A stretch of DNA of 64,000 bases, filler included, from Sanchytrium tribonematis (Eukaryota), in assembly GCA_018985235.1 (NCBI GenBank). It is 6 parts of 6 records of this genome, joined end to end, with 100 filler letters (N's around TTAATTAATTAA, not from the genome) between each part and the next. Parts side by side here need not be neighbours in the genome. Positions count along the whole stretch, not along the records: positions 52,161 to 58,850 come from JADGIG010000503.1; 5 more parts are not named here. One strand, given 5' to 3'. Positions 1 through 64,000 of the stretch are shown here, piece after piece. Each line of letters opens with the position of its first letter. Within the stretch, counting starts at the first letter, position 1. Below the pieces are notes generated by a model. The model was not told where the DNA came from, made no database searches, and was given only the letters and a program-made list of their open reading frames with translations. The position numbers and the translations under genes are program-made.

Positions 1-11300: not shown

Positions 11301-14300
11301 TCAATTGAATTTGGCTCCAGAATTTGCTTCTCTTCGTAGACCCTTAGAGCGTCCTCGAATTTACCAAGCTTTTCAAACCAAGATTCTTTCATCGAAATGT
11401 CATATTTTTGAGCAGTTTTCAGCAGACCCAAAGAGACGTCAGGTTGGTCAAGTTGATTATTGATTGCAATCAAACTTTCTATTACATTGCTAGAGGGTGT
11501 TTGTAGAAATTCTAATTCTTTATAATGCAGTGCTTTAGCATAAGCATGGCAACGATTTGCGTAGCTTCCTAATGTTCTTAAATCGATTGGCAAAGGCTTA
11601 TCATCATGTTCCATAAATTCAGCGAGATTTAATAAGCTTTGCAAAACCTCTGGGGGAATTTGAGGACTCAATAATGCAGTTTCAATGCTTCGCACTAATT
11701 CATCCTGAAATTGATCGTACAATTCGCTCCAACAAGAAAGGAATGCAGCGTTAAACAATTCTCTACTAATTGGAGGATAGACAGATGCCAACGATGAGCA
11801 AGCTCGCAATGCATGGCTGGGTGATTCTTTCAGTAACTCGACCGATAACCTTCGTATCCACTCTTGCCAATCTTCTGCTGTACTACGCTGAGAAGCCTCC
11901 CATGTTTTTTTAAGCTGCTGCTGATTTACTGGCAATTTTTTGACACTATTAACATCAGCTATCTGATCGTCTGGATCTGACTTAGTTAGAGTTCTCTCAT
12001 GATCTTCCAATATTAAATCAACCGGCAAAGGCTCACCACTAACCAAAAGATTGATGACTTTGGAATAGTTAGAGTCAAAAATTTGCTTTTGCAACAATAT
12101 TTTTTCCACAAGAGATGCAAAGGGTAAGTAATCGAATTGAAGCTGAACAGCCATTGAAGTCAAGTCAAACATAATGGCCTCTACATACGGACAATCAGTT
12201 TGAGCTAGAAGTCTAATAAGTGGTTGAATAATTCTCGAAATATTATCACTCATGTCTAATTGGCGAGATAGATAGCCAATTGTAATAATCACTTTGTTTT
12301 TTAAAGCAATGGATGTCTCGATGCTCTCTAAAATGCGGATTAAACTTGGCAATATCAAATGGAAATACTCTTCCATTGCAGAGCCGAAAGCAAATAAAGT
12401 GTCCATGACTTTTAAGGAAATATCATTCGTGGGAGATTTGTCTTTTTCCAACAAATTAACAATAAAAGGTGTAATCTGAGGGATATATCCTTTAAATTCT
12501 CCATCTAATGCAAATGATATGCTCTCAAGTAAACTCAAAATTGTCACTTGTATCGTAAAATTGTGATTGCTGTAATTGTCTATTAAAGAAAAAATATCGA
12601 ACAGAAATGGTCTAATATGCTGCCTCACAATTTTAATCAAAAGGCCAAGCTGCTGAAGGTAAAATTCCAACAGACTGCTTACGCAATTTTGTATAATGGA
12701 CAAGAATGGCGGCATAATTTGAGGAAGAAAACCAACGCATTTGAGACCTAATGTTTTGAAAATATACATGACAGCCTGTATGACAGCAGTGTGATGAACA
12801 GAAAGAGATTGGTCTCTCAAAATTTTCATTAATGCGTAAATACTTACTGTAGGGTAGTAGTCATCGCTTGGACTACTAGGTACTATCCCTAGGTAAACTA
12901 AATTTTCTGGATCCAAATCTTCCTTCTTTTTCGTAGTCTCTAAAACTCTTCTAACTAGATTTTTGTATTTATATGGATCCAATGCTCCAAGATTTCCGAT
13001 CAGTCTCATTGTCTCTTTCCTAATATTGGTAGACTGCTCACTTTTTAAGATGTCTAAAAGAGTATCCATCAAACCAGGATAATCCAAATAGGGCTGTATT
13101 GCATTGCTTGTGCTACTTACTAGTAGTCGCATACTTCTTAGTGCTGCTTCTCGTTTACGAACACTGGATTGATCTTGGAGAGTTTCAGTCAATGTTGACA
13201 TTAGATTATCCAGAAAAGGTAAAATTTCGTTACCTTGAAAAATTGAAACTTCCCCAATTGCAACAAGAATCTGGGAAGCAACGCTACTACTACTATCACG
13301 CACTTTTGGAAGCAGTACTCTAAATATACTCTCTACATAAGGGCGGATATAATCTTTGATAGAAATCACTAGCGAACTTAATAATTTAGCACTTTCTTCC
13401 TTTGTCTTGGGAATTTTAGAATACTCGATTTCACTGAGTAGTTGAAAAAGTATTTTTCGGACACATGGCATCACGTAGGCTGGATTTAGCTGCGATAGTC
13501 TTCCAATCAAAGTAATTGTAGATTGTCTTACAGGAAAAAACTCGTCATTAACACTAAGAAATAAAGCTCTGATGAGCTCTGACTGGCACAAAACGTGGTC
13601 AACACTTGGCTCACTAGCTAATGAGCTCATGACCAAATATCTTATTTTCTGGTCTGGATCAGATATTCCAATAGTTGTTAGCCGTACAAGAATCTCATAA
13701 ACAAGATCAAACGACATTTGATTCTTTTGATTTTTGATAGGATCTCTACTTATTACGGAGCAAATAGTTTTTGCGGCAGATGATCTTATATTAGGATCAT
13801 CAAAATCAAGGTACGGAACAACAGCTTCTTGTAAAAAATCTGCTAGAGACTGACCAGTAATTTCAAATGTACTAAGAGTTTCTAAAGCAAGTATTATAAT
13901 TTCTGGATCTTTGGGCTCATAAACTTTGTTCGAAATTTTCTTGCTTAAAAATGCAGGACGATAGGGATGACTGGTCAAAACCATACTCAACAAATTAAGT
14001 AACTTTTCTTGAATAACAGGTATAAATGAAGGAACATTGACTGCAACATCAGATAATGTTTGGCGCATTTGCGATGATAAACCGCTTGAAAAAATCATAC
14101 CCATAAGGTCTGGTATATAAATAGACAATTCCGCAGGAAGAGCTTTTGATAATAACGAAATACACGTAAATATATCTTCTATGCAGAGTTTTCGAAATTT
14201 TCCATTAAAAAGGTCTTTGATCTGCTTTATAATTTGTTCAACGTAATTTTTGCATTCCAAATTGAGATAACAGGCTAATTCACAGCAACAGACTAAAGCT

Positions 14301-15256
14301 TTTGGTCTATCTTTTTCCTTTCTCAAGGGAGAGAGCAGAAATTCGAGCCAAGAACTAATATTTTGAGCCAAAATGGGAGTGAAGTTGGCAGCAAAAAACG
14401 GCAATGTTTTTAAAACTGCTTCTCTTACAGCCGGATCTTTATGGTCTCTATATTTCCATAAATTCTGCTGACATTCATCTATATTGTTTTGCATAAAATC
14501 TTTCGAATACCTGACCATTGCTTGCATAGATAATATACTACCATGAACATATTCGTTACTTCCAGATTTAAAACCTTGCAAAATTTGGCTGTAAATATTT
14601 CTATACCACTGCTCTCTTTGTTGAGAGTCTCGCTGTTGTATTAAGGATAAGCAAACTGAAAAACATTCAGACGCACCCTTTCTTACATTGAGGCGAGGAT
14701 CTCGAAGCGGGATCCATATGCAATCTAATATTTGACCCATATAGCCGTAAAGTATTGTTGAAGCGTTACAAGCGATCTCTTTTATAATCAAAACGGCTGC
14801 ATACCGCTTGTATTCGGTTTTATCATTCATTAGCCACTCGATAGATCTTTTTACTTCAAATTCTACGAGTTCAACTGCTAGCGAGCCACCAATTGATGGC
14901 GAAGATAATTTACCCATAGCTTTCGCAGCATATTCCATGACTTGTAAGTCATTGCAAGGTAAAACCATTCTCAAATAATTGCAAAATCTTGTAAGTTTTA
15001 CCGTGTTGTCTTCAGTATCTAAATCAATTAGTTCGCTTATCACGAATATACCGCATTTTTTTTCTTCTGGATCATTGCCATGTATTAACTCAAATATTTT
15101 TCTATTTAGGTCATTTATAAATTTAAGGAGTGCATCCGACGATAATTCAGAATTAGTAACATTTACTATTGCATCTCGGAGTTGAACTAATCCATGGTCC
15201 CTATATCTTTTGTCCTTGATAACCTGTTGTAAAATAAGATTAATGGAAGTATCCAT
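8269..15256 (-). CDS. TOR: Target of rapamycin kinase; exons 15256-8737 and 8717-8269 (2322 aa)
   Basis: HEAT, FAT and FRB ([16 protein letters not shown]) regions, kinase motifs (SKQRPRK, GDRHPSN, HIDFGD), and FATC ending GWCAFW. The intron restores VNAMEVSGIEG. Confidence 0.98.
8718..8736 (-). other. 19-nt spliceosomal intron in TOR
   Basis: gtaattttgatttatctag; removal gives the conserved AMEVSGIEG. Confidence 0.95.
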
Positions 15257-15431
15257 ATTTGAAACAAAGGAAGAAGTGGCAAATAAATTACCTAAGCGAG
15301 GAAACAAGAGTCGATTTAATTTTATGATTATTCCTAAATGTAAGCTGCAAAACTCATTTGCTAAGACACTGGAAAAGTTATTAGAACCAACAAATACTCC
15401 TATTTTTCACTTTCCGTGAAACGTTGTTTGA

Positions 15432-17583
15432 ATGTCTAATTTAGATTATGAAATTATTGAATGTAGCAGCTATTCCTCTGCCTATCATCCAAACAACATA
15501 AAATCCTGTAATCAAAATGGCGTTGTTACTGACCAAGGCTCCAGATGGAGCAGTAACAGCAATAATCAACAACAATATATGATATTGAAATTAAAACAAC
15601 ATTGCTGCGTAAATTCAATTTTATTTGGAAAATTTCACAAAGTTCATGTATGCAACCTTAAAGAATTTAAGGTTTTTGTCAGTTATAATAACAAACAGTA
15701 TATTCAAGTATTGCACGACGGACTCAAGAATGACACGGAACCAGAGACGTTTTCAATCAAAAATGCCATCAAAAATTCAGACGGAGTCACTTATCCAGTT
15801 CAATATCTTAAGATTGCTCCTTTACTGGCCCATGGCGCTAATTTCAATTTTTCCATTTGGTACCTTGAGCTTCATGGAGAATTAATTGCAGATAATACAG
15901 TGCAAAACTACATCAAGTATCATACTGACTTGAGCTTGAAAGTAATTTTAAAATATCTAAGGCAGCAAAACAATTTTTTACCAATATACGATGCTCTTCA
16001 AAACCATACCAATATTTCTTTAGAACATCCTTATCTTCAAAAATTGTACAACTTGATATCTAATGGCTCTTTTGAGGAAAGCTACACCCATTTAAATACA
16101 GCCAGTATGCAGTGGTTTGAAAATTACTTATCTAATACCCTTTATTCACCAAAATGGTCAAAATTGCTTAATTGTGATCGTAATGGAATTGATTTACCAA
16201 GTAGGGGTGGACATCAAATGGTCAAAGGAAAAGATGGCATTTTTTTGTATGGTGGTTGGAATGGGAGCCAAGACTTAAAAGATTTATGGTTTTATGATTC
16301 GACTTGGCATAGTGTTGAATTTGACAAGTCAAAAGACCACCCTAGTGCCAGAAGTTGTCACAAGATGCTATATAATAGTAATGACAATTCATTGTATGTT
16401 TTTGGAAGGTATATTGACCAAGAAAGTCGTTCTACCGCAAGTTTGCAAGCTGATTTTTGGAAATTTAGTATAAATAATAAGAAATGGGAACTTTTAAGCA
16501 AAGATACTCAAGCTGAGAATGGACCAGGTCTACTATTTGACCACCAAATGGTTTTGGACCAAGTCCGCAATCAAATTTTCGTTTTTGGAGGTAAAACCGT
16601 AATGATGTCTACAGAAACAGTTTATAGTGGATTTTACAAGTACGATGTTGCCTCAAAATCTTGGACAGAAATAGAGACTGAAAAAGATTCTGTTTCAATG
16701 AAATCTCGAATTAGCCATTCTATGTTGTTGCATCAAAAGCGGGACTGCATCTACATTTTTAGTGGCCAGCGTTTTAAGGATTATCTTGCAGACATGTATG
16801 AGTATAATCTTTCTTCGGGTACTCTCAAGGAATTATCTAGAGACTATTCAAAACAAGGCGGACCAGTTTGTGGGTTTACTCAACGGGCCACGTTAGATGA
16901 GGACCGCGATGAGATCTATGTATTTAGCGGGCTTGTCAGGGACAAATTTTCCTCCCGGGATTGCGTCAGAAATACATTTTGGGTCTTCAATATTAAACAC
17001 AACAAGTGGAGGATGATTTTCCAAAATTCACCTTCGGATAGTTTGCAGTTACCTTCAACTCCTGATTCGGAACTTTCCTCTCCTACGAGTCCTGTTCTGA
17101 ATCATGAATTTGATGACGAGCCAGTGCCAAGATATGCTCATCAACTGGCATATGACCCTTTGACAAAATTGCACTATCTTTTTGGTGGTAATCCAGGATC
17201 TGTGGGCAACCCTCGTGAAAGGCTAAATGATTTTTGGGGTCTACAGTTAAATAGACCCACACCAGAGGAGCTGCTTTCCAAAATCAGGCTAATTTTGAAA
17301 ACACAACAGTAACATTTTTTAATTTAGGTACAAGGAAATTTGCTCTAATGATCCAATATCGGCTCTTAAATTTTTACACAATAACGTGGCTCCTTTAATC
17401 AATCATGATGATTCTTCTCAAAGAAATCAATTTCAGTCACTCACTCAATATTTATTTAATCCACATAAAGTCGATCTTTTTACTGAAAGAATTCAAGTCT
17501 ACGATGAAATTGTATCTTACTTTCCCAAAGAGATGAAACAACCTGAGGTAGATTTAATGGATTTGATACCAATTGATTTGTAA
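15432..17583 (+). CDS. MKLN1: Muskelin (discoidin-LisH-CTLH-Kelch); exons 15432-17308 and 17328-17583 (710 aa)
   Basis: DQGSRWSS, FGKFHKVHVCNLKEFKV, Kelch repeats (RGGHQM, RSCHKM, PRYAHQ), and a spliced C-terminus reading DPISALKFL. Confidence 0.92.
17309..17327 (+). other. 19-nt spliceosomal intron in muskelin
   Basis: gtaacattttttaatttag; contains the ORF stop, and removal restores the muskelin C-terminus. Confidence 0.9.
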
Positions 17584-17606
17584 GTCAAATAAACTACAAT
17601 TTTTTA

Positions 17607-18627
17607 TTAAAAGTCAACGTCTGTTGTGAAAACCATTCTGTTTTCATCAGCGGCTTTGCTACTATTTAGAACACCGCTTTTTTGGTATTCACTGACTCTT
17701 TTTTCAAAAAAATTGGTCTTTCCCTCAATACTGATCATATCCATAAAGTCAAATGGATTGTTTGCATTGAACATTTTAGGACAATTTAATGCACTGAGCA
17801 ATCTATTTGCACAAAATTCGATATATTCTTTCATCATTTCCGCATTCATTCCAATAAGGCTGACTGGTAGTGAATCAGTCAAAAATTCCTGCTCAATAAC
17901 AACTGCATCTGCTATAATTTTGTTGATTGTTTCTAAAGAAGGCTTGTTCTTAATGTATTTGAATAACAAACATGCAAAATCGGTATGCAAGCCTTCGTCA
18001 CGGCTAATCAACTCATTGCTGAAAGTTAATCCAGGCATAAATCCACGTTTTTTTAACCAGAAAATTGACTACGTAAATCAGAAATACAGCAAAACTACCA
18101 CTAAAAAAGATGCCTTCTACCGCTGCAAATGCAACTAGTCTTTCACCGAAATTGCTGCCGCTTTTAATCCATTTCAAAGCCCAATCTGCTTTTTTCTTGA
18201 TACAAGGGATAGTGTCAATACTATTGAAAAGTCTAGTTTTTTCTTCTTGGTCCTTAATGTATGTATCGATCAAAAGGGAGTAGGTTTCTGAATGGATGTT
18301 TTCCATCATCATTTGAAAACCGTAGAAACATCTTGCTTCAGGTAATTGAACATCCTTTGCAAAACGTTCAACCAAGTTCTCGAGGACGATTCCGTCACTC
18401 GCAGCAAAGAATGCTAAGACATGCTTTATGAAATGCTGCTCATTTTCATTCAACTTATCCCAATGCTCTTGGTCTTTACTCAAATCAATTTCTTCTGCAG
18501 TCCAGAAAGACGCTTCAGCTTTCTTATACATTGCCCAGATATCACCATACTGGATTGGGAACAGCACGAAACGACCCGGGTTCTCTCTGAGTAAAACTTC
18601 GTCATCAAGATTGATATTTCCTGTCAT
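17607..18627 (-). CDS. RNR2: Ribonucleotide reductase small subunit; exons 18627-18088 and 18068-17607 (333 aa)
   Basis: [43 protein letters not shown] and KTNFFEKRV. Confidence 0.97.
18069..18087 (-). other. 19-nt spliceosomal intron in RNR2
   Basis: gtatttctgatttacgtag; removal restores the conserved [13 protein letters not shown]. Confidence 0.96.
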
Positions 18628-18719
18628 AACGTTTGAGATTGGCAAATGGAGAAAATCGATTTTATAGAAACCAAAATTTTTAAGTCATGTGATAGCCAAG
18701 AGATAAGTTTATTTGAATT

Positions 18720-19355
18720 TCAAAGCCAAGGCTCCACTTTGACACTTTTTCCAATGGTAAACTTCAGTCTGCCTACCTGAGTACCACTAATTTTCCGAGA
18801 TTGCAAATCATTGATAAGTGAAGTTCTGCTGTAATATTTGATTATTCTTATTGAAACTATGGAGGAATTAAGGTCATTTTCCATTTTATCGAAATAATAT
18901 AAATAGCTTAGTGTTTCATAATTCTGGTTTTCTTCTTGTTTCTGCTCATACCGACAAGGTTGACAGACATGATGAATAATGTGAACGCAATTTTTTCGAA
19001 GCTTTGGAATTTTCCCTATGTCTTCGTAAACAAAATCGGCTGAATTAATAGATCCATGCTGGTACAAGGACTCAAGGTGCTTTTTCAACTCGACGTATTT
19101 GGAAAACGGACTTATAATTACATTGTTGACTGAGAATTCTTCGAAATAAGAGCTTGAAATGAGAAATTTAGCGAAAGAAAATTTGCCTGAAAATGGTGGA
19201 CCAGCAAAAATATTCAGCACTCCGCTTTGAAATGATAAATAACAATTGTCAGATTTTTCTATATTATATTGAACATATAATATTGCTTTTGACAATCGGC
19301 ACTGCTTTTGGGGTTTTGTCTCTACTCTCTTTAAGATTTTGTCCAGTTTTTCCAT
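18720..19355 (-). CDS. Divergent P-loop protein, possibly a RecA/Rad51-paralog
   Basis: 211-aa ORF with GVLNIFAGPPFSGKF, a Walker A-like motif with F in place of S/T. Confidence 0.4.
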   Translation of the reverse strand: MEKLDKILKRVETKPQKQCRLSKAILYVQYNIEKSDNCYLSFQSGVLNIFAGPPFSGKFSFAKFLISSSYFEEFSVNNVIISPFSKYVELKKHLESLYQHGSINSADFVYEDIGKIPKLRKNCVHIIHHVCQPCRYEQKQEENQNYETLSYLYYFDKMENDLNSSIVSIRIIKYYSRTSLINDLQSRKISGTQVGRLKFTIGKSVKVEPWL

Positions 19356-19385
19356 TACGTAAGAAAAAATATAATCAAAATTTAC

Positions 19386-20633
19386 TTACAATTCTTTTTG
19401 AATGGATGTGGTATAATTCATGACAACGTCTTTGACTTTTCTTAAATGAAAATCTAGCTCAGACTGATCAGAGTCCATTTTTCTTTCTGCTTGTGATATT
19501 TCAATTCGAAGTTGCTGACATGATTCTTCAATTTTGCCTAATTCTTTACTTTCATCTGTATCACCGCTTTGAATTAAACTTAATTGCGATTGGAGGCTAT
19601 GTAATTTTTCATTTCCGACCCGCTGTTTTTCTTTTATTTGATCAGTGATTTTTTTTGTTCGCTCTTGCATAAATTTAGATTGTCGCTGCATCTGCTGTAG
19701 TTTAATATCATTATTTTTCCGCTCTAATTGTTTCTCGTGCTGTTTTTGATTAAGTTGAGAAAGTTCCAAAGAAAGATTTTTGTTTTCTTGCCCTAGAAAT
19801 TGACATTCCTTCAATAAAGAGTTCAATTGACCAAAGTAATGATTTATGTCCTGAAGCACATTAAATCTTCCGTGAAGCTGTACATATTGTTGATCTGCAT
19901 TTACGGATTTCGATTTTGAATCGGCAATATCTTGTTTCAGTGATTCCATTTTTTTCATGAATTCATCCATATTCTCAATTCTCCTGCTATTGATTTTGTC
20001 AATGTTTTCTGATACAGACAATATTTTAAATTCAATCCCATTGACTTGGTCATTCAGAGAAGATTTTTTGCTCTTTAATTGTTGTAAATGAGTTGTAAAT
20101 TTAACTTGTTGTTTTTTCATGTCCTTAAGTTTGTTTGTAAGCTCTAGATTCATTTTGATATAATTTTGAATTTCAAACTTTTCTTCTTCCTTAAGTTTCT
20201 TCGACTGCTCTAATTGAATTTTCATATTTTGCAGCATATTTGCATAATTGTCTTTGTTCTCCTGCAGCGATTTAATGTTGTTCGAAGTTTCATTAATTGA
20301 GCCTTGCAAATCCATTTTCAGTTGGATAAAATGTATACAACCACACAATATCTTTCTGAACTTCGAAGACTCTGGTTTTAATAGGTCATTAAATGAATAA
20401 TCAGGTACGAACAATTTGATAATTTTTTGAGATTGCTTGTAAATGGCAATCATTTGCAGAGTATCGTCCATGGGCTGAGTTGTCTTACCTGTTATCAGAT
20501 GCATAATCTTTTGAATAGAATTTTGTACAACCAGTGGCTTAGGCTTGGTAATATCATCTTGCTGCAGATGGACATTGAACGTAGATAAGATAGAGATTAA
20601 ATCTGGCATTTTCAACATTGGATAGTGCGACAT
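19386..20633 (-). CDS. NUF2: Kinetochore protein Nuf2
   Basis: N-terminal YPML..DITKPKP and DYSFNDLLKPESSKFRKILCGCIHF (Nuf2 CH domain), followed by a long coiled coil. Confidence 0.85.
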   Translation of the reverse strand: MSHYPMLKMPDLISILSTFNVHLQQDDITKPKPLVVQNSIQKIMHLITGKTTQPMDDTLQMIAIYKQSQKIIKLFVPDYSFNDLLKPESSKFRKILCGCIHFIQLKMDLQGSINETSNNIKSLQENKDNYANMLQNMKIQLEQSKKLKEEEKFEIQNYIKMNLELTNKLKDMKKQQVKFTTHLQQLKSKKSSLNDQVNGIEFKILSVSENIDKINSRRIENMDEFMKKMESLKQDIADSKSKSVNADQQYVQLHGRFNVLQDINHYFGQLNSLLKECQFLGQENKNLSLELSQLNQKQHEKQLERKNNDIKLQQMQRQSKFMQERTKKITDQIKEKQRVGNEKLHSLQSQLSLIQSGDTDESKELGKIEESCQQLRIEISQAERKMDSDQSELDFHLRKVKDVVMNYTTSIQKEL

Positions 20634-20709
20634 TTTTGGGGAGAGTTACAAAAATATAAAGTCCCTTGTGCAAAGGTATCTACAAAATTTATTAAGTTAG
20701 GATTGAATA

Positions 20710-21754
20710 TTAATTTACACTTCCCAAGGGAAAACTTCTTCTGCTAATGGTATCAATGCTGTAATCCAGTATGGAATTTTCTAAGCCTAAATAAAAATGA
20801 TATACCAACAAAACAGCGTTTGCTATCAGGTGAGAAACAAATTCCAGAAATGTGAAGATCGTGGTCATCAGGAGCTACCCTTATAACCTGTTTCTCATTA
20901 AAAGTTCTTGCATCGACAAGATGGACGTAGCTAACGTGTTCGCTAAACATAAGTAAATCGATAGAACCACTAGGAGAAAATTTGACATTTCTAGCTGCAC
21001 CTTTGGCTCGCGGCCATTGGTGTGTTTGTAATTTAGCTATTTTATCTCCTGTATTCCTAATATCAAAAACACTAACAGCGCCATCTTGACTAGCTACAGC
21101 AAACCTCTCTGATGATTGATTCCATGAGCAAGCAAATCCTGCATCTGCTGATGTTGAAAGGGTATTTTCTAAGATGTAATCACCATTATTAGTTATATGG
21201 TATAAAAAGACAGAATTAACATCTCCTGTCGCAATCATTTTGGTTCCATCTGGACTAACACTAACATAATTGACAGCAGTCGGAAGTTGCAATGATGATA
21301 TTCTTTGAAGTCCCGGTAAAGTATATGCCTTAATGCTCTCGTCGTTGTTGCAAATTAATAATCTATGTCCATGAAGCGGGTGATTTGTAATGGCTATACT
21401 ATTATTTATACTTCCACCGACGCTGGTATGTGCATACCAATTAGTCGCCAACTGTCTGACCATCAACTGACTTCTTTGGCCACCTGCGGCAACATAGCCG
21501 TGACCGACATGCATTGAGGTCGGCGAAAAGGTTAATTCTTTCATTATTGGCAAAATCATGTTGGTTTTTGAATTAAAAGTGCTTACATTATTTTGATAAA
21601 CGTGGAATATTTCACTTGAATCATAAGGACAAGCGATCAGATCTCGTAATTGCCAATGTTGAATTGTAGTTTTGACATTGTGCTTCAAGGATGCCAACTT
21701 TGTAAATGTAAATGTAGAATTTAAAGGATTAGTATTTGATGGATTAATCGTCAT
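20710..21754 (-). CDS. WD40 protein, DUF2415 family; exons 21754-20806 and 20786-20710 (341 aa)
   Basis: TIQHWQLRDLI, SVGGSINN, ASQDG and LLMFSEH. The spliced end reads VGLENSILDYSIDTISRRSFP. Confidence 0.85.
20787..20805 (-). other. 19-nt spliceosomal intron
   Basis: gtatatcatttttatttag; removal gives a family-like C-terminus. Confidence 0.82.
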
Positions 21755-21815
21755 TTTAATTAGGAAAGTAAAATTACTTGTTTCACCATTCTCCAGATTA
21801 AAATCATAAACGAAT

Positions 21816-23939
21816 TTATTTGATACTTAATCGGTGTGCAATGCATCCGTAGGTAGGATTGGTGGATTTCCCAAATATGACTCTTTTGGTTTTACTTCCA
21901 AAAAATTGGCTGCCTGTCTTGATCCATGTCAGTTCGGAGATAGTATCAGGATTTAGAAATATTAAGGAGTCACATGGAATACGCTGATCTTCATAGTTCT
22001 TCGACACAAGAAGCAAAGTGCAGCAATTTTTGGCATAATACTGAATTTTGAGATCATCATTCTCAAATATATCTAGTGGTAGCATTAATTCGACATTATT
22101 CAAAAAATTCTTAATTTTTTGGTCTAGAGAGACACTGCTATCGGGAAAGCAGCTTTCTAACTTCTTTTTCATGGCCAAATCAGTCTCTGACAGCTGGTGG
22201 TGCAATTCTTTATTGTGGAGTAATTTCACAAATCCAAATAAATGAAATTTTACCAATGAAAGTATTTTGGAGAGGTCTGCACAATAGCTATTTTCTTTAG
22301 ATAATATCTCGCAAATTCTTGCCGCTGTGTTTTTAATGCTTAAAATCTTGTATTCCACTTCTTTTAGAATAATATTATTTCCTCCTTCATAAAGAATGGC
22401 TATATTGAGTGTGCTTTTCATATTCTCATACAGACCAGTCAATTCCGGTAAATGATCAGAATATATCACAGTTTTTTCCGATTGGTGAGAAAACGCAAAA
22501 TTGATCAACAAGTCTTCAGTTAAAGAATGCTGACTCATACCACAACCAGCCATTGACAATATTACAGAAAATTCTTTGCTACTCCATTTTTTAACTAATT
22601 GCATATCCTGTTTCATTTCTATGTATATGTTATTTTCAAGGCAATAAAATTTACCAGTTACTTTAGACGCGTTTTGCTGCGTCAATTCTGAAAAGTGATT
22701 ATCGTCAAAAAAGCAGTTACCCAAAAGCTTTCTCTCTCCATTTTTTACCGGACATTGAAATTTTAAAAGAAAAATTTTCATGTCGGGGTCAAGTGATTTT
22801 GGAATTAACTCCAATGTGCGAATGACACTTGAAAGTTTGTCGCCTGAGAAATATACAAGATCATATCTTTCTTGTATTTTTCCTTGATACCGTACCTTAA
22901 TAATCAATTCGGATCCAGATATAAGTTTCGATACTGCAATAATTTCACATAAGCCAATAAATGAGAATCCGTCTGAGCCTATGGTTAAAAGCACCAGCGT
23001 GTCTTTGACTTTAAGAAATGTCCACTTTTTGTGTTCTTTGGCAGAAAAATAAGCCAAGTTCAAATGAATGTCAACTTCTTGAAAATCCAAATGCGATATA
23101 AATTGAACTTTCTTATTGGAAAATGTCACGATGGGAGCTAAACAACAGTGCCAATTCAAAATGGATATTTCTTTGCCCGAAAATTTTGGTTCTAATATTT
23201 CAAAGATGAACTGTAGTTCTTGTTGCAAATGGTACAAGTTGTAAATATAGTAAAATTCTTTGACCGCATGCCAATACTCATCGAAAAAATTAAAATTGAA
23301 AGACATTGGGAGTATGTTGCGAGCTTTGATTTTTCTTTTGAGATCTAAACTAGGTATAATGCTTATAGTTTTTGACTGGGGAATGTCAATCCAATCCACT
23401 ATCATTTTGATAAGTTTGGTTTTGTCCTCATTTCCCAGTTTATATCTTGTCTTTACTAATTCAAAGTCGCTTTCTGTTATCAGATTTAAAATAGTTTCAA
23501 CATAGCTAGATGGTATTTTGCTGCTAGGAATAATGTAAAATTCTTTTGGGACCTTCTTGTACAGGAGAAATTGCAAATCTGAAATTGATGGTAAAAGAAA
23601 ATTGTCATCATAAGGGCGAGTAGCCAAAGCTCTCAAAAACCTACCATCACTACCCCACAAAATATGCAATCTCATTTGAAAACAAGCGATTCTGGCAAAT
23701 TTTCTATACTTGAAATCTAAAAGTAAAGCAATAACATCTTCTACAGTTCTCTCATGGTGTGATTCTTTCCAGTCTATCTCTTTTTTTAACAACTGTTGCA
23801 GTTCTTCAGAAAGTCCCCCAAAAAGTAGAGCAGGATCGGCAATTTGAAGTTCAACATGTAAGTCTATTGTGAGCTCTTCAGACTTTGGATTTTTAAGCTT
23901 TTGTTGAATATCTTTGAAAATGCCGAATTTGGTAATCAT
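21816..23939 (-). CDS. Highly degenerate, truncated Aquarius (AQR/IBP160)-like spliceosomal helicase homolog (707 aa)
   Basis: Colinear blocks match Aquarius: LPMSFNF..EY ~ LNLQFL..DY; NW..LAPIVTF ~ GWARMAQPIVAF; W..LKVKDTLVLLTI ~ WEGLRKHDVCFLITV; QSEKTVIYSD..LTGLYE ~ PEQRTLIVTH..LNQLFE. The GPPGTGKT motif is absent. Confidence 0.65.
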   Translation of the reverse strand: MITKFGIFKDIQQKLKNPKSEELTIDLHVELQIADPALLFGGLSEELQQLLKKEIDWKESHHERTVEDVIALLLDFKYRKFARIACFQMRLHILWGSDGRFLRALATRPYDDNFLLPSISDLQFLLYKKVPKEFYIIPSSKIPSSYVETILNLITESDFELVKTRYKLGNEDKTKLIKMIVDWIDIPQSKTISIIPSLDLKRKIKARNILPMSFNFNFFDEYWHAVKEFYYIYNLYHLQQELQFIFEILEPKFSGKEISILNWHCCLAPIVTFSNKKVQFISHLDFQEVDIHLNLAYFSAKEHKKWTFLKVKDTLVLLTIGSDGFSFIGLCEIIAVSKLISGSELIIKVRYQGKIQERYDLVYFSGDKLSSVIRTLELIPKSLDPDMKIFLLKFQCPVKNGERKLLGNCFFDDNHFSELTQQNASKVTGKFYCLENNIYIEMKQDMQLVKKWSSKEFSVILSMAGCGMSQHSLTEDLLINFAFSHQSEKTVIYSDHLPELTGLYENMKSTLNIAILYEGGNNIILKEVEYKILSIKNTAARICEILSKENSYCADLSKILSLVKFHLFGFVKLLHNKELHHQLSETDLAMKKKLESCFPDSSVSLDQKIKNFLNNVELMLPLDIFENDDLKIQYYAKNCCTLLLVSKNYEDQRIPCDSLIFLNPDTISELTWIKTGSQFFGSKTKRVIFGKSTNPTYGCIAHRLSIK

Positions 23940-23967
23940 ACCTCCTTTTGTATTTAAATTTTTTTAT

Positions 23968-24504
23968 TCATTCATTAAAATCATCATGCTCGTTATTAAA
24001 ATTGTCAACATGAGTTTTCATCTTTCCATTTCGCCAAGTAATATACTCTTCCATTTCTCGAACTACAAGAAATGCAGGATCTGTTATTGTACTGGGCCCG
24101 ACTCTAACATGACCTTGCATAATGAGTTCGTGAGCATGGCTTATTCTTTCCGCCATTTTAAGATGAACCATGACACATGACAATCTTCTTTTCGCAAGAC
24201 TGCTCACAGATAGCTTTTCTACTTGACTCAGACCATCAAGATCGTGGATTACACCTAACGCATATAATTTCTTTAAAATTCGCATTGTCATATACAATCG
24301 AAAGGGATCGTCTCTATCAAGTGTACTTATTTTGTTGGCAAGATGCTTTAATTGCCCGATAAGTTGGTTATAAAGAATGTATTCTTCTCTGTTCTTCATA
24401 TTAAATCTACGTACAACTGTATTTGAATGCGTTGAGTCCGATTTCCACTCCAAAAAGTTAGTTTTTTTAAGTAGTTTTTGTTCGTGAAATTTGAGTTGTC
24501 TCAT
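23968..24504 (-). CDS. IMP3: U3 snoRNP protein Imp3
   Basis: Starts MRQLKFHEQKLLKK; S4 domain RRL..MAE..QGHVRVGP..DPAFLV. Confidence 0.95.
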   Translation of the reverse strand: MRQLKFHEQKLLKKTNFLEWKSDSTHSNTVVRRFNMKNREEYILYNQLIGQLKHLANKISTLDRDDPFRLYMTMRILKKLYALGVIHDLDGLSQVEKLSVSSLAKRRLSCVMVHLKMAERISHAHELIMQGHVRVGPSTITDPAFLVVREMEEYITWRNGKMKTHVDNFNNEHDDFNE

Positions 24505-24636
24505 AGGATTTGTTTTCTCCTTCCTTTTCAAATAATAATTTCAATCAAATCAAAAATCTGACATCGATGAACACCAGATCCATTCAGTATTTCAATTCTT
24601 GTCAAGTGAATAATTTCGAAAAATTTTGAAACAATA

Positions 24637-25315
24637 ATGATTTTGGCAATATTTGTTCTTGGAATTAAATTTCATCTTAATGTCCCTCCTACTGGTCAAG
24701 AGTATAAGTTTTGTCTTTCAGAATACGTCGCTGACTCTACCAAGGTTCAAGGTGATTTTGATATTCAAAATCAGGCAGAGCAACAAATAGATCTCAAAGT
24801 GTTTGACAGTCCTGTGCAGCCTTTTGAAAATGACAATAATGGGAAAAAAGAAATTCACGATAATGTTTATTATAGCAAAACAGCCATATCCTCAAAAGGA
24901 ACATTTACCTTCACAACTCACAAGTTTGCAAATATATTATTTTGTTTTACAAATCTGTACGCTGGCAACGCGGCAACTAGAAGCACTCTGCACACACCAG
25001 TAACTTTCACCGTCAACACTGGCATGGATATTCATGAGTCATACGCAGAATATGAGGCCAAGGAGAAGTTGAAGCCTATGGAGACTGATCTGAAGAAAAT
25101 TGCTGATATTTCTAAGGAAATTGTGGAACAGCTGGAAGATCTCAAAGTCAAAGAAATGTATCTTAGAGATGTCAATGGTAATTGTTATTAACTTAGAAGA
25201 TGCGTTGCAAAGGGTTACCTCATATTCATTATTTAGTGTAGTCGTGCTTGTGGGAGTCGGAATTTGGCAAGTCTATTACCTCAGAAGTTTCTTTTTATCA
25301 AAAAGAATGATTTAA
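24637..25315 (+). CDS. ERV25: p24 cargo receptor (Erv25/TMED10 family); exons 24637-25177 and 25197-25315 (219 aa)
   Basis: GOLD-domain cysteines, AKEKLKPME, LRDVN|EDALQRV, a TM helix and the YLRSFFLSKRMI tail. Confidence 0.88.
25178..25196 (+). other. 19-nt spliceosomal intron in p24
   Basis: gtaattgttattaacttag; removal restores RDxNE. Confidence 0.93.
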
Positions 25316-25331
25316 AATAAATCGGTCAAAA

Positions 25332-27518
25332 ATGTTTTTCAAAATTGAGGAAAAATTTTATATTTTTAAAAACAAGGAAATTCTGGTTTTAATTTCTAAT
25401 GGTGATCTTTTTGAACAAACTCATTGTCTTAATGTAAAAGACCAATTTCAAAAATGTGTACAGGTACAAAATTCTATCTACTTCACAACAGAAAACAGTT
25501 TTGGCCTTTTTGAATTGCAGAGAGGTGAAATCAAAGAGAAGCGATATGACTTTCCAATAGAAAACTTTTATGTAAATAGCGAGTCTAAATTGATTGTATT
25601 CAGAAAATTGAGAAAATATTCCATTTTCTTTACAAATAACACTGGAAGCTTCAATATCGAGGGACTGGCTGATATCCCTTATCATGTAGATGTATCAAAG
25701 CAAATTTTTGTATATTTTACTCATAAAATACTTATATATGATCTAGATCGAAATCTGGTGGATTCTCAGACTTCTATTGGACTTCAAACAATTCCAAAAA
25801 CGTATTCTATGATCAAGGCAAAAAAAATGTTTGCAATTTCTGAGAATGTTGCCTATGTAACGAAGAATGGTCTTGAATGGGTCGTATATAAACAGAATCT
25901 AGCGACCGACGACTACGATCCAAATTTACAATTTGTGACAAGGGAATATAGAGACTGTTTACTTTGGGGAAACAAGTCAGTCTCTTTCGAATATAGTGTT
26001 GAAGCCATAATTTATTTGAACACCTCCTATATTGTCCTGAGTAGTAATGGAATTTTTGAGTATTCTAGCATAACCAATAGCTTTGATTGCAAATTTGAAT
26101 TTGCAGATCAAAATGATCTGAAGAGAGCCAAGTTGTTTCGAGATCGTATATTGACTCAAGCAGAGCAAAGCTTTTTAGATGTAAATGCTCGTAAACATTA
26201 CATAGAGCGAATAATTGCAGATTTTATTGTTCCATCCGACACCAATTCTTCGAAATACTCTAATGGTTTCTTTAAAAAAGCAATGAATCTGAAAAATTTT
26301 TTGCAGGCTAAGGATACCTTTGAAACAGTAGAAAATTTGACATGTACTAAGCTATATTTGGAACATGAATTGGACAAAAGCAAAATCTCGAGACGATTGA
26401 CTTGGAAAGAGTACAAGTGTCGAATGGATGAGTGTAACCAGTCTAGAGAGCGAATGACTGAACGAATTGAAAAATTAAAGTCTTTGTTGACTGGAGATCA
26501 TAATTCAAAATTCGATGAAATGTTTGACTCTCAGAAAGATTCGCTTGTGGAAGATGAGTTTTCAAAAATGCTTATAGAATCCCAAATATCTCTTGCTACA
26601 AATTGCATGAAGAACTTAGAGGCGGAAGAAATTATGCAGGAAAAAATGTTGCTTTGTGGATTTGAAAAAATTAACAACGAAGTGATATGTCTCGAATACA
26701 ATTCTGAAAGACTAAGACGCATGATAAAGAACTTTCAAGCATTTTCGAGATGCTTTCAAGATTTTCCAATCGAAAAGGTTATTCAATTGATTGCTAAAGG
26801 CAGGCCAAAACTGAAAAATAACAATTTTGTAATGAGCTTGAATTTCTATGACCAATTAGAATATTTTACAAAGCAATTTCAATCGCTTATTTCTAACAAA
26901 GCCTTTCTACTACAAATTGATTCTAATGGTTTCAAAATCGCGAATGTGGGTCAAAAGTTAAACTACCTTCCTGCCGATCAAATTGTTCAAATCCAAAAGC
27001 AAATTCGAAATTTAGAGGATCAATACGGTGCTGATAAGGAAGAAATATTGGGATTAGAGCATAGCATCAATATATTGGACTGGGAATATAAAATTTTGGC
27101 GATATTAAGGGACTCTCTTAAGTCTGATTACGCTGAGTCATCTTCTCTTAAAGCAAAAAGAACAATGATAGCTGGATTTGGGTCGCCCGTAAATATTGCA
27201 AAGGCTACCGTTAGCAACTCTAAACCTGACCAATTACAACTTTGGAAACAATTTTTAAAGCAAGAGAAGAAGAATCTGAAAACTCTGAAACAAACAATTT
27301 CCGAACTTGAACTCAAAAGATCGGTGTATATTGAGCGAGAGCGAAACATTGAAATATTATCGGAGCCTAGCTTGGAAGTGGCACAAGTAAATTTAGGCGA
27401 AAATTATGCATTATTATCCAAATTGAATGAAAGATATGGTGAGTTAGAGTGCCAATTTAATCGTGCAAGACAAAAGTTGACTGAAATAGTAAGGAAAAGT
27501 CGGCCGGTATTTGAATAA
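25332..27518 (+). CDS. Beta-rich plus coiled-coil protein, possibly a highly diverged CFAP43-like flagellar protein
   Basis: 728-aa ORF. IQKQIRNLE..EILGLEHSINILDWEYKIL resembles the CFAP43 C-terminal LNxxIRxLG..KDFRKGIxQLEWEHK pattern. Confidence 0.4.
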   Translation: MFFKIEEKFYIFKNKEILVLISNGDLFEQTHCLNVKDQFQKCVQVQNSIYFTTENSFGLFELQRGEIKEKRYDFPIENFYVNSESKLIVFRKLRKYSIFFTNNTGSFNIEGLADIPYHVDVSKQIFVYFTHKILIYDLDRNLVDSQTSIGLQTIPKTYSMIKAKKMFAISENVAYVTKNGLEWVVYKQNLATDDYDPNLQFVTREYRDCLLWGNKSVSFEYSVEAIIYLNTSYIVLSSNGIFEYSSITNSFDCKFEFADQNDLKRAKLFRDRILTQAEQSFLDVNARKHYIERIIADFIVPSDTNSSKYSNGFFKKAMNLKNFLQAKDTFETVENLTCTKLYLEHELDKSKISRRLTWKEYKCRMDECNQSRERMTERIEKLKSLLTGDHNSKFDEMFDSQKDSLVEDEFSKMLIESQISLATNCMKNLEAEEIMQEKMLLCGFEKINNEVICLEYNSERLRRMIKNFQAFSRCFQDFPIEKVIQLIAKGRPKLKNNNFVMSLNFYDQLEYFTKQFQSLISNKAFLLQIDSNGFKIANVGQKLNYLPADQIVQIQKQIRNLEDQYGADKEEILGLEHSINILDWEYKILAILRDSLKSDYAESSSLKAKRTMIAGFGSPVNIAKATVSNSKPDQLQLWKQFLKQEKKNLKTLKQTISELELKRSVYIERERNIEILSEPSLEVAQVNLGENYALLSKLNERYGELECQFNRARQKLTEIVRKSRPVFE

Positions 27519-27553
27519 ATTCGAAAATAAATTTTTTAGATTTCAAGCCTCAA

Positions 27554-28330
27554 ATGTCAAATCAAATTGTTGAAGACTGGGCAGCAAGAGAAAAATACGA
27601 GTTCGCGTCCCAAGTACTTCAAAGAACTGCTAATTTTATTAATTCTTTAGAATTACAAGTTACCGAGCATTATAATGAAATAGAAACACAATTAGAATTT
27701 CTTGCGAGAAGAATAACATTTCTTGAAGGGCAAGCTAAACTGTCAGAACTAGTAAATGAAGAGATTGTTGAACAACCAAATGATATCGGGAAATCGCAAG
27801 ACAAAATGAACGATGAAAAAACCACAAAATTAAATGCGAACGAAATATTAAATGTAGCTTTAAAGAAAGTACAAAAGGAAGGCAGCGGATCAAATTCTAA
27901 GACCAATACATTAAAATCTATTCCAGCACCAAATTTTAATCAGCCTCTGCCTCCGCCACCTGCATTTGATATTCCTCCTGTTTTCGACAATTCAATGCCT
28001 AACCAGAGTTATGGTGGCTATCAGCAATTCCAAGATCCAAGCTACCCACCAGTCTTTGACGGATTTGGAGGAGTTCCACCACCACCGGCATTTGGGGATT
28101 TCAATTCAATTCCAAATCCACCAGTTTTCGAAAATTATGGGGCCCCACCTTCGTTTGATAATTTCCAGATCCCACAGCCACCAGGATTTGATCAATACAA
28201 CCAGCAATACATTCCTGACCCGCCAAGTTTTGAAAACAATTATGCCTATCCTCAAGGACAATTTAGTGCACCAGTCCCCCCACCTCCTGCTTTCAACAAC
28301 ATGCCTCCACCTCCTCCGCCACCTTTTTGA
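27554..28330 (+). CDS. BRK1: BRK1/HSPC300 (WAVE complex) domain fused to a WH2-like motif and a proline-rich tail
   Basis: DWAARE..ANFINS..LARRITFLE matches BRK1 DWANRE..ADFLNS..LERRIEYIE; followed by EILNVALKKV and repeated PPPxF/PPxFD units. Confidence 0.75.
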   Translation: MSNQIVEDWAAREKYEFASQVLQRTANFINSLELQVTEHYNEIETQLEFLARRITFLEGQAKLSELVNEEIVEQPNDIGKSQDKMNDEKTTKLNANEILNVALKKVQKEGSGSNSKTNTLKSIPAPNFNQPLPPPPAFDIPPVFDNSMPNQSYGGYQQFQDPSYPPVFDGFGGVPPPPAFGDFNSIPNPPVFENYGAPPSFDNFQIPQPPGFDQYNQQYIPDPPSFENNYAYPQGQFSAPVPPPPAFNNMPPPPPPPF

Positions 28331-28423
28331 TAAATCGTGAGTAAATATTGATATACTGTATTTTTTGCAACTTGTTATTGACCGTAAAAGAGGCAGTTTC
28401 CACCTAAAGATGAATTGTGAAAC

Positions 28424-28909
28424 ATGAGCTTCCTTTTAGCCCTAGATTTTGCTGCAAAAAAACATAAAACTCAGAGACGAAAAGATGAGATAACACCTTA
28501 CATTAATCACCCTATTGGTGTTTGCCTCATAATCGAGGAAGCAGGTATTAATGATCAAGATATAATGAAAGCCGCAATTTTGCATGACGTCTTAGAAGAT
28601 ACAGACTCTTCATATGAAGAATTGCAGACATTATTCGGAGATAAAGTGGCGAATCTTGTTAAAAGTGTTACTGATGACACTAGCCTGCCGTCTGACGAAC
28701 GAAAAGCTGGTCAGATATTAAAAATGAAAACTGCTTCGAATGAAAGTAAGATAATTAAGATGGCAGATCGTATTTATAATCTGAGAGATATGAAAATCTG
28801 GGATAAGGAAAAACAAAATCGATATAAATTATGGGGCAGACGGCTACTGGAAGTCTGTGTTGGAACTAACGATAAGCTAGAATGCTGGCTTGAATTGGAA
28901 TGCAAATAA
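28424..28909 (+). CDS. HD-domain (p)ppGpp hydrolase, MESH1/HDDC3-like
   Basis: FAAKKHKTQRRKD, PYINHP, AAILHDVLEDT, VTDD and KMADRIYNLRD. Confidence 0.9.
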   Translation: MSFLLALDFAAKKHKTQRRKDEITPYINHPIGVCLIIEEAGINDQDIMKAAILHDVLEDTDSSYEELQTLFGDKVANLVKSVTDDTSLPSDERKAGQILKMKTASNESKIIKMADRIYNLRDMKIWDKEKQNRYKLWGRRLLEVCVGTNDKLECWLELECK

Positions 28910-28948
28910 AACATTAAGAATTCAATTAAGGATTTCTCCTTGTTGTGA

Positions 28949-31687
28949 ATGCCAACTTTGGATGTTCATTGTAGAAATTGTGGTACACATCTGACAACGA
29001 ATGAAAGTCTCTTCTTTTTAAACAAGTCTCCGTGTGAGCTTGTTGTCAATTTGGACCAAAATTACAGCCTAGATACCAAGACGAATGAGTTCAATTTTAA
29101 ATGCACTCAATGTAAATTCACACTTGGGTCATATTCTGGGAACCATGGTAACTTTGATGTAGAAACCATTAGTGGTACATTGGATGGTTTTGAGATCAAA
29201 GGAAATATGCAGGATTGGAGGAAATATTGTACGAGTGTGGAAGTCAAGGAGCCTGAGGATGACGGAAAATTACAATGTAACAAGTGTGGCATTATAATTA
29301 TTTCGACTTATAAATTGTCATTTTTCGTAGAATCTCAAACTACAGTCAGGCTTGTGTTGAATCCTAAAGTACAAGAAGTAGTATTGAGTTCAAATGAATT
29401 GAACATCAAGCCTTCCAAAGACAATATGAATATATCGAATGTTTATTGCAAAAATATGGACTGGATTGGATTAGCTAGACCGTTGGAAGAATCTAGTAAC
29501 TTTAATTATGTACAGTTCGAACACAGCAAGACCTCTCTTTATATGTATGGGAAGAGACAAATTGAAAGGTATAACAAAATGTACAAATATTTGGGACTCG
29601 AAAAAATTTATAGTAACAAATTGCGTAAAATATCCAATTCCAGGTTTGAAATGCTGCCTATTAATTTGCCTTCTCACGATGAACTTTGTAAACTCATTCA
29701 GCATTACAATTTAACAAAAACCAAACCATATGACTTTCAAGTTGAAATGCTATATTATGCAGTTTTTTCCAATACCATTATTCACCTTATCACTGGCGCT
29801 GGTAAAACTCTTGTTAGTTCTATGGTTATCAAAATACTTCACAATCTTAATCCAGATAGATTATGTGTCGTTGTGGAACCCACTGTTCCTCTGGTTGGTC
29901 AACAAGCATCTTATTATGAAAAAGAGTTGGGACTTAAAGTTGTCAAGTTGTACGGTGAAATCAAAGACAAAGAGAGAGAGAATATATGGTTACAAGGCAA
30001 AAATAATTGTGATATTTTAGTTGTAACTCCCAAACTTTTTCAAGATTTAATTGAATCGACAAAACTTACCTTCGGTCAAATCGCAGCTATCATCATTGAC
30101 GAATGTCACAACGTGGTAGGAGGTCATCCAATCAATCAAATTCTTGAAAATTATTATAGTGTATTAGAAGCTGATGTTAGACCTAGATTAATAGGGTTGA
30201 CTGCTTCGCCGGTTAATGCTGTAGATGAAAGAACAGTCGTTAGTTCCAAATTAGAAAATTTACAACGAACATTCTGCGGAAAGGTTGTCACTCCTATGGA
30301 ATGTAATATGATGAGAATTCTAGACGTTGCCGAAATGATTGTGGAGCCAATACTAAATTATCAGTTAGATGAAGTATTCCCAAAGTTGTTAGATACTTTT
30401 CTAGAGTCTATTGCCACTCTTTTACTAATTAAAAAAGGTTTAGAACCTCTAAAGAAAAATCCAAACTGGATATCGTTCTACTCAAATAGGCACCTAATTT
30501 ATGAAACTGATTTTAAATTGAAGGAATTTTGCCTAAATTTGATTCAAGCTTTGGATATAAATTACGTTTTGGGACCGTATGCTACTGCGACTGCTATTTT
30601 AAAACTGCTAGACACTTTCGAAATTAATTCGCTAGAAAACAATATCATTTGCATAATTGATGAGTTTATAAACAATTTAAAATCTCTAGTTTCACGTTAT
30701 CAGAATTGTGGTTATTCTCAAAGATCCAATTGCCTGATTAATTTACTAGAGCAATTTATCTCATCTTCTAATGCGTATGAAATAAGCCAGACAAGAATAT
30801 TAATCTTTACTGATAAAAAGATATATTCTCGCTTTTTATATCGAGCCCTAAATGAGAACAACATACTTAAAAATTACAATCCTACCTTCATTGTGGGACA
30901 AGGTGGAAATGGTAAAATGAATTGGGAAAAAGATCAAAAACATATATTGAAGAATTTTGAAAATGGAGTGTCCAAAATTTTGATTAGTACTTCTGTCCTT
31001 GAGGAGGGTTTAGATATATCACAATGCAGCCATGTAATATTATTCAGCGATGAGTCTATAAATCATTTGAGAATGATTCAAATGAGAGGAAGGGCTCGTA
31101 AATCGGAAGGAAAATTCATCATTTTATCTAATCCAAATAATATCGAAGCTATTGTTAAACGAACCATTAAAGACTTGTCTAAAGAATGGAAGAATGTCAA
31201 ACTAGATATTAAATTAATAGAATTTATCTCCAAGTTTAAATCCTCAAAAATAATAATACCGCAAGCCCCACATGAAAAACCATGCCTGAATGAAATTAGA
31301 TTTGATTTTTTGACAGACGAGTATACTGATGATGACTTGGACAATCTAATATCACTGTTGGGCAAATCAGATATAAAGTGTGAGAATTTTGTTATATCGT
31401 CCTCTCAGACTCATACTGAGCTACTATTTAATCTATCTGAAGCCTTGGCTTCTACCCTACCTTCTCTCTGTTGGAAAATTAGACCCAGCAATATTGACTT
31501 CAAGCCAGCAGTCGATCATATTCTTTTCTCCGTCAACCAGGTTTCTAGAGGATTTTCTGTAGACAAAACTCAATTTTGTTGTATAGATTCTACTCATCCG
31601 GAAAAAATCAAAATACTGGATTTTAATTTGAACGAACTTTCTTTGGAATTTCCCTACAAAACATGTATGGCAAAAGCACACTTTCAG
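28949..31687 (+). CDS. Dicer/RIG-I-like DExD/H helicase with two N-terminal Cys-rich domains; 3' truncated at the contig end
   Basis: TGAGKT, DECH, GLTASP, TSVLEEGLD and QMRGRAR; N-terminal CRNC..CTQC and CNKC..C. Confidence 0.85.
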
Positions 31688-31787
31688 NNNNNNNNNNNNN
31701 NNNNNNNNNNNNNNNNNNNNNNNNNNNNNNNTTAATTAATTAANNNNNNNNNNNNNNNNNNNNNNNNNNNNNNNNNNNNNNNNNNNN
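31688..31787. other. Artificial contig-joining spacer
   Basis: 44 N, then TTAATTAATTAA (stops in all six frames), then 44 N. Confidence 0.98.
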
Positions 31788-34700
31788 CTGAAGACGAAGA
31801 AGGCGCTCTCTCAAATCGTTAGAGGATTTTTTGTCTGCTTTAGACGTAGTTTCCGCAGGAGTTATATCTTCCTCGGCTTTTGAGGATTCGCGATCTTCTG
31901 ATTCCTTTTCTTCCAAATCAGCTGACTGCAAATCTTCTTTTATGGAAGGATCCTTCTCATCTTGCGACCTTGAGACTTCCTCCTCGACATCTTCGTTTTC
32001 ATCATGGCTTTCACGCGCCTGTGGCTCATTCTGAGTTTCAATGATTTCCACATGAGCTGAAGCCTCTTCTGTCTCGCTGACAATTTCTTTGCCCAAGCTG
32101 ATTGTAGGAGATTTCAAGTTGGGAGATTCAGGTTCAGGTGTTTCCACTGCAGGAGAGGGCTTTACCACTTTGATTTTTTCTTCAAGATCTCTGACTTTTT
32201 TCTCTGCATTAACTTTTGCTATTCGAACACCTCCCAGTTCTTCCCTCAAGTCTTCAATCTCGTGGATCAGAGCTTTATTTTTGTTTTGCATGTTTTGAAG
32301 CATAGCACCACTGTTTTTGATTTTTTTTGAGAGATCATTCTTCTCGTACGTTATACTTTCAAATTTTTTTTGGATGTCCTCATACTTGTGTCTCAATTCA
32401 TTCAAGTCTTCTTTCTGTGACTCTTGTGGATTATTTTTCACCAAGTAGCTCCTTGATCGATATTCCTGAATTTGAGACTGTAACTCTGTCACTTGGTTTT
32501 GGTATTCTTCTAATTGCTGTTGCAATTTCCGTTCCATGCGAGGAACATTGAGAAGTTGATTTTCAAGCTCCAGTATTTTGTTTCTCTGTTGATGCATGTC
32601 ATGGGTGAGTTTTTGCTTATCATTTCTGAGAGATTGATTCGCATCCATAAGACTGGAATTTAATTCAAATTTGACGGGTGGTAAGATTTCCGGAGCTTTG
32701 TTGCGAAGATTTTTCACTTCCATCTGAAGAGTATCATTTTGATTCCTCAAGAGCTTGATAATATCATTTTCATTATTGTTTTTCAAAATTGTATCTAATT
32801 GAAAAATTTGAGTGTTTTTCTCCTGAATTTCAGTTTCCAATGTAGTAATCTTGGCATTCAGTTTGTTTAAATTTGATTTCAGGCTTAAAGATTCACTTTG
32901 TAATTTTTTGTTCAACTCTAACTCTTTCGCCAACTGCATTATATGTTGACGATTTTGATCGTTTGAATTTTGCAAGTCAAGCTTAAGAGAGTCAATCATT
33001 CCAATATTATCATTAAGTTGCTGCTGTATGGATTTGATTGTGAGTTCAAAATGGGATTTTTCGCTTCGCAACATCGAAATAGTTGCTTTTGATTCGTTTT
33101 CCTTTGAATTTTTTTCAGTTACTAATTTCTTCAATAGATTTTGCTGACTTTCCAAATCAGCCATTGCTTTTGAATGTTGATTTGAAAGGGTATCATTTTC
33201 TACTGTCAATTCATCAATGTTTTTCTGTAAAGTTGCCTTAATTTGGTCGAAATGTTTCGAAAGCTGGTCTTGAGTGGTGGATTGATCGGTCAATAACTTT
33301 TGAAGTTCATCGACCTCGTTTTGTCTCTGCTTTAAAGTAGCTCGAACCTCATTCACTTCACTTCTACGTTATAATGGAATACCTTTTAATTTCTAACAAA
33401 GCATCATATTTCTCTTGAATTGTAGCATCCTCTGAATCTGCCAGCATCTTGACTTTTTCCTCCGCAGCGTACAGATCATTACTTAATCGAGAATTAGTAG
33501 TTTGTAGATCCTCTTTTTCAGACTGTAGCTGAAGATATTTCATTTGCTTTGCCTGCAGTTCATTGTTAAGTTGCTGATATTGTGAATTCACCTTATTCAA
33601 TTGCTGTTTTAACTTAACATGATCCTGTAGCACCTGACTATTAATAGAGTCTTTTTCTGTTTGTAATACATTAAGTTTAGTTAAAAGCTCTTTTCTAGTT
33701 TCACTAATTTCAATATCTTTCTTCTCTAACTTGCTTTTCAATTGATTAAGCAATTGATTTTGCTCATTGTCTTTCATTTTCATAGATTTCTGGTATTGTA
33801 ATAGCTCTTGATTTTTTTGCTGAATTTCATTCGTCAAGGATTCATAATGTTTAACTCTGTTTTCCAGATTTGTTATTTCCAACTGGAGATCAATATTTAA
33901 TTGCTTCAAATGCGAAAATTGAGTCAGCTCATCTTCAAATTGGTCTTTTTGAGTTTTTGAATGTTCTTGTAATTCGATTTGGTGATCTAGCAACTCCTTT
34001 ATTTGTTGGTCCTTTTGTTTATTAATGTTTTGCAAACTTTTAAGATTTACGACAGTGCTATCATAAGATGTTTGCATTGTTTGTTTTTCCAGCATCAACA
34101 GCTGCAATTTGTGGTCTTTCGCCTTCAATTCTCTATCATGTATATGTTGCAATTCTGTGACCTGTTGAGTGGTTGTCTGCAATTGCGATTGCAAATTTTG
34201 AAGCTCTTCATTGTTTTTTAGCTTTTCATTTAATAATTTTAAATCTTTTAGTTCTTTGGAAATTGAAATATTGATATTTTTAAGCTCGGAATAGCTCGTG
34301 TTAAAATTTTCGACTTGAGCCCGCAGATCATTGATGATTTTCTCGTATTTGACCATTTTTTCTTTAGGATTGCCACCATATTGTTGCTGCAAGTTAGAGA
34401 CTTTTTCATTTAATTTGTACAATGTCGAGATAAGATTTTGATTTTGATCTTGTAATTCTTTGATATTTTCAAACGTAATTAAATCTAACTTATTTAAGCT
34501 GCTATCTTCATGCTCCATTGTTTGATATTTGACCATAGAAGGATGATTAGTGGATGAATGAGTAGTATTGAGCAAATGTTGTACTTGAAGACCAAGATCT
34601 GTATTTAACTTCTTCAAAACAACGTAATTACTTTGCAACTTGTTTAATTCCAAATCACGAGTATGACAAGCTCGCTGAAGAGAATCTGATTCTTTTTGCT

Positions 34701-35982
34701 TCTGCTTCAAATCATTTTCCAGCTTGTCGACTTGATTTAATATCTCATTGAATTCATCTCTACTCTTGAAGTATTTTGGAACTCGGTCTTCGTCGATTTC
34801 CTTTTTGTATTGTTGCAATAATTGACTTAATTGAACAACTTCCGCGTCTTTACGTTGTAAATTAATCTTTAAGGTATTTCTTTCGTGAACAACTTCTTGA
34901 ATGCTTTCAGAAATATTATTTGTCGCCTGTAATACATCAATTTGATGTCGAGCTTGATGTAACTCTTTTTTGGTATCTTCTAACTCAATTTGACTATTTT
35001 TTATGGCTTCTTCATAATTTTTAGACTGTTCAAAAATATGATTGCTAGCCTCGCTGTAATCTTTTTCATACTTTTTTATCAAATCTTCTAAAATTTGGAT
35101 ACGTTCCTCTCTTTTCTGTGTCAAGCTTGACATATTTGACTCTTCTTTCTGAAATTGTTCTAATTGTTGCTGTTGTTGACGCTTCAATTGTGAGTTTTCT
35201 TGTTTTATGCTATCTAGCTCTCCCATGTACTCATTAACTTTTGTCGACAAAACTTGAATCTCTAATTTATACCTTTGCTCTCCATGCTTGGCTTCATTGT
35301 AGTAGGAATTCTTAATTTGATCCTTAGATTTTAAATATTGTTCAGAGAGGGATTTAAATTTGGCTTCAATATTAGCTTTCTGTTCTTTATACAGGGCGCA
35401 TTCAGATTTGAGGGAGTTGATCGTATGTTGCGTAACTGGATCTTCGACATCTTCTGCCTTGGTTTCCAATTCCTCCAGTATTTCTTCATATGCTTTTCGA
35501 ATTTCTTGAAGTTCCAGATTGATAATTTTGTTTTCATTCTGTAATTTCATTTTATCACTATTCAAAGTTATAATTCTAGAACTTTGTTGAGTAATTTGAT
35601 CTGTCAGTCGACTAATTTGATCTTGCTGGTTCCCCAATTGAGTTCCAAATTGCTCTAGTATGGTAGAATGATCTGCATACGAGGCATTTTCTTCAAAAAC
35701 ATCATCCAAGACTTGATTCGACTCAGATTCAGCCTCAGACTGGTCAACAGCATCAGGTTCATTTTCTTGCACCATTTCATCATCAACCAATTTATCTTCC
35801 TCTAGACTAGCTCCTGCGGAATTATAGTCGTCAATCACTGATTCCATATCTGGTGTATCAATGTATTCACCTGGAACATCATTTTCTAATTTCTCGTCTT
35901 CATCCTCTTCCAAAATAGACAATTCTATTTTCTCTGTCACATCTTGCCGCATTTCCGGTTCATCGTAAGAGTTGACATCCAT
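31788..35982 (-). CDS. Long coiled-coil protein, TPR/Mlp1 nuclear-basket-like; exons 35982-33383 and 33363-<31788, 3' truncated
   Basis: DLGLQVQHLL and LITFENIKELQDQNQNL match TPR/Mlp1 blocks; a 19-nt intron fuses the two ORFs in frame. Confidence 0.7.
33364..33382 (-). other. 19-nt spliceosomal intron
   Basis: gtattccattataacgtag; removal joins IKR|SEVNEVR in frame. Confidence 0.88.
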
Positions 35983-36141
35983 ATTGTTGACTGTTTCAAA
36001 AAGGAGATTTTGCAAATTGTAAATGAGAATGGAAATTAATTTATTCGAATTTCAAATTATAAATAAATTCAAGTGTTATTGAAGCTTGGCCAATGCAAAT
36101 AAACCGTTAATTTCTTTGCAATTTCAATCCCTTGTAACAAG

Positions 36142-38209
36142 ATGAATATTCGGCAATTTCCAACCAGAATTAAATGGTATAATTGCGGACCCACAACTTA
36201 CGATCACAGCCACATTGGTCACGCCAGAAATTATGTCTGTATAGATATCATAAGAAGAATTTTGCTGCACTATAATCATCATATAATTATGCTTCAAAAT
36301 GTCACAGACATTGATGACAAAATTATCAATAGAGGAAGACACATATTTTTAGTTAATTTATTCTGGGCTAAACCCAATAAGGAATCAATGCATTTAGCCC
36401 TTGATAAGTATATTAAAGATTATTTTAATTGCACAAACCAGGAATATCCTGTAAAATCAAATGAAATGCTCAAAATAGCTACTGATATAGAAGAAAAGGC
36501 CAAAATTGAAATGAGGATTGTTGCAGTCAAAAAGTTCCAGGAACATATGAATGGAACAAGCAACTCTGCCAATGATGAAGTGTATGAAAACACATTTGAC
36601 GTACTTGCCTATTATCTTGACTCTGTAGCCACTGAAACTGATTTGAAATCTTATAGTGATGATCACAAGCAATTTACTGATATGAGTAGATATTGGGAAA
36701 ATGAATATAACAAAGATATGGAAACATTAAATGTCATGCCACCTAATATAATAACACGTGCGACAGAATATATTGGACCTATTATCGAACACATCAATTT
36801 GATCAAAAAAAATGGATACGCTTATGAAAAAAACAATAGTGTTTACTTTGATGTGGTAAAGTTTAATAAAGAGCATGGTTACAGCAAATTGGAACCTCAG
36901 CATGTTACAGACACATTTGGGAAAGAAGACACCACTGGTGAGAAAAAGCACCTCGAAGACTTTGCGCTATGGAAAGCAAGTAAAAGTGGAGAACCCTCTT
37001 GGGAATCCCCATTTGGCATTGGTCGACCTGGATGGCATATTGAATGCTCAGCTATGGCTTGTCATTTTTTTAAAACCCTCGATATTCACAGTGGAGGTAT
37101 TGATTTATTGTTTCCTCATCATACCAATGAATGTGCTCAGGCAGAAGCCGCATATTTGCAGAAGTGGTGCGAAAAATTTATCCACATTGGCCATTTGCAT
37201 ATTAAAGGCGCCAAAATGAGCAAAAGTCTAAAAAATTTTATCACTATTAAAGACATGCTTAAAAAGTATACTCCGCAGCAATTTCGATTATTATGTTTAA
37301 TGCAGCCATGGCAAGGTACACTGGATTACCAAGAGGAGACGATGAAAGAAGTTTCAAGTGCTGAAAGCACCATTAAAAACTTTTTATTGAACGTTAAAGC
37401 TAAACTTTTGGAGCGAAATACCTGTATGCCACCCTTTAGCCAACTCGAACTAGATTTTTTAGAAAAAATGCGGATGTTGCAGGAAAGTACAGACAATAAT
37501 TTACAAGAATTAAACACTCACCATGTTATCCAGGATGTACTCAGGATCATAAACGAGGCTAATAGCCATTCTCTGGACGCGAGGATTTTACAATTAATAG
37601 CAGAGTACATTACCCAGATCTTTAAAATTTTGGGACTCATAAATTCCAACTTGAAAGTCGATTACAGCTATCAAGAGTCAAGCGTATTATTATTTAATGT
37701 AGAATGAGGCTGATGTGCTCCCGTTTGCTCAAGTTTTGAGCCAGTTCAGAGATAAGGTTCGGTCTTCCGCAATTGAAAGTAAAGATAAACAACTTTTACA
37801 AATTTGTGACGATCTTAGAGATAAAGATTGCGTAGACATTGGACTCAAATTGGATGATGTTGGTGGTGGAAAGGCGTTGATAAAGCTTGTAAACAAAGAA
37901 GACCTTAAAAAAGAAATGCAAATGAAATTGGAAGCCACTAAACTGAAAGACTTGGAGAGGTTGAAACAGAAAGAAGAAAAGCAAAAAAAAGAATTGGAGA
38001 AATTATTGAAAGGCAAGCTTGCGCCGCACGAATTATTCAGTACAGGAGAGCGGAGTAAAGAATTTTCTAAATGGGATGAAACTGGTTTTCCTACGCATGA
38101 TGCATCAGGTGAAGAGTTGAGCAAGGCTAAAACTAAGAAATTAAAGAAAGAATATGACAATCAATTCAAACTCAACGAAAAATATTTAAATTATTTGAAA
38201 TCTCAATAA
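36142..38209 (+). CDS. CARS: Cysteinyl-tRNA synthetase; exons 36142-37683 and 37703-38209 (682 aa)
   Basis: WYNCGPT, HIGH, DFALWK, GRPGWHIECS and KMSKS; exon 2 carries FRDKVR and CDDLRD. Confidence 0.97.
37684..37702 (+). other. 19-nt spliceosomal intron in CysRS
   Basis: gtattattatttaatgtag; phase 0, gives an in-frame fusion. Confidence 0.92.
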
Positions 38210-38250
38210 AAAGTTTAAAGGAGTCTTGTAACATTAGTACATTGTGACCT

Positions 38251-38483
38251 ATGACAGAAATTCAGACCTTAAACACTACAAAGGTATTTGAAGGAAATTT
38301 GATCAAATTTAAATATTTTTCCAAATCATTGCAGTCAGAAACTAAATTTCAGGTATTTTACCCAGTTGAGTCAAATTCTACATTATTATTTTTAAGCGGG
38401 CTATCTTGCAATGAAGACAACTTCATACAGAAGAGTGGAGTATTAAAATATGCTAGCGATTTCAAAATGGCAGTAGTTGCACG
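38251..38483 (+). CDS. ESD: S-formylglutathione hydrolase (esterase D), 3' truncated
   Basis: FEG..S.SL..KF.VF.P and FLSGLSCNEDNFIQKSG. Confidence 0.9.
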
Positions 38484-38583
38484 NNNNNNNNNNNNNNNNN
38501 NNNNNNNNNNNNNNNNNNNNNNNNNNNTTAATTAATTAANNNNNNNNNNNNNNNNNNNNNNNNNNNNNNNNNNNNNNNNNNNN
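38484..38583. other. Artificial contig-joining spacer
   Basis: N44-TTAATTAATTAA-N44. Confidence 0.98.
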
Positions 38584-38784
38584 TTTCTTGGACCTCATTT
38601 GGCCTTTTATCTGAAAAGTTCTTAAAAGTTGACATAAAAATTAATAACAGATTCTTTATATTTGGTTCTCTAATTTTAGTTTGCCGCTGGGTTGAGGACG
38701 TCTTAAGTCATTTCGCATGAAGTAAGTCTTCATTCGAATATCATAACCAAACTAAAATGTTGATCTTTAAAAGATTTATTAGTA

Positions 38785-40113
38785 CTATTGATTTCTAAGT
38801 TTTTGATGCAATTGTGTTGGTGTGATTCCTTTTGTTTCTGGGACAAATTTCATCATCATAAAGAAAGCAAAAATACCATAAGCAACAAATATCAAGAAAA
38901 TGTAAGATTGGATAATTGATGTCAGTGGGAGAAAGGCAAAAGAAACTATGAAATTGCAACCCCAATTGACTGGATTTGCAACTCCATTTGCGTAATCAAC
39001 AGTTGAGCCGTCAAACAACTCTCCGATTAAAATATAAGGTACAACACACAAACCTAACGAGAATCCAGTCACGATAGATATGAAAAATAAGAAAGCTAAT
39101 ACAGGAGATTGAAAATACAAGCTCAGCATCAATCCTAATTGCGATAAAGTCACCCAAGCTAAACTAGTCAGCATGAGTTTCTTGCGGCCCACTCTTTCAA
39201 TAAAAACACTTGACAAAAAAGTCGTGAAGATATTATACACAGCAATCATTAGAGACCAAAAAAGTGCTTGACTGCCAAATAAACTTTGCAAAATAGACAC
39301 CGAGTAAAAAAATACGATGTTGATACCTGATAACTGGATACTAGAATGGGCCAAAGCTAAGCCCAGCAGCAACTTAGAATACATTCTGTCATTTATAAAT
39401 TGTTTAAAAGTAATCGAGGCTTCATTTGAGTCATGCTGCTTCCAGCCATCCATTTCTTCGGCTACATCTATATTTTTTGGTCTCAATCCTTTTAAAATAG
39501 ATTCTGAGGCTTCCTGATTATCAACAGATTTCATAAATAAATACTTTGGAGACTCTGGCGCGAAATACACAAAAAACACCTGCAAGAAACCTGTAATTAT
39601 TGGAAAACCAACTATAAGTCTCCATTCAGTTGTGCAATAGCCTATCAGTGATGCTATAAATATCCCAATATTAATTGCAAATTGAGAAAAAGTCCCCAAG
39701 ATTCCTCGCATAGCTATTGGAGAAATTTCACTGATGTACACGGGGGTATTAAACAACGCTAATCCACCCCATACACCTACAATAAATCTGCCAATAATAA
39801 GTAATGATAAATAGGAAGAACTGACCATAAAAATAGATCCCAGCATGATAAATAATCCAGATATCATAAGTTGTGCTCTTCTTCCACAATTTGCATATCT
39901 ACAAACTAGCGTACCACAAAATCCGCCTATTGTAAATATAGCAGAAGCTAGAGAATACAATGAGTCGGACATCTCAATACAGTTTGATTGAGAGCTGTTT
40001 TGACATTGTAAAAATTGCTTCGGTGCGTTCAGCTCTGAGAGATGATAGCCAAAGTGGAATGTCCCAACACATGCAGAAAGTACTGAAAATACCAACTTAC
40101 CATTTAAGCTCAT
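38785..40113 (-). CDS. MFS sugar porter (GLUT-like)
   Basis: FHFGYH, GRR, YISEISP..RG, PESPKYL, QLSGIN, ERVGRK and PETKG. Confidence 0.93.
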   Translation of the reverse strand: MSLNGKLVFSVLSACVGTFHFGYHLSELNAPKQFLQCQNSSQSNCIEMSDSLYSLASAIFTIGGFCGTLVCRYANCGRRAQLMISGLFIMLGSIFMVSSSYLSLLIIGRFIVGVWGGLALFNTPVYISEISPIAMRGILGTFSQFAINIGIFIASLIGYCTTEWRLIVGFPIITGFLQVFFVYFAPESPKYLFMKSVDNQEASESILKGLRPKNIDVAEEMDGWKQHDSNEASITFKQFINDRMYSKLLLGLALAHSSIQLSGINIVFFYSVSILQSLFGSQALFWSLMIAVYNIFTTFLSSVFIERVGRKKLMLTSLAWVTLSQLGLMLSLYFQSPVLAFLFFISIVTGFSLGLCVVPYILIGELFDGSTVDYANGVANPVNWGCNFIVSFAFLPLTSIIQSYIFLIFVAYGIFAFFMMMKFVPETKGITPTQLHQKLRNQ

Positions 40114-40355
40114 TAACGGTTGATGACTTGAAGTTGCGTCATCTACCCCGCGAACACCTCGACAATCCGAAAATTATAATGCTGCCCTGAGGCAAGTTTA
40201 CATTAGCCAACCAATAGGGTGTTAGAAATCATGTATAAAGAAATTTGACACTCCAAATTTTAAAACAAATACCAGAACTAGAATTGCGTCAATCGCAAAA
40301 TATCTATTCAGCTGCAAATCTAAAGGTTAGTGATGACAAGATGATAAAAATTTAT

Positions 40356-41243
40356 TCATTTGCAGCTGTCATATTCGCTTTTCAGAGTGTCAACTAAATC
40401 TTTCACTGTGGGTATATCGTAAATATTTACAACTCCATGTCCAGCTGACCATATATCTTTCCATGCCTTAGAGTCTTTCATGTCCAATTTCGAAAAATCC
40501 AATTTTGGATTTTGAAGTGCCTCCAAGTCAATATTATTATTTTCGATCGATTTTCTTAAAAAATTAGCGTGCACACCGGTAAATTTATCACTGAGAACAA
40601 TGGGTAATCTAAACGGCGCAGGTCCAGTTTTTTCGCTGACTATCATTTGTTTGTACTCATCTGAGGCATCGCATTCTTTAGTTGCAATAAATCGGGTTCC
40701 CAAATAAGCATAGTCTGCACCCAAGACTTGACTGGCCTTTATTGCTCGTCCATCTGAGATTGCACCCGCAGCGATCAACGTCCGGTCAAAAAATTTACGA
40801 ATCGCTGGTAGCATCGCAAAAGGACTTAGACTACCTGAATGACCTCCAGCACCACTACATACAGCAATAATACCGTCTACTCCAGCCTCTGAGGCTTTTT
40901 CTGCATGATATAAATTTGCTACGTCATGGAAAACTCTCCCTCCATATGACTGAACCGTTTTAATAACAGATTTGTCTAGCCCAAGAGAAGTAATAACAAT
41001 TGGCACTTTATGCTTCACAATTTTATCGAGATTACCCTGGAGACGCTTGTTAGATTTATGCACAATTAAATTAACGGCGTATTCTGCATTTTTCATTTCT
41101 TTCATCCACGAATCTAATATTTCTTCACTTCTAGCATTCAGTGCAGGAAAGCTGCCAATTATACCTGCTTTACAAGCTGCTTGACACAGCTTCAAATTGC
41201 TGATTAAGAACATAGGCGCACATATCACTGGCAATTTACCCAT
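40356..41243 (-). CDS. Nitronate monooxygenase family flavoprotein, bacterial-like
   Basis: PVICAPMFLIS, GSFPALNAR, AVNLIVH, GAGGH, AAGAISDG, YLGTRFIAT and KAWKDIWSAGHG. Confidence 0.88.
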   Translation of the reverse strand: MGKLPVICAPMFLISNLKLCQAACKAGIIGSFPALNARSEEILDSWMKEMKNAEYAVNLIVHKSNKRLQGNLDKIVKHKVPIVITSLGLDKSVIKTVQSYGGRVFHDVANLYHAEKASEAGVDGIIAVCSGAGGHSGSLSPFAMLPAIRKFFDRTLIAAGAISDGRAIKASQVLGADYAYLGTRFIATKECDASDEYKQMIVSEKTGPAPFRLPIVLSDKFTGVHANFLRKSIENNNIDLEALQNPKLDFSKLDMKDSKAWKDIWSAGHGVVNIYDIPTVKDLVDTLKSEYDSCK

Positions 41244-41375
41244 TTTCAAATGTATGAAAAATTATTTGTTGAAAAAGATTCTTTGTTAAAAATTAATTGC
41301 AAATGTTATGGCAATATTTCCTTTAGATTGATCTCTCAAGTTCATTTGTAATTTCACGGATCACCTCCTTTTTAC

Positions 41376-44300
41376 ATGCCATTTGACCCTGTAGCTTTCA
41401 ACAAAGAAGCTCATGAACATATAACACATGATCAGTTGAAAAATATTACAGCACCTCATATAGATAGTTTCAATGCACTTAATTTTGTCTACAAAAAACA
41501 CCATCTAGGAAGTGAGCCATTGTACATTCAAAATATTCCAAACATTTTGGAGAAAGATTCACTTCTTAAACGAGCCATTGATGATATCAGTAAGCAATCT
41601 ATACTGGACCCAAACGGAAACCTAATTGAATTTGCAATCACTGGTTTTCAATGGGATAAACCTCATGTTCCTCAAAAGTTGGTAAAAGTTGTTGAAAAAA
41701 GACTTTTTCCAAATGAGTGCAGACAAAGAAGAATTACATATAAGAGTTCCTTTAAAATTTCTCTAAATTTGAAAGTAATGGATATTGAAGAAACCATGAC
41801 TCTAGATATGGGTGAGTTCCCCATTATGACCGGTTCTCATCTTTGTCATTTGCATCAAATGAATCCTACAGAACTTATTAGACATCACGAAGATCTTAAT
41901 GAAATGGGTGGCACATTTATTGTAAACGGAAATGAAAAGTTAATCCGGTTATTAATTGCAACAAAACGAAATCATCCTTTTGGACTAATGAGACCTTCCT
42001 TTACCAACAGAGGCAAACTTTACACCGATAAAGCTATTATGATCAGAAGCGTAAAGCCTGATCAAACGTCTTTGACGAATTATTTACATTATTTATCCAA
42101 TGGAGCTTGTAACTTGAGATTTCATTGGCTCAAAGCAGAATATCTGATTCCAGTTGGAGTTGTTTTGAAAGCTTTGACGGGTAACAGCGACTTTAGAATT
42201 TTCAAAGATATAATTTCAGATATTGATGACTCTTACGTAACAAGTCAAATCGAACAAGTTTTGAGGGATATTAAACAATTCCAGGGAAACACTACTGTTG
42301 ATTATTTACAAATTTTGGGCCAAAGATTCAAAGCAGTAATGAATCTACCAGTCTGCACAGATGAGGAAGCTGGCAGAATTATGATTCAGAGATGCGTTTT
42401 GTGTCACCTAGATAATTTTGAGGACAAGTACAACATGTTGATTTTAATGATTAAAAAATTATACGCATTGACAACTGGTGCTTGTCAACCAGATGATATG
42501 GACGCCACTCAAAATCATGAGGTTTTGCTTGGAGGTCATCTTTATGGGGCCATCATCAAGGAGCAACTCGAACAAAACCTTTTAAATATCAAAATTGAAT
42601 GCAACAAATTATTCAAGACAACCGAAACGTCATTCAGTGTTATTAGAAAATTAATTCAAAAGAAAGGACAACTAAATATTGGTAAAAAGTTGGAATATTT
42701 CTTAGCTACTGGTAATTTAATGAGTAAAAGCGGATTGGATCAACTCGCATTGTCGGGATATACAATTGTAGCTGAAAAATTGAATTTTTACAGATACTTG
42801 GCTCATTTTCGATGCATACATAGAGGACAAGTTTTTGCAGATTCCAAATCTACTAGTATGCGTAAATTGAAACCCGAATCTTTCGGATTTCTTTGCTGTG
42901 TTCACACTCCTGACGGTGCACCTTGTGGGTTATTAACGCATTTAACTCATTGTTGCGAAATCATCAATTTTGAAGTTGAGACACTTCCAATTGTACAATT
43001 ACTGAATTCTTTAGGAATGTCATCAAAATTTGTATCAAATTACAACCCTATTTGTCTAGATGGTAAAATTTTAGGTTATGCGTCTCCTGATGAATGTAAA
43101 GCATTTGGAAATCAATTAAGAATCCAAAAATTCAAAGGAAACATACCTCAATCATTAGAAATTGGTTATATTCCAAGTTATCAATTTCCAGGACTATTTT
43201 TATTTACAAATATGGCTAGAATGATACGCCCTGTTCAATATTTAATCGATGATATGCCAACTGATTGGGTTGGTCCTTTTGAACAAGTCTACATTGACAT
43301 TCTTTGTGTTCCAGACACCGATATCAACTCGTTCCTGATTAATGATGAATTAGTAACTATTCCCACTCATAAGGAAACAACTCCAGTGAATATGTTGAGT
43401 ATCGTAGCTAATATGACACCTTATTCTGATTACAATCAATCTCCGAGGAATATGTACCAGTGTCAAATGGGTAAGCAGACATCAGGAACGCCTTGTCTAA
43501 ATCTGGCAAATAGAACAGACAACAAAATGTATCGATTAAATACTGGTCAATCTCCAATTGTGCGTCCTAAAATGTATGATGCATATGGTTTAGATGATTA
43601 CCCACAAGGCACAAATGCTGTTGTGGCAGTTATCAGTTATACAAGTTACGATATGGAGGATGCGATGATTATTAACAAATTTGCGCATGAAAGAGGAATT
43701 GGTGCTTCTACAATCTACAAGACAGAATTTGTAGATTTAAATGATAAATTTAAAGACGGGTCGTATTTCTTCTTTAATACTTCCATTTCCCATTTAGACA
43801 AGGATGGATTACCATTCTTAAATACTTTGTTAAAACAAGGAGATGCACTTTGCAGTTGCATCAATGATTCCACCCATCAAATTCAGACTGTGAAATACAA
43901 GGGAATGGAAGATGCTTATGTGGACCAAGTTAGATTATTAGGAGATGGGATCCATCATTGTACTCAAGTTCAAATTACACTAAGAATCCCAAGACCGACC
44001 ATTACTGGAGATAAATGGTCTTCTAGACATGGTCAGAAAGGTGTGAACAGTCTTAAATATCCATGTGTTGATTTACCATTCTCTGAAAGTGGAATGCAAC
44101 CAGATATTATCATTAACCCAAATGCATTTCCTAGTAGAATGACGATTGGTATGTTTGTAGAGAGTATGGCTGGTAAGGCTGGTGCATTAAATGGAAAATA
44201 CGTTGATGCAACTCCTTTTCAAAAGCAAGATATGGTTGAGACATTTGGATCTCAATTATTAGAAAATGGATATAATTATTTTGGAAATGAAACCATGTAT

Positions 44301-44765
44301 AGTGGAATTACTGGAGAAGAATTGGAAGCTGATATCTATATAGGAGTGGTCTACTATCAAAGATTGAGACATATGGTCAGCGACAAATATCAAGTGAGAA
44401 CCACTGGACCGGTGGATCGATTGACAAAGCAACCCATTAAAGGTAGAAAGAGAAGTGGAGGTATTCGATTTGGAGAAATGGAAAGAGATAGTTTGCTGGC
44501 TCATGGCACTAGCTTCATGCTTCAGGATCGACTTTTGAATTGTTCGGATTTAACGATTGTCCAATTCTGTCAATCTTGCGGTTCATTTTTAAATGTTAGT
44601 GTTCAGTCTAAGAGTCAATATACAGGCAAGCTATCCTGCCAAACATGTGATACTGATGCCCATTTGTGTTGTATCAGCATTCCTTATGTCTTGAAATATT
44701 TTGCAAGCGAGTTGGCCAGTATGAATATCAAAATGAATTTTAAAGTAAGAGAAGCAGTTTATTAA
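41376..44765 (+). CDS. RPA2: RNA polymerase I second-largest subunit
   Basis: APHIDSFN, HTPDGAPCGL, NQSPRNMYQCQM, GDKWSSRHGQKG, RFGEMERD and a C-terminal zinc ribbon. Confidence 0.97.
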   Translation: MPFDPVAFNKEAHEHITHDQLKNITAPHIDSFNALNFVYKKHHLGSEPLYIQNIPNILEKDSLLKRAIDDISKQSILDPNGNLIEFAITGFQWDKPHVPQKLVKVVEKRLFPNECRQRRITYKSSFKISLNLKVMDIEETMTLDMGEFPIMTGSHLCHLHQMNPTELIRHHEDLNEMGGTFIVNGNEKLIRLLIATKRNHPFGLMRPSFTNRGKLYTDKAIMIRSVKPDQTSLTNYLHYLSNGACNLRFHWLKAEYLIPVGVVLKALTGNSDFRIFKDIISDIDDSYVTSQIEQVLRDIKQFQGNTTVDYLQILGQRFKAVMNLPVCTDEEAGRIMIQRCVLCHLDNFEDKYNMLILMIKKLYALTTGACQPDDMDATQNHEVLLGGHLYGAIIKEQLEQNLLNIKIECNKLFKTTETSFSVIRKLIQKKGQLNIGKKLEYFLATGNLMSKSGLDQLALSGYTIVAEKLNFYRYLAHFRCIHRGQVFADSKSTSMRKLKPESFGFLCCVHTPDGAPCGLLTHLTHCCEIINFEVETLPIVQLLNSLGMSSKFVSNYNPICLDGKILGYASPDECKAFGNQLRIQKFKGNIPQSLEIGYIPSYQFPGLFLFTNMARMIRPVQYLIDDMPTDWVGPFEQVYIDILCVPDTDINSFLINDELVTIPTHKETTPVNMLSIVANMTPYSDYNQSPRNMYQCQMGKQTSGTPCLNLANRTDNKMYRLNTGQSPIVRPKMYDAYGLDDYPQGTNAVVAVISYTSYDMEDAMIINKFAHERGIGASTIYKTEFVDLNDKFKDGSYFFFNTSISHLDKDGLPFLNTLLKQGDALCSCINDSTHQIQTVKYKGMEDAYVDQVRLLGDGIHHCTQVQITLRIPRPTITGDKWSSRHGQKGVNSLKYPCVDLPFSESGMQPDIIINPNAFPSRMTIGMFVESMAGKAGALNGKYVDATPFQKQDMVETFGSQLLENGYNYFGNETMYSGITGEELEADIYIGVVYYQRLRHMVSDKYQVRTTGPVDRLTKQPIKGRKRSGGIRFGEMERDSLLAHGTSFMLQDRLLNCSDLTIVQFCQSCGSFLNVSVQSKSQYTGKLSCQTCDTDAHLCCISIPYVLKYFASELASMNIKMNFKVREAVY

Positions 44766-44940
44766 TAAATTAATGAAAAAAATTATCTTTTATTTTGAAG
44801 CAAATTTAGAATAGTTCCAACGTCATTCAATTATCTTTTATAGCCAGCTGCGAATCACATGTGGAACAAAGATGAATAAAGAATTGGAGTATATTGATAA
44901 GATTTTCTGTTTTTTCAAGTTAAAATTTGAATTTACTCCA

Positions 44941-45278
44941 TTAAACATTTGTGTGCCAATCTAATTCGCGCTTGACAGAAATTCTGTGAGCAATTTCTAA
45001 AATATTAAAGTATAAGTTAAGCTGTACACTTTCCTTTGCAACTGAATTTTGAAATGCTAAAGCAGCTTCTTTCTTCAACTTGATAAGATCGAGTTTTGAA
45101 TCAGCCATATCATTCGGAACTGCGTCAAATTGTGAAAATAGAAACTTCAAATCTCTTCCGATATCACAATTTATGGTAAATTCCATACATACTGCAGACC
45201 AGGCTTTCTTGACATCATCATCATTGGATTTTTGTACTTGATTTAAATTAACAAAACTGTATTTTGTCCAAAATTCGT
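44941..45278 (-). CDS. Hypothetical protein, 3' fragment (frame open to the contig edge)
   Basis: The frame has no stop from 45186 up to the spacer at 45279. Confidence 0.5.
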
Positions 45279-45378
45279 NNNNNNNNNNNNNNNNNNNNNN
45301 NNNNNNNNNNNNNNNNNNNNNNTTAATTAATTAANNNNNNNNNNNNNNNNNNNNNNNNNNNNNNNNNNNNNNNNNNNN
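45279..45378. other. Artificial contig-joining spacer
   Basis: N44-TTAATTAATTAA-N44. Confidence 0.98.
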
Positions 45379-45403
45379 TCAATCATCGTACTTTATAGTT
45401 CAT

Positions 45404-46545
45404 TTATTGTGGTGGTGTCGCATTCAACATTTTATATTGAGCAGATAAAAACATCCCTTTAGATTTAGCCATTTTACAAAACCAATCTTTGAAAATGTAA
45501 AATTGAATAAAAATTTGAGCTCTTCCCCCTAAATCAATTAAAATTTACCTGTGGGTCCCAATGTCACCAAAATGGCTTTTGGATCAGATGCACTTTCCGA
45601 TTTCATAGCCTTGTTATTCACTAAAGCAGGAATATTCTTTGCAAGCAATCCAACTTGTGGTCCAATTTGCACGACTGATTTGTATTTAGAGAAATTACAA
45701 CAATCCCCAATTGCAAAGATATTCGGATGATTCTCTACTTGCAAGGTCCCCTTTACTTTCACAAATCCACGATCATCTAAAATATTCAATGGTTTCAAAA
45801 AATCCGTGTTTGGCTTTGAAAATCCAATAGCAGAAATAATCAACCCACATTCAATTTTAACACCTTTATCAGTCACGATATGATACAATCCACTATTCCA
45901 TCCTTTCTCAACTGGATTTGGGATGTAAGTATTCAAATTTGCCACTTTATCACCCAAATGAAAAACAACGCCTTTCTTTACCAATTCTTGCTTCAATTCA
46001 TGACTTAATTTAGGTGAATAGGGTCCAGGGACTAAAGAATCACCAGATGAGACCACTGTAATCTTCTTATGGGGATATTTATGCAATATTTCCCCAATAG
46101 TCTCCAAACTTGTTGCACCAGCACCCACAAATAAAATATTTGTCGTTTCTCGAATCACATTTGACAATTCATTCATAGCAACCAATGACTCTTTCGCAGT
46201 CGATTTAATGGTCTTAAAAGGGGCTGCATAAGACATGCCAGTCGCAATCACCAAAATATCAAAATCAATCTGTTCCCCATTTTGACACACAACTTGCTTC
46301 TCACTCACCTGAGTCGCAATGGTATGCACCACACGTCCCTTGGTAATCAATTGATCAAATGGAATAAACATTTTAGGTGCAAATGTTGGATCTACAACCC
46401 CTCTCACAGATGCCACATTCCAATAATAATGATCTAATTTTGAGATTAATATGATTTCTACCTTGTCTTTTAATGATTTCTGTACTTGTTGAATCACTTG
46501 TACTGCTGCTACTCCACCTCCAATAATCACTAATTTGAGAGCCAT
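45404..46545 (-). CDS. AIF/AMID (FSP1-like) FAD-dependent oxidoreductase; exons 46545-45549 and 45528-45404 (373 aa)
   Basis: IIGGGVAA, LVIATG, VGAGATSLE and IFAIGD; spliced C-terminus TLGPTGG..AKSKGMF. Confidence 0.9.
45529..45548 (-). other. 20-nt spliceosomal intron
   Basis: gtaaattttaattgatttag; removal adds the family-like KSKxxF tail. Confidence 0.85.
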
Positions 46546-46870
46546 GAAAATCTACTTGTTTCGGGGGAATGAACGAGATGATTCGAAATAAACACGTGCT
46601 GGATGTCATGAAATCGACGTCTACATGTGATTGAAATGTAATTGATAAATATTTATTCTTGACAAATTCCGTCTATGTCGTAACCTGTTTTACAGTGATT
46701 AACACATTTTATTATTGCCAATCATAAATTTAAATTAAATGTAATTTGATTGGCAATTGATTCATCAAATATTCTACAAATAGTGAATTCATTGAATGCC
46801 AAATGCCATTTGTTAATCCTTCTCCAAAACCATGTTGTTCATTTTACAATAGATACAAGCATTTATTTCA

Positions 46871-47283
46871 AATCATTTGTGTTATTTCATGGTCATTTAT
46901 AGTCATTCTCACATTAATTATTTTATTTAAGTAAATGTATTTATGAATATTGCCGTGCATTTGTATTATAAATGATTAATTCGCACAAGATATCACAATT
47001 ATTTTTGTTATTCTTGCACAAGGACGTGTTGATTCATTTGATTTGGTAATCATGAAATTAAATACATGATTGGTCAAATATCAATCACTAGTCTGTAAAT
47101 AGTTCTTCCAATGATTTCGTGCGTCTGTATGTCTGCAGTGAATCCAATGTTTTGTGATGCGTGTCATTCGTCTGTAGAGTCACAAAACAAGATCAAATCA
47201 CGTCAAACTACATTTAGAATCATTGCAGTCATTTCATGGTCATTGATAGTCGTATTCACATTAATACTATTTTACAAATAAAT
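46871..47283 (+). repeat. Imperfect direct repeat pair of about 65 nt (46871-46936 and 47218-47283)
   Basis: aatcatt..atttcatggtcattKatagtc..tcacattaat..tatttta..taaat occurs twice, 347 nt apart. Confidence 0.75.
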
Positions 47284-47306
47284 CCCAATATTTTTTAAAA
47301 CTTCAA

Positions 47307-47855
47307 ATGATCTCCTTTGAAATTTACAATGATTTACCAAATCAATTCAAACAAACCAAATTAACAGATAAAACCATTCAAACATATACAAAATGGATTA
47401 GAAGATATATGACATTCTGTGATACAAAGCATTTAGATTATGGCACATCTCATAATAAAATGATGGAAACTGTCAAGGATAAAAAACAACGCATGCAAAT
47501 TAGACGTGCTATTGGGTATTTTTATCAATTTGCAGGGGTTGAAGATGTGAATAATCCATGTAAAATCACTGGATATCAATTGGTAGCAAATCAAGAGAAT
47601 AAACAATATCAATCCTTTTTAAATCAAAAAGAGGATGCAATGCAAGTCATTGATGATAAAATGGATCAAAATAATAGTAAACCCGTTAAACCAGTTGAGC
47701 CAGTCGTGATTAAACCAATACCACAACTTGAAAAAGTCGTGGAAGCATTTGAATTTGATGATGATCACGAGAGTATTCGGCAACAAAAATTAAACATGTA
47801 TAAATATGGAATCAAGAAATTAAGTGAATTAATGCAAATGGTGCATGAATTATAA
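47307..47855 (+). CDS. Protein with an N-terminal tyrosine-recombinase core-binding (SAM-like) domain and no catalytic domain
   Basis: LTDKTIQTYTKWIRRYMTFC..QRMQIRRAIGYFY..NNPC resembles integrase SAM-like N-termini. Confidence 0.55.
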   Translation: MISFEIYNDLPNQFKQTKLTDKTIQTYTKWIRRYMTFCDTKHLDYGTSHNKMMETVKDKKQRMQIRRAIGYFYQFAGVEDVNNPCKITGYQLVANQENKQYQSFLNQKEDAMQVIDDKMDQNNSKPVKPVEPVVIKPIPQLEKVVEAFEFDDDHESIRQQKLNMYKYGIKKLSELMQMVHEL

Positions 47856-47869
47856 ATAAATACAATTTA

Positions 47870-48702
47870 TTATCCCCAAATCAATTTTAGATTCTTTTCA
47901 AGTGGCACCGTGTCAAATCGAATGCCCATTTGTTGTAGCACTCTCTTGTAATATTCAACCCGATTTGGAGTATTTAGAGCCGATTTAAATTTAATCAGTT
48001 CAATTAATTGTAATTTGGTCAATTCAGGATGAGAATAAAGTAGAACTTTGAATGTTTCAATAGATGACATGGTGATGGGTTGATTTAGCCATTGATCAAA
48101 TTGAATTCGGACGGGTCTAATCCAAATGGCGTAGATTTCTTTATTTGTGAAATGTCGAGTCATTTCTTCACGATTTTTGAGTGGATACTTTTTCATTTTA
48201 TCAATCATGATTTGCTTTAAATCTAGATCACCAATTGAATTCAAATAATTTCTAGTCTTTTCTAACTGATCTGGATTGTACAAATCTGCTATTTTTGCCA
48301 TATTCTTTAAAACCAGTAAATTAAAACCAGTTGGATTAGTTGCATAAATAACGTACAATTCACGCAACACGCCATTCATTACAAAAAGATTGTCATACCA
48401 TGCTGCTAATACACTCTCAAAATATAAATCCATCTCACTGACAAAATGGCATTTTCAAGTGATTTTAAACGGGATTTGACATCAGCACTATTTTTCAATG
48501 CAATCTGCTTCTCTGGATCATCATCAGTGTACTGATAGACTGATTGATAGTGGGTGTCTACCATCTTTAGAAATAGTTCTTCATCTAGTGGCGCAATGAT
48601 TTGTTTAATTTTTGCTGTTTTTAAAAGATGGGGGTTGAAATCGGGCTCATCCGTCGCTTCTCTTTTCAATGCAAGTAGTAGAATAATGAAAAACATTGAC
48701 AT
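47870..48702 (-). CDS. Putative secreted orphan protein split into two overlapping frames (48406-48702 and 47870-48433)
   Basis: Short hydrophobic N-terminus MFFIILLLA. The frames overlap by 28 nt with no consensus tiny intron, so this is a frameshift or two genes. Confidence 0.45.
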
Positions 48703-48941
48703 GAAGGAGTTGGAATACAAAAATGTACATAGTTGTACTGGTAGCACATGTGTTATTTGTACATTCTTCTAGCGAATCAAGTAGCTCAAGGTGAAAGAGT
48801 CACTACTTTAATGTTGATGCTTTCGAGTGTGAGGTATTCTGTTGCTTCCATCTCGTGATTATTTCAATTTCTCATGTGCCATTTTTGATTGGTTTAAAAC
48901 ACGTGTTTTTAAGATTTCTCAATTCTCAACGACTCCTTAAA

Positions 48942-49806
48942 ATGGCAACTGAATGCAATGAACCATTAAATGTAGAATCATATCAATATAAAATGCATTT
49001 AGCATCTATATTTATTGTATTTGGAATTAGTTTATTGGGTACAATGATTCCAGTTGTTTTTAAGCAAGTGGTGCAACAACATCAATTTGGATTAAATATG
49101 TTGAAATTATTTGGTTGTGGGGTGTTGTTGGCTACTGCGGTGATTCATATGATTGTGCCATCTTTGAAAGCATTTGAAAATGAATGTTTGCCTGATTTAT
49201 TAAGGAATTATGAGTCATATGGGGGTGTATTCATATTGGCAGGGTTGTTTAGTACGCATTTGGTGCAGATCATGGCTAAACATTATCATTATAAGGATTA
49301 TGAGATATCTGAGGGACATCAACATGAAACAAATCAGAAAATAGTGGTTTATTTGATAGAATTGGGTGTTGCATCTCATTCTATACTAATCGGGATCTTC
49401 TTGGGTGTTTCTATTGAAGAATTTTATTCATTGTTGATTGCATTGAGTTTCCATCAGTTTTTTGAGGGAATGGCACTATCTTCTATTGTGATAAGCAACA
49501 CTATTAGTAGAAGAATGAGATATACAATGATTTTATTCTACAGCGCGACAACTTCAATTGTAAAAATGACTTATTTAGGGAATTTTAATTGGAATTGCAA
49601 TTCATTCTTCATTTCAAGAGAATCAGCAAAGTTCATTGGTGATTCAAAGTGTATTAGAGGCATTTACAGGTGGTATCTTACTATATGATGGACTTGTGAA
49701 TATATTAGGGGCACATTTTCAAATTTGTGATAAATTAAGAAATCAAATTTGTGAGATACTATGCTTATGGGCAGGTGCTGCTGTCATGGCAGTCATTGGA
49801 AACTAG
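48942..49806 (+). CDS. ZIP-family zinc/iron transporter (Zrt1-like); exons 48942-49559 and 49579-49806
   Basis: KLFGCGVLLATAVIHM, ELGVASHS, ALSFHQFFEG, TTSI|GILIG and GILLY. Confidence 0.93.
49560..49578 (+). other. 19-nt spliceosomal intron in the ZIP transporter
   Basis: gtaaaaatgacttatttag; removal restores the last TM helices. Confidence 0.93.
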
Positions 49807-49889
49807 GCATAACATACAAATAAACGCGCTATATTCTATATTTTGTCAATAAATGTCAACAAAAAGCCACCTAGAGCCATTTTACAAAA

Positions 49890-50708
49890 ATGATTTCTAG
49901 TTTTATTCCCCTCGTCATTTTTGTGATTTTAGACACTGCATACTTTGCATTTACAGCAAATAAAGTCAATAAATACAAGCAACAATCTACAGATTCAGAT
50001 ATTAAGGATATTATGAATTACATTTTAATGGTTCTGGGAACTGGAATTATTGGATTTTACTTGCTTAGCATTGATTTATTGAATGAATTAGGGTTCTATG
50101 GTGATGAGTTGATGTATGTCGTGCTATTTTTATCATTTATGGCCAGTGCAATCAGTTTATACAAATCTTCCTCAATTTACTTCAACGCGTATGCTCACGT
50201 TGGAAATGCATCTATTGGAAAGAAATTGATGTTTGGATATATTCCATTCTTTGCTGTTCCTGCTTTGTTATTGTTGGTATTGAATGATTCAGTTGCTGAA
50301 CTAGAGATTTTGTTGGGTTTGGTGATTATTGGATTTTATACGTGGAATTTCATCAGTGATACTATCATGGATGCATTATGTTATAGTAGATTAAGACATG
50401 CTCAGTATCAGATTGGCAGTGACATTGCAGCTTCAAGAGATGCTCAAAATGAAGTCAAAAAAGTTTGGGTTTGGAAAATTATAGTTGCGATTTGTTCCTT
50501 CTTCTTATTCATGGGATTGGCTATTATTAGTGAATATAGCACATTGACATACTTTACCGTATTAAGTGTCGGATTTTTATATCCTACAAGTGCAAATTTA
50601 CAAATTCATAGATTTCAATTAGTCGATAAAATGCTTAAAATCCCTCTACATTCATTAGATGAGATCCAAGCTACTGAACAAACGACAGAATTACATGTGA
50701 TTGCTTAA
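49890..50708 (+). CDS. Multi-pass (about 7 TM) membrane protein of unknown function
   Basis: 272-aa ORF with about seven hydrophobic segments; AATAAA follows the stop. Confidence 0.6.
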   Translation: MISSFIPLVIFVILDTAYFAFTANKVNKYKQQSTDSDIKDIMNYILMVLGTGIIGFYLLSIDLLNELGFYGDELMYVVLFLSFMASAISLYKSSSIYFNAYAHVGNASIGKKLMFGYIPFFAVPALLLLVLNDSVAELEILLGLVIIGFYTWNFISDTIMDALCYSRLRHAQYQIGSDIAASRDAQNEVKKVWVWKIIVAICSFFLFMGLAIISEYSTLTYFTVLSVGFLYPTSANLQIHRFQLVDKMLKIPLHSLDEIQATEQTTELHVIA

Positions 50709-50715
50709 AATAAAC

Positions 50716-51036
50716 TTACTTTTTATTATCTGTAAACCAGTGATCTTCATTTTGAATTTTAAGAAATTCTTGACGAATGCGTTCTGCTTTATTTCCGTAT
50801 GCAAAATCCACATTATAAGCAAATACGATTGATAAGACACCAAATGGTACTAATGCCACTCGTGGTGCTCTGTTTCCAGCTAATAATAACCCAGTTCCAA
50901 CAGCAGCCCATGTTCCTCCAATCCACAAGCATAAATCTCTAGAATTGGCCATAGTCATTGCGACCATAGTTTTTTGTTGTTTTTCCATGCTTTTACGCTG
51001 CATTTCTGCCATATTTCCAGAAATCAAATTTCCCAT
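50716..51036 (-). CDS. PLGRKT/DUF2368-like small membrane protein
   Basis: Starts MG; AMTMANSRD..LVPF..FAYNVDFAYG..ERIR matches PLGRKT AMQIAWSRE..LVP..YQYDLGYG..ERM. Confidence 0.75.
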   Translation of the reverse strand: MGNLISGNMAEMQRKSMEKQQKTMVAMTMANSRDLCLWIGGTWAAVGTGLLLAGNRAPRVALVPFGVLSIVFAYNVDFAYGNKAERIRQEFLKIQNEDHWFTDNKK

Positions 51037-51080
51037 CTTACCAATGTTTCACTTAAAAGCATCACAAAATCAAATCAAAT

Positions 51081-51740
51081 TTATTTTAAATCCATGTAAA
51101 TGATCACAATCAATGTCATAAAACTCAATAATGATAAAGCAGGATAAAATATCATCAATGGATCACTATTTGACGCATCAAATGTATGTTTAGGTAGTAA
51201 TAACTGAGTATCAAATAATTCATTCGTAAAATCATTTAAAAGAAACATGTCTAAATTCTCAACTATTTTTTAGATTCAAAATCTCATTGGACCTCTCAGC
51301 GACTCTTGTTTCAAAAATGATTGAAATTCATAAATATCAAGTAAATCAAAAACCAAGTGCCATTTATGAAAATCATTGTAAAATCGAAATTGCATTATCA
51401 ATTAATTGATAATTTAACCATTAATTGATAATTTGATCAAATCATCATTACTGAAATTTTGTATTTTAAAACAATCAGGCTATGCATTTATATTGGAATC
51501 TCTTCATCAAATCACTCCTAATATTCTTTGGATATCATCATGAATTATTATAATTTCCATGTGTGGGATTAATAGCATATGAAAAAGAAACACCAATCGC
51601 ATGTCCAAAGATTGTAAATCATATTCACGTAAAAGTAGTGTAAAAAATGATAAATATGTGAAGAAGAACAAGAACAAGAAGGAAATGGGAAGAGCTATGG
51701 CGGAATCGTATTTGAATAGACGATAATAAATGAAATTCAA
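51081..51740 (-). pseudogene. Possible decayed membrane-protein gene (fragments 51507-51740 and 51081-51248)
   Basis: Two short hydrophobic ORFs on one strand, separated by a stop-rich stretch with a local 15-nt duplication (attaattgataattt at 51401 and 51420). Confidence 0.3.
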
Positions 51741-51861
51741 ATTCGTAGGTTTTCTAGGTTCTTCAAGAAAAATTCAGACTATTTTATTGGATCTTAGAAC
51801 TGATGTTGCTGTGAGTCCTGTGACTCAAATCAAAACAGATCAAGGACATTTGTGTGAAAAG

Positions 51862-52060
51862 ATGAACTTAATTTTTATTCTACTAATTTTTGCAGCTTTG
51901 CGAGATGATACTCCAAATAATGAAGGTTTTGAAGAGCATTATAATCGTTTAAAACAATTTTATACTGATACGAATATGCCACTAAATGCATTAAATCATT
52001 TAATGGAATCTAATGATTTAGAATTTAAAAAGGAGGCATTAAAGTGGTTATCTCATAAAA
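51862..52060 (+). CDS. Putative secreted orphan protein, 3' truncated
   Basis: Starts MNLIFILLIFA; the frame is open to the spacer. Confidence 0.5.
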
Positions 52061-52160
52061 NNNNNNNNNNNNNNNNNNNNNNNNNNNNNNNNNNNNNNNN
52101 NNNNTTAATTAATTAANNNNNNNNNNNNNNNNNNNNNNNNNNNNNNNNNNNNNNNNNNNN
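52061..52160. other. Artificial contig-joining spacer
   Basis: N44-TTAATTAATTAA-N44. Confidence 0.98.
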
Positions 52161-52677
52161 AAATAAAAAACCAAGACAGACACATCAAAACTCCATGGGT
52201 CGTTTGAAGAGCTGAGCTGTAGTTATCCAAAGCACTGAAATCTCCATTTTCTAAATTCATTTTGAAACTACCACTCAAATCATGATACGGTATAGCTGCA
52301 CTTTCATCAGCAGAATTAATTTTATCAACACCCCAGCACCATATAAAAGAATTAACGGTATTGATTGTTGGCTTGTTGGGCTCTAACAATGTTCTAGAAA
52401 GCTGTGCTGTGACTCGATTGTTACTAGTTCCGGAATTTAAAAGATTCCAGCTATTTTTTTGACTCGCAATATCGTGACCGGCTCCTTTTCTATTGGTAAC
52501 GACAACTTTGTCATTGTTTTTCCAGATAATAATCATATCAGAGCCATCCATATTAGCCCCGGTCCCAAAAGCTCCAAAACCAAGTGTGGAATCATAGTCT
52601 ATGGTGATATTAACGTAAGTATCAACTTTAAGCGCCTTTATGCATAATTTTTTGTCGCTAGTGCAGAAGGTTGACAT
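52161..52677 (-). CDS. DOMON plus cytochrome b561 (ferric/cupric reductase-like) protein, 3' truncated
   Basis: FGAFGTGANMDGSDMIIIW (heme Met) and IPYH (heme His), then the first b561 helix THGVLMCLSW. Confidence 0.85.
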
Positions 52678-52913
52678 GAAACAATGTTTTTGGCTTTAAA
52701 GATCGAATTTTGTGAGAACGAAAAGGATTTTTCTGTTTAAAGCTGAAATTTAACATTACTAGTCAAATTTGATTTTTAAAAACTCCGAGGATCCCAATCT
52801 CAAAACGTATGTCACATCGCAAGCCATGTGCTCGCTTTGTAGCCATCTTATTGGTTCAAGTAATTATAAAACATACGCACATGCACATAGCCTTTTGAGA
52901 GATTTTTGATTCG

Positions 52914-53562
52914 ATGTTATTTTCCTTGTATTTGACAATCTATGGTCATGTCACCGCCAATCCGAATTCTGGGCCTGCTAAGGGGTATTTCGTGTCGTAC
53001 TTTCGTATTGGGCATGCCTGCACCGCGTCTGAAAGTACCACATCAGTTGAAATTCAAATTCCCGATGGTATCTATACTGCTAAGCCTAAGTTCACTGCTG
53101 GTTGGACTTATAACGTGACTTCGGTAGCTCTGGATAAACCAATTTCGAATGGAGAATCAACTATCACTTCCAAGGTGACTAAAGTGTTATTTACAAGTGC
53201 TGCTGGTCTCCCTAACGATGCTTTTGAAGATCTAGGATTAAGTTTCCAACTGCCTGATGCGGCTGGATCGGCCTTGTTTTTCAAAACAACACAATTTTGT
53301 ACGTCAAACACGACCGCATGGGTCAATATTCCCGCAAATAATGACCCTGCGCAATGGGAGACAACCCCAAAACCAGCGCCATATATTAAGGTATTGGCAG
53401 CTGAAGGCTCAAGCTCTGCTGACACTACTGCTGCAACTCATGATCCAACAGTATTGGGAATTGGAGTCGCTGGTATTATTTATTAATATAGGATTAGTCA
53501 TAGGAGTTATTGCTATCTCAATAGCAAGTGTTTTGGCAATTAAATTGAAAAAGAAGAATTAG
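52914..53562 (+). CDS. YcnI/DUF1775 copper-binding protein with C-terminal TM anchor; exons 52914-53472 and 53492-53562 (209 aa)
   Basis: Signal peptide then HVT.NP; FRIGHAC, TT.V.I.IP.G, KP....GW, F.T.Q.C, W..IP and PAP; TM helix followed by KLKKK. Confidence 0.85.
53473..53491 (+). other. 19-nt spliceosomal intron in the YcnI-like gene
   Basis: gtattatttattaatatag; removal completes the TM helix. Confidence 0.88.
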
Positions 53563-53701
53563 CAATAAATTTTGGAGATTAATTTTATTTAAAATCAGTA
53601 ATACTATATTGAGAGATGTGAAATTATAGATAGAAAAACACACAGTTCATGCCTCTGGAGAATTATAAAGTCAATTTGACGAAATACAATTTATTAGATA
53701 T

Positions 53702-54124
53702 TTATTCGTGGCATTCCACAATTTGTTGGGTGGATGGAAATATGATATGTGCCAAAACCTTGGCCACAACAATAGTAATTAGCAAAGTCCCGTTAAATGA
53801 CATCATGACCAACATCAAAAGACCGTTGATTAGCATCTTGATAAATAATAGACTAGGATTTAAGTAACAATCGTATTTTGGTGCAAGTTTACATAGATCC
53901 GGAATGTGAATGCTAAATACTTCATTTACGAATGAAAGAAAACCTACAATAAAAATTGAAGCTATAAATAATTCGACAGTAGTGACATGCCAAAATTCAA
54001 AAAGTATGTAAAAATCTGTAGTTTTGAAGTTTAGGAACATTCCCATTGCACCCATTGATGAGCTGTCCGACGATGAACCGCTATTTCCTCCCATATTGCC
54101 CATGTTTCCCATATCGTGATCCAT
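53702..54124 (-). CDS. Ctr-family copper transporter
   Basis: Met-rich N-terminus MDHDMGNMGNM..MGAMGM, ILFEFW, and the MxxxM motif MLVMMSFN. Confidence 0.9.
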   Translation of the reverse strand: MDHDMGNMGNMGGNSGSSSDSSSMGAMGMFLNFKTTDFYILFEFWHVTTVELFIASIFIVGFLSFVNEVFSIHIPDLCKLAPKYDCYLNPSLLFIKMLINGLLMLVMMSFNGTLLITIVVAKVLAHIIFPSTQQIVECHE

Positions 54125-54240
54125 TCTTGCGTTTCAGTTTCTCTAATTCCCAAATATGACAAGCAACTCCAAATCTTAGCAAAGATCAAACTCAGATGGA
54201 AATTCATTTCAAAGAAATATTTATTCTGTAATTCTCAGTT

Positions 54241-54747
54241 CTATTTTTTGTTCTTTAATTTAAGGCAAAATCGTTTATATTTTTGAAAAAAAGGCCTCGT
54301 TATAGGTTGATGCGTATTAGAAAAGTATGACTTCATATCTTCTTTTGCACATGCGAATACTAGTGCCTCCAATTTTCTATTCTCCGTAGCTTTTTTTTCT
54401 ACTTTGACTGCATAAATACCAGATTTGTTTTTGGATATAAATATTGTAACATTGATTTTTCTTCGCTTGAAGCTACCAGTTGCTTCATTTTCTACACTCA
54501 AAGAGTCATACTTTCTCTTTCTGCTAAATGGTACAATTTCGACCTCAGAATTGAGCTGTTTTTGTGAGGTTTGAGAGTACTTTGGAAAATGCTTCACTTT
54601 CACATGACATTTTGCTGTTTTGGACAGTCTAAATTTGCGGTTGGCTACTTTGTTTGTAGATTTAATAGGCATAAAGTAAGGTTTGGTTGGATACCTGATT
54701 TTCCTTAAATTCATTTTCAATGAAAAGTCGTAGTTTTTTACTCTCAT
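54241..54747 (-). CDS. Hypothetical basic protein
   Basis: 168-aa Lys/Arg-rich ORF with no recognised motif. Confidence 0.4.
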   Translation of the reverse strand: MRVKNYDFSLKMNLRKIRYPTKPYFMPIKSTNKVANRKFRLSKTAKCHVKVKHFPKYSQTSQKQLNSEVEIVPFSRKRKYDSLSVENEATGSFKRRKINVTIFISKNKSGIYAVKVEKKATENRKLEALVFACAKEDMKSYFSNTHQPITRPFFQKYKRFCLKLKNKK

Positions 54748-55072
54748 GGAAAGACGGCAATTTTAGAAATTTAGTTTCAAATAATTAAAGACTGATAGTA
54801 CTCTTTTCAAAGAATATTGAAAATGGGACCATTTGTAAGCTCCGTGACTACTTCGAATTAATAATTTCAGTCATATGACACAAAGTATGAGTACTACTAA
54901 AAGTAATACAATATATAGTCGTAAAATTTCGAATAAATTATTACAGCAAGATTTATTTTCAAATTGTTATTAGTAAAATTGTTAATAAGAAGCCGACAGA
55001 TTGATTTCAAACTAACTACCTAAAAAGAAATCAGCAATATTTATAATGTCAAAATAACTAAGCCACACAGTA

Positions 55073-57466
55073 ATGATCATCTTACTTTTCCTGAGTCTAT
55101 TTTCTACAGTATTCTCACTACATGGGACGCGATTAAAGAAAAGAGATCCTACTATAGATGTCTCATTATCTCAGCAAGAATTAAATAACTTCAATTCTCA
55201 ACCTGGAAGTGCTCAGTTTTGGGAACAATCGGGATTTGTTGCTATTTCCAATGCTAGACAAGCTAAACCTTTTGATTATTCAAAGTATGTTGACAGTAAA
55301 AACAGTGTGGGTTTAAGTGCGTTGACTCAAGATTATCCAGATATAAGCAGCTTCCTTGGCGTTTGTATCTTTGGAGCAATTGTGTGTGCAATTGGTAGTA
55401 TAGTAATGTGTGCTTGTTGCGTTATGCGTGAACCTCGTCAAATCGATCCAGACGATGTTTCCACGAAAAAAAAGATTTTCTTCATAGTCTTGTTGTTTAT
55501 TGTCAGTATGTTGTCCATTTTCTTCATATTTTTGACACTTTCTAGTCTCAATGATTTTGTCACTGGAATGAAAAATGCAAACGCGGCTACTGGATCCATA
55601 GTAACAAGTGGTACATCTATGCTAAAATCTTCACAAAACGACTTGAGCGCGATCTTGAAATCCCAATCCGTAGACACTTCTATATATAGTGAATTTATGG
55701 CTAATATCACTGGGAAAATCCAGAACATGAATAGCAGAACATCTGATGATGTTTTAAATATTGACATGTACATGGATGACTACAAAAATAGTGCGTTGAA
55801 ACTAAAAGTCATTGGAGATTGGATTATTGGAAATAGTTCATTTATTTACAATGGTCGAGAAGATCTGTCAGAGAATTTCAACTCTACAATGTTCAAACTT
55901 AACGAATTAAATGCCAATTCGTTTGATTTTAACGTGCCGGACGGTCAAGGTGGATTTTACGTCAACACGTATCAATTGAGAGCTCCTAAGCCTTTTGTTT
56001 ACTTTCAAACAGCAAATTTGTACTATTTTGATACTTTTGACAACTCCAGTGCATTACAATTAGCAACTTGTCCAAATATATACAACGTTCACGTTCCTAA
56101 AGAAATGCTTGGAGCCGCAATCAAATCTAAAATTGCCAATTTGACATTGAAAGCTAATGTGTCATTGTCAAGTACAAATTCGAGTATTTATGACATTTAT
56201 AAAACAGCTCAATCTACGTTGCAGTACCTGTTTTCTAATGGAACAAGCACAAATAATGTTGCTGCTCACTACAGTGCATTTTCCGCCGCCAGCACAGCTT
56301 ACACGACCACTGTCAACACGCAAACCACTTTAATTTATGTTTATTTTGGTATACTGTTCTTTCTCCTGATTTCGATGGTATTAGCTAGCAGTGTAAAAAT
56401 TCCAAAATTAGCCATGGGAACTCTTTGTGGATTTTTGTTTTTAATTATCCTGTGCTTTGTTTTTTCATTTGTGTACTATATTTTAGCTTTTATGGCTGGA
56501 GAAAATTGCGCAAATTTGAATTCAAATTTCGAAGCTCTTAAATTGGTGAACCCGACTGTTGCTGACTACACGCAATCTGGATTGTCTGCCAATGACTTGT
56601 GTGCTAGAAATTTAAGTGTTTCAGAGGTGCTTCAAGATCCAAGCATCAGTGCGCTACTTCCAGATCAATTCAATCAAACCACATTCAATATTTCCAGCTT
56701 GATTGCTAATTTGACAGCAGCCAAGAACCTTAGTTTTATTGAATTTCAAAATGAAATCAAGGCTGCCGCATTCAACGATCAAGAGTTATCGACATTTTTA
56801 AGTATATTTCAAACTGTAGATCCGCAACCACTGAATGCAACAGGAAAGTTGATGGGAGAACTAAAATGGAATATTAACACTTCCTTGTTCAATGGATTCA
56901 CCACCTTGAATAATACAGTTTATTACACGGAAAGTGACATTAAAGATATCAGTTCATCTCAGGGACCAACCAATTCGGCAGACGACTTGGGCAATTGGAA
57001 ATTAAGAGTCACTCCGCGCTATCAAGCTGTCAAAAACTTTAAAAACACATTTGAGAATTTTAACACCAGTAGATCCTATGTGTATATCAATTCTGATGCG
57101 GTCTTTCCTTTGTTAGATCACATTCTCAACACATCATATTTTGCAAATATGTTATATCCAAATGTAACCAATAACTACGCACTAGTTTTGTTAGATGCTC
57201 AAGCAGAATCACCAAAATATTTCAAGACCCTCATGGCCAATTTGACAAAAGTATTGGAAAGCCAGCTTGAGAAGGGATTTAAAAGCAACAACTGTCACAG
57301 CATTGGGTTAGGTGTAGATGCGATGAAAACTTCATTTTGCTCTGTAGCACTGTACGGATTAAATGGAATGTGGCTTTCATTTGTTGTCTTGGGATTTTGT
57401 TTAATTGTACAAGTTGCCTGCATATTTACAGTTTATTTGTATTTAAATCCAGCAATTATTAAATAA
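55073..57466 (+). CDS. Prominin-like five-TM glycoprotein
   Basis: Signal peptide, TM1 followed by CACC, TM2, a large loop rich in N-glycosylation sites, TM3-4, a second loop, then NC..FC..LNGMW before TM5. Confidence 0.7.
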   Translation: MIILLFLSLFSTVFSLHGTRLKKRDPTIDVSLSQQELNNFNSQPGSAQFWEQSGFVAISNARQAKPFDYSKYVDSKNSVGLSALTQDYPDISSFLGVCIFGAIVCAIGSIVMCACCVMREPRQIDPDDVSTKKKIFFIVLLFIVSMLSIFFIFLTLSSLNDFVTGMKNANAATGSIVTSGTSMLKSSQNDLSAILKSQSVDTSIYSEFMANITGKIQNMNSRTSDDVLNIDMYMDDYKNSALKLKVIGDWIIGNSSFIYNGREDLSENFNSTMFKLNELNANSFDFNVPDGQGGFYVNTYQLRAPKPFVYFQTANLYYFDTFDNSSALQLATCPNIYNVHVPKEMLGAAIKSKIANLTLKANVSLSSTNSSIYDIYKTAQSTLQYLFSNGTSTNNVAAHYSAFSAASTAYTTTVNTQTTLIYVYFGILFFLLISMVLASSVKIPKLAMGTLCGFLFLIILCFVFSFVYYILAFMAGENCANLNSNFEALKLVNPTVADYTQSGLSANDLCARNLSVSEVLQDPSISALLPDQFNQTTFNISSLIANLTAAKNLSFIEFQNEIKAAAFNDQELSTFLSIFQTVDPQPLNATGKLMGELKWNINTSLFNGFTTLNNTVYYTESDIKDISSSQGPTNSADDLGNWKLRVTPRYQAVKNFKNTFENFNTSRSYVYINSDAVFPLLDHILNTSYFANMLYPNVTNNYALVLLDAQAESPKYFKTLMANLTKVLESQLEKGFKSNNCHSIGLGVDAMKTSFCSVALYGLNGMWLSFVVLGFCLIVQVACIFTVYLYLNPAIIK

Positions 57467-57506
57467 GATAAAATATGAAGAAAATAATAAATGTTAAATT
57501 ATTAGT

Positions 57507-64000: not shown

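Follow-up and report, generated by a model that had tools for sequence, protein, structure and literature searches.

The closest described systems are the spliceosomal SF1 helicase Aquarius (AQR/IBP160) in human and its counterpart Cwf11 in S. pombe. Aquarius is one of the spliceosome's motors; it belongs to the intron-binding complex, together with SYF1/XAB2, ISY1 and PPIE, and is present in activated spliceosomes. Recent work assigns it ATP-dependent roles both in catalytic activation (PMC10208982) and in disassembly (PMC13736545). Human AQR depends on its ATPase: with K829A, a Walker A mutation, splicing stalls before branching (PMC10208982). PMC13736545 places the binding site of AQR ~40 nt from the branch point and describes an RNA channel composed of RecA1, RecA2 and the stalk. 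AQR/Cwf11 is positioned on Syf1, together with Isy1, and Cwf11 is a stable subunit of the spliceosome on Syf1/Cwf3 (PMC4830896). Budding yeast has lost Aquarius and relies on PRP2 alone for catalytic activation (PMC10208982). It is a precedent for splicing without the AQR motor. Full-text searches on Aquarius in connection with tiny introns, a reduced spliceosome or microsporidia turned up no description of a short form of the kind reported below.

The window, the whole stretch of 64,000 nucleotides of Sanchytrium tribonematis DNA (GCA_018985235.1; six parts joined end to end with filler) that was analyzed, encodes a 707-aa protein, here called P0001. The original prediction described it as a halved, probably ATPase-dead Aquarius-like factor. 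The open frame on the minus strand and its TAA stop are as described there, and the two strings quoted from it, SMAGCGMSQHS and SLIFLNP, were both located (Table 1). The models suggest that P0001 corresponds to the front part of Aquarius and its first RecA domain, and that it is a motorless, likely non-enzymatic structural subunit (probability about 0.7).

Table 1. Positions in the window of P0001, its predicted domains and motif positions, and the neighboring genes
Feature	Residues of P0001	Positions	Strand	Remarks
Upstream neighbor, Ribosomal_S4/S4 domains, IMP3-like		23968..24531	-	28-nt gap; 5' limit of the P0001 gene
Truncated Aquarius-like protein P0001	1-707	21816..23939	-	Whole ORF, 707 aa and TAA stop; four homologues of 645-717 aa
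Helical region	~36-250	23190..23834	-	DSSP of models; VIA and Foldseek on the N-terminal model
Beta-barrel	~258-364	22848..23168	-	Strands in the N-terminal model; as in AQR and the UPF1/Sen1 1B barrel
Linker	365-456	22572..22847	-	pLDDT <50; poorly conserved; indels among family members
RecA1-like domain	457-707	21819..22571	-	Long helical insertion at ~520-640
SMAGCGMSQHS	462-472	22524..22556	-	Expected P-loop position, just ahead of the post-P-loop helix of RecA folds
SLIFLNP	658-664	21948..21968	-	Strand at the Walker B position, without the acidic pair
KRVIFGK	685-691	21867..21887	-	Last beta-strand, motif III position, without a GD..QLPP-type motif
Downstream neighbor, WD40/DUF2415		20753..21754	-	61-nt gap; 3' limit of the P0001 gene

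The structure-based comparison of the AlphaFold2 model of P0001 with the PDB by Foldseek returned only Aquarius/Cwf11-type chains at ranks 1-16 (E 1.0e-11 to 9.4e-7), a fold match to be read with the caveat that the training of AlphaFold2 included AQR structures. These were 4pj3 and spliceosome chains of 1195-1384 residues, aligned over 820-954 columns. Only 4pj3 is titled Aquarius. The others were identified by shared residue numbering and papers, and we take them to be AQR/Cwf11. SETX, UPF1 and IGHMBP2 came after the AQR-type chains, with E 3.8e-6 or worse. Full-length SETX was aligned over 781 columns, and the other matches to SETX, UPF1 and IGHMBP2 over 423-494. With VIA-align, Aquarius-type chains occupied ranks 1-15 (Z 14.7-16.9) and rank 16 had Z 11.9, generic RecA folds reaching 11.9 at most. 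Residues 29..707 of the model were aligned with residues 164..1126 of the human AQR chain. In the unfiltered VIA comparison with 48,161 PDB representatives, the two Aquarius-type representatives, 9l5r_Y (Z 16.4) and 3jb9_X (Z 14.7), were ranks 1 and 2, and rank 3 had Z 11.6.

The N-terminal 456 aa, folded alone, also had AQR-type chains at Foldseek ranks 1-15 (E 1.2e-9 to 1.7e-5). VIA gave Z 8.2-10.7 for this part, which is 16-17% identical to the human AQR chains. Identity to AQR chains in general was 10-12% for the whole model and 12-19% for the N-terminal region. The confidence of the models is moderate (mean pLDDT 57.6 and 57.2), and residues 190-470 are poor. Global TM-scores against AQR are low (~0.29) and the rmsd is high (12-14 Å), indicating that P0001 and AQR match by domain and not in overall shape. 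In the ESM Atlas, the first match was the Aquarius cluster both for the whole of P0001 (0.89, 177 of 256 shared features) and for residues 1-456 (0.94, 196 of 256), with the caveat that four of the ten best named matches belong to the family of the first match and the Atlas's own rule calls five or fewer "probably wrong". ZNFX1 clusters were in the second rank. The likeness to Aquarius exceeds chance, and P0001 is very probably derived from it.

The likeness to human AQR (4pj3; 5xjc_Q, 6ff7_U, 8ch6_y) consists of helices, the beta-barrel and RecA1 with its helical insertion, in this order, over AQR residues ~164-1126. For 4pj3 itself, Foldseek gave E 5.7e-8 and VIA Z 16.5. The helical region and the beta-barrel together (model 40..376) were aligned with human AQR 175..670 by VIA-align. 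P0001 is about half as long as human AQR. It lacks the first ~165 residues, which have no counterpart in the structure alignment, as well as RecA2 and the C-terminal tail after ~1126. S. pombe Cwf11 (3jb9_X, 9esh_N) shows the same domain order, with VIA Z 14.7-16.1 and model residues 30..707 aligned with 141..1035. As modelled, Cwf11 extends to as many as 1,284 residues, far past the last aligned one (1035), and presumably includes both RecA domains, whereas P0001 stops at the equivalent of ~1035.

Upf1-like SF1B helicases (UPF1, SETX/Sen1, IGHMBP2 and ZNFX1) all have two RecA domains and an active ATPase. They resemble P0001 in the 1B-type barrel and in RecA1 with an inserted helical element, with VIA Z of 7-8 on the barrel and 10-11.7 on the helicase part. 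The barrel of P0001 (265..369) was aligned with UPF1 323..415 and Sen1 1177..1288 (VIA Z 7.7-8.0). In the AlphaFold2 model, the RecA1-like domain has a pLDDT of 70-92 for most of ~475-680, with lower values toward either end. Its residues ~468-707 align to RecA1 of AQR, UPF1, Sen1 and nsp13 (VIA). However, the Upf1-like enzymes lack the AQR-type N-terminal module, and their overall scores against P0001 are far worse.

The C-terminus of P0001 was aligned with residue ~1126 of human AQR, ~1108 of the thermophile chain and ~1035 of Cwf11. Human AQR ~1126 is the furthest residue reached in any AQR alignment of P0001. Placing the truncation at the RecA1 boundary depends on an assumed end of RecA1 in AQR. 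RecA2 is absent from P0001, and all family members stop at the same point. The stop before RecA2, already noticed in the original prediction, lies 16 residues past the KRVIFGK strand, and the next gene follows 61 nt on. The genes flank P0001 tightly on both sides (28-nt and 61-nt gaps), leaving no room for a RecA2 exon. No GT..AG intron candidates of 18-20 nt were found within the ORF on the same strand.

An exhaustive HMMER search with the cut-off E <= 0.001 found five proteins in total, P0001 and four relatives (lengths in Table 1; E 1e-86 to 1e-130). The four relatives have 33-37% identity to P0001 in the search and 31-36% in the family alignment, which contains 70 invariant columns. A word-indexed homologue search returned the query alone at near lengths, and again the query alone with the family alignment. 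Among longer proteins (1239-3535 aa), the word-indexed search gave no match at E <= 10. When JGI metagenome contigs were scanned with the same alignment, none of the 217 pattern matches was confirmed.

The catalytic motifs were compared with GPPGTGKT and MEEA, which we take to be the corresponding strings of AQR. The Walker A motif [AG]xxxxGK[ST] was found in none of the six family sequences. SMAGCGMSQHS is expected to be the P-loop equivalent, by its position in the predicted fold and not residue by residue. In the AlphaFold2 model, a helix (475-484) and a strand (490-494) come after this position. The SMAGCGMSQHS segment is missing from P0003 and P0004 in the family alignment. At the Walker B strand, D-E is present only in P0002 (ILIYDE). 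P0001 differs from human AQR in lacking the acidic Walker B pair, motif III and Walker A, the motif whose mutation K829A stalls splicing.

As both Walker A and the whole RecA2 are absent, ATPase and translocase activity are very unlikely, and it is highly likely that P0001 is dead as an ATPase. With its ATPase motifs and second RecA domain missing, P0001 is classed as an Aquarius-derived pseudo-helicase and not as a helicase. The original description of a halved, dead Aquarius-like factor stands for the fold, the approximately half size and the lack of Walker A and RecA2, while its P-loop alignment holds as a correspondence of position only.

The retained parts of P0001 may keep docking on SYF1/ISY1, as the same parts do in AQR. 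The work of AQR as a motor, which pulls on the intron upstream of the branch site in both activation and disassembly, would have been given up. The odds that P0001 still serves as a spliceosome scaffold appear about even. In budding yeast the gene is gone, whereas a conserved motorless half is kept here; its conservation instead of loss suggests a retained structural role. A conserved family in which the Aquarius body persists but the ATP loop and second motor domain are gone would amount to a natural separation-of-function allele. Such an allele would tell the structural needs of AQR from its engine needs.

It is possible, though rather doubtful, that P0001 is a diverged paralogue. An intact Aquarius would then be encoded elsewhere in the genome, and the short copy without a P-loop would have another role, for example as a regulator competing for the docking site of AQR, or a non-spliceosomal function. 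Divergence as extreme as that of P0001, with 10-12% identity to AQR chains, is what a released paralogue typically shows. Against this, no longer protein is among the five found by the exhaustive HMMER search at E <= 0.001, although such a search would miss a normal AQR, whose sequence is too far from that of P0001, which makes the missing longer protein weak evidence. No SF1 helicase domain, including AAA_12, was found among the 45 of the 74 window frames that were scanned.

Another explanation, building on P0001 as a motorless subunit, is that it is the only Aquarius of the lineage. The motor (the P-loop and RecA2) would have been discarded because 19-nt introns offer it no stretch of RNA ahead of the branch point to pull on, and the docking half would have been kept as a brace on SYF1/ISY1. 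The causal link between tiny introns and the lost motor, drawn in the original prediction, is unsupported and unlikely at present, but it has some points in its favor. Ten introns that join ORFs in the window are each 19 nt long and have an invariant A at position 14. At most 13 intronic nucleotides are upstream of this likely branch point; thus, an intronic AQR site ~40 nt upstream is impossible, and the earlier calculation that 19-nt introns have no room for such a site is confirmed. Splicing in budding yeast proceeds without AQR. On the other hand, Stentor, whose introns are 15 nt, has a listed AQR BLAST match (3e-26, 25% identity, 34% query coverage; Table 1 of PMC9505925). If this is a genuine AQR, loss of the helicase is not an obligatory consequence of tiny introns. 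In addition, AQR binding is set by position and not by sequence, and it could land on the 5' exon. One lineage also represents a single evolutionary event, from which a correlation cannot be shown.

If P0001 were the sole Aquarius, catalytic activation would then fall to PRP2 alone, the situation known from budding yeast. This proposal, likewise improbable, is compatible with the explanation of P0001 as a motorless scaffold and adds to it. If it is true, P0001 would stand as a living intermediate between activation by two helicases, as in humans, and activation by PRP2 only, as in budding yeast. It would also be the first case where altered intron architecture can be deduced from a corresponding alteration in one of the core enzymes of the spliceosome. 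With P0001 as the only AQR in an organism whose introns are all ~19 nt, a long-standing question would become testable: how a megadalton spliceosome copes with introns that are shorter than the footprints it makes on RNA.

It is very improbable that P0001 has no relation to Aquarius, being instead a remnant of a ZNFX1/SETX/UPF1-like helicase, or an unrelated protein forced into a familiar fold by AlphaFold2. The low mean model confidence and the second place of ZNFX1 clusters in the Atlas agree with such an origin, as does the zero support from sequence profiles. Pfam hmmscan (E up to 10) with P0001 and all five members showed no Aquarius_N_1st/2nd/3rd, AAA_11 or AAA_12; there was only sub-threshold noise, such as Clospo_01618-like, UBN_AB and DEAD at 0.012. 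PDB sequences, AQR included, were compared with P0001 by phmmer, with the family profile, with a profile built on the last 230 residues and with a 60-aa P-loop piece, and no AQR was found. The best PDB sequence matches were MB21D2, Miro and kalirin (E 0.06-0.6). Of the checks named in the original prediction, the search with Aquarius profiles gave no Pfam match, while the structural match to AQR was obtained with both Foldseek and VIA. In the structural comparison, AQR chains are ahead of SETX, UPF1 and ZNFX1 by 5-9 orders of magnitude in Foldseek E and by ~5 Z units, and the helicase-free N-terminal part alone selects AQR. A remnant of ZNFX1 or SETX was rejected, as its fold scores are much weaker than those of AQR.

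A split helicase, in which RecA2 from a separate gene joins P0001 to form an active two-chain enzyme, is scarcely credible and was rejected: the truncation does coincide with the close of the RecA1-like domain, which is as far as all AQR alignments run, but no AAA_12 match was found in the window frames scanned, and with Walker A absent from all six family sequences and the P-loop segment gone from two of them, regaining RecA2 would not bring back ATP binding. A decaying pseudogene or a gene-calling artefact, to which the loss of the catalytic motifs and of a domain could point, is just as hard to credit and was also rejected. The 707 codons are open, and the four relatives agree with P0001 in length and at their ends, the C-terminal end being shared by five of the five cluster representatives. 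A conserved family with 70 invariant columns is unlike neutral decay.

The structure-based comparison indicated that P0001, the 707-aa product of the uninterrupted reverse-strand ORF, is an Aquarius derivative, with a probability of about 0.9. The AlphaFold2 model, built from a five-sequence alignment, has a mean pLDDT of 57.6 (70-92 over most of residues ~475-680, moderate at 35-185, poor at 190-470). In the Foldseek search of the PDB, ranks 1-16 were the human AQR crystal structure 4pj3 and spliceosome chains of 1195-1384 residues (E 1.0e-11 to 9.4e-7, 820-954 columns) from human, C. elegans, Chlamydomonas, a thermophilic fungus and fission yeast. The next tier was SETX, UPF1, IGHMBP2, Sen1 and ZNFX1, at E 3.8e-6 or worse; one full-length SETX match covered 781 columns, and the other SETX, UPF1 and IGHMBP2 matches 423-494. 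Only 4pj3 carries the Aquarius label. The remaining top-ranked spliceosome chains, which we take to be AQR or its S. pombe counterpart Cwf11, were assigned by numbering shared with 4pj3 and by papers. Aquarius/Cwf11 is present in the complexes matched, according to PMC4830896 and bioRxiv 2024.09.13.612651.

VIA-align of the Foldseek list placed the same Aquarius-type chains at ranks 1-15 (Z 14.7-16.9), followed at rank 16 by a generic RecA match (Z 11.9). When 48,161 cluster representatives were scanned without Foldseek, 9l5r_Y (Z 16.4) and Cwf11 (3jb9_X, Z 14.7) came on top, and the third place reached only Z 11.6. Residues 1-456, modelled with the helicase portion left out (mean pLDDT 57.2), also matched Aquarius-type chains at Foldseek ranks 1-15 (E 1.2e-9 to 1.7e-5). 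VIA-align scored them at Z 8.2-10.7; they share 16-17% identity with the human AQR chains, and model residues 40..376 correspond to human AQR 175..670. An Aquarius cluster was the top ESM Atlas match for the whole protein (0.89, 177/256 features) and for residues 1-456 (0.94, 196/256); the family of the first match is common to just 4 of the 10 best named matches, which by the Atlas rule of thumb speaks against the assignment. The global TM-score to AQR is ~0.29 and the rmsd 12-14 A because the domain placement differs from AQR. AQR structures are among the AlphaFold2 training data.

The original prediction of an Aquarius-like protein is thus supported by structure, but not by sequence profiles. 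No match to Aquarius_N, AAA_11 or AAA_12 was found by Pfam at E up to 10 in any of the five family members, and none to PDB chain sequences by phmmer or the family profiles. When word-indexed searches looked for relatives of similar or greater length, they gave the query alone or nothing, and a metagenome locus scan gave no confirmed family locus.

The predicted structure consists of a helical region (residues ~36-250), a beta-barrel (258-364), to which the 1B barrels of UPF1 and Sen1 are similar too (Z about 8), a weakly conserved and poorly predicted linker (365-456), and a RecA-like domain carrying an extended helical insert (457-707). The last residue of P0001 aligns with ~1126 of human AQR, ~1108 of the thermophile chain and ~1035 of Cwf11. 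AQR ~1126 is the furthest AQR residue in any alignment, and is presumably the boundary between the motor domains RecA1 and RecA2. In contrast to AQR, P0001 has no equivalent of ~165 N-terminal residues or of anything after RecA1. The protein is halved as predicted.

It is highly probable that ATPase activity was lost. The Walker A pattern [AG]xxxxGK[ST] is present in none of the 6 family sequences. Where the fold expects the P-loop, just ahead of helix 475-484 and strand 490-494, P0001 has SMAGCGMSQHS. This segment (family alignment columns ~480-515; P0001 ~440-476) is found in P0001, P0002 and partly P0005; its absence in P0003 and P0004 could be a true deletion, or could reflect tiny introns or ORF-calling in metagenome contigs. 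The Walker B strand reads SLIFLNP in P0001, containing the originally noted IFLNP, YDE in P0002, and YDG, IDA and IDA in the others. The motif check found no GD..QLPP-type motif III in P0001. Residue-level equivalence with the AQR motif strings at these three sites is inferred from position in the fold.

HMMER, run exhaustively against 1.84 billion representative proteins (E <= 0.001), yielded the query and four relatives, 33-37% identical to it: P0002 (717 aa, E 2.6e-130), P0003 (649 aa, 3.2e-109), P0004 (672 aa, 2.0e-90) and P0005 (645 aa, 1.8e-86). P0002 is labelled Amoeboradix gromovi in EukProt, and P0003-P0005 are from metagenome contigs. The alignment has 70 invariant columns. Because all members begin and end together, half size is, on sequence grounds, a conserved trait of the family rather than an accident of this locus. 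For Amoeboradix gromovi, the protein set consists of plain ORFs that TransDecoder predicted on contigs (PMC8371127), so the ends of P0002 are not independent evidence of gene structure. In that paper, the word "intron" is confined to one reference title. If this species also has tiny introns, many published protein models would break at intron sites.

The ORF itself is as originally described. The P0001 gene model is not extendable at either end, because flanking genes are close and no GT..AG candidate of 18-20 nt lies within the ORF on its own strand.

For introns, each GT..AG of 12-60 nt was deleted in turn and scored if two long frames fused. Counts were highest at 19 nt (9 candidates, 7 ending in TAG, versus 0-7 for any other length). 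Ten ORF-joining 19-nt introns have the consensus GTAWTT..TTNAY.TAG and ~80% A+T; all ten carry A as nucleotide 14 (A14) and TT as nucleotides 11-12. A14 is probably the branch point, and the pattern resembles a fixed branch site 5 nt before the intron 3' end. This would leave at most 13 intronic nt upstream.

Features of the window
Feature	Position	Strand	Remark
Aquarius-like ORF	21816..23939	-	707 codons uninterrupted, TAA end
5' neighbour, IMP3-like	ends 23968		Ribosomal_S4 + S4 domains; 28 nt from ORF
3' neighbour, WD40/DUF2415 protein	starts 21754		61 nt from ORF
19-nt intron	6775-6793	+	
19-nt intron	17309-17327	+	
19-nt intron	25178-25196	+	
19-nt intron	37684-37702	+	
19-nt intron	53473-53491	+	
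19-nt intron	8718-8736	-	interrupts TOR kinase
19-nt intron	18069-18087	-	interrupts ribonucleotide reductase small chain; Pfam profile halves in adjoining frames
19-nt intron	20787-20805	-	
19-nt intron	33364-33382	-	
19-nt intron	57738-57756	-	
20-nt intron	45529-45548	-	single case
SF2 helicase, 928 aa	28949-31735	+	DEAD, ResIII, Helicase_C domains
DOMON/CDH-cytochrome domain protein	52108-52695	-	
DUF1775 protein	52899-53483	+	
Ctr copper transporter	53705-54133	-	
1327-aa ORF	58983-62966	+	reverse transcriptase + RNase H domains
hAT dimerisation domain	63152-63781	+	
Phage-integrase SAM-like domain	47265-47852	+	weak match

In human spliceosomes, RecA1, RecA2 and the stalk together form the RNA channel of AQR, which moves in the 5'-to-3' direction and has its binding site ~40 nt from the branch point (PMC13736545). 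P0001 has no P-loop and no RecA2, and would therefore be incapable of AQR-type translocation. AQR/Cwf11 is placed on Syf1, with Isy1 (PMC4830896). P0001 would retain the part that contacts Syf1, with Isy1; with this part kept and the motor parts missing, it is most likely a structural subunit without a motor, a pseudo-helicase derived from Aquarius. Conservation of the family argues for selection on a structural role. The chance that P0001 is still spliceosomal is about even. The full-text literature search returned no description of a motorless half-size Aquarius form.

As originally proposed, the AQR site cannot fit a 19-nt intron, since at most 13 nt lie upstream of the probable branch point versus the ~40 nt needed. 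It is unlikely that the loss of the motor was an adaptation to tiny introns. Stentor, with 15-nt introns, is listed with an AQR BLAST match (3e-26, 25% identity, 34% coverage; Table 1 of PMC9505925). A genuine AQR in Stentor would weaken the link; the match may just as well be a different helicase of the Upf1-like group. Budding yeast manages without AQR (PMC10208982). Mikrocytids have 16-17-nt introns and a spliceosome of 17-19 proteins (PMC10245619); "Aquarius" and "AQR" are absent from the main text of that paper.

The window is compact eukaryotic nuclear DNA that can be read in the standard code. Its other genes include TOR kinase, muskelin, Nuf2, RNA polymerase I second-largest subunit and CysRS. 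None of the 45 frames scanned, among 74 frames of at least 90 aa, contains an SF1 helicase domain. The SF2 helicase lies 5 kb away from the Aquarius-like gene. DUF1775 proteins are YcnI-like and chiefly bacterial; here the DUF1775 gene adjoins the DOMON/CDH-cytochrome and Ctr genes (52108-54133), and the trio looks copper-related. Mobile-element traces are seen at three sites, namely the reverse transcriptase ORF, the hAT domain and the integrase-like domain.

What the first reader, a model, noticed from the sequence alone, without database searches (positions are those of the whole stretch)
28949..29600. Dicer/RIG-I-type helicase with two N-terminal Yippee/RLR-CTD-like zinc domains
Seen: two repeats precede the DECH helicase, VHCRNCGTHL..FF..LVV..FKCTQC..LG and LQCNKCGIII..FF..LVL..VYC..WIG. 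Established: this spacing is typical of the beta-tent fold shared by Yippee/Mis18, cereblon and the RIG-I C-terminal RNA-end-binding domain. In RLRs it is single and C-terminal. Inference: a rearranged RLR-like dsRNA sensor or RNAi factor in a fungus-like organism.
Basis: partly seen in the sequence, partly recalled or inferred. Interest (0 to 1): 0.7.

Follow-up and report, generated by a model that had tools for sequence, protein, structure and literature searches.

The report
Twin RIG-I-type domains heading fungal RdRP
Two cysteine-rich domains, predicted to fold like the RNA-end sensor of animal RIG-I receptors, sit in front of a Dicer-type helicase in a gene that an assembly gap cuts off; its closest relatives continue into an RNA-copying and an RNA-tailing domain, so it is likely the front of a giant RNA-silencing enzyme rather than a stand-alone immune sensor.

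Summary
Residues 1-227 of the ORF at 28949 form two beta-tent domains by profile and predicted fold. The best structural matches are RIG-I/LGP2/MDA5/DRH C-terminal domains (Z 8.3-9.9). The helicase is not FANCM/Mph1, but it is not an RLR either. The ORF has no stop codon; it runs into an assembly gap at 31688. It is colinear over residues 4-909 (38% identity) with a 2,532-aa Amoeboradix gromovi protein that continues into a eukaryotic RdRP and a TUTase/Cid1-type nucleotidyltransferase domain. In trees its helicase falls among helicase-RdRP fusions, with a Dictyostelium discoideum and an oomycete protein. That fusion type is in print. An N-terminal RLR-CTD-like domain and a tailing domain are not mentioned in the papers I could search. 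Both are family-wide: 52 and 43 of the 62 RdRP-bearing hits among 150. Specific here is the tandem duplication, seen only in this gene and its closest relatives. Repeat 1 is short and acidic; repeat 2 lacks its fourth cysteine. RdRP and tailing domains are inferred from orthologues, not seen in the window. RNA binding is untested. Earlier scan notes report the single-domain form. Verdict: new variant of a known kind, interest 0.5.

The parts
28949..31687 (+). Visible 5' part (913 codons, no stop) of a gene likely about 2,300-2,500 codons long: 2x beta-tent + Dicer-type helicase + linker, cut by the gap; RdRP and nucleotidyltransferase inferred from orthologues
28949..29260 (+). Beta-tent repeat 1 (aa 1-104): CxxC (C8, C11) and CxxC (C52, C55), terminal Trp motif; short and acidic (net -7, pI 4.8)
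   Evidence: VIA Z 9.9 (rmsd 2.9, 97 aligned) to LGP2 CTD, 9.5 to RIG-I, 7.6 to Mis18a; 26.2 bits, 0 of 500 shuffles
29264..29629 (+). Beta-tent repeat 2 (aa 106-227): C110, C113, C167; fourth Cys absent (D171 aligns to His in both orthologues); basic here (net +7), neutral in orthologues
   Evidence: VIA Z 8.3 (rmsd 4.7, 101 aligned) to duck RIG-I CTD, tied with MsrB1 7.9 and Mis18 7.5; 25.5 bits, 0 of 500 shuffles; Pfam weak
29630..29719 (+). Linker of about 30 aa to the helicase, low model confidence
29720..31129 (+). DExD/H helicase of the Dicer/RLR/Hef group (aa 258-727), with motif I at 281, DECH at 384, TAS and motif VI at 711 all present
   Evidence: Pfam DEAD, ResIII, Helicase_C; best PDB hits Dicer helicases, E 2e-44; motifs; trees
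31130..31687 (+). Post-helicase region (aa 728-913), colinear with the helicase-to-RdRP linker of P0114/P0113; ends where the pre-RdRP PH-like region begins; no Dicer or RLR domain found
   Evidence: 23.9 bits vs the two orthologues, 0 of 1000 shuffles; no match to the distant-family profile
31138..31139 (+). Site where run X1 has 27 more bases (9 codons, in frame); by hand count these restore the spacing seen in P0114
31688..31787 (.). Artificial gap (44 N + 12-base linker + 44 N) that truncates the gene; true size far above 100 bases or a join of non-adjacent contigs

Best explanation
The two N-terminal repeats are predicted beta-tent domains of the RIG-I C-terminal-domain type, and the ORF is likely the first third of a giant RNA-silencing enzyme (2x beta-tent, Dicer-type helicase, eukaryotic RdRP, TUTase/Cid1-type nucleotidyltransferase) of the Dictyostelium Rrp / oomycete RDR family, cut by an assembly gap. 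Shown here: the repeats and helicase motifs, the truncation, colinearity with two full-length orthologues, and the helicase's place in the tree. Inferred from orthologues: the RdRP and tailing domains. Inferred mechanism: the beta-tent plus helicase head would grip an RNA end or duplex, as the CTD plus helicase of C. elegans DRH-3 does for worm RdRPs, and would use ATP to load or move the RdRP. The nucleotidyltransferase would tail the 3' end of target RNA to mark or prime it, and the RdRP would make the antisense strand for Dicer/Argonaute silencing of transposons or viruses. In the duplicated head, repeat 2 (next to the helicase, full length, basic here) is the more likely RNA contact. Repeat 1 (short, acidic, four Cys kept) is more likely a structural or protein-docking unit.
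For: Top 7 hits among longer proteins all carry RdRP PF05183 (8 of 22 hits). P0114 (Amoeboradix gromovi) aligns over aa 4-909 at 38%, P0113 at 41%; both have both repeats, RdRP (E 5e-124, 2e-105) and PF22600 above its cut-off. They are also the two best of 1.84 billion representatives, E 1e-179 against 7e-56 for the next. The contig of run X1 goes on 927 bases past the ORF end; its first 30 letters read in frame without a stop and resemble the next residues of P0114 (hand translation). Helicase trees: inside the helicase-RdRP clade (SH-aLRT 94, 95, 89), with D. discoideum P0281 and Pythium P0215. RdRP DxDGD present in 15 of 15 relatives; nucleotidyltransferase triad in 10 of 14, P0114 included. 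Fold: top 9 VIA rows are all RLR/DRH CTDs. Analogues in print: DRH-3 binds RdRPs and 5'-ppp RNA (PMC8464030); S. pombe Rdp1-Hrr1-Cid12 (PMC3380556); Tetrahymena Rdr1-Rdn1/2 (PMC8694037); RrpC silences DIRS-1 (PMC3950715).
Against: Neither RdRP nor tailing domain is in the window: tblastn of nine relatives finds only this ORF, and no whole genome is held. aa 763-913 do not match a profile of 13 distant helicase-RdRPs (-1.3 bits, 523 of 1000 shuffles as high). RdRP-free members lie inside the clade (P0268, two bivalve zinc-finger helicases). P0113/P0135 lack the third nucleotidyltransferase Asp. Foldseek gave no hit at E<=0.001; for repeat 2 the RLR match ties with MsrB1 and Mis18; repeat 1 rests on four sequences, pLDDT 54-72. 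Repeat charges in the orthologues are not basic (-2 to 0), which weakens RNA binding.
Confidence: 0.75

Rival explanations
1. Stand-alone permuted RLR-like dsRNA sensor or DRH-like Dicer cofactor: the gene ends soon after the gap and has no polymerase.
For: The fold is RLR-CTD-like. 21 of 150 hits have beta-tent plus helicase without a detected RdRP, and P0268 seems to end in another domain. An AU test does not reject RLR plus helicase-RdRP as one clade (p 0.224).
Against: Both close orthologues are full fusions, and colinearity runs to the last visible residues. 7 of those 21 RdRP-less hits carry the pre-RdRP PH-like region, so they look like fragments. The frame stays open past the gap in run X1. 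No CARD, and no CTD after the helicase.
Confidence: 0.07
2. The gene is the helicase-RdRP fusion, but the repeats are Yippee/Mis18/cereblon-like protein-binding or structural modules, not RNA-end binders.
For: Pfam Yippee-Mis18 scores better than RIG-I_C-RD on repeat 2 (E 0.008 vs 0.16). Repeat 2 ties with Mis18 and MsrB1 in VIA. Repeat 1 is acidic and lacks the long central hairpin of the other domains in the alignment.
Against: Top fold matches are RLR CTDs. The family profile picks out RLR CTDs along their whole length, including the terminal Trp motif. The domain sits beside an RLR/Dicer-class helicase in 73 of 150 hits. A relative scores RIG-I_C-RD at E 1.6e-5.
Confidence: 0.15
3. It is a Dicer whose RNase III half is lost in the gap, or a FANCM/Mph1/Hef DNA helicase.
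For: Best PDB sequence hits are Dicer helicases. Hef proteins appear among the hits.
Against: Dicers (SH-aLRT 98-99) and Hef/FANCM (100) form clades without it. 0 of 39 RNase III-bearing hits have the beta-tent. No Pfam family on aa 728-913 at E<=10, and no score against a Dicer post-helicase profile.
Confidence: 0.03

Closest known systems
Helicase-RdRP fusions: Dictyostelium discoideum RrpA/RrpB/RrpC; oomycete, Hydra and Nematostella RDRs (PMC4791657, PMC3661229, PMC3950715)
   Same: N-terminal DEAD + helicase-C in front of an RdRP; the RDR-linked helicases form one clade apart from Dicer's (as in PMC4791657). The window helicase falls with a D. discoideum and a Pythium protein.
   Different: The passages seen give only helicase and RdRP domains. 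Here the family also has an N-terminal RLR-CTD-like domain and a C-terminal nucleotidyltransferase, and this lineage has two beta-tents. The RdRP part is not visible in the window.
RIG-I-like receptors and C. elegans DRH-1/DRH-3
   Same: Beta-tent zinc-domain fold (Z 8.3-9.9) paired with a DECH helicase of the same superfamily branch; DRH-3 works with RdRPs (PMC8464030).
   Different: The domain is N-terminal and doubled, not C-terminal and single; no CARDs; helicase outside the RLR/DRH clade; repeat 2 lacks the C4 zinc site; polymerase likely on the same chain.
RDRC complexes: S. pombe Rdp1-Hrr1-Cid12; Tetrahymena Rdr1-Rdn1/Rdn2
   Same: RdRP working with a nucleotidyltransferase and, in S. 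pombe, a helicase.
   Different: Separate proteins there, one chain in the orthologues here. Hrr1 is a different helicase class (SF1, recalled, not tested).
Yippee/Mis18, cereblon, MsrB beta-tent proteins
   Same: Same fold (VIA Z 5.6-7.9; weak Pfam Yippee-Mis18 hit).
   Different: Lower or tied fold scores; not attached to a helicase.

Membership tests
Helicase-RdRP fusion (Dictyostelium Rrp / oomycete RDR type) | N-terminal DEAD + helicase-C domains with GxGKT and DExH | tested here: met
Helicase-RdRP fusion (Dictyostelium Rrp / oomycete RDR type) | Helicase belongs to the RDR-linked clade, apart from Dicer helicases | tested here: met
   SH-aLRT 94, 95, 89 in three quick trees; includes D. 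discoideum P0281 and Pythium P0215; no bootstrap
Helicase-RdRP fusion (Dictyostelium Rrp / oomycete RDR type) | RdRP domain (PF05183, DxDGD) on the same chain | tested here: inconclusive
   Hidden by the gap at 31688; present in both close orthologues; frame open for the 30 letters visible past the gap
Helicase-RdRP fusion (Dictyostelium Rrp / oomycete RDR type) | Role in small-RNA production or transposon silencing | not testable with these tools
   needs genetics or small-RNA data
RIG-I-like receptors / DRH | Beta-tent domain of the RLR-CTD type | tested here: met
   (predicted model, pLDDT 65.7)
RIG-I-like receptors / DRH | CTD placed C-terminal to the helicase | tested here: not met
   both copies are N-terminal; no Pfam family on aa 728-913; no C-terminal beta-tent
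RIG-I-like receptors / DRH | Helicase inside the RLR/DRH clade | tested here: not met
   RLR/DRH clade 98-99 without it; a sister relation is not rejected (AU p 0.224)
RIG-I-like receptors / DRH | C4 zinc site in the CTD | tested here: inconclusive
   repeat 1 has four Cys; repeat 2 has three plus Asp (His in orthologues); zinc binding not measured
RIG-I-like receptors / DRH | Binding of dsRNA or 5'-ppp ends | not testable with these tools
   only net charge computed
Dicer | DUF283/PAZ/RNase III after the helicase; helicase inside the Dicer clade | tested here: not met
   orthologues carry RdRP instead
FANCM/Mph1/Hef | Helicase inside the Hef/FANCM clade | tested here: not met
   Hef/FANCM clade 100 without it
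TENT/Cid1/TUTase nucleotidyltransferase (inferred C-terminal part) | GS-x-DxD...D catalytic triad | tested here: inconclusive
   not in the window; intact in 10 of 14 relatives including P0114, third Asp lost in P0113/P0135

The most novel reading that the evidence does not exclude
The RIG-I sensing unit (beta-tent end-binder plus Dicer-class helicase) is older than animals. It exists as the head of a pan-eukaryotic single-chain RdRP complex (sensor, helicase, polymerase, tailing enzyme), and animal RLRs/DRHs are its permuted, polymerase-free descendants. In sanchytrid-like fungi the head was duplicated, and the copies split the work: one RNA-end cap and one acidic docking domain.
Probability: 0.25. 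Interest if true: 0.8.

Novelty: new variant of a known kind. Interest (0 to 1): 0.5.

Why it matters
PMC4791657 says it is unclear how a Dicer-like helicase would help an RdRP. An unannotated RLR-CTD-like domain at the head of most of these fusions gives a testable answer: substrate-end recognition as in RIG-I and DRH-3. The fused tailing domain makes the protein a natural one-chain version of the RDRC complexes. It also bears on where the RIG-I sensor domain came from. The tandem form offers two diverged copies to compare in one protein. The weight is reduced because the fusion type is in print, the scan has already noted the single-domain form in other genomes, and this copy is truncated by the assembly.

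Tried and rejected
Single-sequence AlphaFold2 of all 913 aa failed (pLDDT 35) and was not used. ESM Atlas gave no usable hit for aa 1-240 or for relative P0149. Foldseek gave no match at E<=0.001. The first homologue search, limited to 502-1598 aa, missed the true orthologues and showed mostly Dicers, Hef and MDA5. The metagenome locus scan found no relative: 136 pattern matches, none confirmed. No whole genome is held. No RNA holder listed. Run X1 may be the source of the window, so it is not independent. Repeat-1 versus repeat-2 profiles were significant for the window's repeats (0 of 300 and 1 of 300 shuffles) but weak or not significant for 4 of 4 orthologue comparisons. A tree of the domains did not resolve whether the two repeats are sisters (AU p 0.415), so 'tandem duplication' rests on position and shared fold. 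The first architecture count missed helicase starts and was replaced. A C-terminal CYTH-like barrel claimed in earlier notes was not tested; Pfam showed none at E<=0.5. Three paper ids were not held: Martens 2002 is cited second-hand through PMC4791657, and a 2014 comparative-genomics review of RNAi (recalled) could not be read and may describe these domains. No complex prediction was run.

Full report
1. Setting. The window is gene-dense eukaryotic DNA of about 34% GC with few apparent introns. Its RNA polymerase I subunit scores higher against two yeast chains than against human (1116 and 1098 vs 968 bits). It is made of six pieces joined by 44 N + a 12-base linker + 44 N. The finding is the start of an ORF at 28949 that has 913 codons and no stop before the gap at 31688.

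2. Observation. Pfam finds DEAD, ResIII and Helicase_C at aa 273-716, and only sub-threshold Yippee-Mis18 (E 0.008) and RIG-I_C-RD (E 0.16) on repeat 2. A profile built from 11 single-domain relatives, none with two repeats, hits aa 7-62 and 108-214 (E 5.5e-6, 6e-6). Among 212 stored proteins it otherwise hits, outside the family, only RLR/DRH proteins, in or next to their C-terminal domain. Shuffles: 0 of 500 reach the score for each of six repeats from three proteins. AlphaFold2 on aa 1-258 with a 20-row family alignment gave pLDDT 65.7 and pTM 0.51; only 4 rows cover repeat 1. Foldseek found nothing at E<=0.001; its best rows are MDA5, RIG-I CTD, DRH-3 CTD, cereblon and LGP2 (E from 1.7e-3, probability 1.00). 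VIA-align against 48,161 chains ranks nine RLR/DRH CTD entries first. Repeat 1: LGP2 Z 9.9 (rmsd 2.9, 97 aligned), RIG-I 9.5, Mis18a 7.6. Repeat 2: duck RIG-I CTD 8.3 (rmsd 4.7, 101 aligned), tied with MsrB1 7.9 and Mis18 7.5; cereblon 5.8. Repeat 1 keeps four Cys, is short and has net charge -7. Repeat 2 has three Cys, with Asp171 where both orthologues have His, and net charge +7 (orthologues -2 and 0).

3. What the gene is. The search limited to 502-1598 aa gave 111 hits, mostly Dicers, Hef and MDA5. Its top hit, Ostreobium P0002, has RIG-I_C-RD (E 1.6e-5) at the N-terminus and an RdRP-associated PH-like domain behind the helicase. The search among longer proteins gave 22 hits; 8 carry RdRP, including the top 7. 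P0113 (2,322 aa, unnamed ENA record) and P0114 (2,532 aa, Amoeboradix gromovi) have both repeats, the helicase, RdRP and PF22600 above cut-off. P0114 aligns with aa 4-909 at 38% identity, which leaves about 1,600 codons missing. tblastn of nine relatives finds no other piece of the gene in the window. The host is therefore likely a sanchytrid-like early fungus (inference).

4. The gap. One contig of run X1, which may be the window's source, covers 28400-31686 and runs 927 bases further. Its first 30 loose letters read in frame as TIYPNIYID, like the residues that follow the aligned part of P0114 (hand translation). The right side of the gap lies on other contigs, one with 2,454 bases left of 31788. 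The 100-base gap is a placeholder, and nothing seen closes the gene early. X1 also has 27 extra in-frame bases after 31138. Against this reading: aa 763-913 match the two orthologues (23.9 bits, 0 of 1000 shuffles) but not a profile of 13 distant members (523 of 1000), nor Dicer or RLR profiles.

5. Family. An HMMER search of 1.84 billion representatives listed its best 150 of 5,424 hits; 7 of the 150 were already known to me. With my own profiles, 62 of 150 have RdRP. Of those, 52 have an N-terminal beta-tent, 43 a nucleotidyltransferase and 40 both. 0 of 39 RNase III-bearing hits have a beta-tent, and 0 of 150 have one after the helicase. 21 have beta-tent and helicase without RdRP, 7 of them with the pre-RdRP region. 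The beta-tent profile was iterated on these same hits, so the count is lenient; it missed the Cys pairs visible at the start of D. discoideum P0281. Two repeats were called only in the window protein and P0113; P0114's first repeat fell below that cut-off but passes and aligns. Named members: D. discoideum, Polysphondylium, Heterostelium, Synstelium, Cavostelium, Endostelium, Pelomyxa, Pythium oligandrum, Ostreobium. P0281 has PF22600 at 28.8 bits, cut-off 27. DxDGD is present in 15 of 15 relatives examined and the nucleotidyltransferase triad in 10 of 14.

6. Helicase trees (IQ-TREE quick, LG+G4, SH-aLRT only, rooted on Hef/FANCM; groups labelled from the Pfam columns and names). One search used 77 rows after 4 of 81 were dropped for a missed motif: helicase-RdRP clade 94, Dicers 98, RLR/DRH 99, Hef/FANCM 100. 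One search used 56 rows (21 near-duplicates left out): clade 95; the AU test of helicase-RdRP plus RLR as one clade gave p 0.224, not rejected. One search used 77 rows: 41 family rows plus 2 bivalve zinc-finger helicases at 89, sister to Dicers at 98.

7. Mechanism. Shown: anatomy, motifs, truncation, orthology. Inferred: a head that binds RNA ends and moves or loads an RdRP on the same chain, with a tailing domain that marks or primes 3' ends, feeding small-RNA silencing. Analogues: DRH-3 binds RdRPs, its CTD prefers 5'-ppp RNA, and it is hypothesised to help RdRP translocate (PMC8464030, passages). S. pombe RDRC is Rdp1, Hrr1 and Cid12 (PMC3380556, passages). Tetrahymena RDRCs hold Rdr1 and Rdn1 or Rdn2 (PMC8694037, passages). 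Dictyostelium RrpC silences DIRS-1 (PMC3950715, title and passages). The window holds a long retrotransposon ORF, a plausible target class. The split of labour between the repeats is my inference from length, charge and position.

8. What is in print. PMC4791657 (12 of 26 passages) describes DEAD-helicase-C-RdRP proteins in oomycetes, Dictyostelium, Hydra and Nematostella as one clade; its main text has 0 hits for RIG-I, zinc or nucleotidyl. PMC3661229 (passages) and the Figure S1 legend of PMC3950715 (one supplementary file not searched) name only helicase and RdRP domains. PMC6396948 (passages), PMC8371127 (term counts) and PMC10328071 (passages) add nothing on it. Ten library searches, seen as listings, showed no paper on an N-terminal RLR-CTD-like domain or a fused tailing domain in these RdRPs. 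Subscription papers, database annotations and unread supplements may hold it. Earlier AI notes of this scan report the single-domain form in other genomes; they are leads, not support, and I read them after stating my reading.

9. Verdict. A real feature, misread because of the gap. It is filed as a likely member of the helicase-RdRP fusion family, with the RdRP itself untestable in the window. It would work like a DRH-3/RdRP or RDRC module on one chain, and it is not an RLR, Dicer or FANCM. New variant of a known kind; interest 0.5.

Noticed in passing
window 31138/31139: Run X1 has 27 more in-frame bases here than the window, between short direct repeats; likely an assembly slip or allele in the window.
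   Followed up: partly
window 28400-31687 vs 31788-38483: In run X1 the left contig has depth 86 over 48.8 kb, while the right side has about 200 with two half-depth variants. The organism may be heterozygous, or the pieces may not be neighbours.
   Followed up: no
window 31688, 38484, 45279, 52061, 58851: Five identical artificial linkers join six pieces; genes at these edges are cut, including the coiled-coil Tpr-like gene at 31788-35982.
   Followed up: partly
window 28424-28909: Small HD-domain gene (HD_4; Mesh1-like, recalled) ends 39 bases before the helicase ORF, same strand.
   Followed up: no
window 58998-62966 and 63335-63784: Open 1,322-aa ORF with endonuclease, reverse transcriptase and RNase H (non-LTR retrotransposon), next to a hAT dimerisation domain.
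   Followed up: no
window 52108-53486: DUF1775 gene (a mostly bacterial family, recalled) beside a DOMON/cytochrome-domain gene; possible horizontal transfer.
   Followed up: no
window 47307-47855: Weak phage-integrase N-terminal SAM-like hit (E 4.6e-5, below cut-off).
   Followed up: no
window 8269-15256 and 17607-18627: TOR and ribonucleotide reductase small chain stop before the end of their Pfam domains, with further ORFs just downstream; likely rare introns or frameshifts.
   Followed up: no
proteins P0006, P0122, P0127, P0268: Bivalve multi-zinc-finger helicases and P0268 fall inside the helicase-RdRP clade in one tree but have no detected RdRP: possible polymerase-free offshoots or gene fragments.
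   Followed up: partly
protein P0202: Dinoflagellate (Breviolum) protein joining a protein kinase to a Dicer-type helicase.
   Followed up: no
proteins P0256, P0288, P0322, P0325: Family members with extra N-terminal segments before the beta-tent that look like dsRNA-binding domains by eye.
   Followed up: no

What the first reader, a model, noticed from the sequence alone, without database searches (positions are those of the whole stretch)
52161..54124. Candidate copper-acquisition cluster: DOMON-b561 reductase, YcnI copper-binding protein and Ctr importer
Seen: three adjacent genes on one contig. The DOMON/cytochrome b561 gene and the YcnI-like gene diverge from a shared 236-bp interval, and the Ctr gene converges on YcnI. 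Established: Ctr proteins import Cu(I) and need a surface reductase; DOMON-b561 proteins are transmembrane reductases; YcnI/DUF1775 binds Cu(II) through an N-terminal His and lies in the Bacillus ycnKJI copper-uptake operon. Inference: a capture-reduce-import module built from a bacterial-type part and eukaryotic parts. I know of no description of it in eukaryotes.
Basis: partly seen in the sequence, partly recalled or inferred. Interest (0 to 1): 0.82.

Follow-up and report, generated by a model that had tools for sequence, protein, structure and literature searches.

The report
Fungal copper-capture, reductase and importer neighbours
A short contig of a sanchytrid-like zoosporic fungus carries, side by side, genes for a membrane-anchored YcnI-type protein predicted to bind copper, a DOMON-cytochrome b561 reductase (cut off by the contig end) and a Ctr copper channel; they likely act together in copper uptake, but only the first two appear to stay linked in related genomes.

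Summary
On contig 52161-58850 a DOMON gene (52162-52677, minus) and a YcnI/DUF1775 gene (52914-53562, plus) diverge from a 236-bp interval, and a Ctr gene (53702-54124, minus) converges on YcnI.

Two caveats:
- The contig end cuts the DOMON gene at codon 172, so its b561 domain is known only from three full-length relatives.
- The YcnI gene has a 19-nt intron that joins a C-terminal membrane anchor.

The YcnI-like protein matches Pfam DUF1775. Its model matches solved YcnI structures. His12 sits right after a short leader. The Glu ligand of B. subtilis YcnI is absent; an invariant H-x-C motif stands there instead.

The family is not confined to bacteria. A well-supported clade holds proteins of chytrids, Blastocladiomycota, Monoblepharidomycota, Mucoromycota, Zoopagomycota and oomycetes. 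Most have surface-anchor-like tails. I found no paper on them.

Linkage is only partly conserved:
- The reductase and YcnI genes share a contig in two related genomes, but not in Amoeboradix.
- Ctr relatives lie on other contigs.
- One chytrid-like metagenome contig shows neither neighbour.

No expression data were available. The capture-reduce-import reading is plausible and resembles Bim1-Ctr1, but it is unproven. I rate it a new variant of a known kind, of moderate interest.

The parts
52162..52677 (-). First 172 codons of a CYBDOM (DOMON + cytochrome b561) gene. It holds a CDH-cyt-type DOMON domain and the start of b561 helix 1, and is cut by the contig end. No signal peptide is seen at its N-terminus.
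   Evidence: Pfam PF16010 34.5 bits and PF03351 26 bits. It is 55-63% identical over 100% of its length to P0008, P0009 and P0010, which carry PF03188 b561 at E 4e-11 to 2e-8. The spacer Ns start at 52160.
52678..52913 (.). 236-bp interval between the divergent start codons of the DOMON and YcnI-like genes; presumed shared upstream region.
   Evidence: Coordinates. It shares no k-mer of 8 or more with the Ctr upstream region, and no Mac1-type element was found.
52914..53472 (+). Exon 1 of the YcnI/DUF1775-like gene: an 11-residue leader, then His12 and the whole DUF1775 domain plus a Ser/Thr/Ala-rich linker.
   Evidence: PF07987 E 8.4e-33. AF2 model pLDDT 90.4. Foldseek top hits are 3esm and B. 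subtilis YcnI 7me6/8um6/7mek, TM 0.79-0.86 normalised by target. H12 and H34 are present in 81 of 81 aligned rows.
53473..53491 (+). 19-nt GT..AG intron, phase 1.
   Evidence: The window and four relatives all break frame right after 'VAG', whereas P0006 runs straight on into a TM anchor. The ORF-bridging scan lists this element. Five other 19-nt introns in the window are verified by contiguous Pfam coordinates.
53492..53562 (+). Exon 2 of the YcnI-like gene: transmembrane anchor LVIGVIAISIASVLAI, basic tail KLKKKN, and the stop codon.
   Evidence: Translation. The equivalent TM segment of P0006 scores 2.65 on the Kyte-Doolittle scale.
53702..54124 (-). Ctr-family copper channel gene of 140 aa with no intron needed. 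It has a Met/His-rich N-terminus, three TM helices, MLVMM in TM2 and ECHE at the C-terminus.
   Evidence: PF04145 30.9 bits. Three hydrophobic segments. Relatives P0012-P0014 are 56-71% identical, and the motifs are conserved in alignment A2.

Best explanation
Three adjacent genes of a sanchytrid-like fungus encode a membrane-anchored YcnI/DUF1775 ectoprotein, the N-terminal part of a DOMON-cytochrome b561 (CYBDOM) protein and a small Ctr channel, and they likely form a copper-uptake neighbourhood.

The steps of the proposed mechanism are inferred:
1. The YcnI-like domain would capture Cu(II) at its N-terminal His12. The invariant His34 of an H-x-C motif and Trp136 would probably help.
2. The CYBDOM protein would carry electrons from cytosolic ascorbate through its haems and reduce free or YcnI-bound Cu(II).
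3. Cu(I) would then enter through Ctr.

The same scheme would work on the plasma membrane or, facing the lumen, on a vacuolar or endosomal membrane. In the second case it would mirror the yeast Fre6-Ctr2 arrangement, which I recall and did not check.

Shown here: gene identities, domain make-up, fold, conserved residues, anchor and arrangement. Inferred: copper binding, reduction, hand-over, co-regulation and cellular location.
For: Gene identities:
- Pfam matches for all three genes.
- Full-length relatives of the DOMON gene carry b561 with four conserved His and about five TM helices. This is the architecture reported for Arabidopsis HYP1, which reduces Fe(III) and Cu(II) with ascorbate (passages of PMC10784544).

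YcnI-like protein:
- The model (pLDDT 90.4) is most similar to 3esm and to B. subtilis YcnI structures.
- His12 follows the leader in 81 of 81 aligned rows. His34 and Gln127 are also 81 of 81. Cys36, Cys129 and Trp136 are 80 of 81.
- Cys36 and Cys129 are both missing in the same four rows of the 33-row alignment, which fits a disulfide.
- B. subtilis YcnI binds Cu(II) at its N-terminal His with nanomolar affinity (passages of PMC8424229).
- The anchor is a TM helix with a basic tail.

Ctr: Met-rich N-terminus, three TM helices and MxxxM.

Linkage:
- The arrangement is head-to-head across 236 bp.
On 2737 nt the two genes must be neighbours.

Precedent: Cryptococcus Bim1/Cbi1 is a GPI-anchored histidine-brace copper protein that works with Ctr1 (passages of PMC9258870).
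Against: Linkage is weak outside a narrow group.
- In Amoeboradix gromovi the YcnI-like, DOMON-b561 and Ctr relatives are on NODE_83, NODE_124 and NODE_34.
- The Ctr relatives of the other genomes are on contigs of 2306 and 594 nt, not on the YcnI contigs.
- The one chytrid-like metagenome contig (L001, 3246 nt) has a zf-UBP/RING gene and an unknown secreted protein beside its YcnI-like gene.
- General synteny between these close genomes was not measured. A pair kept in two relatives may simply reflect recent common descent.

Other points against:
- The Glu ligand of B. subtilis YcnI is not conserved.
- No signal peptide is visible on the DOMON gene in any of the four orthologues.
- The b561 part of the window's own gene is missing.
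- The 236-bp interval and the Ctr upstream region share no motif.
- No expression data exist for this organism in the tools.
- CYBDOM proteins are better documented as ferric reductases (abstracts of PMC10784552 and PMC10784544).
Confidence: 0.45

Rival explanations
1. Chance neighbourhood. Each gene does its own job: Ctr imports copper, CYBDOM is a general ferric/cupric or ascorbate-recycling reductase, and the YcnI-like protein is a surface copper protein. They sit together only because the genome is compact, and the pair persists in two relatives only because those genomes diverged recently.
For: - The three relatives lie on three separate contigs in Amoeboradix.
- Ctr relatives are never on a YcnI contig.
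- L001 lacks both neighbours.
- Genes are densely packed: six genes lie in 6.7 kb.
- No shared upstream motif was found.
Against: - Two of the roughly nine thousand genes reported for a sanchytrid genome (Table 1 of PMC8371127) that plausibly act on extracellular copper flank a transmembrane reductase.
- The head-to-head pair recurs on a 2737-nt and a 22754-nt contig, in relatives whose YcnI proteins are only 67-70% identical.
- Earlier unchecked notes of this scan report YcnI next to membrane haem reductases in unrelated bacteria. These are leads only.
Confidence: 0.3
2. Redox pair rather than uptake relay. The CDH-cyt-type DOMON domain would feed electrons to the copper centre of the YcnI-like protein, which would itself be a redox-active surface enzyme. 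It could be LPMO-like or peroxide-generating, for example acting on the wall of the algal host. Ctr would be an unrelated neighbour.
For: - The DOMON domain scores best with PF16010, the cellobiose dehydrogenase cytochrome domain. From my own knowledge, that domain reduces LPMO copper.
- The clade keeps His12, His34 and Gln127 invariant. This recalls the His-brace-plus-Gln/Glu arrangement of LPMOs, which I recall and did not test.
- The pair, but not Ctr, is the conserved part.
- Sanchytrids are algal parasites (abstract of PMC8371127).
Against: - The fold is YcnI-like, not LPMO-like.
- B. subtilis YcnI is described as a binding and exchange protein, not an enzyme (abstract of PMC12362106).
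- Bim1, the closest fungal analogue, lacks redox activity (passages of PMC9258870).
- No carbohydrate-binding module was seen.
- The family also occurs in saprotrophic Mucoromycota.
Confidence: 0.1
3. Copper buffer. [quoted passage not shown] This is the role proposed for B. subtilis YcnI relative to YcnJ. It would protect the cell rather than feed Ctr.
For: [quoted passage not shown]
- Hyaloraphidium has three tandem DUF1775 domains in one protein, which fits a capacity role.
Against: - Loss of YcnI in B. subtilis gives a growth defect under copper limitation (same abstract).
- Here the neighbours are an importer and a reductase, not efflux or detoxification genes.
Confidence: 0.1

Closest known systems
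Bacillus subtilis YcnI (DUF1775) of the ycnKJI operon; structures 7MEK, 7ME6, 8UM6; Nocardia farcinica 3ESM
   Same: - Same Pfam family and same fold.
- The mature N-terminus is predicted to be His.
- A conserved Trp lies in the C-terminal part.
- A single C-terminal membrane anchor places the domain outside the cytoplasm.
   Different: - Glu50 of the mono-histidine brace is absent. It is replaced by an invariant H-x-C motif with a partner Cys.
- The partner genes are eukaryotic (CYBDOM, Ctr), not CopC-CopD (YcnJ) and YcnK.
- The gene has a spliceosomal intron.
- The protein belongs to a clade of fungal and oomycete sequences.
Cryptococcus neoformans Bim1/Cbi1 (LPMO-like X325) with Ctr1
   Same: It works alike in principle. 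Both are cell-surface-anchored copper proteins with an N-terminal His, proposed to pass copper to a Ctr channel (passages of PMC9258870). Most fungal YcnI-like proteins end in a Ser/Thr-rich linker and a hydrophobic tail without basic residues, which looks like a GPI signal (my reading).
   Different: - The fold and family are unrelated (DUF1775 versus X325).
- The window's protein has a TM anchor, not a GPI anchor.
- No physical or genetic link to Ctr is shown here.
- The Bim1 system includes no dedicated neighbouring reductase, as far as the passages I read say.
Plant CYBDOM reductases HYP1 and CRR (Arabidopsis)
   Same: DOMON plus a b561 domain of about five TM helices. The DOMON domain is outside, ascorbate is the donor, and Cu(II) as well as Fe(III) are accepted (passages of PMC10784544). 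The Atlas places relative P0008 nearest to CYBDOM clusters, with scores of 0.92-0.94.
   Different: - The window holds only the DOMON part.
- No signal peptide was found.
- The documented physiological role in plants is iron, not copper.
Cellobiose dehydrogenase cytochrome domain (CDH-cyt, AA8) reducing LPMO copper
   Same: The DOMON domain scores above threshold for PF16010. Haem-to-copper electron transfer to a protein with an N-terminal His is the established job of that domain (my own knowledge).
   Different: Here the domain is tethered to a membrane b561 rather than to a flavin dehydrogenase, and the putative acceptor has a YcnI fold.
Yeast Fre1/Fre2 with Ctr1/Ctr3, and Fre6 with Ctr2
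   Same: The logic is the same: reduce Cu(II), then import Cu(I) through Ctr (recalled; the references appear in the reference list of PMC12113139).
   Different: - The yeast reductases are NOX-type flavocytochromes, not CYBDOM proteins.
- Those systems have no capture protein.
- Their genes are not clustered.

Membership tests
YcnI / DUF1775 (PF07987) | Match to the family profile above the curated cut-off | tested here: met
   114.2 bits against a cut-off of 25, profile positions 1-146 of 146.
YcnI / DUF1775 (PF07987) | YcnI beta-sandwich fold | tested here: met
   The AF2 model (pLDDT 90.4) has as Foldseek ranks 1-6 the chains 3esm, 7me6 (two chains), 8um6 (two chains) and 7mek, with E 1e-9 to 5e-7 and TM 0.79-0.86 by target length.
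YcnI / DUF1775 (PF07987) | His as first residue of the mature protein (His27 in B. subtilis) | tested here: met
   His12 is present in 81 of 81 rows and is preceded by Ala, Gly or Ser at position -1. Cleavage itself is predicted, not shown.
YcnI / DUF1775 (PF07987) | Glu ligand (Glu50 in B. subtilis) of the mono-histidine brace | tested here: not met
   The position 23 residues after the His is Ala35 here and Gly in most rows. 'PTE' of 3esm aligns to 'GHA'. About a third of bacterial DUF1775 proteins also lack the Glu (passage of PMC8424229).
YcnI / DUF1775 (PF07987) | Conserved Trp next to the copper (Trp137 in B. subtilis) | tested here: inconclusive
   Trp136 is present in 80 of 81 rows. 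I obtained no residue-level alignment to the B. subtilis chain, because phmmer and the small profile did not reach it.
YcnI / DUF1775 (PF07987) | Genomic partner CopC-CopD (YcnJ) or PCuAC | tested here: not met
   Neither is found on the contig. The bacterial loci retrieved do show CopC neighbours and PCuAC fusions.
YcnI / DUF1775 (PF07987) | Cu(II) binding | not testable with these tools
   This needs EPR, ITC or ICP-MS on the mature ectodomain.
CYBDOM (DOMON + cytochrome b561) | Haem-type DOMON / CDH-cyt domain | tested here: met
   PF16010 scores 34.5 bits against a cut-off of 27. PF03351 scores 26 bits, below its cut-off of 32.7. Candidate haem ligands Met43 and His132 are conserved in 4 of 4 orthologues. 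Their role as ligands is my reading.
CYBDOM (DOMON + cytochrome b561) | b561 domain with four haem-ligand His | tested here: inconclusive
   The contig end removes it in the window. In 3 of 3 full-length relatives PF03188 matches at E 4e-11 to 2e-8, and four His are conserved in helices 1-4.
CYBDOM (DOMON + cytochrome b561) | Signal peptide that places the DOMON domain outside | tested here: not met
   All four orthologues start M-S/P-x-x-C-T with no hydrophobic leader, and no convincing upstream exon was found. Lys and Arg counts of the loops in P0008 fit a DOMON-out topology.
Ctr copper transporter (PF04145) | Profile match and three TM helices | tested here: met
   30.9 bits against a cut-off of 25.3, although only profile positions 1-43 align. 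Three hydrophobic segments at residues 52-70, 92-110 and 112-130.
Ctr copper transporter (PF04145) | Met-rich ectodomain and MxxxM in TM2 (motifs recalled from the literature) | tested here: met
   MDHDMGNMGNMGG and MGAMGM lie before TM1, and MLVMM lies in TM2. These are conserved in 4 of 4 rows of A2.
Ctr copper transporter (PF04145) | GxxxG in TM3 (motif recalled) | tested here: not met
   TM3 reads GTLLITIVVAKVLAH, with A-K-V-L-A in place of a GxxxG motif.
Bim1/Cbi1 (X325 LPMO-like) | Sequence or fold relationship to X325/LPMO | tested here: not met
   No LPMO or X325 chain appears among the Foldseek matches listed. The resemblance is functional only.

The most novel reading that the evidence does not exclude
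YcnI-like proteins are an undescribed, ancient class of eukaryotic cell-surface copper proteins in early-diverging fungi and oomycetes. In this lineage their copper centre (N-terminal His plus a second invariant His) is reduced directly by the haem of the neighbouring CYBDOM protein's CDH-cyt-type DOMON domain. That would be a membrane-tethered counterpart of CDH-to-LPMO electron transfer, releasing Cu(I) to Ctr.
Probability: 0.2. Interest if true: 0.8.

Novelty: new variant of a known kind. Interest (0 to 1): 0.55.

Why it matters
How eukaryotic cells take Cu(II) from the environment and present Cu(I) to Ctr channels is known in detail only for yeast-type Fre reductases and, recently, for the Bim1/Cbi1-Ctr1 pair of Cryptococcus.

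This locus points to a second, unrelated family of anchored copper proteins with an N-terminal His. The family is spread through chytrids, Blastocladiomycota, Monoblepharidomycota, Mucoromycota, Zoopagomycota and oomycetes. I found no publication on it: 10 papers hold 'DUF1775', and none of the 7 distinct works listed is about a eukaryotic member.

The neighbourhood gives this family a testable function and a candidate redox partner. It also suggests a physiological cupric-reductase role for a CYBDOM protein.

The H-x-C subgroup, which lacks the Glu ligand, has an unresolved copper site even in bacteria.

Tried and rejected
- **Whole genome.** None is held, so I could compute no genome-wide count of copper genes and no chance estimate.
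- **Earlier notes.** Nothing by place or by sequence, and nothing for the seven-word query.
- **PDB by sequence.** The single protein and the six-row profile found only weak hits: a collagen IV NC1 fusion, a disulfide isomerase, and 3esm at E 0.15. The link to YcnI structures came from the fold search instead.
- **Metagenome scans.**
  - Alignment A1 matched 190 pattern stretches, but none was confirmed.
  - Alignment A7 gave 28 loci. By GC content and the gene contexts I sampled, 27 look bacterial; I ran Pfam on 5 of these 27 plus L001. One looks eukaryotic.
- **Sequencing runs.** One DNA holder was found and no RNA holder is listed. Its contigs, laid on the contig, covered only 55203-58848. 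The hole over the three genes says nothing either way.
- **Upstream motifs.** No shared k-mer of 8 or more, and no TTTGC[TG]C[AG] element.
- **DOMON signal peptide.** I read all three upstream frames by eye and found no convincing signal-peptide exon.
- **Longer YcnI leader.** I considered one made by a 42-nt intron (52860-52901). I dropped it because five relatives start at the same short leader.
- **Complex prediction (DOMON with the YcnI ectodomain).** Nothing was folded.
- **Literature.** Searches for 'cytochrome b561' + DOMON + LPMO (0 papers) and AA8 + b561 (4 irrelevant papers) gave nothing.
- **Intron length scan.** The first ORF-bridging scan was too strict and missed known cases. The second has a high background: 15 GT..AG candidates at 19 nt against 4-10 in five control dinucleotide pairs.
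Full report
**What is in the sequence.** The window is a chain of contigs joined by N44-TTAATTAATTAA-N44 spacers. The finding lies on contig 52161-58850. This contig is eukaryotic and AT-rich, with about 0.32-0.38 GC. Besides the three genes it carries an unassigned 168-codon ORF, an unassigned 797-aa membrane glycoprotein and a nuclear NDUFS2 gene.
- ORF 52162-52677 (minus) matches the cellobiose dehydrogenase cytochrome domain (PF16010, 34.5 bits) and, more weakly, DOMON.
- ORF 52914-53486 (plus) matches DUF1775 at E 8.4e-33.
- ORF 53702-54124 (minus) matches Ctr.
- The two start codons are 236 bp apart, and YcnI and Ctr converge.
- tblastn found no further copy of any of the three genes in the window.

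**Two corrections to the anatomy.** First, the contig end cuts the DOMON gene after codon 172, just as the first b561 helix begins. The b561 domain is therefore inferred from three full-length relatives, which are 55-63% identical over all 172 residues. They carry PF03188, four conserved His and about five hydrophobic helices. Second, the YcnI gene continues beyond 53486. A 19-nt GT..AG intron (53473-53491) joins '...GVAG' to an exon encoding LVIGVIAISIASVLAIKLKKKN, which is a transmembrane anchor with a basic tail. Four relatives break frame at the same point, and the intron-less relative P0006 runs straight into an equivalent anchor.

**The YcnI-like protein.** An AlphaFold model built on 81 aligned sequences has a mean pLDDT of 90.4. 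Its six best Foldseek matches in the PDB are 3esm and chains of B. subtilis YcnI (7me6, 8um6, 7mek), with TM 0.79-0.86 by target length.

The 81-row alignment holds the window's protein, five close relatives and 75 of the hits P0016-P0100. I left out the three-domain P0015 and ten rows from P0016-P0100 (P0018, P0037, P0060, P0066, P0067, P0071, P0081, P0082, P0087, P0092) because they had extra domains, long extensions or truncations. In it:
- His12, His34 and Gln127 are invariant.
- Cys36, Cys129 and Trp136 are present in 80 of 81 rows.

These rows are the best hits to a profile of this clade, so the conservation describes a subfamily and not all of DUF1775.

His12 follows an 11-14-residue leader with a small residue at position -1, as in bacterial YcnI. 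The Glu ligand of B. subtilis YcnI (His+23) is Ala here, and 'PTE' of 3esm aligns to 'GHA'. Damle et al. note that a sizeable subset of DUF1775 proteins keeps the His and Trp but not the Glu (passage of PMC8424229). This protein belongs to that subset.

In the 33-row alignment the two Cys are missing together in the same four rows, which fits a disulfide that ties the His34 loop to the strand before Trp136. That His34 is a second copper ligand is my inference.

**Where the family occurs.** A profile search of 1.84 billion representatives gave 1482 hits at E of 1e-3 or better.

I looked up 25 sequences in three calls. The named eukaryotes among them are:
- Amoeboradix gromovi
- Hyaloraphidium curvatum (three tandem domains)
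- Quaeritorhiza haematococci
- Allomyces javanicus
- Calcarisporiella thermophila
- Umbelopsis isabellina
- Basidiobolus ranarum
- Phlyctochytrium bullatum
- Two Aphanomyces species

The rest were unnamed, or named only 'uncharacterized protein YcnI'. The Atlas lists a 92-member eukaryotic cluster, mostly Mucoromycota, auto-named 'YncI copper-binding domain-containing protein'.

Two trees place the eukaryotic rows together:
- A FastTree of 156 rows puts all named eukaryotes in one 36-row clade with support 96.
- An IQ-TREE quick run on 73 of those rows gives a 38-row clade with SH-aLRT 97. It holds all 15 rows I marked as named or eukaryote-like, plus 23 unnamed rows, some of which look bacterial.

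The window's protein sits in a long-branched six-row group with Amoeboradix (support 100). So this is an old eukaryotic family and not a recent import into this genome. The host-type intron agrees with that. The gene's GC content (0.41-0.44) is above the contig's level.

Most fungal members end in a Ser/Thr-rich linker and a hydrophobic tail without basic residues, which I read as GPI signals. The sanchytrid-like group has a TM anchor instead.

**Literature.** Ten papers in the library hold 'DUF1775', and 50 hold that word or 'YcnI'. None of the titles and abstracts listed concerns a eukaryotic member. Damle et al. contains 'eukaryot' zero times.

- The YcnI-like proteins P0002 and P0003 (70% and 67% identical) and the DOMON-b561 proteins P0008 and P0009 are each recorded on one contig. 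I take this to mean that they share contigs. On 2737 nt they must be neighbours, but I could not see the DNA.
- In Amoeboradix gromovi the three relatives are on NODE_83, NODE_124 and NODE_34.
- The other Ctr relatives are on contigs of 2306 and 594 nt. The 594-nt contig is too short to say anything.
- Of 28 metagenome loci found with a chytrid-type alignment, only L001 looks eukaryotic. Its YcnI-like gene is flanked by a zf-UBP/RING gene and an unknown secreted protein.
- The bacterial loci I sampled show the known copper partners: a CopC neighbour, PCuAC fusions and TonB-dependent receptors.

In sum, the reductase-YcnI pair is kept in 2 of 3 related genomes. The Ctr link is seen only here, and deeper conservation is untested. 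General synteny among these genomes was not measured, so the kept pair is modest evidence.

**Mechanism.** I commit to copper uptake, at about 45%.
- B. subtilis YcnI binds Cu(II) at its N-terminal His with nanomolar affinity and exchanges it with the importer's CopC domain.
- The plant CYBDOM protein HYP1 has a five-helix b561 domain and an outward-facing DOMON domain. It moves electrons from ascorbate across the membrane and reduces Cu(II) as well as Fe(III).
- Ctr channels carry Cu(I), which is established knowledge.
- A tethered capture protein, a transmembrane reductase and a Ctr channel therefore make a coherent chain. The nearest described eukaryotic parallel is Bim1/Cbi1 with Ctr1.

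Copper binding, reduction, hand-over, co-regulation and the membrane concerned are all inferred. The missing signal peptide on the DOMON gene and the missing b561 part in the window are open points.

**Rivals.**
- A chance neighbourhood in a compact genome, about 30%.
- A CYBDOM-YcnI redox pair doing oxidative chemistry, about 10%.
- A copper-buffer role, about 10%.

**Verdict.** I rate the finding a new variant of a known kind: a Bim1-like logic built on a YcnI fold, with a CYBDOM neighbour. Its main value is that it gives an unstudied fungal and oomycete protein family a testable copper function.

**In passing.** The genome uses uniform 19-nt introns. Five more are verified by contiguous Pfam coordinates across the gap.

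Noticed in passing
window 18069-18087(-), 8718-8736(-), 57738-57756(-), 49560-49578(+), 25178-25196(+), 53473-53491(+): This genome has spliceosomal introns of exactly 19 nt (GT..AG, AT-rich, mostly ending TTTAG or GTAG).

Five are verified by Pfam profile coordinates that run on across the gap:
- RNR small chain: 1-167 | 168-281
- TOR kinase: 2-197 | 201-240
- NDUFS2: 1-194 | 196-271
- ZIP: 165-249 | 251-322
- p24: 2-148 | 153-181

The sixth is in the YcnI gene. Introns this short are known to me from ciliates and nucleomorphs, not from fungi. The sanchytrid genome paper used ORF-based gene calls and has the word 'intron' only in its reference list. Gene sets built from plain ORFs for such genomes will truncate many proteins.
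   Followed up: partly
window 6775-6793(+), 17309-17327(+), 37684-37702(+), 33364-33382(-): Four further 19-nt GT..AG elements bridge long ORFs in different frames. They are candidate introns and were not checked against protein families.
   Followed up: no
window 55073-57466(+) and 54241-54747(-): A 797-aa protein with a signal-like start, several hydrophobic segments and many N-x-S/T sites, and a basic 168-aa ORF. Neither has any Pfam match. Both lie just downstream of the Ctr gene.
   Followed up: no
window 48795-49803(+), on the neighbouring contig 45379-52060: A ZIP-family metal transporter gene with a 19-nt intron. It lies on a different contig, so its nearness to the copper genes in the window is an artefact of concatenation.
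   Followed up: partly
P0015 (Hyaloraphidium curvatum KAI9006511.1): One protein carries three tandem DUF1775 domains. Each starts with R-H-V-[ST]-A, and the protein ends in a GPI-like tail. Only the first His can be N-terminal, so either the later domains bind metal differently or the protein is processed.
   Followed up: no
L014 3036-4693 (likewise L012, L015, L017, L018, L021): Low-GC bacterial metagenome contigs repeat a three-gene set: a 163-aa ORF with no Pfam match, a 163-aa DUF1775 protein and a 203-aa CopC protein. In L014 these are followed on the other strand by an AhpC/TSA (weak SCO1-like) thiol protein. The unassigned 163-aa partner may be another copper protein.
   Followed up: no
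window 52800-53400: The YcnI-like gene is richer in G+C (0.41-0.44) than its surroundings (0.32-0.36). This could reflect its Ala/Gly/Thr/Pro-rich composition or its history. I did not resolve which.
   Followed up: no
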